IMG/VR virus record: IMGVR_UViG_3300028025_003146
Span: 21,742-85,741 of that record
Source of the DNA: a virus
Lineage: Duplodnaviria > Caudoviricetes
Strand: one strand, 5' to 3'
Length of the DNA: 64,000 nt
Numbering within the stretch: position 1 is the first letter of the stretch; every line of letters begins with the position of its first letter. The translations under genes and the position numbers were made by a program. Below are positions 1 to 64,000 of this stretch, in pieces. The notes under the pieces are model-generated. The model had not been told where the DNA came from. It did no database searches and saw nothing but the letters and a program-made list of their open reading frames with translations.

Positions 1-3000
1 CCTTAACAGATCTCCAGCAGCAAATGGTCCGCCTCCCCATTTCTGTCTAATAATATCAGTTGCAGAGTTTACCTTATATGTTTTCCCGTTGTATTTAAAG
101 AATTGTCCTGGCTGTAAATTATACTCTCTAACAATTTGCTCTTTAGCCCATTGCTCAAGACCGCCCTTATTGGTATTTCCTCCAAGTGACACGCCAGTCT
201 TAGTTGTTGTTTTTGTAACTTCAAATGCAGTATCTTTAGTCTTAGAGCCAGCTGGTCCTATTCCCATATATGCATTATAAAGATCTGCAAGAGTTTTTCC
301 TCCTGTGATGGCCTTAGCATTTGCAAGTGCAGCTGCTGAATCTTGTTTTAATGCTGCATCTGCTGCACCAGCTTTGTAGGTAGCCGATCCCTTTGGATGA
401 GTCGCAGTCATAACTCTACCTGCAAGAGACTCTCCCTTTTCATTAATTAATGTTCCAGTAAATATTTTCTTTAGCTCTGCTGCTAAAACCTTATCAGATC
501 CTTTTGAGTCTGCAGCAATTTGTTTTGCAAGATCTCCTAAAGGTCCTCTTACTAGCTCTTGTTGATCCTTTAATGCTTGTTTGTTTGACGGATCCTTTTC
601 TAGAATTACATCTATTCTAGCTTGTTCTTTTACTAGTCTCTGGTATTCGTTTTGATACTGATCAACCTTATTCATTCTTTCGCCTGCTGAAGTAGCATTG
701 TTTTGAGCATTAGTTAAATTTTTTGCAGTCTTATCTGACTGAGCTTGCAGTTTTTCTCTTTGAGCAATTAATTCTTTTTCACGCTTAGCTCTATTTTCTT
801 CAATTGCATCAATAGCCTTTTGGTTTTCTCTTTCCCCAACAAGCTGCTTAATCTTTAGTTGTGCCTGTGCTGCTCCAGCCATATCTCCTGCAGCCATTTT
901 GTCTGCGTATTCCAATTGAGCTTTTTGAATTTCAAGAGATAGGTTTTCTTTATCCTGAGCAGCCTCAAGTGCTTTCTTTCGGGCATCAGCCTCTTCATTA
1001 ATCTTATCAATTTTTTTGTCAATAAGTTTAATTTCTTCTTTAATCTGATCTTGAGTTTTTTGTGCATTAGCCGCCGCTTTGGCTCCACCAGATGCAATTA
1101 ATTTTTGCAAAGCAACAATAGACTTTTGTGATTTAGCTGCAATTCCGCTTCCTGAAGACTTTGCTTCCGAAGCGGCTAAGGCAGAATCTAATGCTGCCTC
1201 AAATGCTACTAGTGCTTGGGCTTGCTCGGATGTTATATTCTTTAAATCAGTTCTGACTCCAGAAAGAAGTAGTCGCCATTTAGAATACATTCCTGCAACA
1301 TTGTCTGACTGATTAAGTATTTCAGCAAGTGCTGGGTGTGTTTCTTTAAGAGAATTAATCTGCGCCTGAGTTAGTGTTAGCTTAGATCCTTCTTTTTCAT
1401 TAATGCTAGCTAGGATTTCTGACATAGCTTCTTGCTGTGTCATCAATTCTCCGTTTTCTTTTTTAGTTTTCATTAATGTTTGTAAATTATCATCAAGAGC
1501 ATCTGTAGTATTTGAAATAACTACACCTAAATCTTTTCCATATAGTACGTCTGTATCGTATCCTGCAGAAGCTGGGTCATACATATTTTTATTTAAAGTT
1601 TTAACCATAGCAATTGCCGCTGATGCAGAATCTGTAATTTCTCTAAAGCCCTTGCTTGATATTGCGTTAAATGCCATATCGGCTTTATCTGATGCAGATA
1701 TAATTGCATAGATTTTATTTGTTGCCTCTTGGGCAGAAATACCTGCTGCTATAAATTGTGCCTTTAAGTTAGTAGCAATTTCAGTAACTTTTGCCTGCTT
1801 GTTAGCATCTCCAGATACGTCTATGTCTGTAAAGGTTCCAACTAGTTCTTTTTGGTTTTCTTTTGCATTCTTTATTCCTGCTCTTAACTCTTTAATGCTT
1901 AGAGTTAGACCTTGAACTCCCGCTGAGTTAAGGGCTTCATATGCATTTCTTCCCTTTGCTCTAGTTAGCTCAAGTTGATCATTAACCGCTTTAATAGAAT
2001 TAGAAAGATTGTTGTATTTGATTCCCGCTTCAGCTGCAGACTTTTCAGTAATTCCAACTGAGTTAGTTTTTTCAACTCTATCCTGCTCTCGTTCTTTTTG
2101 GAACTTCTTAAATATTGCATATCCCGCAGTAAGTGCTGTAAGAAGTAAGCCAATAGGTCCTAGTGCAAATCTCATTGCCATTCCAATTGCTTTACCAGCA
2201 ATTCCTGCTGCGCCGCCAACACCTTTAAATCCTCCAGCAAGCTTACCTAAAGATCCTAGCATATTAGGAGCAAGCATTGGAAGTACTGATGCAAACTGCA
2301 TAAGTTGTCCTGCTTGTCCGCCAATTGCTTGTCCCGCCATACCCATTCCCATGCCAATACCCATACCAGCCATTGGTCCAGAGCTCATCATTCCAGCTCC
2401 GATATTACCCTTTGCTCTTTCTTGCCTATAAGCAGATCCGAATGTTATTGGCTGAACTGGCTTTTTAGTTCCTTTGTTAAAGTACTGAATTCCCTTTACC
2501 TGTCCGCCTCTATTAAAGTATTGAACTCCTGGAACCATTCCGCCCTTGTTCATTCCAAACATTTGTTTTCTTACTTTAGTAGTTGCAGGTGTCCATGACT
2601 TTGAATCCCAGTTTGCAAACTTGGTTCTCAATATCTCTCTATCTATTTTACTTAAACTTTTTCCTCCTGTGCTAAGGACATCCCCAGCGGCAGATTTAAG
2701 AAGTGTATCTACAATATCTGGCTCTAAGGCTTTTTGAAGACTTCCCTGAGCATCCTTTACGTATCCGTATGGTCTTTCTTTTTCAAGATTTTCAATCATC
2801 TTGCCATACATTAAGTTTTGTGCTTTAGGTGTTAGGCCAGAGCTTCCAAATAATCTTTTACCCATACCAATAGATAAGGAAGTGGCACCCCACTTATCTC
2901 CTATTTTTCCAAACTTAGCTCCTACATTTTTAAAAGCTGTTCCCTTTAATACATTTCCGATAACTCCACCAGCATTATATCCTGGTATCATTCCTCCAGA

Positions 3001-6000
3001 ATTTCTTTTAAGTATTTTGAGAGCATGACTAATACCACTTGATGTGGTTAGTAATGTTCCTAGATTTGTTCCTCTTGCCCATAATGGCATTGAAGATCCA
3101 ATTGTTCTATTTTGAGAAACCCAAGATAGTCTTCCGCCTCGTCTAGTAACAATTTGCCCTCTTTCTTTGCTTCCAGTTTTTGTACCAGGAATAAGACCAC
3201 GGGATATTGCTTCATCTCTAGTAATATTTGGAGATGATCTTTCAGTAAATATTTGAGATGCTGCAGAAAATAAATTTCTTCTTCCGCCAGCTCTTGCCCC
3301 GTCAATTTTAATTCCACGAAGTGCTGGCCTGTAGATTTCTTTTGCAAGCCTTTCAAATCCGAATGGGTCTGACCTGCCACCAATCATTCTATTTGAATTT
3401 TCTGGACTTTCTAAAGAAGCAATTAGTTTTTCTAAAGCTGCTTTAGTTCTTCTTGATGACTGACTTCTATCTCCACCCAAAGTAACAGTTGCTTCATTCA
3501 TCAAGTCATTTGGATCATATCCAGCTTGTAAAGTTTCTTTGATTCCAGAAGAAATTTGACTTCCCGTTAAACCATTACCATTAGAATTAACTCCTAGATT
3601 TAGCCATGCGGGTAATAGTAAAGCTAGACCACTTAAATCATCTGTTATATGAGTTCTTTGAAGTCTTAAAGCTTTTCCACCTTTATTAAAATTAGGGCCA
3701 CCGACTCCCTTTCCACCATTTATTGCTTGAAGCAATGGCAGATTTGCTGCTGTTGCTTCTTTGTTTACAACAAATTCTCCTGGAGTAAGCATTGCAGGAA
3801 CTGTATCCGTATTACCTGTTCCTGGTACAATATTTCCTGCATTTAATCTTTTTGGAATAGTTGTTTCTGTGCTGTATCCAGCGCCAAATGTTTTTACACC
3901 TAGACCTTGTGCAATTTTATTAAGAAGGCTTCTAGTTCTTCCTGGGCGAAGAAGCTCTTTCATATTAGACTTTCCAGCCGCATTTACAACTGGCTGATTC
4001 AGCAGAGGAACTGTTGTTAGCCCAATTGTTCTTCCTTGTTGGCCCGCAATATCTACAGAAGCCTGTGCAATCATAGATTCTACCTGAGCATTTAATTGAA
4101 TAATCTTAGCTCTTGCTTGATCTACTGTTAGCTTGCCAGCCTGTAGCTGTGCAACAATTGCTGCTGATTGTTTTGCAGCATTTGCAGTAAGCTCTGTCAT
4201 TGTAGGAAGTAATGCCTGATATGAATCAGATAAAGATGATGTTATTAAGCCTGTAGACGCAACTTCTTTTTTAAGCAAAGCAATTTCTTCTTGTGATTGC
4301 ATTGCAAGTGCACCTGTCATTGCATGCCACTTGGCTGCTTCTGCTGCAACAATACCTGTTGATGCTCCGCCTATTGATGTTAAGCCTGGAATCTTTGGAA
4401 GATCGCCATCCATATACATCTGAGGATTATTTCCAATCTTTTGATTTACTTTTGGTGCCCCAGGTACTACTCCGAAAATTGTTTGTGTTGATTTTTGATC
4501 TATCGTCATTCCAGCAACTGGATTAAGATGAGACATTGATCTTGTATCTTCTGGGCTAATTAGTGGGTGATTTGGATCAACAACTCTTGCCCCGCTGCCC
4601 TTAACAACGTTACCCGCCAAGGTTGAAATTGTTGGTGCTGCAGATACTGCACCCGTCATAGCTTTAGATTGAAGTAATTCAAATTCTGTTACGAGGCCTG
4701 CAATTGCAGTTTTTAATACTGTGGCTGCTTGAGCATCACTATAGAATGTAGCCTCAACAAGTGATCCTGCTTTTTGTGCTGCCAAAATCTCTGGCGTAAG
4801 CATCTTCCATCCTTCTCCACCTTTAAACAAGGCCCTGAAGTGTGACGCTCCTTTAATTATATATCCAAAGAAGTTAGCAAGTACACCTGTTAACATAATT
4901 ACTGGTCCGATGATTGCAGTAAATCCTGTAACAAATGTTAACAAAGATTTAATTGGGTCTGGCAATTTATTTATAAATTTAATAATTCCATCTACAACAT
5001 TAATAAAGAATGTTTGAATCTTTAGGAACTCGTCACCAACTCCTGCAAGATCTGCTTTTAAGCCTTCTACCGCTCTCTTGTACTTTCCAGAAGCAGACTC
5101 TGTTACCATTGATAACTCTCGACCTGCTACCTGTGACAATTCTTGAGAACTTGCTTTCATTAAATCCATTACCTGAAGAGTCTGACTTCCTTGCTTGCCT
5201 AGGTTTGCAAACAAAGCATTAAGTCTAGAGAACTGGAACTTACCAAACAACTGTTCAATTGCTTGTTGCTTTTGTAGTGGATCTAGATTATCTAGTGCTG
5301 CTTGAAGAGCAAAAAGTGTTCCTGTTAAATCTCCAGCATTCTTTGCTACAATTCCACCTAGGTCAATTCCCATTTCAGAAAACTTTTCTTTTGCTACCTT
5401 TGTAGGATTAATTAAAGATGCTAGTGCTGATTTGAGAGCGTTAGCTCCTTCTGAAGCATTAATTCCGCCTTCCTTCATTGCAGTTAAATACAATGCTAAG
5501 TCCTGTACGCTTCCGCCCAAACCTTGGATAACTGGACCAGCTTTTGGAATTGCTTCTACTAAGTCATTAAGAGTTGTTGATGTTTGGTTTTCAACTGAGT
5601 TGAGAAAGTTAATAGAATCAGAAAGTTGATCTGTATTTTGCTTGAATGTAGTTTGAATTGCCAGGGTGGCCTTCATTGCTTCTTGTCTATCTACTTCTCC
5701 AAGCACAGCAAGTCTACTTGTTTCTTTAACAGAATTAAGAAGCTCATCGCCCTGCTTACCAGTTGCTGCAATATCTGCAGCAAGAGTAATTGTATCTTTA
5801 AATGAAACTCCGTATGCCTTTGAAATCTCTTTAGCTGTTTGGGTAACTTCTCTTCTTACTTTTTCAAGATCTGCTGCGGATGTTGCTGCTACTCCGCCGT
5901 ATACTTTTGTAAGTCTGACTAACTCTGCATCTGCCATTCTAAATGCATCTGCTGCAGCTTTACCAAATGCCGCAAGAGGTACTGTAAGTCCTACTGTTAA

Positions 6001-6555
6001 CTGACGACCTGCCCACTGAGTATTTTTACCCCAGTTAATAAGTTGAACTCCACCATCTTGAACAACCTTGTTCATAATCTGTAGTTCTTGTCTTGCTAAA
6101 GCGGTTTTGTTTTTTACAGCATCAAGACCCTGTGGAATATGTACGCTGTATTGCATAAGCCCCTGAGCATTTTTACCCATTGGCTGAATGATTGCATTTT
6201 GTAATGCTACTTGCTGCTTAGCAAGATCTCTGATTAAACCGCCTTGCGTCCTTGTGTGCTCACTAAATGTCTGAAAATACTGCTTCAGTTTCATTTGGCC
6301 CCTGTCTAGGTTGGTGCCAAACTTTTCAACATCCGATGTTAAGGTAACAAAGTGTGTTGCAAACTGACCAGTTCTTCTTAGGTTTTCACCAAAGGATCTG
6401 TTCATCGTCGCTACTTGGCTTGCAAGTCTTGCGTCCGATTGAATTATTTGTGCTTGAAGTTTTGAAAGAGAGGCTGCAACCTTATTGACATCTGCAATAA
6501 GACCTGAGAAATCTGCATTAGCAACTATATTAGTTACAATATTTTCATCAGCCAT
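1..6555 (-). CDS. Tape measure protein (3'-truncated by window edge, >=2185 aa)
   Basis: ATG at 6555 (MADENIVTNIVANADFSGL...). Sampled translations stay in one frame down to base 1. Ala/Gln/Lys-rich helical sequence with WGKNTQWAGRQLTVG and VPAMLTPGEFVV segments; lies directly after the tail chaperones. Absent from the ORF track because no stop falls in the window. Confidence 0.9.
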   Translation of the reverse strand, partial: MADENIVTNIVANADFSGLIADVNKVAASLSKLQAQIIQSDARLASQVATMNRSFGENLRRTGQFATHFVTLTSDVEKFGTNLDRGQMKLKQYFQTFSEHTRTQGGLIRDLAKQQVALQNAIIQPMGKNAQGLMQYSVHIPQGLDAVKNKTALARQELQIMNKVVQDGGVQLINWGKNTQWAGRQLTVGLTVPLAAFGKAAADAFRMADAELVRLTKVYGGVAATSAADLEKVRREVTQTAKEISKAYGVSFKDTITLAADIAATGKQGDELLNSVKETSRLAVLGEVDRQEAMKATLAIQTTFKQNTDQLSDSINFLNSVENQTSTTLNDLVEAIPKAGPVIQGLGGSVQDLALYLTAMKEGGINASEGANALKSALASLINPTKVAKEKFSEMGIDLGGIVAKNAGDLTGTLFALQAALDNLDPLQKQQAIEQLFGKFQFSRLNALFANLGKQGSQTLQVMDLMKASSQELSQVAGRELSMVTESASGKYKRAVEGLKADLAGVGDEFLKIQTFFINVVDGIIKFINKLPDPIKSLLTFVTGFTAIIGPVIMLTGVLANFFGYIIKGASHFRALFKGGEGWKMLTPEILAAQKAGSLVEATFYSDAQAATVLKTAIAGLVTEFELLQSKAMTGAVSAAPTISTLAGNVVKGSGARVVDPNHPLISPEDTRSMSHLNPVAGMTIDQKSTQTIFGVVPGAPKVNQKIGNNPQMYMDGDLPKIPGLTSIGGASTGIVAAEAAKWHAMTGALAMQSQEEIALLKKEVASTGLITSSLSDSYQALLPTMTELTANAAKQSAAIVAQLQAGKLTVDQARAKIIQLNAQVESMIAQASVDIAGQQGRTIGLTTVPLLNQPVVNAAGKSNMKELLRPGRTRSLLNKIAQGLGVKTFGAGYSTETTIPKRLNAGNIVPGTGNTDTVPAMLTPGEFVVNKEATAANLPLLQAINGGKGVGGPNFNKGGKALRLQRTHITDDLSGLALLLPAWLNLGVNSNGNGLTGSQISSGIKETLQAGYDPNDLMNEATVTLGGDRSQSSRRTKAALEKLIASLESPENSNRMIGGRSDPFGFERLAKEIYRPALRGIKIDGARAGGRRNLFSAASQIFTERSSPNITRDEAISRGLIPGTKTGSKERGQIVTRRGGRLSWVSQNRTIGSSMPLWARGTNLGTLLTTSSGISHALKILKRNSGGMIPGYNAGGVIGNVLKGTAFKNVGAKFGKIGDKWGATSLSIGMGKRLFGSSGLTPKAQNLMYGKMIENLEKERPYGYVKDAQGSLQKALEPDIVDTLLKSAAGDVLSTGGKSLSKIDREILRTKFANWDSKSWTPATTKVRKQMFGMNKGGMVPGVQYFNRGGQVKGIQYFNKGTKKPVQPITFGSAYRQERAKGNIGAGMMSSGPMAGMGIGMGMGMAGQAIGGQAGQLMQFASVLPMLAPNMLGSLGKLAGGFKGVGGAAGIAGKAIGMAMRFALGPIGLLLTALTAGYAIFKKFQKEREQDRVEKTNSVGITEKSAAEAGIKYNNLSNSIKAVNDQLELTRAKGRNAYEALNSAGVQGLTLSIKELRAGIKNAKENQKELVGTFTDIDVSGDANKQAKVTEIATNLKAQFIAAGISAQEATNKIYAIISASDKADMAFNAISSKGFREITDSASAAIAMVKTLNKNMYDPASAGYDTDVLYGKDLGVVISNTTDALDDNLQTLMKTKKENGELMTQQEAMSEILASINEKEGSKLTLTQAQINSLKETHPALAEILNQSDNVAGMYSKWRLLLSGVRTDLKNITSEQAQALVAFEAALDSALAASEAKSSGSGIAAKSQKSIVALQKLIASGGAKAAANAQKTQDQIKEEIKLIDKKIDKINEEADARKKALEAAQDKENLSLEIQKAQLEYADKMAAGDMAGAAQAQLKIKQLVGERENQKAIDAIEENRAKREKELIAQREKLQAQSDKTAKNLTNAQNNATSAGERMNKVDQYQNEYQRLVKEQARIDVILEKDPSNKQALKDQQELVRGPLGDLAKQIAADSKGSDKVLAAELKKIFTGTLINEKGESLAGRVMTATHPKGSATYKAGAADAALKQDSAAALANAKAITGGKTLADLYNAYMGIGPAGSKTKDTAFEVTKTTTKTGVSLGGNTNKGGLEQWAKEQIVREYNLQPGQFFKYNGKTYKVNSATDIIRQKWGGGPFAAGDLLR

Positions 6556-6566
6556 TTATCTTTACA

Positions 6567-6944
6567 TTACTCCTTTGTGTAGCCTAGACCTGCTCCAATT
6601 CCAAACCCTGCTTGTGCTGCTAAGCTTCCTTGTAGGGAAACTATATCATCACCTGAAGCTTCTATACCTAGGGCTTTTCTTTTAACATCGTCAAAAGTTT
6701 TTGCCTGTGGTTCGGAGTCTTCCTCATCTACATCTAAATCTATTCCCTTAAGACTTGCCGTAAACTTTCTGTCTTCCGACTTTTGTTTCTTAAAAGATTT
6801 CAATGTTTGAATAAGTTCTGGCATTGAAAGACTTTCTTCTAGTTCTTCGTAATTCTTCCAGTGTCCCAGAAGAAATACTTCACCCTCTAAAGCGGCTAAA
6901 TCTAGTTCTGACCAGCCAGAACCGCTGCCGCTAGAAGGTTTGGG
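6567..6944 (-). CDS. Tail assembly chaperone, -1 frameshift extension (gpGT-like)
   Basis: The frame of ORF 6567..6824 is open upstream (PSSGSGSGWSELDLAALEGEVFLLGHWKNYEELEESLSMPEL) to a C-CCA-AAC slippery heptamer at 6938..6944. Confidence 0.8.
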   Translation of the reverse strand, partial: PKPSSGSGSGWSELDLAALEGEVFLLGHWKNYEELEESLSMPELIQTLKSFKKQKSEDRKFTASLKGIDLDVDEEDSEPQAKTFDDVKRKALGIEASGDDIVSLQGSLAAQAGFGIGAGLGYTKE

Positions 6945-7234
6945 TCGTCCATCTTAATCCCACCGCATACCTCAAGTATACGATTGATTGTGGGGACGTC
7001 AAGTGCATCTTCTAGTGCATCTCTATCTGCTACCAAATCTGGTAGTTGTTTTTCAAGTGCTACTGCAACCGCATCAATTAACACATTAAGTGTTTGATCT
7101 TCTGTAGTTGAATCGCTTGCTGCCTGTAATACGAGCATAAATTTTCTTAGCTCTTTAATGCTTAATGGCTTCAACTTAACTGTTGAGCCATTCTGAAGCG
7201 TTAGTTCTTCTACGCTATATACTGTTGTTGCCAA
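6902..7234 (-). CDS. Tail assembly chaperone (gpG-like)
   Basis: 110 aa between major tail and tape measure; VKLKPLSIKELR motif; AGGAGG Shine-Dalgarno. Confidence 0.85.
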   Translation of the reverse strand: MATTVYSVEELTLQNGSTVKLKPLSIKELRKFMLVLQAASDSTTEDQTLNVLIDAVAVALEKQLPDLVADRDALEDALDVPTINRILEVCGGIKMDDPNLLAAAVLAGQN

Positions 7235-7296
7235 TTTAATCCTCCTAGGATCTAGTCTTAATTATTATAACATATACAGATTATCAGCACAAATGA

Positions 7297-7321
7297 AAAA
7301 GCCCCCAAAAAGGGGGCTTTT
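7297..7321 (-). terminator. Intrinsic terminator after major tail gene
   Basis: AAAAGCCCCC-aaaaa-GGGGGCTTTT hairpin with U-tracts on both strands. Confidence 0.85.
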
Positions 7322-7334
7322 CCTATTTAATTAT

Positions 7335-8057
7335 TTAAGCTAGAACTCGGTCAATAATCTTACCGTATTCTGAGCCGCTATAGTTAGCGTCTGGAAGAAG
7401 ACGGAATGTTACTGGGAAAGTTGTTGCTGCGTTACGTGCAAGTGAGAATTGTGACTGTTGTACTGACAAAACACGACGTGCATAATATACACGCTCTGTT
7501 GTTGCGTCTGCTTCTCCTGTTGCTGTAGTTGCTACTGTTGGTGCTTGACCAATTGCAAATAGTTGACGTTCTGTTGGGGCAATACCAAGTGATCCTGCCT
7601 CAAGTCCCAATGTAAGGGTCTTGTCGTCTGCTCCAGTTGCACCCTTTGTTGGGTAATCATCTGTTGCAGCACCTGCTGCTCCTTGCTTGGTTAGTGTTGC
7701 TCCTCCTTGACCGAATACTACTAGAACGTTTTCTAGTGTACCTTCGGACATTTCAGTTGCAATCATAACCTCCATAGCAGACTTGAAAAGCTTTGCTGTA
7801 TCTAGAAGCTGATCTACTGTTACTGAATCGTAAGTTGGATTGTAAGTGATCTGAAGACCATTGTTTGTAAATCCTACGTTACGAACATCTGCAGATGCGT
7901 CTAGGGCTGCTGCTGCTCTTGTTCTTGCTGCAAAAGTAATTCCACCAGTTGCTCTGTCTAAAAGGTTTTCCTTATATCCAGTTACTGTTGAATCGCTTGT
8001 TGAAATGTAGAGCGGTGAAGCTCCTACAAGAATATTTTTGGCTGAGTTAAATGCCAT
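7335..8057 (-). CDS. Major tail (tube) protein
   Basis: 240 aa; NILVGA...VGFTNNGLQITYNPT...VDQLLD pattern typical of siphovirus tube proteins; position and downstream terminator. Confidence 0.85.
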   Translation of the reverse strand: MAFNSAKNILVGASPLYISTSDSTVTGYKENLLDRATGGITFAARTRAAAALDASADVRNVGFTNNGLQITYNPTYDSVTVDQLLDTAKLFKSAMEVMIATEMSEGTLENVLVVFGQGGATLTKQGAAGAATDDYPTKGATGADDKTLTLGLEAGSLGIAPTERQLFAIGQAPTVATTATGEADATTERVYYARRVLSVQQSQFSLARNAATTFPVTFRLLPDANYSGSEYGKIIDRVLA

Positions 8058-8172
8058 TATTTCGTACCTCCTGTTTTCAAAATATATATATATAATTGTA
8101 AATCATTAAATCTTGGCTGGCTAGGCCTTTCCTCTATGTACAATAATAGAGTATAATTCGCCCAAAGGCAAA

Positions 8173-8682
8173 TTACAGGAATCGGCCAGCTGTGTCTATA
8201 TGCCTTGCGTATTTGACCTCAAGGATCACATCTGCGGACAGGAACCCTGCCAACTCCTCTGATGGGGCAGTTGGAGAAATGTCGGCCACGAATATGCTAA
8301 AGAATTTAAACTTTTTAGATATGCCAGAGTAGGCATTTGCATCCCTAGCAGACTCATCCATTCTTCTAAATAGGTCGGTCATCAAGTTTCTGATCTCATT
8401 GATTTCTGAAACATCTGTTGAGTATATAGTAAATAGAATTTGCTCACAGCATATAGCCCAGTTTTCTTCATAGGATAAACCTATCTTGTCATAGACTATG
8501 TGCTTCTTTCCGCTCAAGAATTGATTTAATTCTGGAGATTGCTGTACAGGAATAATTGGGATAATCTCTTCCCCTATATTATCTGAATAGTAATCAGTTT
8601 GTTCAAAAATGTTATTTGATTTCAACTGGCTCCATAGGAACTTTCTTAAATCAATCATTACGTCTGCTTTATAATCTGTCAT
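8173..8682 (-). CDS. Tail completion/terminator protein (putative)
   Basis: 169 aa directly upstream of major tail; synteny. Confidence 0.6.
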   Translation of the reverse strand: MTDYKADVMIDLRKFLWSQLKSNNIFEQTDYYSDNIGEEIIPIIPVQQSPELNQFLSGKKHIVYDKIGLSYEENWAICCEQILFTIYSTDVSEINEIRNLMTDLFRRMDESARDANAYSGISKKFKFFSIFVADISPTAPSEELAGFLSADVILEVKYARHIDTAGRFL

Positions 8683-9461
8683 GATGCCCCTCCAAATGCT
8701 AATTCTAATGCTGAGTCCGCCTGCATTTTTAATGTATTAGGACTAAATGAATATTTAACCTTTCTTACATCGCCTGGAACCCTCATTGCTTTAGTTAATG
8801 ATGAGTTAAATATTTGCTGAAATCCAGATTTTTTAATTGATGAATTTACTAAATTGCCTGTGAAGAATTGTGCATAGGCTATTCGGAATCTTCCCGTTGC
8901 CTTGCCTCCTCCTGGCCTTGTAACGGTCACAGAGGCGCCTTTAGGCATGTACACTACGCCAGTACTAGTTTCAAATACTAAGCGCTCTGCGAACCTAGGG
9001 CGGATTACTAGAGGCATTCCAGCTTCCATCACAGAAGCTTTGCTAATAAATACGTGTTTTCTACTTCCAAATTCATTAGGCACTGCTGATTTAGATGGCA
9101 AGAAGCTAGAAGAAATTTTAAATGAAAGGCCATCTGTTGATAAGACACTTAACTTAAATAGCCTAGATCCCTTATTTCCAACCTTGTTCCATTCATATAC
9201 ATGGTGTAATGATTTAGGATTTATTCTTGACTGAGAGTCTACATATAGTCCAAAATCTTGATCTATTTGTTTAAATATAACAGACTGGAATTTCTTTTCA
9301 AATGCCTTGCTTGTTGTTAGTTTAGACACAACTTGAGCATGATAATATACTGCAGCAGATATTTGTGCCACTGTGCTGTCTTTTAAAATAGTCCCGCTAG
9401 TGCCAGACATACCCTTTTGTAGACCGCTGGCTGCCGTAACTAATAGTGTACTATTGTCCAA
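8679..9461 (-). CDS. Neck / head-tail joining protein (putative)
   Basis: 260 aa basic protein overlapping both neighbours in the head-tail block; synteny. Confidence 0.5.
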   Translation of the reverse strand: MDNSTLLVTAASGLQKGMSGTSGTILKDSTVAQISAAVYYHAQVVSKLTTSKAFEKKFQSVIFKQIDQDFGLYVDSQSRINPKSLHHVYEWNKVGNKGSRLFKLSVLSTDGLSFKISSSFLPSKSAVPNEFGSRKHVFISKASVMEAGMPLVIRPRFAERLVFETSTGVVYMPKGASVTVTRPGGGKATGRFRIAYAQFFTGNLVNSSIKKSGFQQIFNSSLTKAMRVPGDVRKVKYSFSPNTLKMQADSALELAFGGAS

Positions 9462-9879
9462 TTGTCTGGTTTTCCGATCTCTTGACAGTAGAGTTATATC
9501 CCACTATTCCGCCAAACGGATCTGTCATTGGAGTTATTCCTACTACCTCAAAAACCGTAGGGGTGTTAGTTGGAAAATTTAATTCTTCCCATATAACATT
9601 ATTCTCATAGTCTCTAATGTTTGTAATCTTTTCTCTTAATGTTACTTGTTCTGATGTTCTAATTTGCAGCATCTCTTCATTTCTATATTTATTAGAAAAT
9701 ACTTGTCCGTCTTTAGTAATAGTTGAAGCGGAATTGCTTATATTGCCTTTTGCGCTACACGATACGGTTCTGTCATACTGCCATTCTTTTTTTATTGAGC
9801 CTGTGTCTGGATCCTGCGAATCAACTGGCTTATAGACATCCATAAACATAGTAAGTATAGATTCAACAAGATCATACAT
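9451..9879 (-). CDS. Head closure (stopper) protein (putative)
   Basis: 142 aa beta-rich protein; QDPDTGSIKKEW motif; synteny. Confidence 0.6.
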   Translation of the reverse strand: MYDLVESILTMFMDVYKPVDSQDPDTGSIKKEWQYDRTVSCSAKGNISNSASTITKDGQVFSNKYRNEEMLQIRTSEQVTLREKITNIRDYENNVIWEELNFPTNTPTVFEVVGITPMTDPFGGIVGYNSTVKRSENQTIGQ

Positions 9880-10859
9880 TATATAACAACCATCTTATTT
9901 ATAACATATGTCGATAGCAACTGATCTGCATATACATTACCTGTACCTGAATAGGTACCAGAATTGTACTCAAATTGCCAATCGAATGTCTTTATAGACT
10001 TCATGTATTTATTACGCCAGACCTTATCCTTTGAGAAATAGTCTCTCATCAATTCAATACATGCAAGATCAACTTCATCTGGAACTTCTTCCCATCCAAA
10101 CCTACCTTGCACCCGATATGTAGACCCGCTTGAAAATGAGCCTCCCCAGGTATCATTAATAGTTGGAGGGACCATGCCGTTTGCTATGTACACAGTGTTG
10201 TCAAGCATATTTGCTCTGTTAACCCTGATTCCAAATCCGCTCTCTGAAATTATTGTGTCATAATTCCAATTGTTTATATTATTAAGTTTATCTACAAGAA
10301 GTACATCGTTTTGATATAGCTCGTGTATCTCAGCGATTTTATAAGGCAAAGGCAATACATCTGAGTCGGCACCGTATACTGTTTGAACATCGTCATACAA
10401 ATAAAATTGCTGTCCCGTATATGCCTCAATTACTTTTCTTGCATATCTTTCAGCGTTGCATAGCTCAAAATAAGACTTAGTATTAGGATCTGAATAATCT
10501 GACCCTAATCCCAAAGCGTCAACTGCTTGACTTAAATCTGTGTATGGAGTTTGAACATAAACTTTATGCTCTATACTTGCTGCCTGCATATTTACTGCAT
10601 AGGTCCAAACAAATCTAAGCTGCCTCTGTCTTTTTGTAAATTCGTATGGAAGATAAACAGAATAAGTTCCTGCGTCTACCTCTGACTTTACTGCTGTCAG
10701 GGTTGTTTGAATTATCCCTGGATTAATTGCTGGAGTTACTGATGGGTCTTCTGTAATATCATATACCTTAACACCTACTGTGCCGTCTGCATCGGTTAAC
10801 TGTCCCTGCCAAAATACTTTATGTGTTATTGGTGAATTTGAACCTACTAGAATTTCCAT
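9879..10859 (-). CDS. Head-tail adaptor/connector with N-terminal Ig-like extension
   Basis: ARKVIEAYTGQQF...GRFGWEEVPDEVDLACIEL adaptor signature. Confidence 0.75.
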   Translation of the reverse strand: MEILVGSNSPITHKVFWQGQLTDADGTVGVKVYDITEDPSVTPAINPGIIQTTLTAVKSEVDAGTYSVYLPYEFTKRQRQLRFVWTYAVNMQAASIEHKVYVQTPYTDLSQAVDALGLGSDYSDPNTKSYFELCNAERYARKVIEAYTGQQFYLYDDVQTVYGADSDVLPLPYKIAEIHELYQNDVLLVDKLNNINNWNYDTIISESGFGIRVNRANMLDNTVYIANGMVPPTINDTWGGSFSSGSTYRVQGRFGWEEVPDEVDLACIELMRDYFSKDKVWRNKYMKSIKTFDWQFEYNSGTYSGTGNVYADQLLSTYVINKMVVI

Positions 10860-10869
10860 TTAATAAAGG

Positions 10870-11277
10870 TTAAGCGTAGTACTCCTGAACTTCCTTTGGA
10901 GTTGCTAAGCGGAAACCCTCCTCCTTGTCAAAAATTTCTTGAGCATCTTCTTCTGTCATTGCAACAAATGGGTGCTCTTTTGTGAATGTGAATCCTTGTA
11001 TATCATACCTGAAATTTTCTCTAGTCATTCTAACTAGAACCGTATCTTCTGGCTGAGCATCTGGATTAAATCTAGGCAGAATCTCTTCTGCGTTTTCGCT
11101 GAATTCGTCTGTGGCGTCTTCAATATCTTTAATTGTTTTTTGATAAACAGACCATGTGACTCCCTCTTCTGCAAGGGCGGCAACAATATCTGCCTTACTC
11201 TTAATTCCATCAGTATCAACTGCAAAGTCCTCTGCAACTTTTCTGAGTTCTGCTACTTTCAATGTCTCAAATGACAT
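10870..11277 (-). CDS. Hypothetical protein with N-terminal HeH/Rho-N-like motif
   Basis: FETLKVAELRKVAEDFAVDTDGIKSKADIVAAL; directly after the capsid gene. Confidence 0.6.
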   Translation of the reverse strand: MSFETLKVAELRKVAEDFAVDTDGIKSKADIVAALAEEGVTWSVYQKTIKDIEDATDEFSENAEEILPRFNPDAQPEDTVLVRMTRENFRYDIQGFTFTKEHPFVAMTEEDAQEIFDKEEGFRLATPKEVQEYYA

Positions 11278-11329
11278 ATATTCTCCTTTGTTAGGTCCTT
11301 TAATTATAGCATTGATAAATTAAAATGAA

Positions 11330-11355
11330 AAGCCCCTAAAATTAATTAGGGGCCT
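11330..11355 (-). terminator. Intrinsic terminator after major capsid gene
   Basis: GCCCCTAA/TTAGGGGC stem with a U-run on the minus strand. Confidence 0.75.
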
Positions 11356-11379
11356 TTCGGGGGTTTTATCTTAAATTAA

Positions 11380-12429
11380 TTAAGAAGCAACCTTAACGTT
11401 CTTTACAACTACCCAAGCGTCTGCCTGCTCGATCTGAACGCCAACACGAGTATACATTGTGTACTCAATTGTGTCCTTACGTGGCTGGAAGAAGCGGTAG
11501 ACAGTTACATCACGCTTGATACCAATAACTACGTTATTTGGGAATGTCAAGTGGATATCTCCGTGTGAGCCTGATGCTCCTGATTGTGTTCCAGTTTGTG
11601 TCTCTGAAAGAAGTGGAACTTCAACAATCGGAATACCGAATGCGAATGGTGCCACATATCCTGCAGGTCCACCTAGTGGTGCAACTCCACCACGGATAAC
11701 GCTTGAAGCGATATCTTGTGGAATTGTTTGGTTTGTTCCAATGCTGTTAGCATATAGGAAATCTTGAATCAAGTTTGATCCAGCAAGGAAGCGAAGGTCT
11801 CCACGACGTTGCTTGTACTTACGTGGCATAGCCTTAAGTGCCTTGTTGAATACTTCACGAGATACGTTAGCACCAGCTGCGTCTACGACACGACCTGATG
11901 CCTTTGCCTTCTTCACAACGCCATCAAATGACTTGTAAAGAGCATCTCCTGTAAGAGCTGTATCACCGTTAAGAAGAACATCTTCGATGTCGTTTCCTGC
12001 TTGTGTTGCCATCAAACGTGCAATGTGATCTTCTAGATCTGCACCTTCGATGTTATCTTCTAGAGATTCTGTTGAAAGCTCCCAGTCCATGCGGAGTTTC
12101 TTTGTTGTTAAAGAGATTTTTGAGAAAGTTACACCACTGTTTGTTGCGGTGTTGTCTGCCTCGGTTGCAAGCTTCATAAGCTTCTCACCAACGGACATAC
12201 GGTCAATCTCGGCTGTGTCTGACTTCATACGAACTGTACGTGCGACCTTACCGATAACGGTTGCGTCGAACATATAATCAAGGAAGCGAGCAGACTGTTC
12301 TGGGTTAAGAAGTCCACCGTTGCCATTTTCTGAAGCTACGTGTACTCCTGTTCCACCAGTTGCGGAACCGAATCCTGTTGATACCTGAGTACCAGCGTTT
12401 ACGGCCTTTTCTAATGTTTCATTGCTCAT
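11380..12429 (-). CDS. Major capsid protein (HK97 fold)
   Basis: 349 aa; GGLLNPEQSARFLD, LEDNIEG, FGIPIVEVP motifs; follows protease/scaffold. Confidence 0.9.
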   Translation of the reverse strand: MSNETLEKAVNAGTQVSTGFGSATGGTGVHVASENGNGGLLNPEQSARFLDYMFDATVIGKVARTVRMKSDTAEIDRMSVGEKLMKLATEADNTATNSGVTFSKISLTTKKLRMDWELSTESLEDNIEGADLEDHIARLMATQAGNDIEDVLLNGDTALTGDALYKSFDGVVKKAKASGRVVDAAGANVSREVFNKALKAMPRKYKQRRGDLRFLAGSNLIQDFLYANSIGTNQTIPQDIASSVIRGGVAPLGGPAGYVAPFAFGIPIVEVPLLSETQTGTQSGASGSHGDIHLTFPNNVVIGIKRDVTVYRFFQPRKDTIEYTMYTRVGVQIEQADAWVVVKNVKVAS

Positions 12430-12444
12430 TATTTTATACCTACC

Positions 12445-13794
12445 TTAGTTGAATATTTCGTTTACGGAACCGAGGAAAGAACCGTTCCATTTAGATTTTT
12501 TGATTGTTACTTCTTCTGATCGGCCAAGATCGGAAGACTTCTTAATTGCAGTCTCTGATTCTACTGCGTCGACACGCTTTTGTACACCATCAATCGTGTT
12601 CTTGATATCATTTACAGCACTTGAAAGTACTGTGTGTTGTTCTGCCAACTCTGAAATTCTAGAATCTACGCTCTTGCTAAAAGCTTCAACAGTCTCTTGG
12701 ATTGCTGTAACTTGTACTGCATTTGCTTCAGATGCCTTATTTAGAGTTTCTGAGAAAAAGCCTTTTAGATCGCCTAACATCTTCGCAAAATCAGGTTCAT
12801 CAACCTTATCTTCTGATACTTCGGCTGCTTTTTCCAGAGTCTCGGCAGGAACGTCTTCTGCTACTGCTTCTGCAGGAGCTTCAGCTGGAGCTGCATCATC
12901 TGCAACTACTGCTGTATCTTCAACGGCTGTTTCTTCTGCTACTGCTTCGGCTGGTGCCTCTACTGCAACATCTTCAACAACTACGTTTTCTGTATTATCT
13001 GACATTTCATTACCTCCTTCTGCGTTTGCCTGTTTTGCAATTGTTTGTGTTTCAGGCAACGTAAATCTTGAGTGCTTATATGCATCAAGAATCTTATCAA
13101 TCTCTTTTGCTTTATTAACATCTGAGCTCTCAACCCAACCAATTAGTTGTGCTGGCTTACCAGAAACTGGTGAGTCATATGTCTTCTCTGTTGAGATAAA
13201 AACAGAGTTACTGTCTTCACAGTAAAAAATATTTTCGGTTACAACATCTACTGCTATACCCTTTGCGATGTATTGTCCATTTACTTTCTGAATAGAAAGA
13301 ATGTTACATAGCTCATTTGCTGGTGAGTCTACAATTGATAGCTCCATCAATTCGTAGTCTTTAATAAATCTTACAGATTTTCCTGTAGCTTTATTAACTT
13401 CGTTATCTGACTCTTTAATCTTTCCGCCGATTGAGAATCCTGAAAGAGTTCCGTCTAGAACTTTTTCCCAACTGTCTTGTGCGCCTTTTGAAATGTATGC
13501 TGTTACATAAACTCCGTTATAAAATTCTTTAGTTGCTGGGTCGTAAAAAGTTTCTGGCTTAAAAGAAACCATCTTTCCAACTGCAAGGGATCCGTGCATC
13601 TCACGAATGTTTCCTCGAAAGCCTTCAAATGCTTTTATGCTTGCTTCTGCAGTTACAACATCTCCAGTCTGATCTACGTTATCTAGCGTTGCAAAGCCAG
13701 ACACTGTTCTCTTTTCACGGTTAACTTTAGTGAAAGGTACAGACAAGTTAATGTCATTGCCATGGCTAGTCCATAAAGACTTTTCAATATTCAT
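12445..13794 (-). CDS. Prohead protease with C-terminal scaffold
   Basis: VSGFATLDNVDQTGDVV, IREMH, GFSIGG, ELSIVDSPAN (HK97-type protease), then an acidic Ala/Glu-rich coiled-coil tail. Internal GGAGG + ATG at MSDNTEN may give a separate scaffold. Confidence 0.88.
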   Translation of the reverse strand: MNIEKSLWTSHGNDINLSVPFTKVNREKRTVSGFATLDNVDQTGDVVTAEASIKAFEGFRGNIREMHGSLAVGKMVSFKPETFYDPATKEFYNGVYVTAYISKGAQDSWEKVLDGTLSGFSIGGKIKESDNEVNKATGKSVRFIKDYELMELSIVDSPANELCNILSIQKVNGQYIAKGIAVDVVTENIFYCEDSNSVFISTEKTYDSPVSGKPAQLIGWVESSDVNKAKEIDKILDAYKHSRFTLPETQTIAKQANAEGGNEMSDNTENVVVEDVAVEAPAEAVAEETAVEDTAVVADDAAPAEAPAEAVAEDVPAETLEKAAEVSEDKVDEPDFAKMLGDLKGFFSETLNKASEANAVQVTAIQETVEAFSKSVDSRISELAEQHTVLSSAVNDIKNTIDGVQKRVDAVESETAIKKSSDLGRSEEVTIKKSKWNGSFLGSVNEIFN

Positions 13795-13847
13795 ATGCTT
13801 AATTTTAGCGACTTATAGATAAAAAGGCAAATAACAGTTGAGTAGAG

Positions 13848-15431
13848 TTAGTCAACCTGTCTTCCGTCGCCCTTGGCATTTCGTCCTTCTCCAGAATTAT
13901 CTGGGGCGGTTGCCTGTCGGTCTTGGGATCTTTGTCTAGTATTTCCAGCTTGGGCTGTTTGCTCTGCGGCATCCTGACCCTTCAAATCTACCACTTCGTC
14001 TCCGCCTTCAAGAGGAATCATGCCCTTTCTAATTCGAACTTCATTAGGGGTAATTACTTGCATTCTTAAATATCTTTCGTCAATCTTGGACTGGGTATCT
14101 TCGTCAGTAAGAGTTAACTCATTAAATTTAAGTGTTAGCGCATCTGTCTTTTCCTCAAATATTTTATTTAATTTTTTCTCTAAAATCATTTGTGCTGGGC
14201 GGCAAACCTGCTCTTTAAATGTTTTATCCGCATCTCTTGCTACTGCTAAATTAACTCCCTCTGGGGTTCCAATTTTATTAATTGGGACACGATGGGCCAA
14301 TAGGATTTCATCTCTATTTGATTTGCGGTAAACATTAAATGAAGATTCCTGTGGGTTGGCCTCAACTGGTTCCATTTTAAATTCGGTTTTTGAGTCTGGA
14401 GTATCTCCTGGAAGCGGAATATATAGAGATCTGTGGTTCTTGCCTTTAAGTCCAACTTGGAAAAATTCAAGCAATTTACGCTCTGACTCTGGAGAAAGCT
14501 TTGCTCCCTTTACTGTAATGATATATCTTGGGACCGCTTTGTTTTCAAAGTAATCAAGGTTATATCTTCCAGACAGTTCGTTACCCGCCAAAGAAACCTG
14601 GGCTGCAATAATATCTGCAACTCCGTAGTAGTTGTTCATTGGGGTATACTTCTTTAAATGAATAATTTCATTTGGGCGATCTTCTTGTCCCGCAATTGGG
14701 TTCTCTGTTTCTGAGTCTCCAAAGTTGTTAAAGAATACTGCCTTTCCGTAAAGCAATTGAATAAAGCCATCTCTAAGTCTACGCACACGCATAGTCTTTG
14801 CTGGGATATGCCCGATATATCCAATATTTCCAGCAGTGGTTCTACCTATTTCAATGTAGCCATTTCCAGTTGCTTCGTAGTCTGTAAACACCTTAATTAA
14901 TGTTTGAGTAAATGTATCCTCATCATTTGTTGTATCAAGCCACGCATGAAGATCCTGTCTTAATTTGCTTAGCTTTCTACGTGCTCTTTCAAGAGACTTT
15001 TCATCTGTAAGTGAATCAATAGCATCATTTGTTTTCTTTGTTTCTATAAAATCATATCCTAGACCAACAATGTTTGCCACCTTGGCATTAATTGCTGCAT
15101 AGTTGTATGTTGAAATCTCATATACTTTTGAAAGATACTCTAGGTTGTATGGAGGTTCTACCAAGTCGAACATTGCATAGCCAGTAATTGCTTGTGCCAA
15201 TAGGTTTTGCTGTGTTCCAGTTTCTTCTCGGCCAGTGAACGACTTAGAAAATTCTCTATTCATCTTACGCTTAAACGAAGTTCCTAGGCCTCTAACCTTT
15301 TTAAGATCCTCTAGGCCTGCCAAAAATGGGTCGGTTGTCGTTTCATTTTTTTCTAGCGAGAACCAGTCTGCGTTATTTGAAATATTAATTATATTTTCTG
15401 AGTTGTCTTCATCAAGAAATTCTGCGCTCAT
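13848..15431 (-). CDS. Portal protein
   Basis: 527 aa; DYEATGNGYIE, EIIHLK, YYGV, EILLAHRVP, ITPNEVR...GGDE motifs of PBSX/HK97-type portals. Confidence 0.9.
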   Translation of the reverse strand: MSAEFLDEDNSENIINISNNADWFSLEKNETTTDPFLAGLEDLKKVRGLGTSFKRKMNREFSKSFTGREETGTQQNLLAQAITGYAMFDLVEPPYNLEYLSKVYEISTYNYAAINAKVANIVGLGYDFIETKKTNDAIDSLTDEKSLERARRKLSKLRQDLHAWLDTTNDEDTFTQTLIKVFTDYEATGNGYIEIGRTTAGNIGYIGHIPAKTMRVRRLRDGFIQLLYGKAVFFNNFGDSETENPIAGQEDRPNEIIHLKKYTPMNNYYGVADIIAAQVSLAGNELSGRYNLDYFENKAVPRYIITVKGAKLSPESERKLLEFFQVGLKGKNHRSLYIPLPGDTPDSKTEFKMEPVEANPQESSFNVYRKSNRDEILLAHRVPINKIGTPEGVNLAVARDADKTFKEQVCRPAQMILEKKLNKIFEEKTDALTLKFNELTLTDEDTQSKIDERYLRMQVITPNEVRIRKGMIPLEGGDEVVDLKGQDAAEQTAQAGNTRQRSQDRQATAPDNSGEGRNAKGDGRQVD

Positions 15432-15769
15432 CTTAGCCCCTTTAGCTTTTTCATTTCGTCTTTATAGTTACCGATATCAAATGGATCAGGAACTAGTCCC
15501 CAATCGAGTCTTTGTTTTTGGTGCTCAAATTCTTCATCATCAATTTTCCTTCTAGCGGAAAGAAATTTAGGCCCGCCTTCGTATATGCCGAACGTGCGAA
15601 CTTCTCTAGCCAAAGCATCGATGTTGGCTCTATTTCCTTTTTTGGACGTGATCGAAAGAAAGTTCCCATCATCATCTCCAATCCATCTGCCATCTGGCAT
15701 TTCCCAGACATAGATGCCAAGTATCGACTCTTCTTCAAGAATCTTGCTATTTGTTCTGTTAATATCCAT
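15428..15769 (-). CDS. Hypothetical protein
   Basis: 113 aa, overlaps portal start; TGGTAAAAT extended -10 lies 8 nt upstream. Confidence 0.7.
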   Translation of the reverse strand: MDINRTNSKILEEESILGIYVWEMPDGRWIGDDDGNFLSITSKKGNRANIDALAREVRTFGIYEGGPKFLSARRKIDDEEFEHQKQRLDWGLVPDPFDIGNYKDEMKKLKGLR

Positions 15770-15831
15770 ATGACTTTATTTTACCATTATTGTCTACTCA
15801 AGTCCAGCTTTTTGTCAACCCACGTGACAAA

Positions 15832-17604
15832 TTATTGGTTTTGAAGCACAATCCAGTCGTTGTCATAAAACTCAACGGAGTTTTCTGTCAATGTCATGGA
15901 CGAATCATCTGCTATTGTAGCTGATCTTCCGATATGCATGTTGTAATTAGATAATGCCATGGGGGCTGAGAAGGTTGCTGGGTAGTAAGAAATGTATTGG
16001 TATAGGCTGGAAGGCCCACCTGTTGATTTATGGTTAAATAGAACCTCTCCAGTAATTGCCCCGTTTGTTACAATTAAAACGTGATAAAGCTCGTTTGCGG
16101 TAAATACAGAACTTATATTTGTCTGAGATGTCTTGTCTACACCATTAACATAAATAGCAGATATATTAGATTTAGTAATAGTTCCATTTGCAGCCCAAGA
16201 GTAGCCTGCTGATACAAAATCTCCATTTGCCGTACTTGATAAAATAGAATTTGAGGTTAGGTCTGACAGTGTTAAAAAGAACTCTATTGTCCTAATTGAT
16301 TCTGCGGTATTTATTTTAAATCCTGATCCGCCCGCCGTTGTTAATCCGTTTAATTTTTGTCGGGACAAAATAGGATATGCAACCCTTCCTAGAGTAATGT
16401 CTTTTGATGTAAATCCCGCTGTGCCCTCTATCGTGTAAATATAATCAGGGTTGCTTATTGAATAAAGAATCTGGTCTTTGTAGAAGCACAGTAGCAGGCT
16501 ATATAGTTTTGGGATAAATTTAGTTGTATCTGATGAGGCAAATGTTATCTCAAGATAAAGAGTTCTTTCAGAGCTAAATGATCCTAATCTAAATTGAGGA
16601 ATTGCTCCTCCATTAACACATGCTTGCCATGTTGACCCATCTGTGGAAGTTCTTACAGAGACCCCATTATCGCCGTTCCACTCTATCTTAGAGGAGTCTA
16701 AGTCGAATCCCGCAGGAATTCCTATAGCATCTACGACAACTACGCTCTTAGAGGCTGCAGAGGCCGTTTTCTTAATTTCTAAACATTTCTCTTCTGTGTT
16801 ATAAACTAAATCTTCTGAGGCAAAAATTTCTATGGGCTTGTTGGCAGGATAAGCAAAATTAAATTGTTTGCTTACGCTATCATCATATATTTCAAACAAG
16901 GTCCCGCCGCTTGGGTATGAAACCTGAAAAGGAGATGTTGTTCCAGAGTAGTTGAAGTGTTCTATAATTTTATCTAATCCTAGGGCATACCTGTATACTG
17001 CTGGGGCATCTACAATAAATGAATCTGCTGAATTTCCAGTCGGCCCTAATTTTAATGTAATTGTTTCATTACTAAACTTATAATTATTTAAAGACTTGCT
17101 TGTTGCAAATTTGCCATCTACATATAAAGACATTTCTGCAATGGAGTACGTGGCTACAATATGATGAGATTGACTAATATTAGGCAGGGTATAATCAAGT
17201 CTTTCCGCCTCAAGTTTAAATACTATGTTTCCTTTTTCATAAAAAATACCTACATTTTTTGTTGAGTCTGCAAATATAGTTGTTAGTCCAGATGTTGTGA
17301 TCTTAGGATACATCCAAACTTCTAGCGAGAACTCGTTATCTGATGAATTGATATCTGCAAATCCGCCGTCGGCGGCAGATCCATAATAGTCTTTAGTTAC
17401 GGGTAATGTAATGTACTTGGTATTAGTTATAAGAGAGCCATTTGCTCCGCCTGAAACAAGTGGGATTAATCCAGTAGTTAGTCCGCCTGAATAAGTTCCG
17501 CTATTTCCACACCCAGAGACATCTGAAGCGATAGTACCTGAAGACTCATCCAATGGCCAGAAACCGATTGGGTAGTCGTTAATTAACTTTAGCTGATAGC
17601 TCAT
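15832..17604 (-). CDS. LamG/concanavalin A-like minor structural protein
   Basis: PIGFWPLDESSG...FSLEVWMYP...HHIVATY...LYVDG...AVYRYAL LamG signature. Confidence 0.75.
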   Translation of the reverse strand: MSYQLKLINDYPIGFWPLDESSGTIASDVSGCGNSGTYSGGLTTGLIPLVSGGANGSLITNTKYITLPVTKDYYGSAADGGFADINSSDNEFSLEVWMYPKITTSGLTTIFADSTKNVGIFYEKGNIVFKLEAERLDYTLPNISQSHHIVATYSIAEMSLYVDGKFATSKSLNNYKFSNETITLKLGPTGNSADSFIVDAPAVYRYALGLDKIIEHFNYSGTTSPFQVSYPSGGTLFEIYDDSVSKQFNFAYPANKPIEIFASEDLVYNTEEKCLEIKKTASAASKSVVVVDAIGIPAGFDLDSSKIEWNGDNGVSVRTSTDGSTWQACVNGGAIPQFRLGSFSSERTLYLEITFASSDTTKFIPKLYSLLLCFYKDQILYSISNPDYIYTIEGTAGFTSKDITLGRVAYPILSRQKLNGLTTAGGSGFKINTAESIRTIEFFLTLSDLTSNSILSSTANGDFVSAGYSWAANGTITKSNISAIYVNGVDKTSQTNISSVFTANELYHVLIVTNGAITGEVLFNHKSTGGPSSLYQYISYYPATFSAPMALSNYNMHIGRSATIADDSSMTLTENSVEFYDNDWIVLQNQ

Positions 17605-17660
17605 AATTCCATTATACTATATTTAAAGGCTTACTACTCAAGCCCTTCATTGCCTAGCTT

Positions 17661-17987
17661 TTAAACTATTTCTACCCCAGAAACCATAATGCTTACTCCG
17701 CCAGCGACATTTGCTGATGCCCAGATAGATTCTCCAGCATTAACAATTAGCGTAGTCTCTGTTGATCTTGATGTGTTTTCTGCAAGAAGAACGTCACCGA
17801 AGATTCTATTTGATAGACCTGGTGTTTGTCCACTTGGAACTAAATAAAGGCTAAAGGCAATTGGGCCATTAAATGTGTTGGCCGTAAATATGCTCTTAAC
17901 AATAGCCTTGTTAGTAAATGATTTTAGATTTGAGTTTGTTGTGCTTAGAAGAACTGGCCCAATAAATCGTGATGGATTATATGCCAT
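17661..17987 (-). CDS. Small virion adaptor protein (paralog of 23088..23405)
   Basis: Shared PSRF N-terminus and V.AGESI.ASA...VS...SGV.I C-terminus. Confidence 0.6.
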   Translation of the reverse strand: MAYNPSRFIGPVLLSTTNSNLKSFTNKAIVKSIFTANTFNGPIAFSLYLVPSGQTPGLSNRIFGDVLLAENTSRSTETTLIVNAGESIWASANVAGGVSIMVSGVEIV

Positions 17988-17995
17988 TTGGTCTC

Positions 17996-18709
17996 CTAGC
18001 TAATTGCCCATTTAGAGATAAGATCTCTTTCGATTGAGATATATTCACCCACGGTAAGGGCTCTGTTGTAAATAAGCAATTCGCCAATCTTAAATGCTCC
18101 GAATGTTGCAGAGTATCTTCCGATTACTTGTCCTGTCATGCTTGTTAGCCCGCCTGAAGATGCACCGACTGCTACGTCAACACCATTTCTTCTAACTCTA
18201 CGTGAGTTGTCAACATTGCTATAAACAAGTGTATAAATTTCTGGTGTTCCTGATAGTCCTACTGGAACAATAGCATTTTGATCATCGTTACCGAAACCAA
18301 ACTTAAATGTGTTTGAAGATACGTATCCAGCAATAAGATTATTTCTTGTTCCTGAGTTCGTTCCACCAATTACATATGTGTTTGCATTTGCTGGCTTTGA
18401 TGCAACATAAATAACTGTAAAGGAAGATGAGGCGATCCATGAGAGTGTTTGATCTGAGAATGGTAGAAAGTCATCTACTCCATCAAAGTTAATTGCTGGA
18501 AGTCCTGCTATACCTGTTGCTTGAAATGTTGGTTGTGCTGCTGCAGTTGCTTGAACGCAATGTCTAGCCAAACCAGACTTGTCATTCCATTGTGAAACTT
18601 TTCCAAGTCCGTCCCTTGTAATTGTAGATGGAAGACCAGCATCTAGCCATAGCTGCAATCCAGACAAGGTGAATCTATTTCTTCTAAAGATAATATTATT
18701 ACTAAGCAA
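17996..18709 (-). CDS. LamG-like lectin / receptor-binding domain protein
   Basis: GLQLWLDA...VSQWNDKSG...INFDGVDD...IGELLIYNRAL. Confidence 0.75.
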   Translation of the reverse strand: MLSNNIIFRRNRFTLSGLQLWLDAGLPSTITRDGLGKVSQWNDKSGLARHCVQATAAAQPTFQATGIAGLPAINFDGVDDFLPFSDQTLSWIASSSFTVIYVASKPANANTYVIGGTNSGTRNNLIAGYVSSNTFKFGFGNDDQNAIVPVGLSGTPEIYTLVYSNVDNSRRVRRNGVDVAVGASSGGLTSMTGQVIGRYSATFGAFKIGELLIYNRALTVGEYISIERDLISKWAIS

Positions 18710-19157
18710 TTGGATCTTCCTCCATTATTTTTTCTAGTTCTACTAATGGTCTCTTAGGCCATGTAATTTCGGATACATCTTTGCTATTCTTAAAAGAAGA
18801 AATCTTCTTTCTATAATCTTTCCATGCTGCGAGAGACTTCTTGTCCATATCTGGGTCACTCTCAACCCATGCTGTAGACATTAGCTCAAAGCTAATATGT
18901 GCGTTTACATTTTCTGTTTTTTCTTCATCTGACATCTTCTGTACTTCTAGTGCGTATACTTTGCCACTCTTAACAAATGGTTCACAAGGCACTACTTTTT
19001 CTTGAAAGTCATCAAACTCAGGTGTTACTACTTCTAGCAAACCGTTTTCTTTTGCAAACTTCTTCTCATCTATTGATTGAGGGATAGAAACATTTGGGAA
19101 AAGTTGAGATAGTGCGCCTACAGCGACTACTTTTTTGTCTTCTACTATGGCGTACAT
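18702..19157 (-). CDS. Tail fibre assembly chaperone
   Basis: AWKDYRKKI...EITWPKRP C-terminal Tfa-type motif. Confidence 0.7.
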   Translation of the reverse strand: MYAIVEDKKVVAVGALSQLFPNVSIPQSIDEKKFAKENGLLEVVTPEFDDFQEKVVPCEPFVKSGKVYALEVQKMSDEEKTENVNAHISFELMSTAWVESDPDMDKKSLAAWKDYRKKISSFKNSKDVSEITWPKRPLVELEKIMEEDPIA

Positions 19158-19167
19158 ATTATCTCCT

Positions 19168-19614
19168 TTAAACGTTTAAATCAGCGAATGCGTATGCACC
19201 GAATATTGTTGTGCCACCGTCTCTTGTCATAAAGTTAAGAACGGTTGTATTTGTAGATAGAAGTGGTGCTACGTTAGAAGCTCCTCCACCATCCCACTTA
19301 ATTGATGCTGGCCATGTAACTGTAAAGGTACCGCCACCCTTAATTTCTAGCTGCCAGAATTGTGCTTTTGGCTCTGTTCCTGTTGCTGGAATATTGCTAA
19401 ATGCTACTGTGCAGTTTCCGCCTGCAACCATCTTAAATACGTTAGCAAGTGCTACGTTGCATGTTGCAACTCCTGAAGCGGCAATTGTTCCAAGATCTAG
19501 CTGTGCTGATGGCACATTAAGATATGGACGTGCTTGTCCGTTAAGAGGTGCTTGAAGGTATGTGTATGTCCAAAGACCTGGGGTTACCTGTTGAGGTACG
19601 CTTGTTATTGGCAT
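19168..19614 (-). CDS. Tail fibre-associated domain protein (paralog of 29363..29728)
   Basis: FTVTWPASIKWDGG...APLL...TRDGGTT motif. Confidence 0.6.
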   Translation of the reverse strand: MPITSVPQQVTPGLWTYTYLQAPLNGQARPYLNVPSAQLDLGTIAASGVATCNVALANVFKMVAGGNCTVAFSNIPATGTEPKAQFWQLEIKGGGTFTVTWPASIKWDGGGASNVAPLLSTNTTVLNFMTRDGGTTIFGAYAFADLNV

Positions 19615-19616
19615 TC

Positions 19617-19898
19617 TTATTCCTCCTCTGGAAGATGCAACTCTGGCAAAGATTGTGGTCTTGGCCCTTTAGTTTCAGAATCATCTTCATCCCATGCTTC
19701 TTGTGCTGCTGTTACTGAAGCAACAGCCTCTGCATGCTCAATTGCCATGATCTCACGATCTGTTTTTCCTGGATACTTATCTACAGCTACTCCGTCAACT
19801 AGGGTGAATCTATGAAGCAGTTGTGATTCAACAACTTCATGCTCTCCATCTACGTCGATTGCGGGTACATGTTGTGGTCCACAGAACTTTAGTTTCAT
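19617..19898 (-). CDS. Hypothetical protein
   Basis: Start more likely 19898 (AGGAGA Shine-Dalgarno) than 19931. Confidence 0.6.
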   Translation of the reverse strand: MKLKFCGPQHVPAIDVDGEHEVVESQLLHRFTLVDGVAVDKYPGKTDREIMAIEHAEAVASVTAAQEAWDEDDSETKGPRPQSLPELHLPEEE

Positions 19899-19915
19899 TT
19901 TATTTCTCCTTTTCC

Positions 19916-21493
19916 TTACGGGTTTGACCAATGAGGCATACTTACGATATGCGGATATTGGGTAGTGTTTGAGTGTGTATCAAATTGATAATGGTGTACT
20001 ATGTTATACGGCTGTAAATCTCCACCAAATGATAGAGTTGATCCATCTGTTCTTCTCAAATTTTTATTAGCTGATCCTGGATCTACAAGATACAGATGTG
20101 GCCCAGGAGTATCTCCGTTTTGAGCAGTATATATTGAAATAAACTTGTCTTCCTTGAACGGAACAATTGCAGTTCCATTAGAGCCATCTGTATTTCTAAA
20201 ATAGAATAGCTTTGTTGGATCCTGAGTATTTACAATATGACAGTTAATTCCATTTCCATAAAAGTGATATGGTGAATAAATTGCAACCCACTGATTATCC
20301 CATGTATTATGGTGCTTTTGTCCATACCAAGTTTCTGATTGATCAATTCCATAAGACGTTGTGTTTGCTAAGTTGATTTCAGTATCTGTAAATGCACCGA
20401 TTCCTGAGTTACCAGCGGTTCCTTGAGATGACATGTTCCAATATCCGTATCTCTGTGCATAACCGTCATGATTAAATCTTCCAAATCCTACAACACCGTT
20501 GTCTCCCATTACAATCTTCATGTGATATGAAGGCTCTGCTCTTGTTGAGCCAGCTTGCGCCCATGTGAAGTCATAGAATGCATAATTTTTTGCTGTTGCT
20601 AAGTGGTTTCCTGTTTGTGGCCCTGCTGCTTTTGCTTCTGACAGGAACTTATGAAGTGTCCCTGGCTTGTGGCTAAAATCATTTAGGCTATAGCTTGTAT
20701 TTCTCCATACGTGAAGTCTTATTGCATTAGCAGTTGTAGATTCTACAACAGCAAGCATTTTGGTTCTATCATTGTAAGATGACATTCCACGATTTGTGCG
20801 TCCCGCCCAAGTTGCGTAAGTAGCTGAGTTTAAAGAAACTCTGTCAAAATATCCGTATGCTGCACCTCTAGGTCTAATGTTAAATTCTGCATCATTAGAG
20901 TAATGGCTTACACGTTGTCTTACACCGTAAGCTCCTATAATAGTTCCGCATCTAATTAAATATTGATTAGTATCGTCTGCTCTATTCATCCAGTTTCCAG
21001 CAAAACCACCATGTAAATTAGGGCGGTATAGCATGTGTCCATCGGCAGAACCCCATACAGTCGATCCGCCGAAATATGTAGTTACTGTTGATTGACCGTA
21101 ATTTCCTTGAGTGTATGTGTATGATCTAAAGCTTTCATACCAGTTTGGCATTGAAGAAAGTTCTGGAGACTGATATCCTGCTAACCAGCCTGGCATTGCA
21201 TTTGTTCCAATAGATTGAAAATCTGAATTAATTATATTGAATCCAGCTTTATCGTTGTTATCGTTAGTCCAGATAGCAAATGTTGGTAGAGGAGAAATTT
21301 CTGTATTATTTCTTGATATTACAGGAGAAGCCTCTTTATTTCCAACTATTGATAGCTGTTGAGAAATTGTTGTTGACGTTGCTGAAATTGCTGTATTATT
21401 TGCATTTGCAATTGGAGTAATGATTGCTGCAATTGCAGATTCAAGACCTGGAACAATTATTTGTGAAGTGGTTGTTTCTGTATTATTTGGCAT
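19916..21493 (-). CDS. Putative receptor-binding/fibre protein, tandem paralog 2
   Basis: 525 aa, Gly/Asn/Thr/aromatic-rich; alignable end to end with 21503..23065. Confidence 0.6.
   Translation of the reverse strand: MPNNTETTTSQIIVPGLESAIAAIITPIANANNTAISATSTTISQQLSIVGNKEASPVISRNNTEISPLPTFAIWTNDNNDKAGFNIINSDFQSIGTNAMPGWLAGYQSPELSSMPNWYESFRSYTYTQGNYGQSTVTTYFGGSTVWGSADGHMLYRPNLHGGFAGNWMNRADDTNQYLIRCGTIIGAYGVRQRVSHYSNDAEFNIRPRGAAYGYFDRVSLNSATYATWAGRTNRGMSSYNDRTKMLAVVESTTANAIRLHVWRNTSYSLNDFSHKPGTLHKFLSEAKAAGPQTGNHLATAKNYAFYDFTWAQAGSTRAEPSYHMKIVMGDNGVVGFGRFNHDGYAQRYGYWNMSSQGTAGNSGIGAFTDTEINLANTTSYGIDQSETWYGQKHHNTWDNQWVAIYSPYHFYGNGINCHIVNTQDPTKLFYFRNTDGSNGTAIVPFKEDKFISIYTAQNGDTPGPHLYLVDPGSANKNLRRTDGSTLSFGGDLQPYNIVHHYQFDTHSNTTQYPHIVSMPHWSNP
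20781..20832. repeat. 52-bp perfect direct repeat, copy 1
   Basis: GACATTCCACGATTTGTGCGTCCCGCCCAAGTTGCGTAAGTAGCTGAGTTTA, identical at 22356..22407. Confidence 0.95.
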
Positions 21494-21502
21494 TTTTTCT
21501 CC

Positions 21503-23065
21503 TTAGACCGTTGTCCAGTGTGGTACTACTGAAATATGTGGGTACATTGTTGTGTGAGACATTGTATCAAAAGTAGAATAGAATGTTACGTTCCAGGGCT
21601 GCAGGTCTCCACCATTAGCAATGGTTGTTCCATCATTTCTATATCCATTTTCAAAAGCTGCTTGTGGGTTTGCGTAATATAGGTGTGGCCCTGGCCCATC
21701 TGCATTTTGTACGGAGTAGCACATTATAAACGAGCTTTCTCCAAATGGAACTGGTGATGTTCCCGCTGATCCGTCTGTATTTCTCCATGTGTAGTATTTT
21801 GTTGGATCTTGAGTATACACACAGTGAAGGTTAATTCCATTGTGGTAGTAGTGATATGGTGCGTATGAAATTACCCAGTTATTGTCCCATGAAATATTTG
21901 TTCTAATTCCATAAGTATCTCCTTGGTTAATTCCATAAGATGTTGTATTTCCTAGGTTCGCTCCGCTATCGGTAAATGCTCCAGTTCCACTGTTTCCTGG
22001 TGTACCTGGATTAGATGGAATAAACCATCCGTATTGCTGAGCATTGCCTTCTGGAGAAAATCTTGAGAAGCCAACTGTTCCGTTGTCTCCCATAATTAAT
22101 CTCATCACATAAGCTGCCTCTGGATTTGCTGAGCCTGCTGATGTCCATGTAAAATCATAAAATGCATAACTTGCTGTTGTTCCTGAAGGACCCGCTGTTT
22201 TTGCTTCTGACAAGAATAAATGAAGGTCTCCAGATTCGTAATTGCTAGCATTTAAATCATATGATGGGTTTGTGTTCTTCCATACGTGCAAGCGAATTTG
22301 ATTTGCTGTATTTGATTCAGCAACTGCAAGTGTTTTAGTTCTGTCGTTGTAAGAAGACATTCCACGATTTGTGCGTCCCGCCCAAGTTGCGTAAGTAGCT
22401 GAGTTTAGATTTACCTGATCTACGAAACCGTAAACAGATCCTCTCATTCTAACTTGAAATGTTGAGTCTGTCGAATAGTGATTCATTCTTGGACGAACAC
22501 CACGAACACCAATAATAGTTCCAGATCGTTTTGTGAACTGGCCCCAGTCTCCTGCTCTATTAAAATTAGTATTTCCGTAATTTCCAAATGTTTGGAAAGA
22601 GTAGAGGTGGTTTCCTTCGTGGCCATTCATATTTGTTCCAGCGCCTGAATAAGTTGTGTTACCACCCTGACCGATATTTCCGTTTGTATATGTCCAGCCT
22701 CTGTAATCTTCATACCAGTTACTTAGATCTGATAGAGCTGCGTCTGTCCATCCACCTTGACGGTTATTTAGTCTGCTTGTTGCAACAACTTGAAAATCAG
22801 AATTTATAATTGAATATCCAGCTTTAGTATCATTATTTTGATTTGACCAGATAGCGAACATTGGATAAGGAGAAACCTCTGTATTGGTTCTTGATGTAGC
22901 AGCATTTGCAACTTTTCCAATTAGGCTTGAAAATTGTCCTGGAATTGCACTTTGCAATGTTGATACAGCAGCAGATGTCGTATAAGCAATTGGCTGAACA
23001 ACAGCTGAGATGTTTGTTTCGAATCCAGGAATGTAGACCTGATTTGTAGTCGTATTAACTGCCAT
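21503..23065 (-). CDS. Putative receptor-binding/fibre protein, tandem paralog 1
   Basis: 520 aa; paralog of 19916..21493. Confidence 0.6.
   Translation of the reverse strand: MAVNTTTNQVYIPGFETNISAVVQPIAYTTSAAVSTLQSAIPGQFSSLIGKVANAATSRTNTEVSPYPMFAIWSNQNNDTKAGYSIINSDFQVVATSRLNNRQGGWTDAALSDLSNWYEDYRGWTYTNGNIGQGGNTTYSGAGTNMNGHEGNHLYSFQTFGNYGNTNFNRAGDWGQFTKRSGTIIGVRGVRPRMNHYSTDSTFQVRMRGSVYGFVDQVNLNSATYATWAGRTNRGMSSYNDRTKTLAVAESNTANQIRLHVWKNTNPSYDLNASNYESGDLHLFLSEAKTAGPSGTTASYAFYDFTWTSAGSANPEAAYVMRLIMGDNGTVGFSRFSPEGNAQQYGWFIPSNPGTPGNSGTGAFTDSGANLGNTTSYGINQGDTYGIRTNISWDNNWVISYAPYHYYHNGINLHCVYTQDPTKYYTWRNTDGSAGTSPVPFGESSFIMCYSVQNADGPGPHLYYANPQAAFENGYRNDGTTIANGGDLQPWNVTFYSTFDTMSHTTMYPHISVVPHWTTV
22356..22407. 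repeat. 52-bp perfect direct repeat, copy 2
   Basis: Identical to 20781..20832. Confidence 0.95.
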
Positions 23066-23087
23066 TGTATTTCTCCCTTAAATTATA

Positions 23088-23405
23088 TTATACTTGTGTA
23101 ATTTTTACGCCAGAGATGAAGACTGAGACGGAGTCTGCAGCACTTGCACTGATCTGAATATTTTCTGCTGTGTTAAGAACTTGCTTAACATCAAGAACAA
23201 TAATAGCACGAGGCGGAACATCTAGGGTCTTTACAAAGAACTTTCCTGCCATTCTCATTGTCACTGTTCTAGTAGCATCTGTTAGGTTATCAAATGTGAT
23301 AGATGTAATAACATCGATCTGTGCTGCTGGTGTTGTGTATACTGATGTTTCTGATGCAGGTAGTGTATCTGCATAAAATCTGCTTGGTAAGCTTACTGTT
23401 GCCAT
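23088..23405 (-). CDS. Small virion adaptor protein
   Basis: 105 aa beta-rich protein; paralog of 17661..17987. Confidence 0.6.
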   Translation of the reverse strand: MATVSLPSRFYADTLPASETSVYTTPAAQIDVITSITFDNLTDATRTVTMRMAGKFFVKTLDVPPRAIIVLDVKQVLNTAENIQISASAADSVSVFISGVKITQV

Positions 23406-23406
23406 A

Positions 23407-23739
23407 TTAAATTACTCCCATGTTTGTATAAATTGTGTAGTTATCTATCGAAGATTGGATGGTAGCAACGTTTGCTGCTCCAGCCGAATTAACTGCAACG
23501 ATCTGTGTAGACCCTGCTGTGTTAACTGTTGCAACAGCTCCAGAAGAAGCTGTTTGAATTTCTGTCACCTTCGATGATGTAGCAGAAACAATATCATTTA
23601 CTCCTAGGAGGTTGCCCATTGACTCTAGAGCCTTTGCTAGAAAGACTAGGTCCTGAGAATTTAGAGTTGAACTCGACAGGGCTGTTACCTTTGTCTTAAA
23701 AAGATCAACTTGTGATGATAAACTTGAATAATCTGGCAT
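23407..23739 (-). CDS. Fibre anchor protein (paralog of the N-terminus of 29728..30393)
   Basis: MPDYSSLSSQVDLFKTKV vs MPDYTTLQTQVELFKTKV. Confidence 0.65.
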   Translation of the reverse strand: MPDYSSLSSQVDLFKTKVTALSSSTLNSQDLVFLAKALESMGNLLGVNDIVSATSSKVTEIQTASSGAVATVNTAGSTQIVAVNSAGAANVATIQSSIDNYTIYTNMGVI

Positions 23740-23862
23740 TTTGTTCTCCTATGTATGAATTATAGCATAACTGTTTTTATTGTTTAGTACCCCGCCTTGC
23801 CTATAACACTCTTAATTATACCCCACCAGCCTTCTTTAGGCCAGTGGGGTACAGCAATTATT

Positions 23863-24813
23863 TTAGAGAATTCCTCCATAGTATAAGGTTATGCCCATTA
23901 AGACCACTGGGATCACCAAAGCAAAAATTGCCTTATAGTAATCTTTGAGAGGGGTTCTAAAGTAGCTCTTACCTACAACTAAACACTTGTGTGCTGGAGA
24001 CAACATATATCCTGCGTAGTCGACTGCAAAGAATAGCGGCAAAGTTTCTATGCCAAATACTCCTACTGAGAGGACGACAAATCCAGCAAACTTGCTAGAA
24101 CTTCCCAAGGCAAAACTTGCCAAGAATCCAGCAAAGGCAACTAGGATCAATAGATTATTTTTATGGGCACTTTCTACCCATGCATTTATTGTATCAAAAT
24201 TAGCCTTTACAATATTGCTCAGGATAATAACAATTCCAGTAAATAGAATTACTCTTGCATAATCAAGCAGTTGCTTTCGATCACGCTTTGCATCTGCCTC
24301 AAGTTGCCATGGCTGCTTATCGCTTTTCTTTAAAGGCTTGTCTGGGATATTAATTTCAATATCATCTTCCTTTAAAATCTTAAATATATAGAAAAGGATT
24401 ACTATTAATGTTGTAGCAATAAGTGGCCAAAGTCTGCTCATCAACTCCCAGTAACTAATACTTAGTGCTGCCATTGGGAGAAGAACTGTTGCTTCTAGTG
24501 GTGACCAAAAGTAGAAATGATGCGTAGAAAGGTAATCAATGATTCCGTAATTTTTACGCTTCTTTTGATCTTCTGGGGCAATTGTATCTAGTGCACCAGC
24601 CGAAACAGCGACACGACCTGAAATCGGCAGTACGCCAGAGAACAGAGAAATAAGAGCAACTACTGCTCTTTTAGATTTAACATTTTTGGCAATCCAGCTG
24701 TAAAATGGCAGGAATACCTGGGTTTTCTTTGCAGCAAAGGACAATGCCATTACTGACGCTAGCAGTATTAAGAACTGCTGATTATTTAAAAACAAAGAGG
24801 GTGTAATTTCCAT
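23863..24813 (-). CDS. Multi-pass membrane transporter-like protein (IT superfamily / DUF401-like)
   Basis: About 9-10 hydrophobic segments; SLFSGVLPISGRVAVSA, HHFYFWSPL and YAGYMLSPAHKCLVV motifs. Confidence 0.7.
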   Translation of the reverse strand: MEITPSLFLNNQQFLILLASVMALSFAAKKTQVFLPFYSWIAKNVKSKRAVVALISLFSGVLPISGRVAVSAGALDTIAPEDQKKRKNYGIIDYLSTHHFYFWSPLEATVLLPMAALSISYWELMSRLWPLIATTLIVILFYIFKILKEDDIEINIPDKPLKKSDKQPWQLEADAKRDRKQLLDYARVILFTGIVIILSNIVKANFDTINAWVESAHKNNLLILVAFAGFLASFALGSSSKFAGFVVLSVGVFGIETLPLFFAVDYAGYMLSPAHKCLVVGKSYFRTPLKDYYKAIFALVIPVVLMGITLYYGGIL

Positions 24814-24988
24814 CTTTATAACCTTTCAGCATTTATAGAAATCTAATTTAGATACCTATATAAACACAAGCGCTAGCATCTTTGAGGTCTTAATTCGTGT
24901 CATTAAGACGTACAAATATAATAGGCACGTGTGCCTTTGTAGCAAAATACGGTCTTTTATATGCTCGAATCCGTATATGATACAAAAT

Positions 24989-26635
24989 CTATTCTTTGCT
25001 TACAACAACTATGTATAAGCCGTTCCACCAGTCCGTATCAGACTCTAATGAATTTAATATCTTCTTACTATATAATATTTTTAATCCTGATTCAAGTATT
25101 CCCTTATGGGCACCTTTTACAACATCCGTCCAGTTTGCGTCATCAAATATTAAAATAGACTGTTGGGCAAAAGTTGCGGAATAATACTTTACTGCATTTT
25201 TTGTAGACTCAAAGTCGTGAGGTCCATCATAAAAGAAAAGATCAATATCCGATATAGGCTTTAGGTTAACCTTAAACATATCTGAATTAGATATAAATAC
25301 TTTATTATTACCTTTGTATGGATTAATATTTTTCTTAAACTCTTCTAAGGAATTGGTGTCTGGTGTTTCCCACCCTTCTCTTACGGCCTGTGGAGCCTCC
25401 TGCCAGGTGTCTACGAAGTATGCCTGCAAGTTATTGCCACTCAATGCTGCAGCGGCTGTAGCACCCTGATAAGAACCAATTTCGAGGTATTTAGAAGAAG
25501 ACTTAGCCAAACCATTTATTAATGACTGAACTCTAGTCGATGTTAAACCTGGTATATTAATTTCAATTGGGTTATTTACAGAATCAACTAATTGCTGTGC
25601 AACAATGGCGACCTTTGGACTAATATGATTGCCATATTTTGCAGCCATTATTTTGTCACAATAACCACAATCCCAGCAATCAAATTTACAATTTTTGATC
25701 TTATTACGCCAGATGGCAATAGGCTTGTCAACCATATTGGTCTCTTCAATAAAATCATTAAAGCTATCAAATAGAATTTCTTCATTGTTTGCATATCTTT
25801 TGATTATATCCATAGTTTCTTTTAGGCGGACATGCGACTCTCTTCCGTGCATCTTAATAACATCAATTCCTAGGTCGTCTATAAACTCTTGCCAGTCTTC
25901 ACGCCATGGTGGGAAATTGGCTGTCTTTAAAGATACGGCAAAATCTTCATGATCCCATTTCGGACAAGACACTCTGCTTATTGGGTCATTAAAATATTGA
26001 GGTCCGTCTGTTCTAGTATTATTAAACTGATAATGCTCATCCATCATTACGCATCCGCCGTAGCACCCTTCATTGGCAAGCAAGGATATCTTAACGCCGA
26101 ACTGAGATTTAGCTTTTTTAAAACGCTTTAGCTTCTCGTGATCACGCATTAAATCTCTATCAAGATTAATATAATCAAATCCAGCTTTTGCAAGGTGCTC
26201 TATGTCCCTTGGCTCTGACACATTTCTGAGAATGGTATTTTTTACAAATAGATCTGGAAATGCCTTTTTTATTTGTCCTGTTGCCATCCAGTGTGTGTGA
26301 GGTATTGTTGCTGACTTAATACCCGAATCGTATACGGGTCTAAAGTTTTCTATAAACAAATCTAAATTCTGTTGAGAGGGTCTAACTTGTATATTATTAA
26401 AAACGGCAGAAGCGGTTACCCCAGTCTCGTTTTGAATATGTAAGGCCAGGCCTATAAGATAATTATGGTCTTCTTCTCCGCCGTTAAATACATCACCCAT
26501 GGCGTCTTGGTCAAAAGGAGATACCCTACAGGTAAAATAAAAGTCATATATAAATGACTTATATTCTTTTAGAAAAGAAATAAACTCATTTAACTGATTT
26601 TCAGTTAGCTTGGGGTTTAGTGGTACGCTAAACAT
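24989..26635 (-). CDS. U32-family (Fe-S hydroxylase-type) domain fused to class I SAM methyltransferase
   Basis: N-terminal part: YINLDRDL, LLANEGCYGGC, SC, DVIKMHGRE, CKFDCWDCGYC. C-terminal part: YLEIGSYQG, DLFFYDGPH, ILIFDD (Methyltransf_24-like). Confidence 0.8.
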   Translation of the reverse strand: MFSVPLNPKLTENQLNEFISFLKEYKSFIYDFYFTCRVSPFDQDAMGDVFNGGEEDHNYLIGLALHIQNETGVTASAVFNNIQVRPSQQNLDLFIENFRPVYDSGIKSATIPHTHWMATGQIKKAFPDLFVKNTILRNVSEPRDIEHLAKAGFDYINLDRDLMRDHEKLKRFKKAKSQFGVKISLLANEGCYGGCVMMDEHYQFNNTRTDGPQYFNDPISRVSCPKWDHEDFAVSLKTANFPPWREDWQEFIDDLGIDVIKMHGRESHVRLKETMDIIKRYANNEEILFDSFNDFIEETNMVDKPIAIWRNKIKNCKFDCWDCGYCDKIMAAKYGNHISPKVAIVAQQLVDSVNNPIEINIPGLTSTRVQSLINGLAKSSSKYLEIGSYQGATAAAALSGNNLQAYFVDTWQEAPQAVREGWETPDTNSLEEFKKNINPYKGNNKVFISNSDMFKVNLKPISDIDLFFYDGPHDFESTKNAVKYYSATFAQQSILIFDDANWTDVVKGAHKGILESGLKILYSKKILNSLESDTDWWNGLYIVVVSKE

Positions 26636-26640
26636 TTATC

Positions 26641-27198
26641 CTACAAATCTATTTTTGATAAAGTATCCGCATCATAATGAACGCCAAAATGATTATTTAA
26701 TAGTATACCAGCTTCTACCCAATCTTGGCAAGAGATGATCTTTTGATAGATTTCATTCTTTTTATTTAAGTGGTACTTTTCACATTTATAGTCGTCCTGC
26801 TTTAAAAACTCTGGTGTAGATTTTAATAACAAAAGTTTATTTGAATAGTATTTTTCTAGCATGAATATCATTGCAGCTTTTTGGAAAAGGCATGCATTCT
26901 GTTTATCTTCTTCAGTCAAGGTATACTTAAACTTACCCTCTACCTGCTCAAATGGCTTACCCTCTAGTTGTGATAAATGTAAGGTGTTTGGCCTAAGCTT
27001 TATATAGCCTTTATACTTTCCAACAAACTGATACGCAAGAGCAACTTCTTTTGTTACCACCGTCATTTTTGGAAGGTTCATATACAGCATCTGGCTTTCA
27101 TCTACTGCCCCTACGAGCAAATTGCTCCATTCACCAATATGCTGGATGTAATTATTTTTCTCCGTTTTATCTTCTGGATCAAATAAAAAGTAAATCAT
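26641..27198 (-). CDS. Hypothetical protein
   Basis: 185-aa ORF coupled to neighbours. Confidence 0.7.
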   Translation of the reverse strand: MIYFLFDPEDKTEKNNYIQHIGEWSNLLVGAVDESQMLYMNLPKMTVVTKEVALAYQFVGKYKGYIKLRPNTLHLSQLEGKPFEQVEGKFKYTLTEEDKQNACLFQKAAMIFMLEKYYSNKLLLLKSTPEFLKQDDYKCEKYHLNKKNEIYQKIISCQDWVEAGILLNNHFGVHYDADTLSKIDL

Positions 27199-27926
27199 TG
27201 AATTTCTTCCCAGAGTCCACTTTCTGAATCGGCAAGCTCTAATCTTTTTCTTGTCTCTATTTGCAATAAATCTAGGTGTTTATTTGTTTCTATAGCTTTA
27301 ACAACTGCAGTTTCAAGAGCTATTTCTCTAACTTCTTTTGGCAATTGATCAATGGCCTCCATGTTTCCGCCATTAACTCTTCCATAAAACATTAAGTCGT
27401 AAGCTGCTTGCGCTCCTAGTCTAATTCCCCAAAGCTCTGCCTCAAGCCTTTCTTCTTCATCATGATCTCCAATTATATCCATAATCAGTCTACCGTCAGA
27501 AAGTCTACCCTCATCAGAAGAGTTAAATTTATCTATTAGCATCATATACTTATCTCGTTCTTCGTATACTAAGCTGACACTATTTTTTTGATTTAACAGA
27601 ACTCTTTCTTTTTCTTTAATATTAAGCTCATGAATTTTAATTTCTGCAGGAGAAGTAGAAGCACTAATTTTTTCTTTTTCTAAATCAATTTCTAGTCTAG
27701 TTCTTTCTATTTTAAGCTCTTGCTCTACAATCATATTCTCTCTTGCTCCTAGCTCAAGCAAAAGCTGTCTAAGTTTTCCAAATGGAGTAAATTGCGCTCC
27801 ACCAACAAAATTATCTATTTTAAATACTGGCACCCCCCAATGTCTATTTGTAGCATAAAGAAGAATATCTTTTTGTGATTTTGTATAGCCAGAAACATCC
27901 GACGTTATATCGTTTATATATCTCAT
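27195..27926 (-). CDS. Coiled-coil hypothetical protein
   Basis: 243 aa, Glu/Lys-rich; TPFGKLRQLLLEL. Confidence 0.7.
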   Translation of the reverse strand: MRYINDITSDVSGYTKSQKDILLYATNRHWGVPVFKIDNFVGGAQFTPFGKLRQLLLELGARENMIVEQELKIERTRLEIDLEKEKISASTSPAEIKIHELNIKEKERVLLNQKNSVSLVYEERDKYMMLIDKFNSSDEGRLSDGRLIMDIIGDHDEEERLEAELWGIRLGAQAAYDLMFYGRVNGGNMEAIDQLPKEVREIALETAVVKAIETNKHLDLLQIETRKRLELADSESGLWEEIQ

Positions 27927-27941
27927 TTTATTACCTATCTA

Positions 27942-28862
27942 TTAAGAACGTTGTGCTGAGTAGCCAGAACTTCTTCCTGGAACTCCCTTAGACTGCATTG
28001 ATCCTCCGCCTTCAAAGCCAGAATCTGTAGCGTAGTTAAATCTCCAAGATCTGTTATTTTGCTCTCCGTTATAGTTTCCAAGCATGTATTGCCATGCTTG
28101 TCCCATATCAAAATTTTCTTCACCACAATTTGTAATTGGCTTTCCAACAGTTCCTATATTTGTTTCAGTAGCAACACTAAATCTTCTTAAGTTGTTTCCA
28201 CCTGCATAGTTACCCTCATTACCTGCGTATAGAGTAGTTAACTTTGAAGAAATTCCTTTTTGTTGTCCGTGAACGCCATTGCAAGGTGATTGAGCTTGAG
28301 TTTCTGTTGCAAAAGTTAATTTAACACCATTATCATCTCCATAGTGAAAACCTTTTGTTTCATGATAAAAAGATGACATTGTTTGAGAGTTGGATCCAAA
28401 GCTTTTGCCAAGTGAACTCATCCAAGACTGTGTTGTGAAATTAAACTTCATAATTGCTGCTACACCTACTTCGCCTGGTGCACCATATGCGTACAGTTGC
28501 TCTTGATGCATAATTGTTCCTGCATTTCCTACTGCATATGGGGCGGAAGGACCAATAATTGATGTGTTTGTTCTCATATTGTAACGATTGGTTTGCGAGC
28601 TTGATCCTCCAACTGTATTATTGGCTTTAAGAAGATAGGCAAATGTATCATCACACATTCCACCAGGATATCCACTAGAGTTATTTAGCGGACTACCTAA
28701 ATCAATTGTTGTATCAGTTGAGTGTGTTACTTCGTTAACGCTTGTCCATGGCGAACTGTTTCTGTATCCAGCAAGCACGTAACCCTTTGTAATAACCTGT
28801 CTCAAAAGAAATGCTACGGGCCCACCTGAACCAGACATATATCTATTTTGCGGAAATGGCAT
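27942..28862 (-). CDS. Gly/Ser-rich beta-propeller-like fibre-tip protein (putative)
   Basis: About 40-45-aa repeating units (KGYVLAGY, AYLLK, YAYGA, GFHYG, LYAGNEG, QYMLG) each followed by a (K/R)F.(F/Y)ATET-like strand. Confidence 0.55.
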   Translation of the reverse strand: MPFPQNRYMSGSGGPVAFLLRQVITKGYVLAGYRNSSPWTSVNEVTHSTDTTIDLGSPLNNSSGYPGGMCDDTFAYLLKANNTVGGSSSQTNRYNMRTNTSIIGPSAPYAVGNAGTIMHQEQLYAYGAPGEVGVAAIMKFNFTTQSWMSSLGKSFGSNSQTMSSFYHETKGFHYGDDNGVKLTFATETQAQSPCNGVHGQQKGISSKLTTLYAGNEGNYAGGNNLRRFSVATETNIGTVGKPITNCGEENFDMGQAWQYMLGNYNGEQNNRSWRFNYATDSGFEGGGSMQSKGVPGRSSGYSAQRS

Positions 28863-29363
28863 TTAAACCTCCACAGTATATTTTAGTTTGACTGAAGCAA
28901 TTCCTAATGTGGGCCATGTGATATTAAATGGGTTTGTTTGTTCTGTAATATCTCTTAAAGATTTTCTATATGCAATAATCTTTTCTTGATCTGAATCTGA
29001 AAAAGAAGAAAATACATCTGGCATAACTAGGTAGTCTGTTGCGGTAATAGTGTTATCTCTATGATATTTTACTAGATTCCACTGATTTGCTATTACTTCT
29101 GCTTTTTCTTCATTCGATAAATCAATAAGCACATATGAGCCTTTAACTTTTTTACCAGCAAGGACTCTTTCAAAAGAAACTTTCTTTTTAGTTGGATCGA
29201 ATGATGGGGTTTCTGCTTCATCTTCACATATATACCAATTATCAAAGCCTTCAAGGTGTGATTCTAAAATTGGTGAAGGGAAATGTGTTGAAGGATACAT
29301 CTCTCTTAGCTGTTGCTCATTTACAATTTGAGTAATATGCTTATCTATAACTTGTGCGTACAT
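28863..29363 (-). CDS. Tail fibre assembly chaperone
   Basis: WNLVKYHRDNTITATDY...YRKSLRDITEQTNPFNITWP. Confidence 0.8.
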   Translation of the reverse strand: MYAQVIDKHITQIVNEQQLREMYPSTHFPSPILESHLEGFDNWYICEDEAETPSFDPTKKKVSFERVLAGKKVKGSYVLIDLSNEEKAEVIANQWNLVKYHRDNTITATDYLVMPDVFSSFSDSDQEKIIAYRKSLRDITEQTNPFNITWPTLGIASVKLKYTVEV

Positions 29364-29728
29364 TATCGTGAGTCCTTCATTGATATTGATCCTCGCCAGT
29401 TTGTTCCATTATCGTATGTAATAAATGTTATAACATCGATTCCTCCAGAAGTGAGGGCTGGAGCTGTAGCTCCTGGATATTTTGCATTTGCAAATGTTAT
29501 TGTGTATGCTCCTCCGCCAGTTAATTGTAGAGAAAAAGAAACAACTCCCGTTGTTGGGGTATTAATAATAGTAAATGTTGTTGCTGCTGTTACTGTGCAA
29601 GTAAAATCATTTGATAGAGATAAGTCTAAGTTTACTGCACCTGAACGAGACCCTAGGTCTAGTCTTCCAGTCTTATATGTATTAAGGGATCCAACTTGAT
29701 CTCCGATAACATCGCTTAATAGTGCCAT
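29363..29728 (-). CDS. Tail fibre-associated domain protein
   Basis: VNLDLSLSNDF...APALTSGGIDVITFITYDNGTNWRG; probable start 29728 (TAATG overlap). Confidence 0.6.
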   Translation of the reverse strand: MALLSDVIGDQVGSLNTYKTGRLDLGSRSGAVNLDLSLSNDFTCTVTAATTFTIINTPTTGVVSFSLQLTGGGAYTITFANAKYPGATAPALTSGGIDVITFITYDNGTNWRGSISMKDSR

Positions 29729-30393
29729 TAGATTACTCTCCATCCTTGAGATGTATTTGAAAATACTAATTCTACAGCTTTGCTCTTTACGTTAAAAACT
29801 AGATCTTCCGCTATTCCAGCTATCAAGCTTCCGTTTCTTGCAACTGTAAAGTTAGTTGTTTGTGAAGTTCCAGCTGAGTCAACAATGATTACTGTGTCTC
29901 CAATTGAAGGTGCGGCTGGCAATGTTATTACAAGACCTGCTGCTGGTGTTATAAGAAGTCTATCTCCTCTAACTGCTGTATATGAAGCAGTTATATTTGT
30001 CCAAGTATTTGGAATCTTTCCTGCAACTAGTGAATTTAATCCTGTAACTGTTGAAGCAAGTGCGGAAATCTGTCCGCCTGCTGTACTTACATAGTTTTCA
30101 GTTGCATAGATTCTTGTTTCGTGATCAGCAACATCAGCTTCAACATCAGTAATTCTTTGTCCGTTAACTGAGCTGTTAATTGATGTAATAGCTGCGTCTC
30201 TTGCCGCATTAATAGCAGCAATTCTTTCAGTTGTAACTGTAAGAATATCGTTAACGCCCATAGATTTTGCTAATGTATCAAGTGCTGAGGCCAGCAAAAC
30301 TAGGTCGTTTGCATCTAAGGTTGTAGATGCAAGAGCGCTTACCTTTGTTTTAAATAGTTCAACCTGAGTTTGCAGTGTTGTATAATCTGGCAT
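29728..30393 (-). CDS. Tail fibre protein (coiled coil plus C-terminal fibre domain)
   Basis: ITLPAAPSIGDTVIIVD...TVARNGSLIAG...GWRV, a T4 gp34-like repeat. Confidence 0.7.
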   Translation of the reverse strand: MPDYTTLQTQVELFKTKVSALASTTLDANDLVLLASALDTLAKSMGVNDILTVTTERIAAINAARDAAITSINSSVNGQRITDVEADVADHETRIYATENYVSTAGGQISALASTVTGLNSLVAGKIPNTWTNITASYTAVRGDRLLITPAAGLVITLPAAPSIGDTVIIVDSAGTSQTTNFTVARNGSLIAGIAEDLVFNVKSKAVELVFSNTSQGWRVI

Positions 30394-30401
30394 TTTTTCT
30401 C

Positions 30402-33400
30402 CTAAGCCTGAGCTTCAGTCCAGGAAATTCTAGCAAGAATGTTTGCAGCCCCTGAACCAAGATTTGTTGCTGTAACTGTTAAGATATCTGGTCCATTAGG
30501 GAATGATGGGTTTGTCTGAGACCCATTTCCGTTTAGAATTGAGTTTGAAAGGTCTCTAACTTTCTTAGCATCAAATGTAGTAACGGAGAAGTTAGTACCA
30601 CCTGCGTTTTCTGTGTAGAAAGCAAAGATACGATCTCCACCAGTAACGGTATTTGTAGGGGATGTAACTGGTGCTCCAGTACCTCTAACTCCTGTACCGT
30701 CGTGATAAATTACCTGTGCAAGAGAACCAGAACCAACTCTTACTGCTTCCCATTCTGCAGGGATTGCAATACCGTTCATAGTTGCTGGATTTAGAATTCC
30801 TTCAATCAAGAATTGTCCCTGTGAAAGAACTCCAACTGAGTCAAGCTTCATCTGCATACGGTTTGCTAGTTCACGCATTCCAAAGTTTCTTCCTAGACCA
30901 TTGTCTGCAGAAGGTGCCACTCTAATCGAAACGAGTGGACGAGGGGTTGGTGTGCTTCCGAATGTCTGTACTGCGGTACCGTTAGGGTTAATTGCAGAAA
31001 TTGCTTCATCTGCACCCGCTAAAGCAAAAGTAAATGATGTTGGTGCAACCGAAGTAATTAAGAATGTACCGTTGTATCGGCTTGATCCTGTAACTCTTGG
31101 TGATCCAGAAATTGACTGGAAGCCAATATTTGCATTAACCTTGCTGAAAGAGAATGTTGTAGGGCTTGGAACAAGTGAGATTGTATATGTTCCGTTAAAA
31201 ATGCTATCCATACCAGTAATAGTAACCTGCTGTCCAACTGAGTATAGATGTGCTGTACCAGTTGTCAGTGTTGCGATGTTATTGCTGATTTGTCTAAATG
31301 TTGGTGTAACAATATCATTTACACCTGATATGGTTACGTTTGTACCTGATGCTAGTGTGTGAGTACCTGATGTAGTCATTGTTGCCACACCTGATTGCGC
31401 CTGTCGGTTTGTTAGCGTAGCTGAAATTGTTCCAGATCCACCAACCTGCAAGTATCTCTGCATACCAGCAGTAAAGATAAACGACTTATCATCATTAAAT
31501 TTACCATCCATAATTACAGATGATCCCCAGTGTGACATAACTGGTGCACAGTTTTGAGAAATTGTTTGTACTGAAACTTGTGCTGTACCAGATCCGCCAG
31601 GAATTGTTGAGTCTGGAACAAAGTTTGATTGGATAGATGTTCCAAATAGATTCATTGGAACTCCTCCGTAAACTAGAGGTTGTGCGACTCTTCTTACAAT
31701 ATTAACTGCATGTGCTTGAATTGATGGATTATATGCACCAATTGATGTATATTCGCAAATCTCAAAATTAGCTCCATCTGCAATTCTTAGGTATCCTGTT
31801 GATGGCCAGAAGCTTACGTCATTGACATAGATTACTGTGTCTTGAGGGAATAGTGTGGATCCGCTTAGCCCTGATCCTCCTGCAATTAATTTTGCAGAGT
31901 TTAGAGGCTCATTAATTGTTTCATATCTTGCAGGAAGGTTTCCTGATCTCATATATGAAGCGGTATTAATATTATTCATTACCATCTTGTGACACCAGAT
32001 AATGTTACCGTCGGTGCCTCTTAATCCAAATCTAATTGAACCTGCTCCATACCAAGAGTAGTCAATAAATGTCATTTGCATCTTTGATATATCAAGGTCG
32101 TACCCTGTTGGTCCGTGTCCGTCTACAGTATCAATGTTCCAATCGTGTTGTGGAATCTTTTGAATCTGTGTCTTAAGATAAGGAGAACCACTAACACTTG
32201 GTCCTCTGTATGCTGGGGCAATGTTTAAAGAAGTATCATTGTTAATCTGAATAACTCTATAAGACTGTCCTCTAACTACAATTAGGTCTCCAACAAGTAG
32301 TTGCTTTCTAAATCTAGTATCCACTCCTGTGACTACATTTGAAAATTGTGTTACTGAGATCTTTCCAAATAGTTCTTTGTTTGAGAATCTTCTTACTGCA
32401 TACAATGTCCGTCCATCATACTCAAAATAGAATCCATTTTGATCATCATATAGTCCCGCTCTTGTTGCTGAGCCTTTCCACTGATATGCTGTTACGAATG
32501 CATTAACTCCACCTGGCAATTGATCGATTGCGCTAATTGCAGAAGTAAATGTCTTTTGTACAATAATTGTATTTGAATCTGTTACTGAGCTAATGGTGAA
32601 TAGGCCATTGAATGGGTTATATGCTCCCACTGTTTCAATTCCCTCAATTTTAATTGTTGCGCCAGCCTGTAGGTTGTGATCTTGCAAAACACGAATTGTG
32701 ATTGCATTTGATCCAATTGCTGTGCTTGATGCTGCAATATAAGATATATCAAATGAAGGGGTAAACTTTGTTCCTGTTGAAAACGTAATTGACTTACCTG
32801 ACTGATATCTAAAATATCTACGTGTCTGTCTAAGTGTTTGTGTTCCGCATACGTTATTTCCAGTCGTGAGAATAACTCCACCATCAAACGGTCTATGTTC
32901 TACGTAGCCCTCTGGCTTACAGAATAGACCAATTCCTGTGGTGTTTATTGCACCTACTGGAATTAATGACTGTGTCATGAATGAAAATGAATTTGGGGTT
33001 GTAACTCTGTCAATCAAGAAGCTTCCATTAATTGCGCTTCCTGATGGAGCTGAAATCAAAATTGGCGTTCCTGGATAAAGTCCATGTGGGTTTGTAGTAA
33101 CAACATCGATTCTTGAAAGACTTGCACCGTCTGATGTTGCTGCCCAAGAATTTAAGGCTCCAGTATTTCCGCCTGGAATGTGTGCATTATCAAAGATTCC
33201 TCCACCGTAAAGTGTTGTTAGGGTTCCATCTAGAACACTAGTCAAGTTTGGAACATTGCCCTTGGCAATAAATGAAAATGCTGTTGAGTCAACAATGGTA
33301 ATAAGAAAAGTACCATCTGTAAGAGGGCTTAGTGATTCGTTAACGCTTACTACGTCTCCGTTGTTTAATCCGTGTGGGGTTGCGGTTGTTACAACAATTC

Positions 33401-33899
33401 TAGATCTTGGTGATCCGCCTGATGAAATAATAGAAATTACATCTAGGGAGTTTCCGCCTGTATTTCTTGAAAAGAATGTTGGGTAGTTATTTTGAAGAGA
33501 AAGAGATTCCCATTTAGAACCCTGCACACCGTACTCAAAGTCAGTATCAATCAAAGACTCTGGATCAGATATTTTTAGCTTTCCTACTGCATCCAACTGG
33601 TCTGGTGAAGGCGTAAATGTCTCAGATGGCTCGTCAACCATAATTTGAAGCTTATCTGTTGACTGCATTGATGCTGTATTATACTCAAGAACTAAAGTTG
33701 TGTGAACATCATTTAGACTATCAGTTAAAGAGTAGCTTGCTAGACCTACCGCTGGGTCTGAAAAATTATAAATAATTTTATTTTGGGTGACGTTTGTGAT
33801 CAAAAGAAGATTTTGTCTTAGTACAAATCTTGGAATTGTAATCGTGGATGTTGCGGGGGAAAATATAATCCCTTGATCGTTAATTGCTCTTCTTGCCAT
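30402..33899 (-). CDS. Large virion structural / fibre protein
   Basis: 1165 aa; repeated TT..PHGL..G...I.G...NG.F beta modules; RQTRRYFRYQSGKS and DYSWYGAG motifs. Confidence 0.7.
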   Translation of the reverse strand: MARRAINDQGIIFSPATSTITIPRFVLRQNLLLITNVTQNKIIYNFSDPAVGLASYSLTDSLNDVHTTLVLEYNTASMQSTDKLQIMVDEPSETFTPSPDQLDAVGKLKISDPESLIDTDFEYGVQGSKWESLSLQNNYPTFFSRNTGGNSLDVISIISSGGSPRSRIVVTTATPHGLNNGDVVSVNESLSPLTDGTFLITIVDSTAFSFIAKGNVPNLTSVLDGTLTTLYGGGIFDNAHIPGGNTGALNSWAATSDGASLSRIDVVTTNPHGLYPGTPILISAPSGSAINGSFLIDRVTTPNSFSFMTQSLIPVGAINTTGIGLFCKPEGYVEHRPFDGGVILTTGNNVCGTQTLRQTRRYFRYQSGKSITFSTGTKFTPSFDISYIAASSTAIGSNAITIRVLQDHNLQAGATIKIEGIETVGAYNPFNGLFTISSVTDSNTIIVQKTFTSAISAIDQLPGGVNAFVTAYQWKGSATRAGLYDDQNGFYFEYDGRTLYAVRRFSNKELFGKISVTQFSNVVTGVDTRFRKQLLVGDLIVVRGQSYRVIQINNDTSLNIAPAYRGPSVSGSPYLKTQIQKIPQHDWNIDTVDGHGPTGYDLDISKMQMTFIDYSWYGAGSIRFGLRGTDGNIIWCHKMVMNNINTASYMRSGNLPARYETINEPLNSAKLIAGGSGLSGSTLFPQDTVIYVNDVSFWPSTGYLRIADGANFEICEYTSIGAYNPSIQAHAVNIVRRVAQPLVYGGVPMNLFGTSIQSNFVPDSTIPGGSGTAQVSVQTISQNCAPVMSHWGSSVIMDGKFNDDKSFIFTAGMQRYLQVGGSGTISATLTNRQAQSGVATMTTSGTHTLASGTNVTISGVNDIVTPTFRQISNNIATLTTGTAHLYSVGQQVTITGMDSIFNGTYTISLVPSPTTFSFSKVNANIGFQSISGSPRVTGSSRYNGTFLITSVAPTSFTFALAGADEAISAINPNGTAVQTFGSTPTPRPLVSIRVAPSADNGLGRNFGMRELANRMQMKLDSVGVLSQGQFLIEGILNPATMNGIAIPAEWEAVRVGSGSLAQVIYHDGTGVRGTGAPVTSPTNTVTGGDRIFAFYTENAGGTNFSVTTFDAKKVRDLSNSILNGNGSQTNPSFPNGPDILTVTATNLGSGAANILARISWTEAQA

Positions 33900-33914
33900 A
33901 TTGGTTAGTCTCCC

Positions 33915-34532
33915 TTAGAAAATAAAACTTGTTGCCATAATTGTACCATTTATCTGTGCCAAAGATGATGTTAGTGCATATTTTGGATAATAAATACCTA
34001 GATTAAGTAATGAATCTAATTCATAGGCTGAAACTCTTCTTTCAATATCTGCCACAACTACATCTCCAATTGGACCTGTCGGACCAACGGGTCCCTGGAC
34101 TCCTGCTGGACCCTGAATACCTTGTGGACCTCTTACGTTACCTTGTAAAACCCAAGTTGTTGTTGATGCGCTATAAACATAATACTCTCCAGTATTTAAA
34201 TTTATAAAGTTGTCGCCTTCAATTAAATTTGTTAGCCCTGCATTTTGTGGAACTGATTGAGCTGTATATGTCTTTGTTCCTCTTGTACCTGGAACACCTG
34301 CTGGGCCCGTAACTGATGCGCCCCGTGGAATTGAAAAGTTTAAAACAGCATTTGTTGCTGTGCCTGAATTTGTAACTGTTGCATTTAGGCCTGAAGCAAC
34401 CGATGTTACTGTACCTACAGATATAGCTGCTGCAGTTCCTGCTGGGCCTTGAGGGCCAGTAGCTCCCGTTGGGCCAGGTCGTGATCCTGCAACGACTACC
34501 CACTCAGTTCCGTTATAGCGTTTTAATGACAT
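33915..34532 (-). CDS. Collagen-like (Gly-X-Y) fibre protein
   Basis: GPTGATGPQGPAG and GPQGIQGPAGVQGPVGPTGPIG. Confidence 0.8.
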   Translation of the reverse strand: MSLKRYNGTEWVVVAGSRPGPTGATGPQGPAGTAAAISVGTVTSVASGLNATVTNSGTATNAVLNFSIPRGASVTGPAGVPGTRGTKTYTAQSVPQNAGLTNLIEGDNFINLNTGEYYVYSASTTTWVLQGNVRGPQGIQGPAGVQGPVGPTGPIGDVVVADIERRVSAYELDSLLNLGIYYPKYALTSSLAQINGTIMATSFIF

Positions 34533-34571
34533 ATTTGATTACCTCTCCACTATTATACAACATATCTTTTA

Positions 34572-36449
34572 TTAAACCCCAGCCCAAATCAGCGTTTCCG
34601 CATCAAAGGTTGGGAATATCTTTATCCATTGTCCTGCCGCTGCTACATATAAAGAAGCCTCTGAAGATATGTATGCTATCATTCCGCCGTGCAAAGATGC
34701 TGCTGGCAGGCTAGCAAAATTTGTTATTTGTGCAGCATTATTTTTAAATAAATCAGAGTAAGTTATTTCTCCTTCTTCTGTTGTTAAGTCTAGCCAAAAT
34801 TCTGTTTGTGCTGGATTAGGTGGAGTTGTTGAAGATAAAATTGATTGACCACTTGTATCGTCAAGATCTACCCAGAAATCTCCTTCAATTGCAGTATACG
34901 TAGGTGGCTCTTCATCTGAATAAATTAAAGGAAGTTCTGGCTCATCTGTATCAATCCACAGCGTGTCCATCCCATATGTTCCTTCAGCTGGAGGATTAGG
35001 TCCAGCAAATACAAATTCAGTAGAGCCTGCGTCATCGTCAACATCTATCCAAAGATCTCCTGTTGATGTTGCACCTGCTGGGGGTGAAATTAAACCAACA
35101 AAAAATGTGCTTGGTGGCAAAGATGTATCTGTTGGAATTAGTGTTAGTCCACCGCCTCCGCCTGAGCCTTGAATATCTTGCCAAAGTAGTCCGTCCCAGA
35201 CCTTTAGTTTGTCTAGTGGCTTATTGTAATAGATTTGTCCGTGTACTGGAGTTAGTGGAGCGGCATCAAGTCCAATAATAATTCCATTATTAAAAGTATT
35301 TTTAGATGTCCATGTATTTGTTGTAGATTGAGATAGGTTTGTTGTTACATTTTCCCAAGCCGAGTTTAAAGCATTCCATACCTTTAGAGCACCTATTGTT
35401 CCGCTTCTTGCTTCATCCGTATCAAACCAGAATTGACCATCTATTGGAGAAGTGGGTGCATTAGAGGACATCTTTGCAGTAGAAGGGGGAATATAGGCTT
35501 CTAGAATCATCTTGTTAGATTCATCATCGTAGGTTACAGAAATATTAGGATTTGTTCCATGAGTAAACAATGGTCCGATTGCATCTTGAACTTGTTCTTG
35601 GGTTAATTGAGCTACTGCTACAAAGTTAATCTTGCCTGTGACATCATCATATGTTGCCGTTAAATTTGTATGAGTTCCAGAGGTTATAAGGCCTGCGGCT
35701 ACATCCTGAATTTTCTCGTCTATATCTAATTGAGATAGTGGAACTTTTCCAAGTCCATCAAGTTGTGCAATTCCATCTGCTTGGCCTACTTCTGATACAG
35801 GAACATATTTTGTATCGCTTGTATTTCCAAGGGCAGCAATTGCTGCATCAGTATATGACTTTGATGAGGCTAAAGCTGTGGCTATAGCTGTTGTTATAGT
35901 TGTTGAAAAATTAGGATCGTCATTTATTGCTGCCGCTATTTCATTTAGGGTATTTAGCAGTGCTGGAGAGGTATCAACTAAATTTGAAATTGCTTGATTT
36001 ACGTATGCTTGGCTTGCTATTGTATTTGTATTTACAGATAAGGTTATTGTTTTTGCTACGCTATCGTAGACCTTGTCTATTCCGCCTGTAGCAACAATTG
36101 CCGTTGCAATTGCAGCAATTGCTTCTTCATTATCGTATGTAGCTGTTAAGTTTATTTTTCTGGCCACATCGTCGTAAGCAACAGTTATATTTGTATGCGT
36201 TCCAGTGGTTAGCAGGTCTCCAACTAGATCCTCTACCTCTTCGGTATCAAGAATGTTGGTTTCTAGGGTTCGAACTTTAAAGTCTAGGGAGTTAGGGTTT
36301 GTGTCATTGGTTTTTCCAACTTTTGTCTCAAGGGCCTCAATAGCATCATTTGCGTCTGCATGCTGTTTAGCATGTGGGACAGCTAAAACCGAGTCAGTCG
36401 GCTGTGGGTTAACTAGAACGTCTAGGTCTGCTGGAAAATTTGTTGCCAT
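34572..36449 (-). CDS. Tail fibre protein
   Basis: NTLNEIAAAINDD motif, E.VQD...YDD repeats, repeated P...G..W.D modules. Confidence 0.75.
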   Translation of the reverse strand: MATNFPADLDVLVNPQPTDSVLAVPHAKQHADANDAIEALETKVGKTNDTNPNSLDFKVRTLETNILDTEEVEDLVGDLLTTGTHTNITVAYDDVARKINLTATYDNEEAIAAIATAIVATGGIDKVYDSVAKTITLSVNTNTIASQAYVNQAISNLVDTSPALLNTLNEIAAAINDDPNFSTTITTAIATALASSKSYTDAAIAALGNTSDTKYVPVSEVGQADGIAQLDGLGKVPLSQLDIDEKIQDVAAGLITSGTHTNLTATYDDVTGKINFVAVAQLTQEQVQDAIGPLFTHGTNPNISVTYDDESNKMILEAYIPPSTAKMSSNAPTSPIDGQFWFDTDEARSGTIGALKVWNALNSAWENVTTNLSQSTTNTWTSKNTFNNGIIIGLDAAPLTPVHGQIYYNKPLDKLKVWDGLLWQDIQGSGGGGGLTLIPTDTSLPPSTFFVGLISPPAGATSTGDLWIDVDDDAGSTEFVFAGPNPPAEGTYGMDTLWIDTDEPELPLIYSDEEPPTYTAIEGDFWVDLDDTSGQSILSSTTPPNPAQTEFWLDLTTEEGEITYSDLFKNNAAQITNFASLPAASLHGGMIAYISSEASLYVAAAGQWIKIFPTFDAETLIWAGV

Positions 36450-36494
36450 ATGGTTGCACCTCTTTCCTTATTATACCCTAAAGCTTATTAAGTT

Positions 36495-36722
36495 TTACCA
36501 CTTACCTAGGGGGCATGTAGCCTTCTCAAGCTTTGTTTTTAAGTGCATTAAGCATCCACACTTTTTGCATTGCTTGGTGAGGGATATAAGTTCTGGACAA
36601 AACTTGCATATCTCATATCTTCTGTCAGCCTCTTCCTCTGTGGCGTATTCAGTTTTTGGATTTAAAAAATCCCAGGGCCTTACTTCTCTTTTGGTAAGAT
36701 CTGTGTTTTCTATATCTGACAT
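36495..36722 (-). CDS. Small Cys-rich (Zn-binding) protein
   Basis: RRYEICKFC...CKKCGC...CPLGKW. Confidence 0.7.
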   Translation of the reverse strand: MSDIENTDLTKREVRPWDFLNPKTEYATEEEADRRYEICKFCPELISLTKQCKKCGCLMHLKTKLEKATCPLGKW

Positions 36723-36762
36723 TTTATCCCCTATGCCTTTAATTATACCAAAAGACTTATTT

Positions 36763-37419
36763 TTAACATAGAGGTATCCATTTTTCTAAGTACTGTCCCT
36801 TTAATTCAGAGACTGGAAGAACCTGTATGCTTAGATATTTAAAATAGTCTAGATAAACAATCTTATTTCCCGCCTCAGAAATTATAATATCTCCTAGGCT
36901 TAAAGCAAGAGGGGTTTCATTAATCTTTATGTTAGAAACAGAATCTTCTAGGCATAGTATTCCAAACAAAGCTGGCTTGCTTGCGCTAGACTGATCGTGC
37001 CAAAAATCAGTGGGTGGCGATTCTAATAGATCACAGGAAAGATAATATCTATTGGTATCGTAGCTTAAGTTAAACTTATTACAGGATTCTTTTACTGCCC
37101 CTACAACATCTTTAAATATCTTATTAACTTGAATATCTGGAAAAGATAAAACGTTTTTGTTTTTATTTGGAAATACCTCTTGTGGTTTTTGTGTCATTCC
37201 TAAAATGCCAGCAACAGGAAATTGATATACAAGATCTTTCTTGTTTAATTCTGAGTAAAACTTTTCATATACCCCAGCAGCCTCTGTGTGGCCTACATGT
37301 ATCAGTGTTTGTTTATTAGATCTGTATAGCAATCTTTCGTTACGACTCAATTTTACCACCAGGCCTTTCTTTAACCCAAACAAACGGGTAAACAGGATCT
37401 CTTGGTGGCAGAATGTCAT
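36763..37419 (-). CDS. Hypothetical protein (start uncertain; possible degenerate double-stranded beta-helix)
   Basis: ORF track; WHD...LSLGDIII pattern only weakly suggests a cupin/2OG fold. Confidence 0.5.
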   Translation of the reverse strand: MTFCHQEILFTRLFGLKKGLVVKLSRNERLLYRSNKQTLIHVGHTEAAGVYEKFYSELNKKDLVYQFPVAGILGMTQKPQEVFPNKNKNVLSFPDIQVNKIFKDVVGAVKESCNKFNLSYDTNRYYLSCDLLESPPTDFWHDQSSASKPALFGILCLEDSVSNIKINETPLALSLGDIIISEAGNKIVYLDYFKYLSIQVLPVSELKGQYLEKWIPLC

Positions 37420-37891
37420 CTACAGAAATATCAGACAATAATTCTTCTGGCTTCCTTGAAGGAATATATTCTCCGCCTGATCCATAAGCTCCAATTATTC
37501 CCTTTTGTGTTTTTAGGCTACTATCTGTAGTTGTCTCTACTATTATATCAAAAAGCTCGTACATAAGGGTTCTTAATATAGGACCACTAACTGCTAAAAG
37601 CCCCCTTTTTCTATAAACTGGATTTATGTAAACTCTGTCTACGGTTCCGTCATAATCCACAAGCAGATACATGTCTGGATAATTTTTTACAACACAACTT
37701 GAAACTATAACAGCTCCTTCTGCGTGATCGTTATTAAAATAAAACTGACACACCCATTTTGTTTGTAACAAAGATACTTCTGTTATCTGAAGCCACCACC
37801 CCGCAAGCTCTTTAGGCCAGGCTGAAAATACAGGCACTATCTTTTCATTAATTTTTTTCAGACTTATAATATTATATTGCGAAGGAATCAT
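37340..37891 (-). CDS. GNAT-like acyltransferase (putative)
   Basis: VDRVYINPVYRKRGL resembles the GNAT motif A acetyl-CoA binding loop. Confidence 0.55.
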   Translation of the reverse strand: MIPSQYNIISLKKINEKIVPVFSAWPKELAGWWLQITEVSLLQTKWVCQFYFNNDHAEGAVIVSSCVVKNYPDMYLLVDYDGTVDRVYINPVYRKRGLLAVSGPILRTLMYELFDIIVETTTDSSLKTQKGIIGAYGSGGEYIPSRKPEELLSDISVDDILPPRDPVYPFVWVKERPGGKIES

Positions 37892-39245
37892 GTGTTAGCA
37901 TTTTTTCAGTAAAGAACATATCGTAAGGTTCACAGTCTATTGATATGGTTTCATGAGCAACTTCTATTACTTCAAATAAGTCTACAATTTCCCAACTATT
38001 ACTATCTAGGTCAAAGACATAATCTAACTGCTCAACAACTTCTTCAGACCTAATAAATTGAGTTATTCCATTTCTTTTTACAAGGATCCAGTGCCACTGT
38101 GAGAAGATATCGCCATTAATTACAACAGCCTTGTCTCCAATTCTCCTAGTTATTCCAACTATTTCTGTATTTACAATATTTAAGTTTGGATTATCACTTG
38201 TCCATGATAATGCTTCTTCGGTAACACCTTCAGATGGATTATATGGGAATCCTTCTAGATCTGCAGAAAGTAATATGTCACCTACATTTAAATTTTCAGC
38301 ACGAACAAGTCCTGATGGAGTTCTAACTAAAGTAGATACCGAAACAGATTTTCCAACAGGTGGTCCAAGTGGTGGCAAATCTATTGGTGGAAAAGCTGGT
38401 GGATCTGCTGGTGGAGCTGCTGGTGGATCTGCTGGTGGTGCTGCTGGTGGATCTGCTGGTGGTGCACTTGGTGGAGCTGAAATTCCACAAAAACTGTATC
38501 CAAGGTATACGTCTGGGCATCCAGCCGTCCAAGATCTTTGATATGCGTTTCCATAACCTTGAGCGTTTACGTTAGTGCAATATGTTGGGGCATCTACATA
38601 ATCACAATCTACTGGTGGGCCTGCTGGTGGGCCTGCAGGTGGTCCTGCTGGTGGACCTTGTGGTGGAACAGATGCTGCAGCAGTAGTAAAGCTTGTACTG
38701 GAAGACGCAGAAGATCCACTATAATTTGCATTTGCATATAGTGTTACGGTTACAGAGTAATTTGTGCCAGCAGAAAAACCACTTAGTAGTACTGGTGGGC
38801 CTCCCCCAGAGGATGCACTATTATTCGAAGAACCATTGCTAGCTGTAACGGTATATGAACCCCAACCGCTTCCTCCCCATGTTATGTAGGCTTGATCTTG
38901 AGTCCAAGCTTGGCCTGCTCCTGCGCCATACGCAATAACAGAACCTATATTTGGGTATGGACTTGGCGGCGGCGGTGGTGGTGGAGGCTCTACATAATTG
39001 TAATATCTAAATGGTATAGTCTCACCAATTTTAACAGTACTTCCGCTTGCAATTTCTTGATCTACAATTGACTGATTTAAATTTATATTTTGAATATCAG
39101 AGGCAGTTTCAGACCAACTCAGTCCAACTGATTCTAGGGCTGTTTTTGCTTGAGATCTACTTAAACCTGATAAGTTAGGCACGTTTACTTTTCTAATACC
39201 GACTCTCGATATCGAAATTCTTTTGCTAGATCTTCTTCTAGCCAT
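37872..39245 (-). CDS. PASTA + FN3-like + Pro-rich + C-terminal Hint-domain protein
   Basis: VPNLSGLSRSQAKTALESVGL...IVDQ (PASTA); PPAG/PPAD repeats; SVSVSTLVRTPSGLVRAENLNVGDILLS...ISIDCEPYDMFFTEKMLTHD (Hint N- and C-blocks). Confidence 0.75.
   Translation of the reverse strand: MARRRSSKRISISRVGIRKVNVPNLSGLSRSQAKTALESVGLSWSETASDIQNINLNQSIVDQEIASGSTVKIGETIPFRYYNYVEPPPPPPPPSPYPNIGSVIAYGAGAGQAWTQDQAYITWGGSGWGSYTVTASNGSSNNSASSGGGPPVLLSGFSAGTNYSVTVTLYANANYSGSSASSSTSFTTAAASVPPQGPPAGPPAGPPAGPPVDCDYVDAPTYCTNVNAQGYGNAYQRSWTAGCPDVYLGYSFCGISAPPSAPPADPPAAPPADPPAAPPADPPAFPPIDLPPLGPPVGKSVSVSTLVRTPSGLVRAENLNVGDILLSADLEGFPYNPSEGVTEEALSWTSDNPNLNIVNTEIVGITRRIGDKAVVINGDIFSQWHWILVKRNGITQFIRSEEVVEQLDYVFDLDSNSWEIVDLFEVIEVAHETISIDCEPYDMFFTEKMLTHDSFAI
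38395..38466. repeat. 12-bp tandem repeat (GCTGGTGGNNCT) encoding PPAD/PPAA; a related array lies at about 38612..38660
   Basis: Seen directly in the sequence. Confidence 0.85.
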
Positions 39246-39246
39246 T

Positions 39247-40635
39247 TTAAACGCTCAGATCGCCTAGGACAACCCAGGAATTTAATGCTCGTTTAATTAA
39301 AGTTGCACTACTCCACTGTGCACGTAATTTTAATCCAGGAGTAGAATTTGGAGTAAATCCATCTCCTGCTATAGTAACCTGAGAGGTTCCTGTTTGTAAT
39401 ATATCTACAGAGTATCCAATGGGAAACAAGTTAGAATCTGTTATTGTTATAGTTCCGCCTGCAGACATTTCAATAAGTCTTCCAGAATCTATTGGCGCAA
39501 TAGTGTAACTGGTAGACTTAGAATTTATTGTTATCGAATCTTCAGATCTAACAGAAACTGATCCTGACATAGATGGATGATATTGACAGGCATAATATAA
39601 ATTATCTGGGGCATTCTGCGGAAGCTCTACAATAATAGAACCATTATCTGCTCCAGCATTTGTTATGCCTTCAGAATAAACATTTGCTAACGAGTACCCG
39701 CCTGGCACTGTTTGAATCCAGAAAGGGTGGTTTGTAGCATTAACTACAATTCTGTACCGCTTGCCTTTTGCAAAGCTAATAGTATCGTTTAAAACTCCAT
39801 TTACAAGGTATCCACCTGAGCCTGAATTAGTAATATAATAATCTACAGAAGGCTGTGAAATAGAAACTTTATTATCTAATGCTGTTTGGGTAGCAGTAGA
39901 TATTGGCTTAACAGAGTCTGCCGTATTGTCTACATTTTCTAAGCCAATCATTGTTTTTGTAATACCGCTTACTGTTCCAGTAAATGTCGGTGAAGCAATA
40001 GGAGCTTTTGTTCCTAGTGCTGTTGTTATAGTTGCAGCGTATGAAGCATCATCATTAATTGCAGCGGCAATTTCATTTAAAGTATTTAATGCATCGGGTG
40101 CTGTATCTATAAGGTTTGATATAGCAGCTGTAATAGCTAAATTTCTGTTTGTTACTTCAGTAGAAATTGCAGAAGTAATTTCTGTGTCTCTTGCAATTGT
40201 TGCTGGGATTTGAGAGTCTGGAACAAAACCATTTAAATCAAGTTCTGCAACTCCTTCTGGGTTTCCCAATAAACTCATTGGAATATAACCAGTGGAAACT
40301 GTATCATCTAATGCATCAATTGCTGCATCAACATATAATTTGCTTGCAATAGTGCTGTCAACTGCAAGAGTGATTGTATTTGCAACATCGTTATAGGTTT
40401 TGGATACACCTGTTCCAGCAACTAATGCTGAGTCTATTGCATCTTGAGCAAGCTCTGTAATTTCACTTGGTATAACGCTTAAAAATGGAAGTGCTGGCCA
40501 TAAACTTGTTCCATTTCCAGCTTTTATTTTATTTAGCGTTGTATCTAGACCTAGTTCTCCAGCTGCTAAAGGTCTTGTGGAAGAAGACCATTGAGATGAA
40601 GTACCTCTTCTAATTTTTATCGTTACTGATGGCAT
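39247..40635 (-). CDS. Tail fibre protein (Mtd-like N-terminus, cupredoxin-like insert)
   Basis: IKIRRGTSSQW...LAAGELGLDT...KIKAGNG...W..LP; NTLNEIAAAINDD; LYYACQYHPSMSG; C-terminal WVVLGDL. Confidence 0.75.
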   Translation of the reverse strand: MPSVTIKIRRGTSSQWSSSTRPLAAGELGLDTTLNKIKAGNGTSLWPALPFLSVIPSEITELAQDAIDSALVAGTGVSKTYNDVANTITLAVDSTIASKLYVDAAIDALDDTVSTGYIPMSLLGNPEGVAELDLNGFVPDSQIPATIARDTEITSAISTEVTNRNLAITAAISNLIDTAPDALNTLNEIAAAINDDASYAATITTALGTKAPIASPTFTGTVSGITKTMIGLENVDNTADSVKPISTATQTALDNKVSISQPSVDYYITNSGSGGYLVNGVLNDTISFAKGKRYRIVVNATNHPFWIQTVPGGYSLANVYSEGITNAGADNGSIIVELPQNAPDNLYYACQYHPSMSGSVSVRSEDSITINSKSTSYTIAPIDSGRLIEMSAGGTITITDSNLFPIGYSVDILQTGTSQVTIAGDGFTPNSTPGLKLRAQWSSATLIKRALNSWVVLGDLSV

Positions 40636-40886
40636 TATGCAGCACCGCCATCAACTACTCCTGGACTTGGAACTTCAACTGATTCTACAGAATAAACTGC
40701 TCCATCATATGTATGAATATGATCTAGTAGGCCTGTTATGGCACCGCCAACTGGGCTCCAAGACGAACCATCATAATATTTTAAAGAAGATTCAGCAGTA
40801 TTAAAATAAATATCACCTATGCGTGGGTTTGCTGGATCTGTTGCTAGTGCTACTGCGTGTAAGGGAACTAATCTTTGAACTGACAT
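40635..40886 (-). CDS. Small fibre-associated protein
   Basis: PANPRIGDIYFNT...LKYYDGSSW module. Confidence 0.65.
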   Translation of the reverse strand: MSVQRLVPLHAVALATDPANPRIGDIYFNTAESSLKYYDGSSWSPVGGAITGLLDHIHTYDGAVYSVESVEVPSPGVVDGGAA

Positions 40887-40897
40887 TTAAAACTCCC

Positions 40898-42286
40898 TTA
40901 TCCAGTAATTACGACTCTGTAGGCTCCACTTGCAGGCGCTGTTGCAAATCTTAGTGTAATTGTGTTTGCTGATGTACGCTCTACATCTGTTTCAACTAAA
41001 GCTTTTAGCCCTGCTGTTTCAAAAACTTGAACAGTAACATCATCTGATCCCAAATTGTGTGTTACAACAAGCGCTGTTAAATCTGAAGGGTTAGCAAGAT
41101 TTTCTGCGTACTTTCTTGCAATTGCATGATAGTTTGTTCCATTATTTGTAAGTGTCCAGTTATCGCTTGTCTCATTCCATAGAACTTCAACATCTGCGCC
41201 ATCGCCACGCTCTACACGAATTCCAGCATCTGCTGTTGGTGTTCCAGTATAGTCGGTATTAAGATTAATCTTATTATCAACAATATTTACCTGTGTAGTA
41301 TTTACTGAGTTTATTGTTCCAGCTACGTTTAGGTTTCCGCCTACTGTTAAATTATTTGTAATGCTTACATCATCTGGAAGACCAATTGTTACTGTTGTGC
41401 CTTCTCCTGCTGTAGGGCTTACTGTTACTTCATTAGCTGTTCCTGTAATGTTTGCAACATAATCACCAGTTGTTTGGCTTCCAAGGTTTACATTCTTAAC
41501 ACTTACTGCACCGTCTGTTACGGTAAAATCTGTTGTAGCAAAAGAAGCAACACCACGGTTTGTAGTTGTTGCAATTTCTGCATCTACTGTTAGTATGTTT
41601 GCTACATCATCATATGTTACATCTATACCTTCGCCTGCATTGATTTGTCCAGCAACAATATCTTGAACACGCTCAGCGTTTAATGTTACTGCTCCTGATG
41701 TTACTGTAAAATCTGTTGCGTCAAAGCTTGCAACGCCTTTATTAGTTGAAGTTGCATCTTCTGCTGATACTGTAACTGTATTATTTGTTACAGCTACGTC
41801 AATTCCTTCTCCGCCAGCAACAGTTAATGTGTCAGTTAATAGATTAACTGTATCTGTTCCAGTGTCTCCTGCTATTGAAAGGTTTGTTGCTACGTCTGCT
41901 TCGCTTGCTGCGGTTAAACGACCTTGTGCATCTACGGTAAATGTTGGGATCTTTGTTGTTGAACCGTATGAGCCAGCAGTTACTGTAGTGTTATCTAAGT
42001 CTATTGTTGTTGTGCCTGCTGCATCGTTGTATGTTGATGTTAGACCAACTCCGCCAACGATTGCTGAACCAATTACATCTTGAATAACCTCTGTAGAACC
42101 AGACATTGGCATCCATGGACCATTTGGAGAGGCAAGTCCATTGTAGTAGTACATTGTATTATTGCTTGAGTCATAATAAATCTGACCCGCTACTGGATTG
42201 GATGGTGCTGAACTTAAATTCTGAATTCTTGCATTGAGCAGCTCATTCTTGTTGAGGTCAATGTTGGTTACAAATAATCTTGCCAT
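40898..42286 (-). CDS. Tail fibre/spike protein
   Basis: Thr/Val/Asp-rich; two AT.TN(K/R)GVASF..TDFTVT.GAV repeats; C-terminal VTHNLGS domain. Confidence 0.7.
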   Translation of the reverse strand: MARLFVTNIDLNKNELLNARIQNLSSAPSNPVAGQIYYDSSNNTMYYYNGLASPNGPWMPMSGSTEVIQDVIGSAIVGGVGLTSTYNDAAGTTTIDLDNTTVTAGSYGSTTKIPTFTVDAQGRLTAASEADVATNLSIAGDTGTDTVNLLTDTLTVAGGEGIDVAVTNNTVTVSAEDATSTNKGVASFDATDFTVTSGAVTLNAERVQDIVAGQINAGEGIDVTYDDVANILTVDAEIATTTNRGVASFATTDFTVTDGAVSVKNVNLGSQTTGDYVANITGTANEVTVSPTAGEGTTVTIGLPDDVSITNNLTVGGNLNVAGTINSVNTTQVNIVDNKINLNTDYTGTPTADAGIRVERGDGADVEVLWNETSDNWTLTNNGTNYHAIARKYAENLANPSDLTALVVTHNLGSDDVTVQVFETAGLKALVETDVERTSANTITLRFATAPASGAYRVVITG

Positions 42287-42299
42287 TTTTTATTCTCCT

Positions 42300-42743
42300 T
42301 TAGGACAGGTACGCTGTCCCTGAAAATGGTTGTGCCATTGTCAGTGTAATCTGGTTAATACTATTATAGTCTATTCCCGTTTCTAATATGTCGCCTGCAG
42401 AATTTTTGATAGTCACATTTGGATTGTATCCCAAATTATGTGTTATCTGAAGGCTATATATTCCATTTACTGGACCTGTTACTTGATTGATCAACCAAGG
42501 GTAAGTCAATGTTCCAGCTGTTAGGAGGTAGTTTGCTGCTCCGACCCATGTAAAGTCTGAGGGCTTTGGACCATAAAATCTTGTTGTGTTTTTGTCGTAA
42601 TAAAAATCGCCTTCAAGACCTAGTGTTTCTGATGGGGCACCTAGGCCATTTAATATTGTTTTTCCTCTTGGTCCTTGAGGGCCAGGACTGGAAATAACTA
42701 CATCATTTACGACTTCTGTTACTATTACTTTTTCTACTGTCAT
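42300..42743 (-). CDS. Minor tail protein
   Basis: GPQGPRG, LGLEGDFYYD, ITHNLGYNPNVT. Confidence 0.65.
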   Translation of the reverse strand: MTVEKVIVTEVVNDVVISSPGPQGPRGKTILNGLGAPSETLGLEGDFYYDKNTTRFYGPKPSDFTWVGAANYLLTAGTLTYPWLINQVTGPVNGIYSLQITHNLGYNPNVTIKNSAGDILETGIDYNSINQITLTMAQPFSGTAYLS

Positions 42744-43093
42744 ACTGTCACCGACCTACTTAGTGCTAAAAAGCCTTCAAGTAATTTTATTTTATTTCCG
42801 TTGCTATCTGTCACCATAAGATCATAGGCTGATTTTGGATAGAATAGTTTATTTGTCTGTGCTGGTGTCATTTTAATTGTTAGTTTTCCAGCAGTCGGAT
42901 CTATTGAAATTCCATTTGATAGATTAGGGGTAGTTAATGTAAACGCTAACTTTGATCCGCCTTTTGTGTCTCTAACCTGAAGTTTTGCAGAAGCACCGAC
43001 TAGACTTATCGGTAAGTCTTGGTTGTCTCTATATTCTACAACAAAAGAAAATGTTGCATTTTGGTCTACTTCAAAATTTTTAACTGCTGACAT
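42740..43093 (-). CDS. BppU-N-like baseplate/fibre adaptor
   Basis: VDQNATF...SAKLQVR...YDLMVTDSNG...LLEG. Confidence 0.65.
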   Translation of the reverse strand: MSAVKNFEVDQNATFSFVVEYRDNQDLPISLVGASAKLQVRDTKGGSKLAFTLTTPNLSNGISIDPTAGKLTIKMTPAQTNKLFYPKSAYDLMVTDSNGNKIKLLEGFLALSRSVTV

Positions 43094-43165
43094 AACATCT
43101 CCTAAAATAGGAAAACTCCTGTACTTATTTTAGCACAGGAGAGTCCCTAATTCGATATTAAATTT

Positions 43166-43402
43166 TTACTTTGCTACGAATCCGAATTCCTTGTTACTTG
43201 GGCTTAGAGCCTTAAGGATTACTGGTGCAACAGCTGCTACGCCACCTAGAAGAAGGTCTCTTGGATTTGTATTTCCAGTCATATATAGAGCAATTGCTGC
43301 TGAAAGAAATGCACGAGCATATGTTCCAAGCGCTGCTAAAATTTGTTCTGTCATTGTTACCTTTCCATCTTTGTTTAAATCCGCTTTATCGAATTTAGCC
43401 AT
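43166..43402 (-). CDS. Holin (putative)
   Basis: 78 aa, two hydrophobic helices; YARAFLSAA...APVILKAL.P...FG; EF-hand-like DLNKDGKV at the N-terminus. Confidence 0.65.
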   Translation of the reverse strand: MAKFDKADLNKDGKVTMTEQILAALGTYARAFLSAAIALYMTGNTNPRDLLLGGVAAVAPVILKALSPSNKEFGFVAK

Positions 43403-43473
43403 ATTATCATCTCCATTTTGGGCGGGGTGCCCAGAATTTTGGGGAATATCCCCAATACTATAATTCTACCACA

Positions 43474-45408
43474 TTAAGCAGATATGTCTACAAGCTCACA
43501 ATTTCCATCTGAGCTGCAGGCAAGGGTGGCATTAGTAGATGTGCCATCCTCTGTCTCATAAAAAGATAAATCTTCCCAGCGAATATCTTTAGGCATCTTT
43601 GCAACAAGTGCATCGTATTCAGCCTTATCTACTTCTTGATATGGAGCCTGCTTGTATGAGTGATCTGAGTGTGGAAGGAATGAAATTCCAGACACTTCGT
43701 CAAAATGCTTATATACCCATGCTCCTACTTCCATCCACTCATCTTCTTTTACAGAAACTGTAATTGATGGCTTATGCTCACACCATGCACGTTGGTAAAC
43801 CAACCAAATGTTAAGGTGCTCAATAGCTGTTAGATCATTTCTGACAATTGCACCCTCTGGTGCCTTTACTGGGAATGAAAATACGTATGTATCGTTTGGC
43901 TTCATTACATCATCTTCTACTGGAATCCCCACCTCTTTAAGGAAGGTAGAAATTGGATCTCCCTTTGAACCACGAACAGTTCTAATATAGTATGGAGAAT
44001 GCCAAGCATGCATTCCTGAAGATACCCCGACCAATTGAGACACTGTTCCAGAAGGCTTTACACAAGTAATAGCGGCAGACTCAGGAATCCCAATTTTCCC
44101 AGCCTCTTCTTTATTCTTTGCTCTTGCTGCTTCTCTAAGGGTCATCAAGAATGACTCTAGTGCAACCAAATCTTGTTTGCCTGACATAAACTTATGCCCA
44201 AACTGTCCAGTCAAAGAAACTCCTAGTAAGCGTTCCTCTTCTGTGTTATCTTTCCAAATCTTACGTAGATACTTAAAGTCTGTAAGAGTGGACTGCCAGG
44301 TTCCAAGAATAGTTGCTAGTTCTACTTTACGTTCAATATCTTTCTTTGTATCATTTTCACGTAGTACGACTTCTGAAAGATTACAAAACTGGTAAGGACG
44401 TAGAATAATCTCTGAACACGGGTTAGTTCCATAGTGTATATCTGGATCTCTTCTTCCATACTTGGCTGCTTGGGCTTGAGCTGCGGCCACATTGTATATG
44501 CCTCGTTCTCCTGATTTTGAATCATATAGAGATTTCCATTCTGCAATAAATTGCTCCATCTCTGGCTTGCGTGAATACGCAACAGAGTTATTAGACAGGG
44601 CACGTTGTGGGCTTGCTTCCCACCAGTTACCTGACTTTGCCTGCGCCATTTCAATATCATTAATATTAGAAAGAGAAATCATTGCTGAGCGACGAACTCC
44701 TCCTACAACAACTACTTCACCAATCTTGCACATAATGTCGTGGCATTCGATTGGCTTTAGGTTTCTTCCTGTAGCATTCTTAAACTTTGCAATTGTAAAA
44801 TCAAACAAGTTAATAAGTGGCTGTGGGCCTGAAGATCTTCCACCCATTGTCTTAAGTCTTGCTCCTGCTGGTCTTACCTTAGAAACATCAATTGCTGGAA
44901 TCTGTCCAGACCAAAGTAGTGCTAGCAACTCACGGTATGCTTTAGCCCAGCCCTGCTTTGAGTCTTCTACTGTAATAACTGTAGTTGACTTCTCTAAAGT
45001 TTCTGGGACGGCAGGAAGCTTATTGATGTACTTATACTCAACAGAGAATCCTACACCTGTACCGCACATAAGGATATACATAGTCTCATCAAATGAACGT
45101 GGTGAATCAACTGGTAAGAAAGCACAGTTATATCCAGCTACATTATCTCTTTCTAATGCTGCTCCTGAAGTCATAACAGAACGCATTGATGGCATAACAT
45201 TTCGTTCAAAGACGAACTCTTTTAATTCCGCAACAAGCTTCTCATTTGGAATATAATTATGGTTCTTTTCTAGATGGCCAAGCATGAAGTTAAAATATCT
45301 ATCTACTGTTTCACCCCAAGTCTCACGACGATTATCTTCTGATATCCATCTTGCATATCTTGATAACGCAATGAAATTTTCGTATGGGTTTGCAATAGTC
45401 TTAGACAT
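43474..45408 (-). CDS. nrdJ: Class II (adenosylcobalamin-dependent) ribonucleotide reductase
   Basis: VAGYNC, GTGVGFS, VGGVRRSA, GTNPCSEI (thiyl Cys), TCVKPSGT, C-terminal ACSSDGNCE; monomeric size; no beta-subunit gene adjacent. Confidence 0.92.
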   Translation of the reverse strand: MSKTIANPYENFIALSRYARWISEDNRRETWGETVDRYFNFMLGHLEKNHNYIPNEKLVAELKEFVFERNVMPSMRSVMTSGAALERDNVAGYNCAFLPVDSPRSFDETMYILMCGTGVGFSVEYKYINKLPAVPETLEKSTTVITVEDSKQGWAKAYRELLALLWSGQIPAIDVSKVRPAGARLKTMGGRSSGPQPLINLFDFTIAKFKNATGRNLKPIECHDIMCKIGEVVVVGGVRRSAMISLSNINDIEMAQAKSGNWWEASPQRALSNNSVAYSRKPEMEQFIAEWKSLYDSKSGERGIYNVAAAQAQAAKYGRRDPDIHYGTNPCSEIILRPYQFCNLSEVVLRENDTKKDIERKVELATILGTWQSTLTDFKYLRKIWKDNTEEERLLGVSLTGQFGHKFMSGKQDLVALESFLMTLREAARAKNKEEAGKIGIPESAAITCVKPSGTVSQLVGVSSGMHAWHSPYYIRTVRGSKGDPISTFLKEVGIPVEDDVMKPNDTYVFSFPVKAPEGAIVRNDLTAIEHLNIWLVYQRAWCEHKPSITVSVKEDEWMEVGAWVYKHFDEVSGISFLPHSDHSYKQAPYQEVDKAEYDALVAKMPKDIRWEDLSFYETEDGTSTNATLACSSDGNCELVDISA

Positions 45409-45496
45409 TTTATAATACCTTTTTCTCCGCCTGGCGGTTAATTTAAATTTAGTGTGAAGATCCTATTCTACCAAAGAACAGTTAAAAGGGGAAGTC

Positions 45497-46498
45497 CTAA
45501 GAAAATTTTTCTACTAAATGTTGAAAGGCTTTCTTAGTCAACTGATCCCAATTATAATCTTCATGTATTTTATCTGCTTGAGCAAAATAATATCCCGAAT
45601 AGCCTTTATAGTCAATAGATACATCACGCATTAACTGTTCTAAATGTTTTGCATCTGGTTTAAACATTTTTCCAATGTACTCATCTCCTACAGATTTAGG
45701 CAAAGTCTCATCTGTAAGTTTAGATTTTAATTTGAGTGGTCCCATATAGTCCACATAGTGAGACCAATCATATGTCGATATGATTGGCATACCTGTTGCT
45801 AAACCTTGAAGCGGGATGAAACCAAAACCTTCTCCCCAAGTAGGGTATAACAAAACATGATGGCTATGATACAAAGAAACAAGATCTGTTTCTGATAACT
45901 CTTCTGTAATTAAAGATATATTGCTATGTGCCATTTCTGGACTCATAAACTGATTATGATTATCGTATACCCTAGTAGTATTAAACTTATGAGCTTTAAT
46001 TGTTAAATGATAGTTTGGATTTCCGCCGAATAGATTAATAAAAGTATCTACTGCTAGTTGTCCGTCTTTTCTTGGAGATGGTTCTCCTATGTGTAAAAAC
46101 TTAAGAGGTTGCCCTTCTTTTAAAACTCTGCGCTTTGGCTTCCAAATTTTTTCTATACCATGTGGGTAAACATATATTGGCTTTGTAACACCGTTGTCTT
46201 TAAATACTTGTGCACACCAATCTGATGTCGCCCAGACTTCATCACAAAAATTAAATCTTTCAACCCAGTCGGGTCTCATGGAAGTTGATTCCCACGGAGT
46301 GTATCCAATCTGATATTGATTTCTATGTAGCTTATAGTGGTGAGGTTGAGTAAAGTTTAATTGAACAGTAGATTTAGGGTTAGCAAAAGATACAGCATGT
46401 CCTAAATTATTTAAAGAATTAACAATATTTTTTCCTGCATAGCCAAAGCCAACAGCAGGATCTAGCCCCGCTTGAATAGTATAATAAGATATATCCAT
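45497..46498 (-). CDS. Glycosyltransferase (GT-B, family 4-like)
   Basis: IGYTPWES, PRKDG, YPTWGEGFGFIPLQGLATGMPII. Confidence 0.85.
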   Translation of the reverse strand: MDISYYTIQAGLDPAVGFGYAGKNIVNSLNNLGHAVSFANPKSTVQLNFTQPHHYKLHRNQYQIGYTPWESTSMRPDWVERFNFCDEVWATSDWCAQVFKDNGVTKPIYVYPHGIEKIWKPKRRVLKEGQPLKFLHIGEPSPRKDGQLAVDTFINLFGGNPNYHLTIKAHKFNTTRVYDNHNQFMSPEMAHSNISLITEELSETDLVSLYHSHHVLLYPTWGEGFGFIPLQGLATGMPIISTYDWSHYVDYMGPLKLKSKLTDETLPKSVGDEYIGKMFKPDAKHLEQLMRDVSIDYKGYSGYYFAQADKIHEDYNWDQLTKKAFQHLVEKFS

Positions 46499-46520
46499 GT
46501 TTTCTTTCTAGTTGACTGGC

Positions 46521-46550
46521 TTGACAGGCTTATCCTATCAATGTTATGAT
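46521..46550 (+). promoter_or_regulatory. Sigma-70-type promoter
   Basis: TTGACA-N18-TATGAT upstream of the transglycosylase gene. Confidence 0.6.
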
Positions 46551-46577
46551 TGTAGTTCGTTATCTCTAGAGGAGGAA

Positions 46578-47135
46578 ATGCCAATGGAGAAAATAAAACA
46601 ACAGGTTAGTGATTTGGCTCATAATCTGGTTACAATAGTAATGATAACATTATTTATGTTTCCAGTCCAGCCTACACAAGCCTTAGTAGTAAAACCTTTA
46701 GTGAAAACTGAAGCCCAACTAAAGCAAGAAGTCTTGGATAAGTTTAGTAAAGCAATTTACAAGCCATCTGAGATGCTTACAGACGAAGAGCTAGTATTAC
46801 TACTCAAGACTGTAGGATTCGAAGGAGTAGGCCTTAAGAAAGCCTGGTCCATAGCAAAGCGAGAATCTAATGGAAGACCGCTTGCATATAACGGGGACAG
46901 AAGTACTGGAGATAGTTCTTACGGAATATTCCAGATAAACATGATTGGAAATCTTGGTCCTGAAAGACTTGAGAAATTCAAACTAGAGAGTAACAGAGAG
47001 TTATTCGACCCAGTAACAAACGCAGAGATAACGTATTATATGACCAATGGCGGTATAGATTGGTCGGCTTGGAAGGGTATGACCCCAAAAGCTAAGGAAT
47101 GGCTATTGCAATTCCCGATTGATCAGAAAAAGTAG
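46578..47135 (+). CDS. Lysozyme-like lytic transglycosylase with N-terminal membrane/signal segment
   Basis: GGAGG Shine-Dalgarno; IAKRESNG, SYGIFQIN, LFDPVTNA, DWSAW motifs. Confidence 0.8.
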   Translation: MPMEKIKQQVSDLAHNLVTIVMITLFMFPVQPTQALVVKPLVKTEAQLKQEVLDKFSKAIYKPSEMLTDEELVLLLKTVGFEGVGLKKAWSIAKRESNGRPLAYNGDRSTGDSSYGIFQINMIGNLGPERLEKFKLESNRELFDPVTNAEITYYMTNGGIDWSAWKGMTPKAKEWLLQFPIDQKK

Positions 47136-47140
47136 GTCAA

Positions 47141-47347
47141 ATGCAGATACAATATGTATCTAAGTACATAGCCTTATCAGAAGAGGGCCTTGTTCCTAGA
47201 CTTGAATGTCCCATGGATCAGGGCTCTCTTCTATGTAACTTAGATTTAGAAGATAACATTTATTTATACTGCCTCTCCTGTGATTACAAGAACTACATAG
47301 GCCTAGAGGTATACGAGAAATTAGTGAAAGAAGTCAACAATGTCTGA
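47141..47347 (+). CDS. Zn-ribbon protein
   Basis: CPMD...CLSC. Confidence 0.7.
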   Translation: MQIQYVSKYIALSEEGLVPRLECPMDQGSLLCNLDLEDNIYLYCLSCDYKNYIGLEVYEKLVKEVNNV

Positions 47348-47513
47348 ACATGGATGTAGTAATTGCAATTGTGGTCAAGGACTGCAAATTAAAACAAAAA
47401 GTGCGTCGGCGGAAGAAGAGACCTTTTCTTCATATGAATTTGAATCAAGTGTCCTATTAGAGAAAGACTCTATGGGAAGAGAAATATTTTGGAACGATAT
47501 GGGGAGACCATAA
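47340..47513 (+). CDS. Small hypothetical protein (57 aa, not in ORF track)
   Basis: MSEHGCSNCNCGQG...KDSMGREIFWNDMGRP; coupled to neighbours. Confidence 0.6.
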   Translation: MSEHGCSNCNCGQGLQIKTKSASAEEETFSSYEFESSVLLEKDSMGREIFWNDMGRP

Positions 47514-47719
47514 TGGAAGAAAAAGAACCATCTAGAAATCTAGAAGACAACCTACCTATGGTGAATTATATAATGCTTCACCGTATTTACGATATGCTAA
47601 CAATTATGGCAAATGGAGTAGATCCTGAAAAGACGGCTAAGATGATTGATTATCATGAGCAAGGATATCTACTTGGACCTGAGCCATCATTTACCCCGTC
47701 TGAAAATCCTGTCAACTAG
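47513..47719 (+). CDS. Hypothetical protein
   Basis: TAATG-coupled start (MEEKEP). Confidence 0.65.
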   Translation: MEEKEPSRNLEDNLPMVNYIMLHRIYDMLTIMANGVDPEKTAKMIDYHEQGYLLGPEPSFTPSENPVN

Positions 47720-47724
47720 AATGC

Positions 47725-47753
47725 TTGACATATAAAATATTCCATATTACAAT
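47725..47753 (+). promoter_or_regulatory. Near-consensus sigma-70 promoter
   Basis: TTGACA-N17-TACAAT. Confidence 0.85.
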
Positions 47754-47759
47754 TAAGAT

Positions 47760-47849
47760 GTGTAGGTGACGGCAGCAATGTCTCCCTATATAATGTGTAG
47801 CAATACACTAGAAAGTCCCAATCGGATCCGCCTCTGATTGGGATTTTTT
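47760..47849 (+). ncRNA. Candidate small RNA (~90 nt): two GCAA-tetraloop hairpins plus terminator
   Basis: Lies between the promoter and a TCCCAATCGG/TCTGATTGGGA-T6 terminator; no credible ORF. Confidence 0.7.
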
Positions 47850-48271
47850 CTTATATAGACAATTAGGACATATAGTGCATATAGTGCGAAAAAAAGTGCG
47901 CCGAAAATAAGAACACCATATTTAAATATAGAGTATAATTATATTATGCCTAGACATTTTTCTAATTTATGGAATAGTCCTAAGAGTTTTAATAAGAAGG
48001 ATATTAGCGTCGAGCAGAAAATAGATAATATTATTCAAAAGATCAAGTTTAAGATCTGGAGCATCTTTAAAAAATAGCCCTCATACGCCCTCTACGGGGG
48101 TTTTCCAGCCCTAACGGGTCATATTTGGTATCTCCGATACTTGAACCCTTAAAAGGGCGGGAGAAAAAAGATTAGGGACTTTACCCTATAGATATAACAT
48201 ACGTTTATTTAGCTATATACACCAATGAGTAGTATGCACCAAGGATGATTAGTAATGACCATAGGAATGAT

Positions 48272-48487
48272 TTAGAACTGTTCATTGTCTATATCTTCAT
48301 TTAGGTCAAAATCAAAGAAGTCTTCTTGCTTTCCCGCCCAATTTAAGAATCTAGACATAGCAAGACCTGAGAAGACTGCTGTCGCAGTTAGAGTAATTAA
48401 AGCAAAGATCTTTTTCATATGTTTCCTGTCATATATGCAATTAAAAGAACCACTACTGGCCCAAATATAATTGTTGCCTGTAACCAA
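48272..48487 (-). CDS. Small membrane protein (probable start at MKKIF)
   Basis: Hydrophobic N-terminal helix, acidic tail. Confidence 0.5.
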   Translation of the reverse strand: MVTGNNYIWASSGSFNCIYDRKHMKKIFALITLTATAVFSGLAMSRFLNWAGKQEDFFDFDLNEDIDNEQF

Positions 48488-48883
48488 TTCATTTACAGTT
48501 ACAGTCTTTCTTTTTCATCTTCCACCACATCCAAATATGGTGAGCTGCCATGAGACCCATAAGTATCCACATTACTTGCATTTCAGTTATTCCTGAACCT
48601 GTGGCTAATACTATATTCTCGTGGTCATGCATTTTCTTTATTTTTCATAATATACGCATATTCCATGCCATGTGCCATGCAGTATCCAATAGATGGATCA
48701 TCTTTTCTAAATACAAATGATGGCAATGGGCATGTGTGTGCAGAACATCTATTCATAAATATATTATACCATAATCCTAGTCAACTGTAATATTTAATGC
48801 ATGATCTGAACAGTAATATATCATCTTACCTTCTAGAGTTAACTTAGATGTATATGAGATCTTGTCGCAATATGTACAAAAGT

Positions 48884-49168
48884 TCATGATGCCTTCTTTC
48901 CGTGCTTTCTCATATGAGTTCTTACTCTATGACAATTTGAGCAAACTATTTCGCATTTGGCTATTTCTTCATCCAGACGTTTCTTAGATAACGTATTAAT
49001 TAGTTCCGCCACATTTGAATGCTTTCGCCCACGGACATGATCAAAGTCCATCATATAATAGGGATATGAAATCTTACAATCCATACAAGGATTCTTTTCT
49101 TTAAGATCTTTTAAATACTGCGCCAGGAATTCTTTTTGTTTCTTGATCGATATCTTCTCTGGAGACAT
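48884..49168 (-). CDS. HNH-type endonuclease
   Basis: CMDC...DFDHVRG...KCEIVCSNCHRVRT; leaderless-type -10 six nt upstream. Confidence 0.8.
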   Translation of the reverse strand: MSPEKISIKKQKEFLAQYLKDLKEKNPCMDCKISYPYYMMDFDHVRGRKHSNVAELINTLSKKRLDEEIAKCEIVCSNCHRVRTHMRKHGKKAS

Positions 49169-49955
49169 ACCCCTATTATATTACATTATGTTTATTAAAT
49201 TACTTCAGTTGTGCTAAAAAGTTCTCTCTCCATTGAGATCTGTTGAACTTGTCCCTGATCCAACTTTGCTGTTGCTTCTTCTTCTGATCCCGCAATTACT
49301 GCTACTCTTACTTTTACATCGTATTGATATACATTGAATGTCATATTAATCCTAGTCGACTACTTTATAGATTCTACTAAATGTTAGTAAAATATTTTTT
49401 TAGAAGTATAGCTTCTATATTTGTTTTTATCTTTTTAATGATAACTTCCAGAATTTGAGCATACAACCCCTATACCCCTTTTATGATTTCTAAAAGAGAA
49501 CCCCGAAATGATCAGAGTATAAATCCGCCATTCATCGGTTGAACCTATAGTAGGCCTAGCTATTATCTGAAAGTAATTGTATAATACAACTTCCGTCATC
49601 ATCGCACTTGGAGTTTAACCCCTTGATATTATCTCCGAAAACTGTCCAAGGTTTACAGTATAGCATTTGGGATTTTCGTAAGTCAAGGATCCAGAGAATA
49701 TTTATTTCCCGCCCCCGTTTTGAAATTTGAGAAAATGTTAATATATTTTTAATATGTATGATACACACTATTTTTAATGTCCGATTTGTCCGATAGTGCG
49801 CCCATAACCCTATAATCTTGAGCGTGAGTGTGGTGTAACTCACAAAAATAGTTTGCGAATACTAGCGAGTAACCCCCCTAAATGTCAGTCCCCCCTGCTA
49901 GGATTATAGTATAAAGAAAATCAAGAAAGGTTCTTGATAAAGAAAGGAAAACAAA

Positions 49956-51109
49956 ATGTTTTCACTAAAATACACAGTAGGCTTAGGCTCTACTACCCTC
50001 CTAGTTCCTAGCGAGGAATACGCTAACGAGTATCTAGACCTAGTCTCACAGACTAGAGTTATAGATACAGTAACTCTAACCGAGTTACCTAACTACAAGC
50101 CTAGCAAGCGTGTAGTAATTGCTACTACTAGAAGTTGGGAGTAATCTAATGAACGATTATCTTGATTATATGGACGAAATCTACGAGGAACTCGTAGAGG
50201 AGTTCGGACACGAAATCGAGTCCGTGTGTGACCATAATCACACTAACGCCTAACGGCGTGTCGCTATACAATGTCGGCGCTATGCGCTACAATTCCTACT
50301 ATAACTACTAACGAAAGAAGAACAGATAATGACTATCACTTATACACTATGGCAAGGCTCTCAACTATTAGCCGTTAATCAAAAGGCTAATAAGCCCGAA
50401 GAAATCTTAGCGGTAATCGCTGAACTAAATAAACTCGGTAAGGGTTTCACTTATAACATTAGAGAGGTAGAGGTAAAGTAATGATGACTAAATGGGATAC
50501 TATCCAAGCAGATGTAGCAGACGCTTATGTCTATCTTGATGAAGAAGAAATGTATAACAAGGCATTAGCAGAAGGCGCAATAGACCTTGATGCTGATGAC
50601 TTTGATGAAGATGAATTACACAAGGCACTTACACTAGATTGGAATGACTAATGACTATAAACGGATTTGAGTTATACATAACAAGCGAATACGGATTTGA
50701 GTTTGATAGTTTCTTAGGGTCTATCTACTTACCTTGGCACACTATCCTAATCACTACCGCTTTAGTAATCGCCTATAAGATTTATAAGAGAAAGAAGAAT
50801 AAGTAATGACTACTAATCGCCTACTAACTACCGCCGTTCAATTACTACTAGCGGGAGTAACTATTCCGCTACTAATCGCCGTAATCAAAGACCTAAAAAA
50901 TGGGGGACTAAATGAGTAAATCACAATTAGAAAAAGATTTAGAAATCAAAGAAAGTTTTATAGATTTACTAAATGACATTTATCCAACTGTAAAGATTGG
51001 TTACTCAACTTTTACACCCGCCGAAATTCTAGAGTGTTGCGATCCCGTTGCGTTTGCAATCGGATTAGTAGAGCACCAAGATTATTTAGCAGAATTAGAA
51101 AATGAATAA
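49956..51109 (+). CDS. Cluster of small early genes (49956..50144, 50149..50253, 50329..50481, 50481..50651, 50912..51109 and further short ORFs)
   Basis: AAAGG/GAAAG Shine-Dalgarno sites and TAATG coupling; several strongly acidic products. Confidence 0.65.
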
Positions 51110-52161
51110 ATAAAAGCGGCGTGTCGGCTTGACAAAGTCGGCAGCTGCCCCCATCTTTTGTGGGCAGTTATCCACAGGTTTATGCACAGGTGTGGAAAAC
51201 CCTGGAAATTTGAGCGTAAGTTATCCACATGACCTAAATCACAAAAATAGTTTTCCGACACGCCCGAAAAAGGGGTCAAAATGTCAGTGGTCTATGATAG
51301 GATACTAGTATCAAGATTAAATAAGGTTTTAATCGTTAAAAGAAAGGTGGTCTTAAATGACTACACTAAATGAAACTCTATTCTCTACAATCGTTCACGA
51401 TTACCATAATGGCGGAGTAAAATCCTCTTATGGTTTAGATTCTTACACACGCAAGGAATTGCTTGCGTTTCTTATCCGTTCTACTAAATGCAATTGCATA
51501 AATTGCCTTTAAGAAAGTAGGTCTAACTAATGACTACTCTTTATCCTCTCCGCTCTATTTGCGGAAAATCCGTTTCATATGTCGATGCATATGATATCAA
51601 CTTTAATCCTAATGGTGCTATTTGTTGCGATAATTGCAACTCAATTTTAATTTGCCGTAAGGCGTGGGATTTTCTTTATAAAGGAGAAAATAAATAATGA
51701 ATAAATGCGATTCTTGTAAAAAAGAAACTACACAATTTGTTACCGATGATGGTGAATATTATTATCCAATTTGCGGGGAGTGTTACTAATGGAAAAAGAT
51801 ATTTTTGGATTTGCTGACGCAATAAATTTGGATCATCTAAATTTAGAGCAACTAAAAGAATTAGAAAAACTTTTAGAAAAAATTAAATAAACACGGCGTG
51901 TCAGCTTGACAAAAGCTGATGCGCCCACAAGGGTGCGGCGTCGGGCGTGTCGTTACGGAAATGTTATAAAAAACCCTGAAAATTACGGCGTGTCGATTTG
52001 ACAGACAAATCGGACATTTGGTGTGACGTTTATCACATTGGCCGTGTGATGCTTATCACATTCCCCACGCTCCACATATTGAGACAAACCCTTGCCAAAT
52101 TGGAAAATGTCAGTCCGTTCGTGTATAATGTCATCTATAACAACAACGAAAGAGGTGGCAG

Positions 52162-52362
52162 ATGTCAGCGAACGTCTACTCAGTCCAGTCCCTACTAGTG
52201 GGAACAAACTACTACTCAAACACTTTGCAGGGTGAAATTATTTCTGCAGAGGTTCACCCAAAAGCCGTATGGTATGACGGGTGCGAAACTTACTTGGTGG
52301 AAATTTCACCGAATAGCGGATACGGAACAAAATTCCGAACAGTCGCAGTAAAAACTCCATAA
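52162..52362 (+). CDS. Hypothetical early protein
   Basis: GAGGT Shine-Dalgarno behind promoter 52108. Confidence 0.7.
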   Translation: MSANVYSVQSLLVGTNYYSNTLQGEIISAEVHPKAVWYDGCETYLVEISPNSGYGTKFRTVAVKTP

Positions 52363-52858
52363 AATAAAATCGAAACAGGGGCAGTTTAGAGAGTGTTCTC
52401 GCCCAATGTCGTAAGTAAGAACTCTCACCAATTTTTTCAACGAAAGGAAAACTATAAATGGGATACATTGAAATTTTTAGAATGAATGAAGAGGGTGCGG
52501 GCTGGGTAGATTTATCCGAAGCAACTCCAGATGAATTATTCAACATCGAATTAGGTCTACTAGAAGAGGGGGCGTTCGAATGAACTTAGAAGAATTCAAA
52601 AAACACGTGATCGCACAACGTGAGGCAAGCAAGGCAGAAGCCTTGTCAGTGCTATCTGCTACAATTACCAAAACAAACGAAAGGGAAAACCTAAATGGCT
52701 AAAATGAAAGAATACATAGAAATAATCGCAGCGAATTGCGATGAATGCGGTGGCGCAGGATTTTTATTCTGGGGAACTGAAAATAATTATGACGTAGAGC
52801 CTTGCTCTTGCGTTGATGAAATTTCTGATGAACTAACACTAGATTGGATAAATAACTA

Positions 52859-53062
52859 ATGTATAAAATAACTTGCGCCTATGATAGCAACGCTCCCCAC
52901 TGGTCTGCCGAATATGAAAATGAATATGGTGCGTGGGAAAACTTTTTCTTATTCACCGACTGGGGAATGGCTAACGAATACTCAACTGTAAATCTATACA
53001 CGCCAACTGGCAAATGCTATACAAAAGTTTTCTATCGTAGTGGAATGGTGGCAGTAAAATGA
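52859..53062 (+). CDS. Hypothetical early protein
   Basis: ORF track; in operon with neighbours. Confidence 0.65.
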   Translation: MYKITCAYDSNAPHWSAEYENEYGAWENFFLFTDWGMANEYSTVNLYTPTGKCYTKVFYRSGMVAVK

Positions 53063-53250
53063 TGACACGAAAAGATTATATTGCAACGGCTGAAATTCTA
53101 AAGTATCTCAGCAATAAAGTTCACCCCGCTGTTTTTTCTAAAACTGTTCACGACTTTGCGGAGATGTTCGCAAAAGATAATGAGCGATTTGATGTAACAC
53201 GATTTCACGAAGCGAGTGGGTATAATGTTCCTAACTTCACTTCAAGATAA
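53059..53250 (+). CDS. Hypothetical early protein
   Basis: MTRKDY...FAKDNERFDVTRF, a pattern common in small phage proteins. Confidence 0.7.
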   Translation: MMTRKDYIATAEILKYLSNKVHPAVFSKTVHDFAEMFAKDNERFDVTRFHEASGYNVPNFTSR

Positions 53251-53356
53251 AGTAAAACGCATTCAGGAATTGCGTCGCAGTAATGCGGCGCAACCTGTTC
53301 GCAATAAAAAAAAATACACACGCAAAATAAAACATAAAAATAAATATTCAGAGTAA
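53225..53356 (+). CDS. Short basic peptide, ArfA-like C-terminus (43 aa)
   Basis: LRRSNAAQPVRNKKKYTRKIKHK; below the ORF-track length cut-off. Confidence 0.5.
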   Translation: MFLTSLQDKVKRIQELRRSNAAQPVRNKKKYTRKIKHKNKYSE

Positions 53357-53504
53357 TGCATAAATATGCGGCGCCCACAAAGCTACGGGGTCGGGCGTGT
53401 CGTTAAGGGTGTGATCTAAAACACCCTGAAAATTTGCGTGTCGATTAGTAAATGTCAGTCTAACCTGCTATAATTCCAATATCTACTAACGAAAGAGGTC
53501 CGTA

Positions 53505-53714
53505 ATGGAACTATTTACTGTCGCTTGCTTGAACTATGAAATTTGTGGTGCTCAAGAAACTTTCGATTCAATTGAAGAATATGAAATCTATGGTGATGAC
53601 TATACCTGCGCTGAATGCTATGACGCTGAAGAAATGGAATTCTATGAACTAACTGGCTGGGCTGATTCCGACGCTCTTGCGTCTGCTGGCCACGGAATGG
53701 ATGAGGATTACTAA
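53505..53714 (+). CDS. Small acidic Cys-containing protein
   Basis: C....C...CAEC; ends SDALASAGHGMDEDY. Confidence 0.7.
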   Translation: MELFTVACLNYEICGAQETFDSIEEYEIYGDDYTCAECYDAEEMEFYELTGWADSDALASAGHGMDEDY

Positions 53715-53745
53715 TATGTCAGAGGTCCAAGATATAATTACCCCT

Positions 53746-54465
53746 ATGAAACTAAAACGTTCTAATGATAGAAAGGTGGCTAACCTTGTCACAAAAAATG
53801 GAAAGCAGGCCGCAATTGCTAACACGTTCGGATTACCCGCAGGAAAAGATTTTTCATGTCCTGGCGCTACGTCTATCTGCGAGACTGTTTGCTATGCAGG
53901 CAAATTGGAAAAACTCTTCAAGGGAGTAAAAACTAATCTTCTTCACAATTGGGAATTGTTACGCAATGCAGACATGGAGACCATGTATCAATTGCTTAAT
54001 GAAATGATTATTGACTTTAAAGCCGATTGTGTAAAGAAAGACGCCCCTATGTTATTCCGTATCCACTGGGACGGAGATTTCTTTAATGATTTCTATACTT
54101 ATGCCTGGAAGAATGTAATCAATGAGCACACCGATGTTCAATTCTGGGTTTATACACGTGTAAAGTCTGCAGCGCTTATTCTTAAGGATGTTTCTAATCT
54201 ATCTCTTTACTATTCTACCGACGATGAGAATAAAGAAATCGGCCACGAACTAAAAGTAAATGAAGGAATTCGCCTTGCATACTTAGGGAAGACATTCGCC
54301 TTAACCGAAAGCACAATGAAAGAATTGACGGGCAAGCCTGGCGCTAAGTGTCCTGAAAATATGAAATCAATTCCACTAATTAGCAATGCAGGTTCTGCGT
54401 GTGTATCGTGTGGCTTGTGTGTTTATGGTAAAGCGGATATTAGATTTTCTGCGAGTAAAAAATAA
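53746..54465 (+). CDS. Gp88-like Fe-S / radical-SAM-like protein
   Basis: FGLPAG..SCPGATSICETVCYA, FRIHWDGDF, FWVYTR, CP...CVSCGLC as in the mycobacteriophage gene-product-88 family; probable leaderless start 7 nt after TATAAT. Confidence 0.75.
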   Translation: MKLKRSNDRKVANLVTKNGKQAAIANTFGLPAGKDFSCPGATSICETVCYAGKLEKLFKGVKTNLLHNWELLRNADMETMYQLLNEMIIDFKADCVKKDAPMLFRIHWDGDFFNDFYTYAWKNVINEHTDVQFWVYTRVKSAALILKDVSNLSLYYSTDDENKEIGHELKVNEGIRLAYLGKTFALTESTMKELTGKPGAKCPENMKSIPLISNAGSACVSCGLCVYGKADIRFSASKK

Positions 54466-54752
54466 TGGCGGATCTATTAGGTGCCATGCTAGGTGGCGGA
54501 TTAATGACTGTACTTTTTTTGCCCGTCCCTATAATAATTTGGATGATATTTAAAAGCATGTAGCGGCGTGTCGGCTTGACAAGATCAAGCTGGCCCGCAA
54601 AGGTGCGGGGTTATCCACAGGCTTACGGCAGTTATCCACAATGCCCTGAAAATGTGAGTATTATCACAAAAGCTGCGACACGCCGAGGATGGATTAGGTA
54701 ATGTCAGTGGCTAATGGTAAAATACTCTTATTCCAACAACGAAAGGTAACAA

Positions 54753-54977
54753 ATGTCAAATCTAATGAAAGTTCCACACACAGTAGTATTCGAGGCAATT
54801 ATTGACTTGGATAAAATCCCTGCAAACTTATTGCCTGCGCTAATTGCTCTTGATGAGAAATCAATTCAGCAAATGTGCAAGGAAGCAACACTACACGCAC
54901 TTGGTATGTCTAATGTATTACCACTTGCTAATGAAAATAACACTTGGGCTGAAGTAACTATTGCGGAAGGAAACTAA
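54753..54977 (+). CDS. Hypothetical early protein
   Basis: GAAAGGT Shine-Dalgarno behind promoter 54702. Confidence 0.7.
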   Translation: MSNLMKVPHTVVFEAIIDLDKIPANLLPALIALDEKSIQQMCKEATLHALGMSNVLPLANENNTWAEVTIAEGN

Positions 54978-54979
54978 TA

Positions 54980-55249
54980 ATGGGATACACAACTGCGTTA
55001 GCACTAGAAGAAGAATTAGGACTAGAAGCGGGATTAGCAATTCACTTGCAGGGTAATCACTACCCACCCGTTCCCGTATCAATGGTGCAACCTTGCATAG
55101 ATGCTATTGATGCGTTCTATGATGAGGAGTATAGTCGAGAGATTAATCTTCCTGAAGGTATCACTTGGCGAGGTCAGACTTCCTGCCCTGCGTCTGCCAT
55201 AGTAGATGCTCACCACTTAGAAGCGTGGCTACCTCAATACGAGGACTAG
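54980..55249 (+). CDS. Hypothetical early protein
   Basis: HLQGNHYPPVP...IVDAHHLEAW. Confidence 0.7.
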   Translation: MGYTTALALEEELGLEAGLAIHLQGNHYPPVPVSMVQPCIDAIDAFYDEEYSREINLPEGITWRGQTSCPASAIVDAHHLEAWLPQYED

Positions 55250-55365
55250 AGATCAAGATAGGCGTGTGAGATTACTCACACGCTTATCATCTCAAATAAT
55301 AAGATTGGGGTAGAAAATGTCAGACCCCTTTGCTATAATAAGACCCTAACAAGAAAGGAAGCAAA

Positions 55366-55539
55366 ATGACAATAGATAACAAAGTCTATCAGGTCGGTGA
55401 TTTATTCACTACCCTGAAGTCTAAGGAAACAGGAGTAATCAAAGAGATTATTCCTAACGCATCTGGCTCGGTGCGAGTTCGTCTGGAAACAGACAACGGA
55501 GAACGCTGGACAACAGTTCTTGCCGATAGCCTAGCGTAA
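55366..55539 (+). CDS. Small SH3/KOW-like protein (57 aa; paralog of 56135..56317)
   Basis: YQVGDLFTTLKSKETGVIKEI...ETDNGERW; own promoter and Shine-Dalgarno. Confidence 0.65.
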   Translation: MTIDNKVYQVGDLFTTLKSKETGVIKEIIPNASGSVRVRLETDNGERWTTVLADSLA

Positions 55540-55614
55540 TAAAACGGCAGGGGGGTTGTCAGACCCCCCTGCTATAATACTCATACCAACAACCAACCAA
55601 CGAAAGGTAATAAA

Positions 55615-56031
55615 ATGAGCAGACAAATCACAGTAAAGGTCGCAACGACCAAAGTAATCAAGGCACTAGAGGCAACTCTTGCTAAACTAGAAAATGATTA
55701 CAACACACAGGCAACAAAGGAAGCAAAGTTCGGCAAGGCGCAAGAAGCGTGGCGCAAGGAAATTGGCAAGTGGGCTATCGCTAACTTCTCAAAGGCTGAG
55801 AACCTTCGCACGAACTATCGCTCTTGGAACAACTCTCTCAATGTTGATTTTGACATCATCACAAAGGAAAGCGATTTCCCTAAAGAGCCTGAAAAGGATT
55901 TTGAGGTTATCCATCAGCACCAGTATCGTGAGATGAAAGAGGACATCACAAATGCCCTAACAATTCTCAAGATGACAGATGAGGAAACAGTAAATGCTTC
56001 TACTATGAAGCAGATTGCTAAGTATCTCTAA
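55615..56031 (+). CDS. Hypothetical early protein
   Basis: 138 aa; own promoter and GAAAGGT Shine-Dalgarno. Confidence 0.75.
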   Translation: MSRQITVKVATTKVIKALEATLAKLENDYNTQATKEAKFGKAQEAWRKEIGKWAIANFSKAENLRTNYRSWNNSLNVDFDIITKESDFPKEPEKDFEVIHQHQYREMKEDITNALTILKMTDEETVNASTMKQIAKYL

Positions 56032-56134
56032 ATAGGTTTTGGGGGGTTAGCACACAAAGTCTAGACACCTGAACCCAAACGACCTGAGTAAGTCGCAAAA
56101 CTGCTCAACCAACCAACTACCGAAAGGAAATAAA

Positions 56135-56317
56135 ATGTCACCAATTCTAGATACCGCTAAGGGTCGCTTCTACCGCAAGGGAGATGTATTCACAACTGGC
56201 AAATCAGGAATTACTGGCACTATCACAGAAATCGTTTCTATTCGCCCAACACTAACTAAACTAGGGCTGAATACAGAAAATGGTCTGCGCTGGGCTATGG
56301 TAAAAATCGGCGCATAA
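56135..56317 (+). CDS. Small SH3/KOW-like protein
   Basis: YRKGDVFTTGKSGITGTITEI...NTENGLRW. Confidence 0.65.
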   Translation: MSPILDTAKGRFYRKGDVFTTGKSGITGTITEIVSIRPTLTKLGLNTENGLRWAMVKIGA

Positions 56318-56386
56318 TCTAATGGGGGCTAGACAAAATCTAGCCCCCAATGTTATAATTCTTATTCCTACTAAAGAAAGAATAAA

Positions 56387-56614
56387 ATGAAAAATCGTTA
56401 TCGTGTAGAAATCTATGACGCAAACAAAGCAAATGATGTAACAATTTATTCAGAGCAAGGTGTAGATAGAGATTATCTAACTGAATTAGTTTTTTCTAAT
56501 TTGCGTAAGTTCCACGGAAGAGTAAATGCTTACGTGTATGACAATGTAAAAAAGAAAAAGGTTACAGCAATGTTCCTTGATGAAAGTATAACTAATAAGT
56601 TCAAAGCAATTTAA
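56387..56614 (+). CDS. Hypothetical early protein
   Basis: ORF track; TGTTATAAT upstream. Confidence 0.65.
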   Translation: MKNRYRVEIYDANKANDVTIYSEQGVDRDYLTELVFSNLRKFHGRVNAYVYDNVKKKKVTAMFLDESITNKFKAI

Positions 56615-56837
56615 AGTAGTGGCGGGATCTTGATCGGTCCCGCCGCAGCTTTGCTAATGTCGACAATGCCCGCAAAGGTGCGGGGTTATCCACAGCCTTA
56701 CGGCTACCTGTGGAAAAACCCTGAAAATTTGTGAGATTACTCACACGGATCAATTCGGACATATTGTAACTAACCATTGATAATGTCAGACCCACCTGTT
56801 ATAATAAACCTAACAACAAACGAAAGGTAAAAAATAT

Positions 56838-57845
56838 ATGGCTCACAATCTCGAAATGGAAAATGGCGAAGTTGCTTTCGCTCTCCGTGGCGCACCTGCT
56901 TGGCACAACCTTGCAAACCGCATCTTTGCAAAAGATGAGGAAGTTACAACTCAAACAATGCTAGATGAAGCAAAACTTTCTAATTGGAATGTTCGCTTAT
57001 CTCCATTGACCGACCACATTTCAGAATCTTGGAATGATGTATCTCAGGCATCTCTTGTCATTCGTGATAACCCATTCAATAAGGGTGTAGATGTTCTCGC
57101 AACTGTTGGCAAGCGTTACAAGCCTGTGCAGAATGAAGAACTATTTGCATTCGCTGATGCAATTCACGATGCCAATGCTGATTGCCGTTGGGAATCTGCT
57201 GGCTCACTAAAAAAGGGTAAAGTTGTTTTTGGAACTGTAGATATTCCACGCACAATGGTTCTTGACCCACAAGGCGCTAATGATGAAACTAAACTTTATC
57301 TTATCGTATGGACATCACACGATGGTTCTGTTGCTGTTCAAGCAGCCGTTACTCCTGTTCGTGTTGTATGCCAAAACACGCTAAACCTTGCAATGAAGAA
57401 TGCTAAGCAATCTTTCAAGATTCGCCACACGCAATCTGTTGAAGGTCGCATTCAAGTTGCTCGTGAAACTCTTGGGCTTGCTCTTGGATACTTTGATGAA
57501 TTCGAAGTTCAAGCAAAAGCACTTTACTCACAAGCAATCACCGATGCTGAATTCTCTAAGTTGATTCAGACAATTTATCCTAAGCCAGATAAAGATGCAG
57601 CAAAAGTTGCGCTAACTAAGTGGGAGAACAAGGTTGTTCTACTTGATGACCTTTATCATAACTCACCAACTAACGCTACAATCAAGGGAACAAAGTGGGG
57701 TGCGTTCAATGCACTAACTGAGCGCCTTGACTATTTCCGTTCAGGTCGTGGCAATTCTGAAACACTTATGGCGGGTGCATCAGGCTTTGACCCAATTCTT
57801 ACCGCAGAAAAAAATAAGTTGTATCGAATGGTTGCAACTTTCTAA
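56838..57845 (+). CDS. DUF932-family phage/plasmid protein
   Basis: MAHNLE...PAWH.L, VGKRYKPVQNEE.F, ESAGSLKKG, TSHDGS, TPVRVVCQNTL, IRHT, GTKWGAFNALTE. Confidence 0.85.
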   Translation: MAHNLEMENGEVAFALRGAPAWHNLANRIFAKDEEVTTQTMLDEAKLSNWNVRLSPLTDHISESWNDVSQASLVIRDNPFNKGVDVLATVGKRYKPVQNEELFAFADAIHDANADCRWESAGSLKKGKVVFGTVDIPRTMVLDPQGANDETKLYLIVWTSHDGSVAVQAAVTPVRVVCQNTLNLAMKNAKQSFKIRHTQSVEGRIQVARETLGLALGYFDEFEVQAKALYSQAITDAEFSKLIQTIYPKPDKDAAKVALTKWENKVVLLDDLYHNSPTNATIKGTKWGAFNALTERLDYFRSGRGNSETLMAGASGFDPILTAEKNKLYRMVATF

Positions 57846-57884
57846 ATAATAAAAATCCTAGGCAAGATTTAAAACTGCCTGCAA

Positions 57885-57961
57885 GATCTCTTAGCTCAGT
57901 TGGTTAGAGCGCTACCCTGTCACGGTAGAGGTCACGGGTTCAAGTCCCGTAGGGGTCGCCA
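57885..57961 (+). tRNA. tRNA-Asp (GTC)
   Basis: Acceptor GATCTCT/AGGGGTC, D-arm GCTC/GAGC, anticodon arm CTACC-CTGTCAC-GGTAG, T-loop GGTTCAAGTCC, discriminator G, encoded CCA. Confidence 0.93.
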
Positions 57962-58077
57962 AATAGATTTGTCGACAATGCCCGCAGTATTGCGGGTGTG
58001 ATTTTAATCATACGGGGATCATAAAAAAAGCCCTGGAAATCCTTGTAAATGTCAGTGGGGTCCGCTATAATACTCAC

Positions 58078-58734
58078 ATGATGACAACCAACGGAACTAA
58101 ATATACATTCGTCTGCGACCCAGATGAATGCGACACATTAATCGAAGTAACCTGTGTTTCAGGATTCGATTTCCCTAATGGTGTGATTAAACACACATGC
58201 CCTTGTGGTAGAGAAATGTCATACATCTCTGCTACAATACTCTCATCAACAAACCAAACGAAAGAGGAAAAAATGGAAGAGACAACAACACCTGCAGTAA
58301 CAATTCCCGATACATATAACCCAAACCTGTTGGTTACCTACAAAGTAATCCGTGGTTATTCTGACCCTGAATATGCAACCGATAAGGTTACATCAATTGA
58401 ATGGGACCTACACAATGCCCGTCAAGCACAGAAGCACAATGGCGTTCTTCAAGATAAGATTAATACAGTTAAAGATATTATCACTGAGGCATACGCCGAT
58501 TCAGAAGACCAAGATACACTACGTGCAATTGCCGAAGCGCTTGGCATTGAACTAGTTCGAGAAGTTCTATTCACCGCAACTCTTGAAGTTAGCGGAACAT
58601 ATACATACAATGTATTAGATTCAGATTATGAATTGGACCTTGATTCAGAAGTCACAGATGCTCTTTACGCCGATTCAAATAACGGTAACATCACAATTGA
58701 TGACACCGAAGTTTGCCACGTAAGGGAAGCGTAA
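58078..58734 (+). CDS. Hypothetical protein (Zn-ribbon N-terminus; internal start at MEETT has its own promoter)
   Basis: CDPDEC...CPCG; internal promoter at 58217 and GAGG Shine-Dalgarno. Confidence 0.65.
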   Translation: MMTTNGTKYTFVCDPDECDTLIEVTCVSGFDFPNGVIKHTCPCGREMSYISATILSSTNQTKEEKMEETTTPAVTIPDTYNPNLLVTYKVIRGYSDPEYATDKVTSIEWDLHNARQAQKHNGVLQDKINTVKDIITEAYADSEDQDTLRAIAEALGIELVREVLFTATLEVSGTYTYNVLDSDYELDLDSEVTDALYADSNNGNITIDDTEVCHVREA

Positions 58735-58946
58735 TGTATTTTGAGTTGACTGCTCCCGATAGGCTATCTCTTGAGATGGCTTATTGGGATGCACAAATCA
58801 CTGGACTCGACCCTGAGTTTATGCCACCGTTGACATTCAATGTTGGAACTGGTAGTATAGAGAAAGTAAGTCGCATTCGTGACAAGTATAATTTAAAAGA
58901 ATCATACTGGTCAGATAGAGAAGCGACAGGATATAAGGAGAAATAA
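58734..58946 (+). CDS. Hypothetical early protein
   Basis: TAATG-coupled start (MYFEL). Confidence 0.65.
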   Translation: MYFELTAPDRLSLEMAYWDAQITGLDPEFMPPLTFNVGTGSIEKVSRIRDKYNLKESYWSDREATGYKEK

Positions 58947-59088
58947 TGTCAGATTACAAAGATGGTTTTGATGACGGGTATAAGTTTGCTCGTGAAGAGA
59001 TGATGGAAAGACTATCAGAGATTGATATTAACGATATCGATACTTGGATTCTTGACCGTCTTTGTGAAATGATAGAAGGCGGGAAACT

Positions 59089-59298
59089 ATGACAACCGAA
59101 GACTTAACACGATGGATCGGCTGTGATCAATGCGGTACAGCTCAAGCTAAGTATCTAATTAAACTAGTAGACGGTGAGCTTTTCTTTTGCCACCACCACT
59201 ACAATAAAAACAAAGAGGGCCTTGACAAGGTCTCGTACGAAGTGATAGACTTAAACAAAATCGAAGAAGCAGCACCTATACTAGAAACGGCGGAATAA
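59089..59298 (+). CDS. Small Zn-finger protein
   Basis: CDQCG.AQA...ELFFCHHH. Confidence 0.7.
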   Translation: MTTEDLTRWIGCDQCGTAQAKYLIKLVDGELFFCHHHYNKNKEGLDKVSYEVIDLNKIEEAAPILETAE

Positions 59299-59299
59299 A

Positions 59300-59665
59300 A
59301 TGGGCGACAGAGCAAACTTTGGATTCAAGCAATCTAATGACACTACTATCTTTCTATATGGACACTGGGCGGGCCACGGTATGTTGGAGCGCTTAGCGAA
59401 TGCGGTTGAGACTGCACGTCCAAGGTGGACGGATGAGTCATATGCAACACGTATTTGTGTGTCACAAATGGTAGGCGAAGACTGGAAAGCAGAAACAGGC
59501 TGGGGCTTAAGTGTTAATAGAATTCTAGACAATGAGCACAAGATTCCCGTCATCGATTGGGCCACTCAAACATTTACTTTATTTGAAGAGGACCTGACTA
59601 CAGAAGTGTTTAGTTTATCTTTAGATAAATTCTGCAGCAAATACAGTCAACTAGTTATGGTATAA
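59300..59665 (+). CDS. Hypothetical early protein
   Basis: MGDRANF...IFLYGHWAG...RPRWTDESYATRI. Confidence 0.75.
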   Translation: MGDRANFGFKQSNDTTIFLYGHWAGHGMLERLANAVETARPRWTDESYATRICVSQMVGEDWKAETGWGLSVNRILDNEHKIPVIDWATQTFTLFEEDLTTEVFSLSLDKFCSKYSQLVMV

Positions 59666-59788
59666 TTGGAGTAGGTCCAGGGACCTTCTTCATGAGTACA
59701 GGTGCGGCTACCAGGGGATCCCCCAAGTCGCTAAGCAATGCAGGGCTTTTTACTTTCGTTGGTAGATCCTAGCGGCCTTTACTTTCTT

Positions 59789-59816
59789 AACCCTCAGCGC
59801 AAGCTGGGGGTTTTTG
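59789..59816 (+). terminator. Intrinsic terminator
   Basis: AACCCTCAGC-GCAA-GCTGGGGGTT-TTT. Confidence 0.8.
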
Positions 59817-59993
59817 CTTGCCCGCAAAAGCAGAGGGTATCATATTTTGTTTACGAGATCAAATTAAATTTCCCTGGAATTTTGTGATCTTGACCACATA
59901 GCTTGGAAAATGTGGTGTGAAACACACCCAAATAGTATTCCAAATGTCAGTGGTCCATTGTATAATTGGAACATATCAACGAAAGGATATAAA

Positions 59994-60785
59994 ATGCCAA
60001 ATTGGTGTTATAACACATTAACTATCCAAGGACCTAAGTCTGAGGTAGATATGATTAAAGATAGATTGAATAAGCCTTTTACATTAGCACAAGAGACTTA
60101 TGGTATGGGTGATATTTCTACTATGGGGTTCCCCACCAAAATTGAACAGGTAACTTATTCTAATCCTGTCTTTGCTTTCTTTAATATCCACTCATATAAA
60201 GATGAAGGTATTACTGATGAGGAATATGCCTGCCAGCCTTCTCGTGGTGGTATAGATATTCAGAATGACCCTGATTGGTTCCGCAAATCTGTTGAGTTTG
60301 CTAAGACTCAGAAGGATTGGTATTCTTGGAATAATTCTAATTGGGGAACTAAATGGGATGTAGCCGTCCGTGACGGAGATGAATATCCAAATACAGAACT
60401 ACTTGAATATAAATCTGAGGGTGATGACAATTGGGTTGTCTACAAATATGAGACTGCTTGGTCACCTGCTGTAACTATCTTAACTAAACTATCTAATCTT
60501 GTTCCTAACTGCCTACTCACATTAGAGTATGAGGAAGAAACAGGCTGGGGTGGGGAATATGAGATTGTCCGTGGTGAAGTAAAGGAACTATTAGAATATG
60601 AGAACCGTTGCTATGCTTGCCAGTCTTTTGATTGTGTTGAGTATTGTGAGAATGACTGCGGTGAATTCTGCTCAGAATGTAATCAAGGCTCTTGGCAGGA
60701 TGATAAGGCAATGGCAGAATGTCAGACCCATAGTGTATTATTACCTTTGAAAACCTACACACAAGAGGAGGCATTAAATGTCTGA
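59994..60785 (+). CDS. DUF1281 / YubB-like ferredoxin-fold protein
   Basis: MPNWCYNTLTIQG, DWYSWNNSNWGTKWD, YETAWSP; start 59994 with GAAAGGA Shine-Dalgarno. Confidence 0.8.
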   Translation: MPNWCYNTLTIQGPKSEVDMIKDRLNKPFTLAQETYGMGDISTMGFPTKIEQVTYSNPVFAFFNIHSYKDEGITDEEYACQPSRGGIDIQNDPDWFRKSVEFAKTQKDWYSWNNSNWGTKWDVAVRDGDEYPNTELLEYKSEGDDNWVVYKYETAWSPAVTILTKLSNLVPNCLLTLEYEEETGWGGEYEIVRGEVKELLEYENRCYACQSFDCVEYCENDCGEFCSECNQGSWQDDKAMAECQTHSVLLPLKTYTQEEALNV

Positions 60786-62493
60786 GCAATTTATAGACAC
60801 AATAGCAGAGCACATTACAGGCGCTATTCAACAGGAAATCTCTGAGCACCTATTTGACCAATGGTCTGCAAAGAATTTAGATGAAGGTCCTGACTACGCA
60901 GAGCATATGTTTATGCAATTTGCGTCAGACGGACTAAAGCAACAGTATAACGAATACTATGGCTACATAGAGGGAGATGAATACTTACTATGAAAAACTA
61001 TGCATTCGTAATTAAATTAGCAGGTAGTGTAATGGCTAATAATGAGAAGGAAGCACATAATAAAATTAATGCTCATCTAGACGAACTAGGTGAAGTAGAT
61101 AGTTCAAGATATGATTTAGGTTGGCCTGAAGTATCTTGGGATATGGAATATGACTTATGCTAGGTTATACTGAATCCGATCTAAATAGGATGATTAATGC
61201 TGTTCACGATGCTAAGTTATTCTATCTTAGATACCCGTCCGATTTAATGGACAAGACAGAACTTAGAACTGATTTAGAAATGGCGGTCAGCTTTATGCAA
61301 GGCCTATGGGCGGAGGGCTACTTTGACTAAGTCATCAAGGTTTATGGAGTATCTAAAGATACATCTAATTAGTTTAGAGCAGGACTTAGAACAGATTGAT
61401 TATGTAAATGGTCATCACTTCTATAGAGTCAAGCAAGCAGAGATTGAGAATACCAGGCACATTTTGTCAGTGGCGACTGATATAATGAATGAATCTAACG
61501 AAAGGGTATATGGATGAAACTATCATCAGAAGTAAAGGAAGACCTGCAGGACCAAGCCGACCAAATCATTTACTTTGAAGCAGCAATGTCCAATGAGGAC
61601 AAAGCCTCCAAAGCGGTCTATGAGCGCCTTGTAGAGATTTACAAGGTTGCATTCAAGGAAGGTGCCAAGAGCAAATGACACCTGAAGACATTGGACTACC
61701 ACCACACCTGCAACGTCTAGTTAATTATGATGTTAATGGATTAGATATAATGCACGGTGAACTAAAGAATCTAATGCTAATGGCTGAGCAAGACTTAGCA
61801 AGCGCATTAGAGCAAGAGGAGTTGTCTGAAGAGGCAATGGATTCTATGGTCCGAACAGAATGTGAAGGACGACTAGATACTCTAACAGAACTATATAATC
61901 TAACATACCAACTATCGTTTGCTATAGCAGAAAGGCAAGGGCAAAAAGTATGACATACGAGCCAAGTCTGGAAATCCTGGAAGTTGAATACTCTTGTAGT
62001 CCAGGAGGAGTTGATCTATTTGAAGTATATGATAAATCTGATATACCTTTGGATATGCCAATATATGAGACAGAAGATTTGACCAAAGCGGTCCTATTCT
62101 GTTACAATTTAGGAAAAGACTTTACCGTCAGAACATTAGCGGAATGGAATGAAAGGGAGTTAGCATATGAAGCCTGATGATAAGATTAAACTAAATGAAT
62201 GTTTGAAGATTCTTGATTCCACCGACCTTGGATTATCCCTGGTTTGGTTATGGACATGGAGCACAATTAAAGGAATTCTAGAGGACGAGACCTACAGGGC
62301 CAGTGTTACTGAGGACCAGATGTGGGACAACCTCTGTGAGGCCGTGGAGGCGGGTATGGGCTTCTCTCTGGAGTATGGGGCAGAGCAACATAACGAAGAC
62401 GTCCTTGAATGGATGTTGAACCGTGACTACATTGTAGACACAATGTTTGAGGAAGAGGAAGACGAAGAGGATAAAGAAGATGAAGATGAGTGA
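60778..62493 (+). CDS. Run of small, mostly acidic early genes (60778..60993, 61323..61517, 61675..61953, 61950..62177, 62167..62493 and shorter ORFs)
   Basis: Overlapping stop/start junctions and Shine-Dalgarno sites. Confidence 0.65.
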
Positions 62494-62718
62494 TCAACAC
62501 ATTGACGCCGTCCTCGCAGAGGCCCAAAAGCTTCTGTGGGGCGGATCCGAGACTGAGAACATTGCAGCTCACAACCTTATATCTAAACTAATACAAGATC
62601 GTATGTCAGAAACAACTTTAAACTAAGGGCAAATTGTCCGCTTTACGGCAGGTATTTACAAACCCGTGAAAATCTGCTACAATTAATGAAACAACTTATC
62701 TCGAAAGGATAAAACCAA

Positions 62719-62871
62719 ATGCAAACAAAGCGTGAATATCTCAAGCAGCAAGGAATTACAGTGGGTGTACGTGGACGTTTCTCAGGAGCTGCTAAGGTAG
62801 CTATCCAGGAAGCTATCAGCAAGGGCGTTACATTCTCAGATCCACAGCCAGTTACCAAGAAGGCTAAGTAA
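62719..62871 (+). CDS. Lsr2-like DNA-binding protein (C-terminal domain only, 50 aa)
   Basis: KREYLKQQGITVGVRGRFS resembles the Lsr2 IREWA..NG..VS.RGRI AT-hook; GAAAGGA Shine-Dalgarno; missed by the ORF track. Confidence 0.7.
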   Translation: MQTKREYLKQQGITVGVRGRFSGAAKVAIQEAISKGVTFSDPQPVTKKAK

Positions 62872-62878
62872 ATAGATC

Positions 62879-62919
62879 GGAGGGGTGGTGGACGAGAGTT
62901 GCCACCCCTCCCCATTTTT
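62879..62919 (+). terminator. Intrinsic terminator
   Basis: GGAGGGGTGGTG/TGCCACCCCTCC stem followed by a T-run. Confidence 0.7.
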
Positions 62920-62957
62920 GATATAATGAGTAGTTACCAAGGCGGAAGGCGGAGTAG

Positions 62958-63380
62958 ATGAAGACTAGAGAAATCAAAGTAGCAGAACAGTTAGTTAATC
63001 TAACAGAAGACCATTGGTTTAATCCTGCCATATTGGCAAGATATCTAACAGACCAACCATTTTATACAGTTGACCGCATTATGGAATTAGTTGCTCAGAT
63101 TATTCGTTGGGAAGCAAACAGATATAATGATGAATTAACTACAGATTCAGGCATATATGATTCAGGTCTAACATCTGAAGGATTGTTCCTAGCAAATGAA
63201 TTAAATAAAACTCTTAATAGATTAATTAAGACTTACAAATGGGAGAATCTAAAACTTCCAATCGACCCTGACAAGTTCATCAAGAAGTTGCCAAAGGTGG
63301 AGGAAAAGAGTTATAGACATTCCTGGTTGCATGACAAGGATACCAGGACCCATGTAACGATTGACCATCCATTCATCTAA
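62958..63380 (+). CDS. Hypothetical protein
   Basis: 140 aa; GGAG Shine-Dalgarno. Confidence 0.7.
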   Translation: MKTREIKVAEQLVNLTEDHWFNPAILARYLTDQPFYTVDRIMELVAQIIRWEANRYNDELTTDSGIYDSGLTSEGLFLANELNKTLNRLIKTYKWENLKLPIDPDKFIKKLPKVEEKSYRHSWLHDKDTRTHVTIDHPFI

Positions 63381-63604
63381 TGGGTAAGTTAGTCCAAAAG
63401 GTTGAGGGTCCATTTCCTACACCGCAGCAATTAAATAAATGGCTAAAACAAAATGGGGATAACCTACCGAAGGTAGGCTTCCGTGCAGCCAACTTCAAAA
63501 CGATCAACAATTGCACATCAGCTCCAGCTTTATTAAAGACAAGGCGGAAGACGGGGATAGCTCTTATCAATGCTAGAAAGATAAGAAACATCAAAGTCCA
63601 TTAG
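63380..63604 (+). CDS. Small basic hypothetical protein
   Basis: TAATG-coupled start. Confidence 0.55.
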   Translation: MGKLVQKVEGPFPTPQQLNKWLKQNGDNLPKVGFRAANFKTINNCTSAPALLKTRRKTGIALINARKIRNIKVH

Positions 63605-63639
63605 ATTTAACTAAAGGCAACATATACTTAGTTGGTTAG

Positions 63640-64000
63640 TATATGGCCCAAATTATCCACAGGGTTATCCACATCCTGTGGATTTTTTGTGTGTGGGCAT
63701 GTGGGCAAATTTTTTCCTTTACGACAGATCAAAAAAAATCCCTGAAATTGTGGGCAGATTTTCTCGTTTACGAGAGCATATTAAAAATCCCTCAAAATGT
63801 CGACAAATCTATATAGAATCATATAGATCTATATATAAACATATACTAAATCTAATAGAATGTGATCAAAATATGCCAGAATTTGTCAGAATTTTTCTAC
63901 GAAAATCTATTGACAATGAGGGCAAAATATGCCATTTACGAGGCTATTGACAAAATCCCTGAAATTTGGTAGATGTGTCCATATGCCTCCAAGGAAAATT
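63640..64000. other. Origin-like non-coding region (DnaA boxes, tandem 49-bp units, AT-rich tract)
   Basis: DnaA boxes at 63653, 63665, 63677; units at 63700, 63749, 63917; AT-rich 63806..63860. Confidence 0.55.

What the first reader, a model, noticed from the sequence alone, without database searches (positions are those of the whole stretch)
49883..61486. Phage early genes driven by 16 copies of the actinobacterial PafBC (RecA-independent DNA-damage) promoter
Seen: TGTC(A/G)G-N10-TANNNT with an invariant 10-nt spacer occurs 16 times (one as TGTCAT), all on the plus strand and upstream of small early genes. Examples: 53453 TGTCAG-tctaacctgc-TATAAT, 50272 TGTCGG-cgctatgcgc-TACAAT, 58050 TGTCAG-tggggtccgc-TATAAT. 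It precedes none of the minus-strand structural -10 boxes I checked. Established: this is the RecA-NDp motif, whose -26 element is read by the WYL-domain activator PafBC through sigma adaptation; PafBC is switched on by single-stranded nucleic acid. Inference: the phage has wired its early programme to the host DNA-damage sensor, so infection-generated ssDNA or host stress would switch on phage genes. The array could also titrate PafBC away from host repair genes, or a phage-encoded WYL activator outside the window could read it. No activator gene is visible here.
Basis: partly seen in the sequence, partly recalled or inferred. Interest (0 to 1): 0.92.

Follow-up and report, generated by a model that had tools for sequence, protein, structure and literature searches.

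The report
Phage early promoters mimicking PafBC promoters
An uncultured phage of actinobacteria drives its block of small early genes from 16 copies of a promoter that looks just like the host's DNA-damage (recA-type, PafBC-read) promoter, which suggests that the phage borrows the host's damage sensor to switch on its own genes.

Summary
TGTC(A/G)G-N10-TANNNT occurs 15 times, plus one TGTCAT variant. All 16 lie on the + strand within 49883-61486 (about 1 expected by chance; 0 of 100 shuffles reach 16).

The array recurs in 80 of 80 related IMG/VR loci (1141 sites on the gene strand, 3 opposite). The spacer is rigid: N10 1156 times, N9 7, N11 8. In orthologue alignments TGTC and the T, A and final T of the -10 box are 99.5-100% conserved, while the spacer varies.

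The phage has 39% GC and a genome of about 110 kb. It is a relative of the Streptomyces Stanwilliamsviridae phages, and 5 of 5 complete relatives encode WhiB, so the host is an actinobacterium.

The motif equals the published PafBC consensus tGTCgg(N10)tA(N3)T. The same box sits before recA in 23 of 23 genomes of one low-GC actinobacterial genus, where 25 of 26 genomes carry pafB-pafC. It also sits before recA in 24 of 24 genomes sampled across the class.

No complete phage relative searched encodes a WYL, sigma-70 or MotA domain.

I read these as functional SigA-type early promoters. They most likely (about 0.6) depend on host PafBC. PafBC dependence, the host's identity and the timing of expression are untested. 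Four cultured Streptomyces cousins lack the array. Phased TGTGA-N6-TCACA palindromes are a second element with an unknown reader.

The parts
49883..49904 (+). promoter 1, TGTCAG-N10-TAGGAT; drives the 62-aa ORF 49956-50144
50272..50293 (+). promoter 2, TGTCGG-N10-TACAAT; drives a run of small ORFs 50329-51109
51282..51303 (+). promoter 3, TGTCAG-N10-TAGGAT
52108..52129 (+). promoter 4, TGTCAG-N10-TATAAT
52644..52665 (+). promoter 5, TGTCAG-N10-TACAAT
53453..53474 (+). promoter 6, TGTCAG-N10-TATAAT
53717..53738 (+). promoter 7. The ATG at 53746 lies 7 nt after the -10 box, a leaderless arrangement for the GP88-family gene
   Evidence: a relative's contig carries a Shine-Dalgarno-type leader ending at 53746 (table 7)
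54702..54723 (+). promoter 8, TGTCAG-N10-TAAAAT
55318..55339 (+). promoter 9
55557..55578 (+). promoter 10. TGTCAG sits in the loop of a 10-bp GC hairpin (55547-55572)
56784..56805 (+). promoter 11; drives the DUF932 gene
58050..58071 (+). promoter 12. The ATG at 58078 lies 6 nt after the -10 box (leaderless; 218-aa ORF)
58217..58238 (+). promoter 13, the TGTCAT variant. It lies inside the 218-aa ORF, ahead of an in-frame Shine-Dalgarno-led ATG at 58273
59945..59966 (+). promoter 14; drives the 263-aa DUF1281_C-like ORF
60720..60741 (+). promoter 15, TGTCAG-N10-TATTAT
61465..61486 (+). promoter 16; the last of the array, followed by an operon of small ORFs
49956..64000 (+). block of about 45 small + strand ORFs, the putative early or host-takeover module. 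It runs to the end of the contig
   Evidence: of 45 ORFs only DUF932, GP88, DUF7455 and DUF1281_C (Pfam) and 12 PHROGs are hit
53746..54465 (+). GP88-family gene (PF17338), 50% identical to Jay2Jay gene 10
56838..57845 (+). DUF932 gene, 49-50% identical to a gene in the terminal region of Streptomyces phages (2 places per record)
57885..57961 (+). tRNA-Asp (GTC)
62719..62871 (+). 50-aa ORF resembling the N-terminus of the Jay2Jay Lsr2-like protein
49829..49844 (.). TGTGA-N6-TCACA-like palindrome (1 mismatch), 54 nt before promoter 1
50227..50242 (.). TGTGA-N6-TCACA palindrome, 45 nt before promoter 2
52022..52060 (.). two TGTGA-N6-TCACA palindromes, 86 and 63 nt before promoter 4
54653..54668 (.). 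palindrome, 49 nt before promoter 8
55265..55280 (.). palindrome, 53 nt before promoter 9
56730..56745 (.). palindrome, 54 nt before promoter 11. Its half-sites are invariant in 45 distinct orthologues
57997..58012 (.). palindrome (1 mismatch), 53 nt before promoter 12
58182..58197 (.). palindrome (1 mismatch), 35 nt before promoter 13
59883..59898 (.). palindrome (1 mismatch), 62 nt before promoter 14

Best explanation
The 16 sites are working promoters for the host's housekeeping (SigA-type) RNA polymerase. They head about 16 short transcription units of small genes, in a block that probably corresponds to the terminal-repeat early module of related Streptomyces phages. Each has a -10 box TAnnnT, usually TATAAT or TACAAT and often preceded by an extended -10 TG. 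None has a -35 consensus. Each has an invariant TGTCAG exactly 10 nt upstream, at about -28 to -23. That is the architecture of the actinobacterial PafBC (RecA-NDp) promoter class. In that class the PafB helix-turn-helix reads the GTC triplet and PafC bridges to sigma region 4 ('sigma adaptation'), after ssDNA binds the WYL domains. The most likely mechanism is that the host's own PafBC reads the phage boxes. Early phage transcription would then be coupled to ssDNA, made either by infection itself or by damage to the host DNA. Shown here: the motif, its rigid spacing, its strand and position, purifying selection on both boxes, an actinobacterial host, and the same box at host recA genes together with pafBC.
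For: 1) Enrichment and strandedness: 16 found against 1.04 expected; 1141 on the gene strand against 3 opposite, in 80 related loci totalling 1.31 Mb; in three complete 110-116 kb relatives the sites fill one block of about 12-14 kb. 2) Rigid N10 spacer. 3) Selection: in 406 distinct BLAST-anchored orthologous promoter sequences TGTC is 99.8-100% conserved, G6 98%, the T, A and final T of the -10 box 99.5-99.8%, the spacer 58-87% and the discriminator 54-69%. In 45 distinct DUF932 promoters TGTCAG is invariant while the spacer changes. 4) No -35: the logo of 761 distinct sites has information of 0.43 bits or less at the -35 positions. 5) The motif equals the published PafBC consensus and geometry (passages of PMC8635444). 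6) Actinobacterial host: portal 59.8% identical to Streptomyces phages; WhiB in 5 of 5 complete relatives; whiB is used as an actinophage marker (passages of PMC6802176). 7) Host side: 25 of 26 genomes of one low-GC actinobacterial genus have two adjacent WYL ORFs. These best match solved PafB and PafC, and the RMFERDK arginines that read GTC are kept. In that genus 23 of 23 recA loci carry aaa-nGTCnn-N10-TAnnnT, as do 24 of 24 published recA loci sampled across the class, with the same W-S-S triplet after the hexamer as in the phage. 8) Leaderless geometry: an ATG 6-7 nt after the -10 box, with an ORF of at least 206 aa, is kept at two promoters in relatives (66 of 728 distinct contexts). This fits a start site just after the -10 box and fits actinobacterial habits. 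9) No phage-encoded reader found: WYL 0 of 5 and 0 of 6 records, Sigma70_r2 0 of 6, MotA_activ 0 of 6. 10) A second phage lineage, with a portal only 50% identical to ours and with WhiB present, carries arrays of 8-16 boxes. Most are TGTCAGTGG, often with no extended -10 TG and with weak -10 boxes, so there the upstream box must carry recognition.
Against: No experiment or start-site map exists. The only RNA data are assembled contigs, which cannot show starts. The host species is unknown. The one link to a genus is a 41%-GC phage-like contig binned in an 'Aquiluna' MAG. That contig shares only a 59%-identical WhiB and itself carries no box. Four cultured Streptomyces cousins have the motif only at background level (0-3 per genome), and Jay2Jay uses a TTGTAt-N17-TAGACT type instead. 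Having a PafBC host is therefore not sufficient for the array. In this phage most sites have an extended -10 TG plus a near-perfect -10 box, which might fire without an activator. Four of the 16 also score as partial -35/-10 promoters. PafBC needs ssDNA, an odd requirement for the very first genes. A small phage DNA-binding protein of no known family cannot be excluded among about 45 unannotated ORFs.
Confidence: 0.6

Rival explanations
1. A phage-made or virion-delivered DNA-binding protein of an unrecognised family reads TGTCAG and recruits host RNAP. This would be a MotA-like activator of 'middle' promoters. The likeness to the PafBC box would then be convergence, or mimicry of the binding geometry.
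For: Forty-one of the 45 ORFs in the block hit no Pfam family. The Streptomyces cousins, whose hosts also have PafBC-type recA promoters, lack the array, as expected for a lineage-specific factor. A few canonical -35/-10 sites exist that could drive a first gene (46521, 47725, 56330, 62899).
Against: No WYL, Sigma70_r2 or MotA_activ domain was found in complete relatives. The box matches the host recA box in sequence, in spacing and in the flanking aaa and W-S-S. The array is shared by a lineage with only 50% portal identity and almost no shared early genes.
Confidence: 0.17
2. The promoters fire with SigA holoenzyme alone, through the extended -10 TG and a strong -10 box. TGTCAG would then be an operator for a repressor or shut-off factor, or a conserved joint for cassette recombination, rather than an activator site.
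For: T is 66% and G 79% at the TGn positions, and the -10 boxes are near-consensus. Contigs of relatives show gene-cassette gain or loss with the joint exactly at the box (52426 to 55557 in 3 runs). The intergenic regions are built of repeated modules.
Against: In the second lineage many sites lack the TG and have weak -10 boxes (TAGTGT, TACTGT, TAAGTT), yet keep TGTCAGTGG at N10. The box is not palindromic. Recombination alone would not hold six bases at 98-100% while the adjacent spacer drifts.
Confidence: 0.1
3. A host factor other than PafBC reads the box, for example another WYL or HTH regulator, or an alternative sigma factor.
For: Actinobacteria hold further WYL regulators (SiwR; abstract of PMC10693628 in the listing). 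The host is unidentified.
Against: The genus examined has exactly two WYL ORFs, the pafB-pafC pair, in 25 of 26 genomes. The -10 box is of the group-1 sigma type. The box is the one found at recA, the textbook PafBC target (passages).
Confidence: 0.08

Closest known systems
PafBC-dependent (RecA-NDp, sigma-adaptation) promoters of mycobacteria and other actinobacteria
   Same: tGTC(g/a)g hexamer at -28 to -23, an exact 10-nt spacer, a TAnnnT -10 box and no -35 consensus. The GTC core is invariant. The same box is found before recA in the actinobacterial genomes examined.
   Different: Here the boxes lie on a lytic-type phage genome, 16 in 11.6 kb. They have much stronger -10 boxes (TATAAT with an extended -10 TG) and drive small genes of unknown function rather than repair genes. 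Dependence on PafBC is untested.
T4 middle promoters (MotA box plus the sigma-70 -10 box; sigma appropriation by AsiA and MotA)
   Same: An activator box between the usual -35 position and the -10 box replaces the -35. The setting is a phage programme. PMC8635444 draws this comparison itself.
   Different: T4 encodes its own activator and co-activator, and its spacing is flexible (recalled). No MotA_activ domain was found in 6 records. AsiA was not searched.
Terminal-repeat host-takeover modules (SPO1, T5; the long terminal repeat of Stanwilliamsviridae Streptomyces phages)
   Same: A dense run of small genes, each or every few with its own strong promoter and ribosome site, divergent from the structural genes. 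GP88, DUF932 and an Lsr2-like piece have homologues in the first 5.3 kb of Jay2Jay, and the DUF932 homologue occurs twice per Streptomyces phage record.
   Different: A terminal repeat cannot be shown in a metagenome assembly. Jay2Jay's promoters are of a -35/-10 type. The SPO1 and T5 features are recalled, not tested.
Promoter-early stem-loop (PeSL) cassettes of T4-like phages
   Same: A repeated early promoter with hairpins bounds small, mobile gene cassettes. Joints between variants fall at the promoter.
   Different: This resemblance is recalled. No membership test was made.

Membership tests
PafBC-dependent (RecA-NDp) promoter class | -26 element tGTCgg with a conserved GTC triplet | tested here: met
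   15 TGTC[AG]G plus 1 TGTCAT. TGTC is 99.8-100% conserved in 406 orthologous sequences. The definition comes from passages of PMC8635444.
PafBC-dependent (RecA-NDp) promoter class | exact 10-nt spacer to a SigA-type TAnnnT -10 box | tested here: met
   N10 1156 against N9 7 and N11 8 on the gene strand.
PafBC-dependent (RecA-NDp) promoter class | no -35 consensus | tested here: met
   Information is 0.43 bits or less at the positions a -35 would occupy, with only A-richness. Four of 16 sites do score as partial -35 hexamers.
PafBC-dependent (RecA-NDp) promoter class | the host encodes PafB and PafC with the GTC-reading arginines | tested here: inconclusive
   Met in one candidate genus: 25 of 26 genomes have a tandem WYL pair, which best matches 6sj9 and 7p5x PafB and PafC, with RMFERDK kept. 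The true host is not identified.
PafBC-dependent (RecA-NDp) promoter class | the same box heads host DNA-damage genes | tested here: met
   recA in 23 of 23 genomes of the genus and 24 of 24 of the class sample. In one genome it also precedes RmuC and a DnaQ-like exonuclease.
PafBC-dependent (RecA-NDp) promoter class | transcription requires PafBC and is induced by ssDNA or DNA damage | not testable with these tools
   Needs reporters, in vitro transcription or ChIP.
T4-type sigma appropriation (MotA/AsiA) promoters | phage-encoded activator of the MotA family | tested here: not met
   MotA_activ in 0 of 6 records at E<=1. AsiA was not searched.
CRP/FNR class I activator sites | TGTGA-N6-TCACA palindrome at helically phased distances upstream of the promoter | tested here: met
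   10 sites in the window against 2.5 expected. Of 463 exact sites in 81 sequences, 456 lie within 120 nt upstream of a box, with distances peaking at 34, 44, 54, 64-65, 75 and 86 nt and a minority at 49. The CRP consensus itself is recalled.
CRP/FNR class I activator sites | a Crp-family protein is available in host or phage | tested here: not met
   In the candidate genus HTH_Crp_2 gives 4 of 26 weak partial matches and cNMP_binding 1 of 26. No phage record (0 of 5) exceeds the cut-off. The host is uncertain.
Terminal-repeat early module of Stanwilliamsviridae-like phages | the block lies in a long direct terminal repeat | tested here: inconclusive
   Homologues lie in Jay2Jay's terminal region and occur twice per record. 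A metagenome assembly cannot show a collapsed repeat.

The most novel reading that the evidence does not exclude
A widespread clade of uncultured actinophages, recovered in many IMG/VR records and seen in freshwater metatranscriptome libraries, runs its whole early programme through the host's ssDNA-sensing WYL activator PafBC by sigma adaptation. Infection-born ssDNA or sunlight damage would then be the 'go' signal. The array of 16 high-affinity boxes, more than a whole streamlined host genome holds, would at the same time act as a decoy that drains PafBC from the host's repair regulon.
Probability: 0.2. Interest if true: 0.88.

Novelty: new variant of a known kind. Interest (0 to 1): 0.74.

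Why it matters
PafBC and sigma adaptation are known only as a cellular DNA-damage response. Phages are known to hijack LexA circuits or to bring their own sigma-remodelling proteins. I found no report of a phage early promoter set built on a host WYL activator in four full-text searches. A 2025 paper on pafBC and mycobacteriophage resistance is cited in PMC12848934, but it is not held here and I did not read it.

If the reading is true, it gives a simple and testable link between ssDNA sensing and phage take-over. It would explain how a 39%-GC phage gets strong transcription in a higher-GC host without a -35 element. It also offers a compact, portable promoter for actinobacterial genetics that should respond to DNA damage. 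The phage group is common: 292 relatives of one gene in IMG/VR, and parts of the block in 24 listed runs, of which the four I laid (freshwater metatranscriptomes from four studies) held it. The effect could therefore matter ecologically.

Tried and rejected
Megablast of the block against 50,697 phage records gave no match.

Host identification did not succeed.
- The phage WhiB hit only one locus in genome contigs. It is a 41%-GC phage-like contig in a 52%-GC 'Aquiluna' MAG and holds no box. This is a weak association, not a host call.
- The ESM Atlas returned only viral WhiB clusters.

I checked Rfam for RNA elements in 46000-64000 and found only the tRNA.

For RNA I laid four metatranscriptome runs. 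All are stored as contigs, so they give no starts, strands or expression levels. Mean depth was low in the bins from 47336 to 49336 and in 45335-46001, and higher over the early genes. By the tool's own warning this is not evidence of transcription, and I do not use it.

The other 20 listed runs hold small shares of the sampled words. I did not lay them and draw nothing from them.

I considered that TGTCAG is the reverse of a -35 (CTGACA) for a divergent promoter. The logo shows no matching -10 box upstream, so I rejected this.

I considered an N4-type hairpin promoter because TGTCAG sits in a hairpin loop at 55557. Only a few sites have such a stem, so I rejected this.

Structure prediction, fold search, complex prediction, the search for homologous proteins and the search of protein representatives were not used. 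No claim here rests on protein binding or fold.

The PafBC regulon tables of the cited papers could refine the motif comparison, and I did not see them.

Full report
OBSERVATION. The pattern TGTCRG-N10-TANNNT matches 16 times in the window. Fifteen matches lie on the + strand between 49883 and 61486, and one lies on the - strand at 1403-1424. About 1.04 are expected, and 0 of 100 shuffles reach 16. A relaxed scan of the whole 85,741-bp record adds the TGTCAT site at 58217 and finds no other + strand site of this type.

Flanks show an A-rich triplet before TGTC and frequent TGn before the -10 box. Downstream there is either a GAAAGG-type ribosome site with an ATG 27-32 nt after the -10 box, or an ATG 6-7 nt after it.

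WHAT THE GENOME IS. The window is bases 21742-85741 of a linear virus record estimated at 79% complete, with 35-42% GC. Its minus strand carries portal, protease, capsid, tail-fibre and other structural genes and a 2286-aa tape-measure-like ORF.

The portal is up to 59.8% identical to portals of 127-134 kb Streptomyces phages, across 251 records. Jay2Jay, BillNye and Muntaha are classified in Stanwilliamsviridae.

The + strand block holds about 45 small ORFs. Only DUF932, GP88, DUF7455 and DUF1281_C (Pfam) and 12 PHROGs are recognised among them. GP88, DUF932 and a 50-aa Lsr2-N-terminus-like ORF have homologues in the first 5.3 kb of Jay2Jay. The DUF932 homologue occurs at two places per Streptomyces phage record, so it lies in their terminal repeat. 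The block is therefore most likely the counterpart of a terminal-repeat early module. That is an inference.

Five complete relatives (110-117 kb) all encode WhiB above Pfam's cut-off. Freshwater virome work uses this marker for actinophages (passages of PMC6802176). The host is therefore an actinobacterium, despite the low GC.

CONSERVATION. The DUF932 protein has 292 relatives in IMG/VR. The 80 best loci (1.31 Mb) hold 1141 boxes on the gene strand and 3 on the other. In three complete genomes the boxes fill one block of about 12-14 kb.

The spacer is 10 nt in 1156 cases, against 7 for N9 and 8 for N11.

BLAST-anchored alignment of 406 distinct orthologous promoter sequences does not condition on the motif. 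It shows TGTC at 99.8-100%, position 5 at 90%, G6 at 98%, and the T, A and last T of the -10 box at 99.5-99.8%. The spacer is at 58-87% and the discriminator at 54-69%. Both boxes are thus under strong selection at a fixed distance.

The logo of 761 distinct sites shows no -35 signal.

At two promoters an ATG 6-7 nt after the -10 box opens an ORF of at least 206 aa, and the arrangement is kept in relatives while the intervening bases change. A relative's contig replaces the sequence upstream of 53746 with a Shine-Dalgarno-type leader, which supports that ATG as the GP88 start (table 7). This fits start sites just after the -10 box and leaderless mRNAs.

COMPARISON WITH PafBC PROMOTERS. PMC8635444 (passages read) gives the in vivo PafBC motif as tGTCgg(N10)tA(N3)T. 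Its 5' part lies at -23 to -28 and it has no -35. The GTC triplet is read by PafB R46 and R50 and is strictly conserved in actinobacterial recA promoters. PMC11804915 (passages) shows activation by short ssDNA. The phage box meets every sequence criterion.

I then tested the host side. A phage WhiB led to one actinobacterial MAG, which served only as an entry point to its genus. In that genus 25 of 26 genomes have exactly two adjacent WYL ORFs. In one genome these best match the two halves of the solved PafBC 6sj9, and PafB and PafC of 7p5x, with the RMFERDK arginines kept.

All 23 recA loci recovered from that genus carry aaa-nGTCnn-N10-TAnnnT, 79-82 nt after the LexA box. In a class-wide sample, 24 of 24 published recA loci carry it, 22 of them as TGTC. 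The W-S-S triplet that follows the hexamer (TGG, ACC, TCC and similar) is the same as in the phage.

In one genome the few genome-wide hits include sites before RmuC, a DnaQ-like exonuclease and an XRE gene next to recA. Whole genomes of the genus hold only 2-13 hits, no more than the reversed-pattern control. The box is therefore not a general promoter there, and the phage block holds more copies than a whole host-type genome.

NO PHAGE-ENCODED READER FOUND. WYL was found in 0 of 1, 0 of 5 and 0 of 6 records. Sigma70_r2 was found in 0 of 1 and 0 of 6. MotA_activ was found in 0 of 6. A small protein of unknown family cannot be excluded.

DISTRIBUTION AMONG PHAGES. Four cultured Streptomyces cousins have 0-3 hits each, which is background. 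Jay2Jay's terminal genes instead show ccGGACA...TTGTAt-N17-TAGACT.

Seventy-five of them hold at least 3 relaxed boxes on one strand. Some share almost no sequence with our phage. Three such records have portals only 50% identical to ours, and two of them encode WhiB. Their loci hold 8-14 boxes each, and five such loci range from 8 to 16. These boxes are mostly TGTCAGTGG, often without the extended -10 TG and with weak -10 boxes, and they also show leaderless N6-ATG cases.

The box is thus the core recognition element across lineages. Its use does not simply follow portal similarity. Either it is ancestral and was lost in the Streptomyces branch, or it was adopted where the hosts favour it.

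OTHER ELEMENTS. TGTGA-N6-TCACA palindromes occur 10 times (up to 1 mismatch) only in 49829-59898, against 2.5 expected. In 81 sequences, 456 of 463 exact copies lie within 120 nt upstream of a box. The distances peak at 34, 44, 54, 64-65, 75 and 86 nt, a period of about 10 bp, with a minority at 49. The half-sites are invariant while the centre varies.

This looks like a class I activator site of CRP type (the consensus is recalled). However, no Crp-family protein was found in the phage and hardly any in the candidate genus. The second phage lineage has none of these palindromes (0 in five loci, 1 in a sixth). Its reader is unknown, and it is an accessory element.

The intergenic regions are built of further repeated modules: GGCGTGTCGgcTTGACAa, a GC hairpin, GTTATCCACA and CCCTGAAAAT.

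RNA. Parts of the block are present in 24 listed runs. I laid four freshwater metatranscriptomes from four studies. All are stored as contigs, so they give no starts or expression levels. They do show variant joints that fall exactly at a box, for example 52426 joined to 55557 in three runs.

VERDICT. It is close to certain that these are real, selected SigA-type promoters of a distinct class with a -26 box. I put at about 0.6 that the host's PafBC reads them.

That reading rests on exact sequence and spacing identity with the host recA box, on the presence of pafBC in actinobacteria of the kind examined, and on the lack of a recognisable phage reader. Against it stand the lack of any functional data, the unknown host, the strong -10 boxes of this particular phage, and the absence of the array from the Streptomyces cousins.

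Four full-text searches found no paper that connects PafBC or RecA-NDp promoters with phage promoters. One cited paper on pafBC and mycobacteriophage resistance is not held and was not read.

Noticed in passing
window 49829-59898: TGTGA-N6-TCACA palindromes (CRP/GlxR-like by recall) lie upstream of 9 of the 16 promoters, at distances with a period of about 10 bp in 81 related sequences. No Crp-family protein was found in the phage or in the candidate host genus. A second phage lineage that has the same promoter box lacks them.
   Followed up: partly
window 62719-62871 (+): A 50-aa ORF is 45% identical over 47 aa to the N-terminus of the Lsr2-like protein of Streptomyces phage Jay2Jay. It might be an oligomerisation-domain-only mimic that interferes with host Lsr2 silencing of this AT-rich phage DNA.
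   Followed up: no
window 58078-58734 (+): Nested starts. A leaderless ATG lies 6 nt after promoter 12 (218 aa). An internal TGTCAT promoter at 58217 has a Shine-Dalgarno-led in-frame ATG at 58273 (153 aa). Two isoforms from two promoters are possible.
   Followed up: partly
window 51167, 51220, 54610, 54631, 56685, 63664 (+); host loci L102-L124: GTTATCCACA, which is DnaA-box-like by recall, recurs in the intergenic modules. A near-identical GTT(A/T)TCCACAG also sits between the LexA box and the PafBC-type box of recA in most genomes of the candidate host genus. Its meaning is unknown.
   Followed up: partly
window 52426 / 55557 and 54700, 53746: Contigs of relatives join 52426 directly to the TGTCAG at 55557 through a short GC hairpin plus AAA. 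Other contigs diverge exactly at a promoter's first base. The promoters therefore bound gene cassettes that come and go.
   Followed up: no
window 51115, 51892, 51984, 54562 and neighbours: Repeated intergenic modules: AGCGGCGTGTCGGCTTGACAA (4 copies), the hairpin GCCCGCAAAGGTGCGGG, and CCCTG(A/G)AA(A/T)T (9 of its 10 copies lie in the early block). Together they form a stereotyped cassette after stop codons.
   Followed up: partly
window 1-6555 (-) and upstream in the record: A 2286-aa ORF with the look of a very long tape measure protein.
   Followed up: no
L009 (Streptomyces phage Jay2Jay 1-10.5 kb): The terminal-repeat genes of Jay2Jay are preceded by a different stereotyped signal, ccGGACA...TTGTAt-N17-TAGACT, followed by a cGAAAGGG-type ribosome site. 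A CGGACA also recurs upstream of several promoters in our window.
   Followed up: partly
L092 (contig C2 of G006): A 57-kb contig of 41% GC sits in a MAG of about 52% GC labelled 'uncultured Aquiluna sp.'. It carries phage-like genes, including WhiB and a RecA-like ORF. It is probably a phage contig binned with a cell genome.
   Followed up: partly
window 47136-49882: An AT-rich stretch (35% GC) lies between the minus-strand genes and the first promoter and has only short ORFs on both strands. Canonical TTGACA-N17/18 promoters lie at 46521 and 47725.
   Followed up: no
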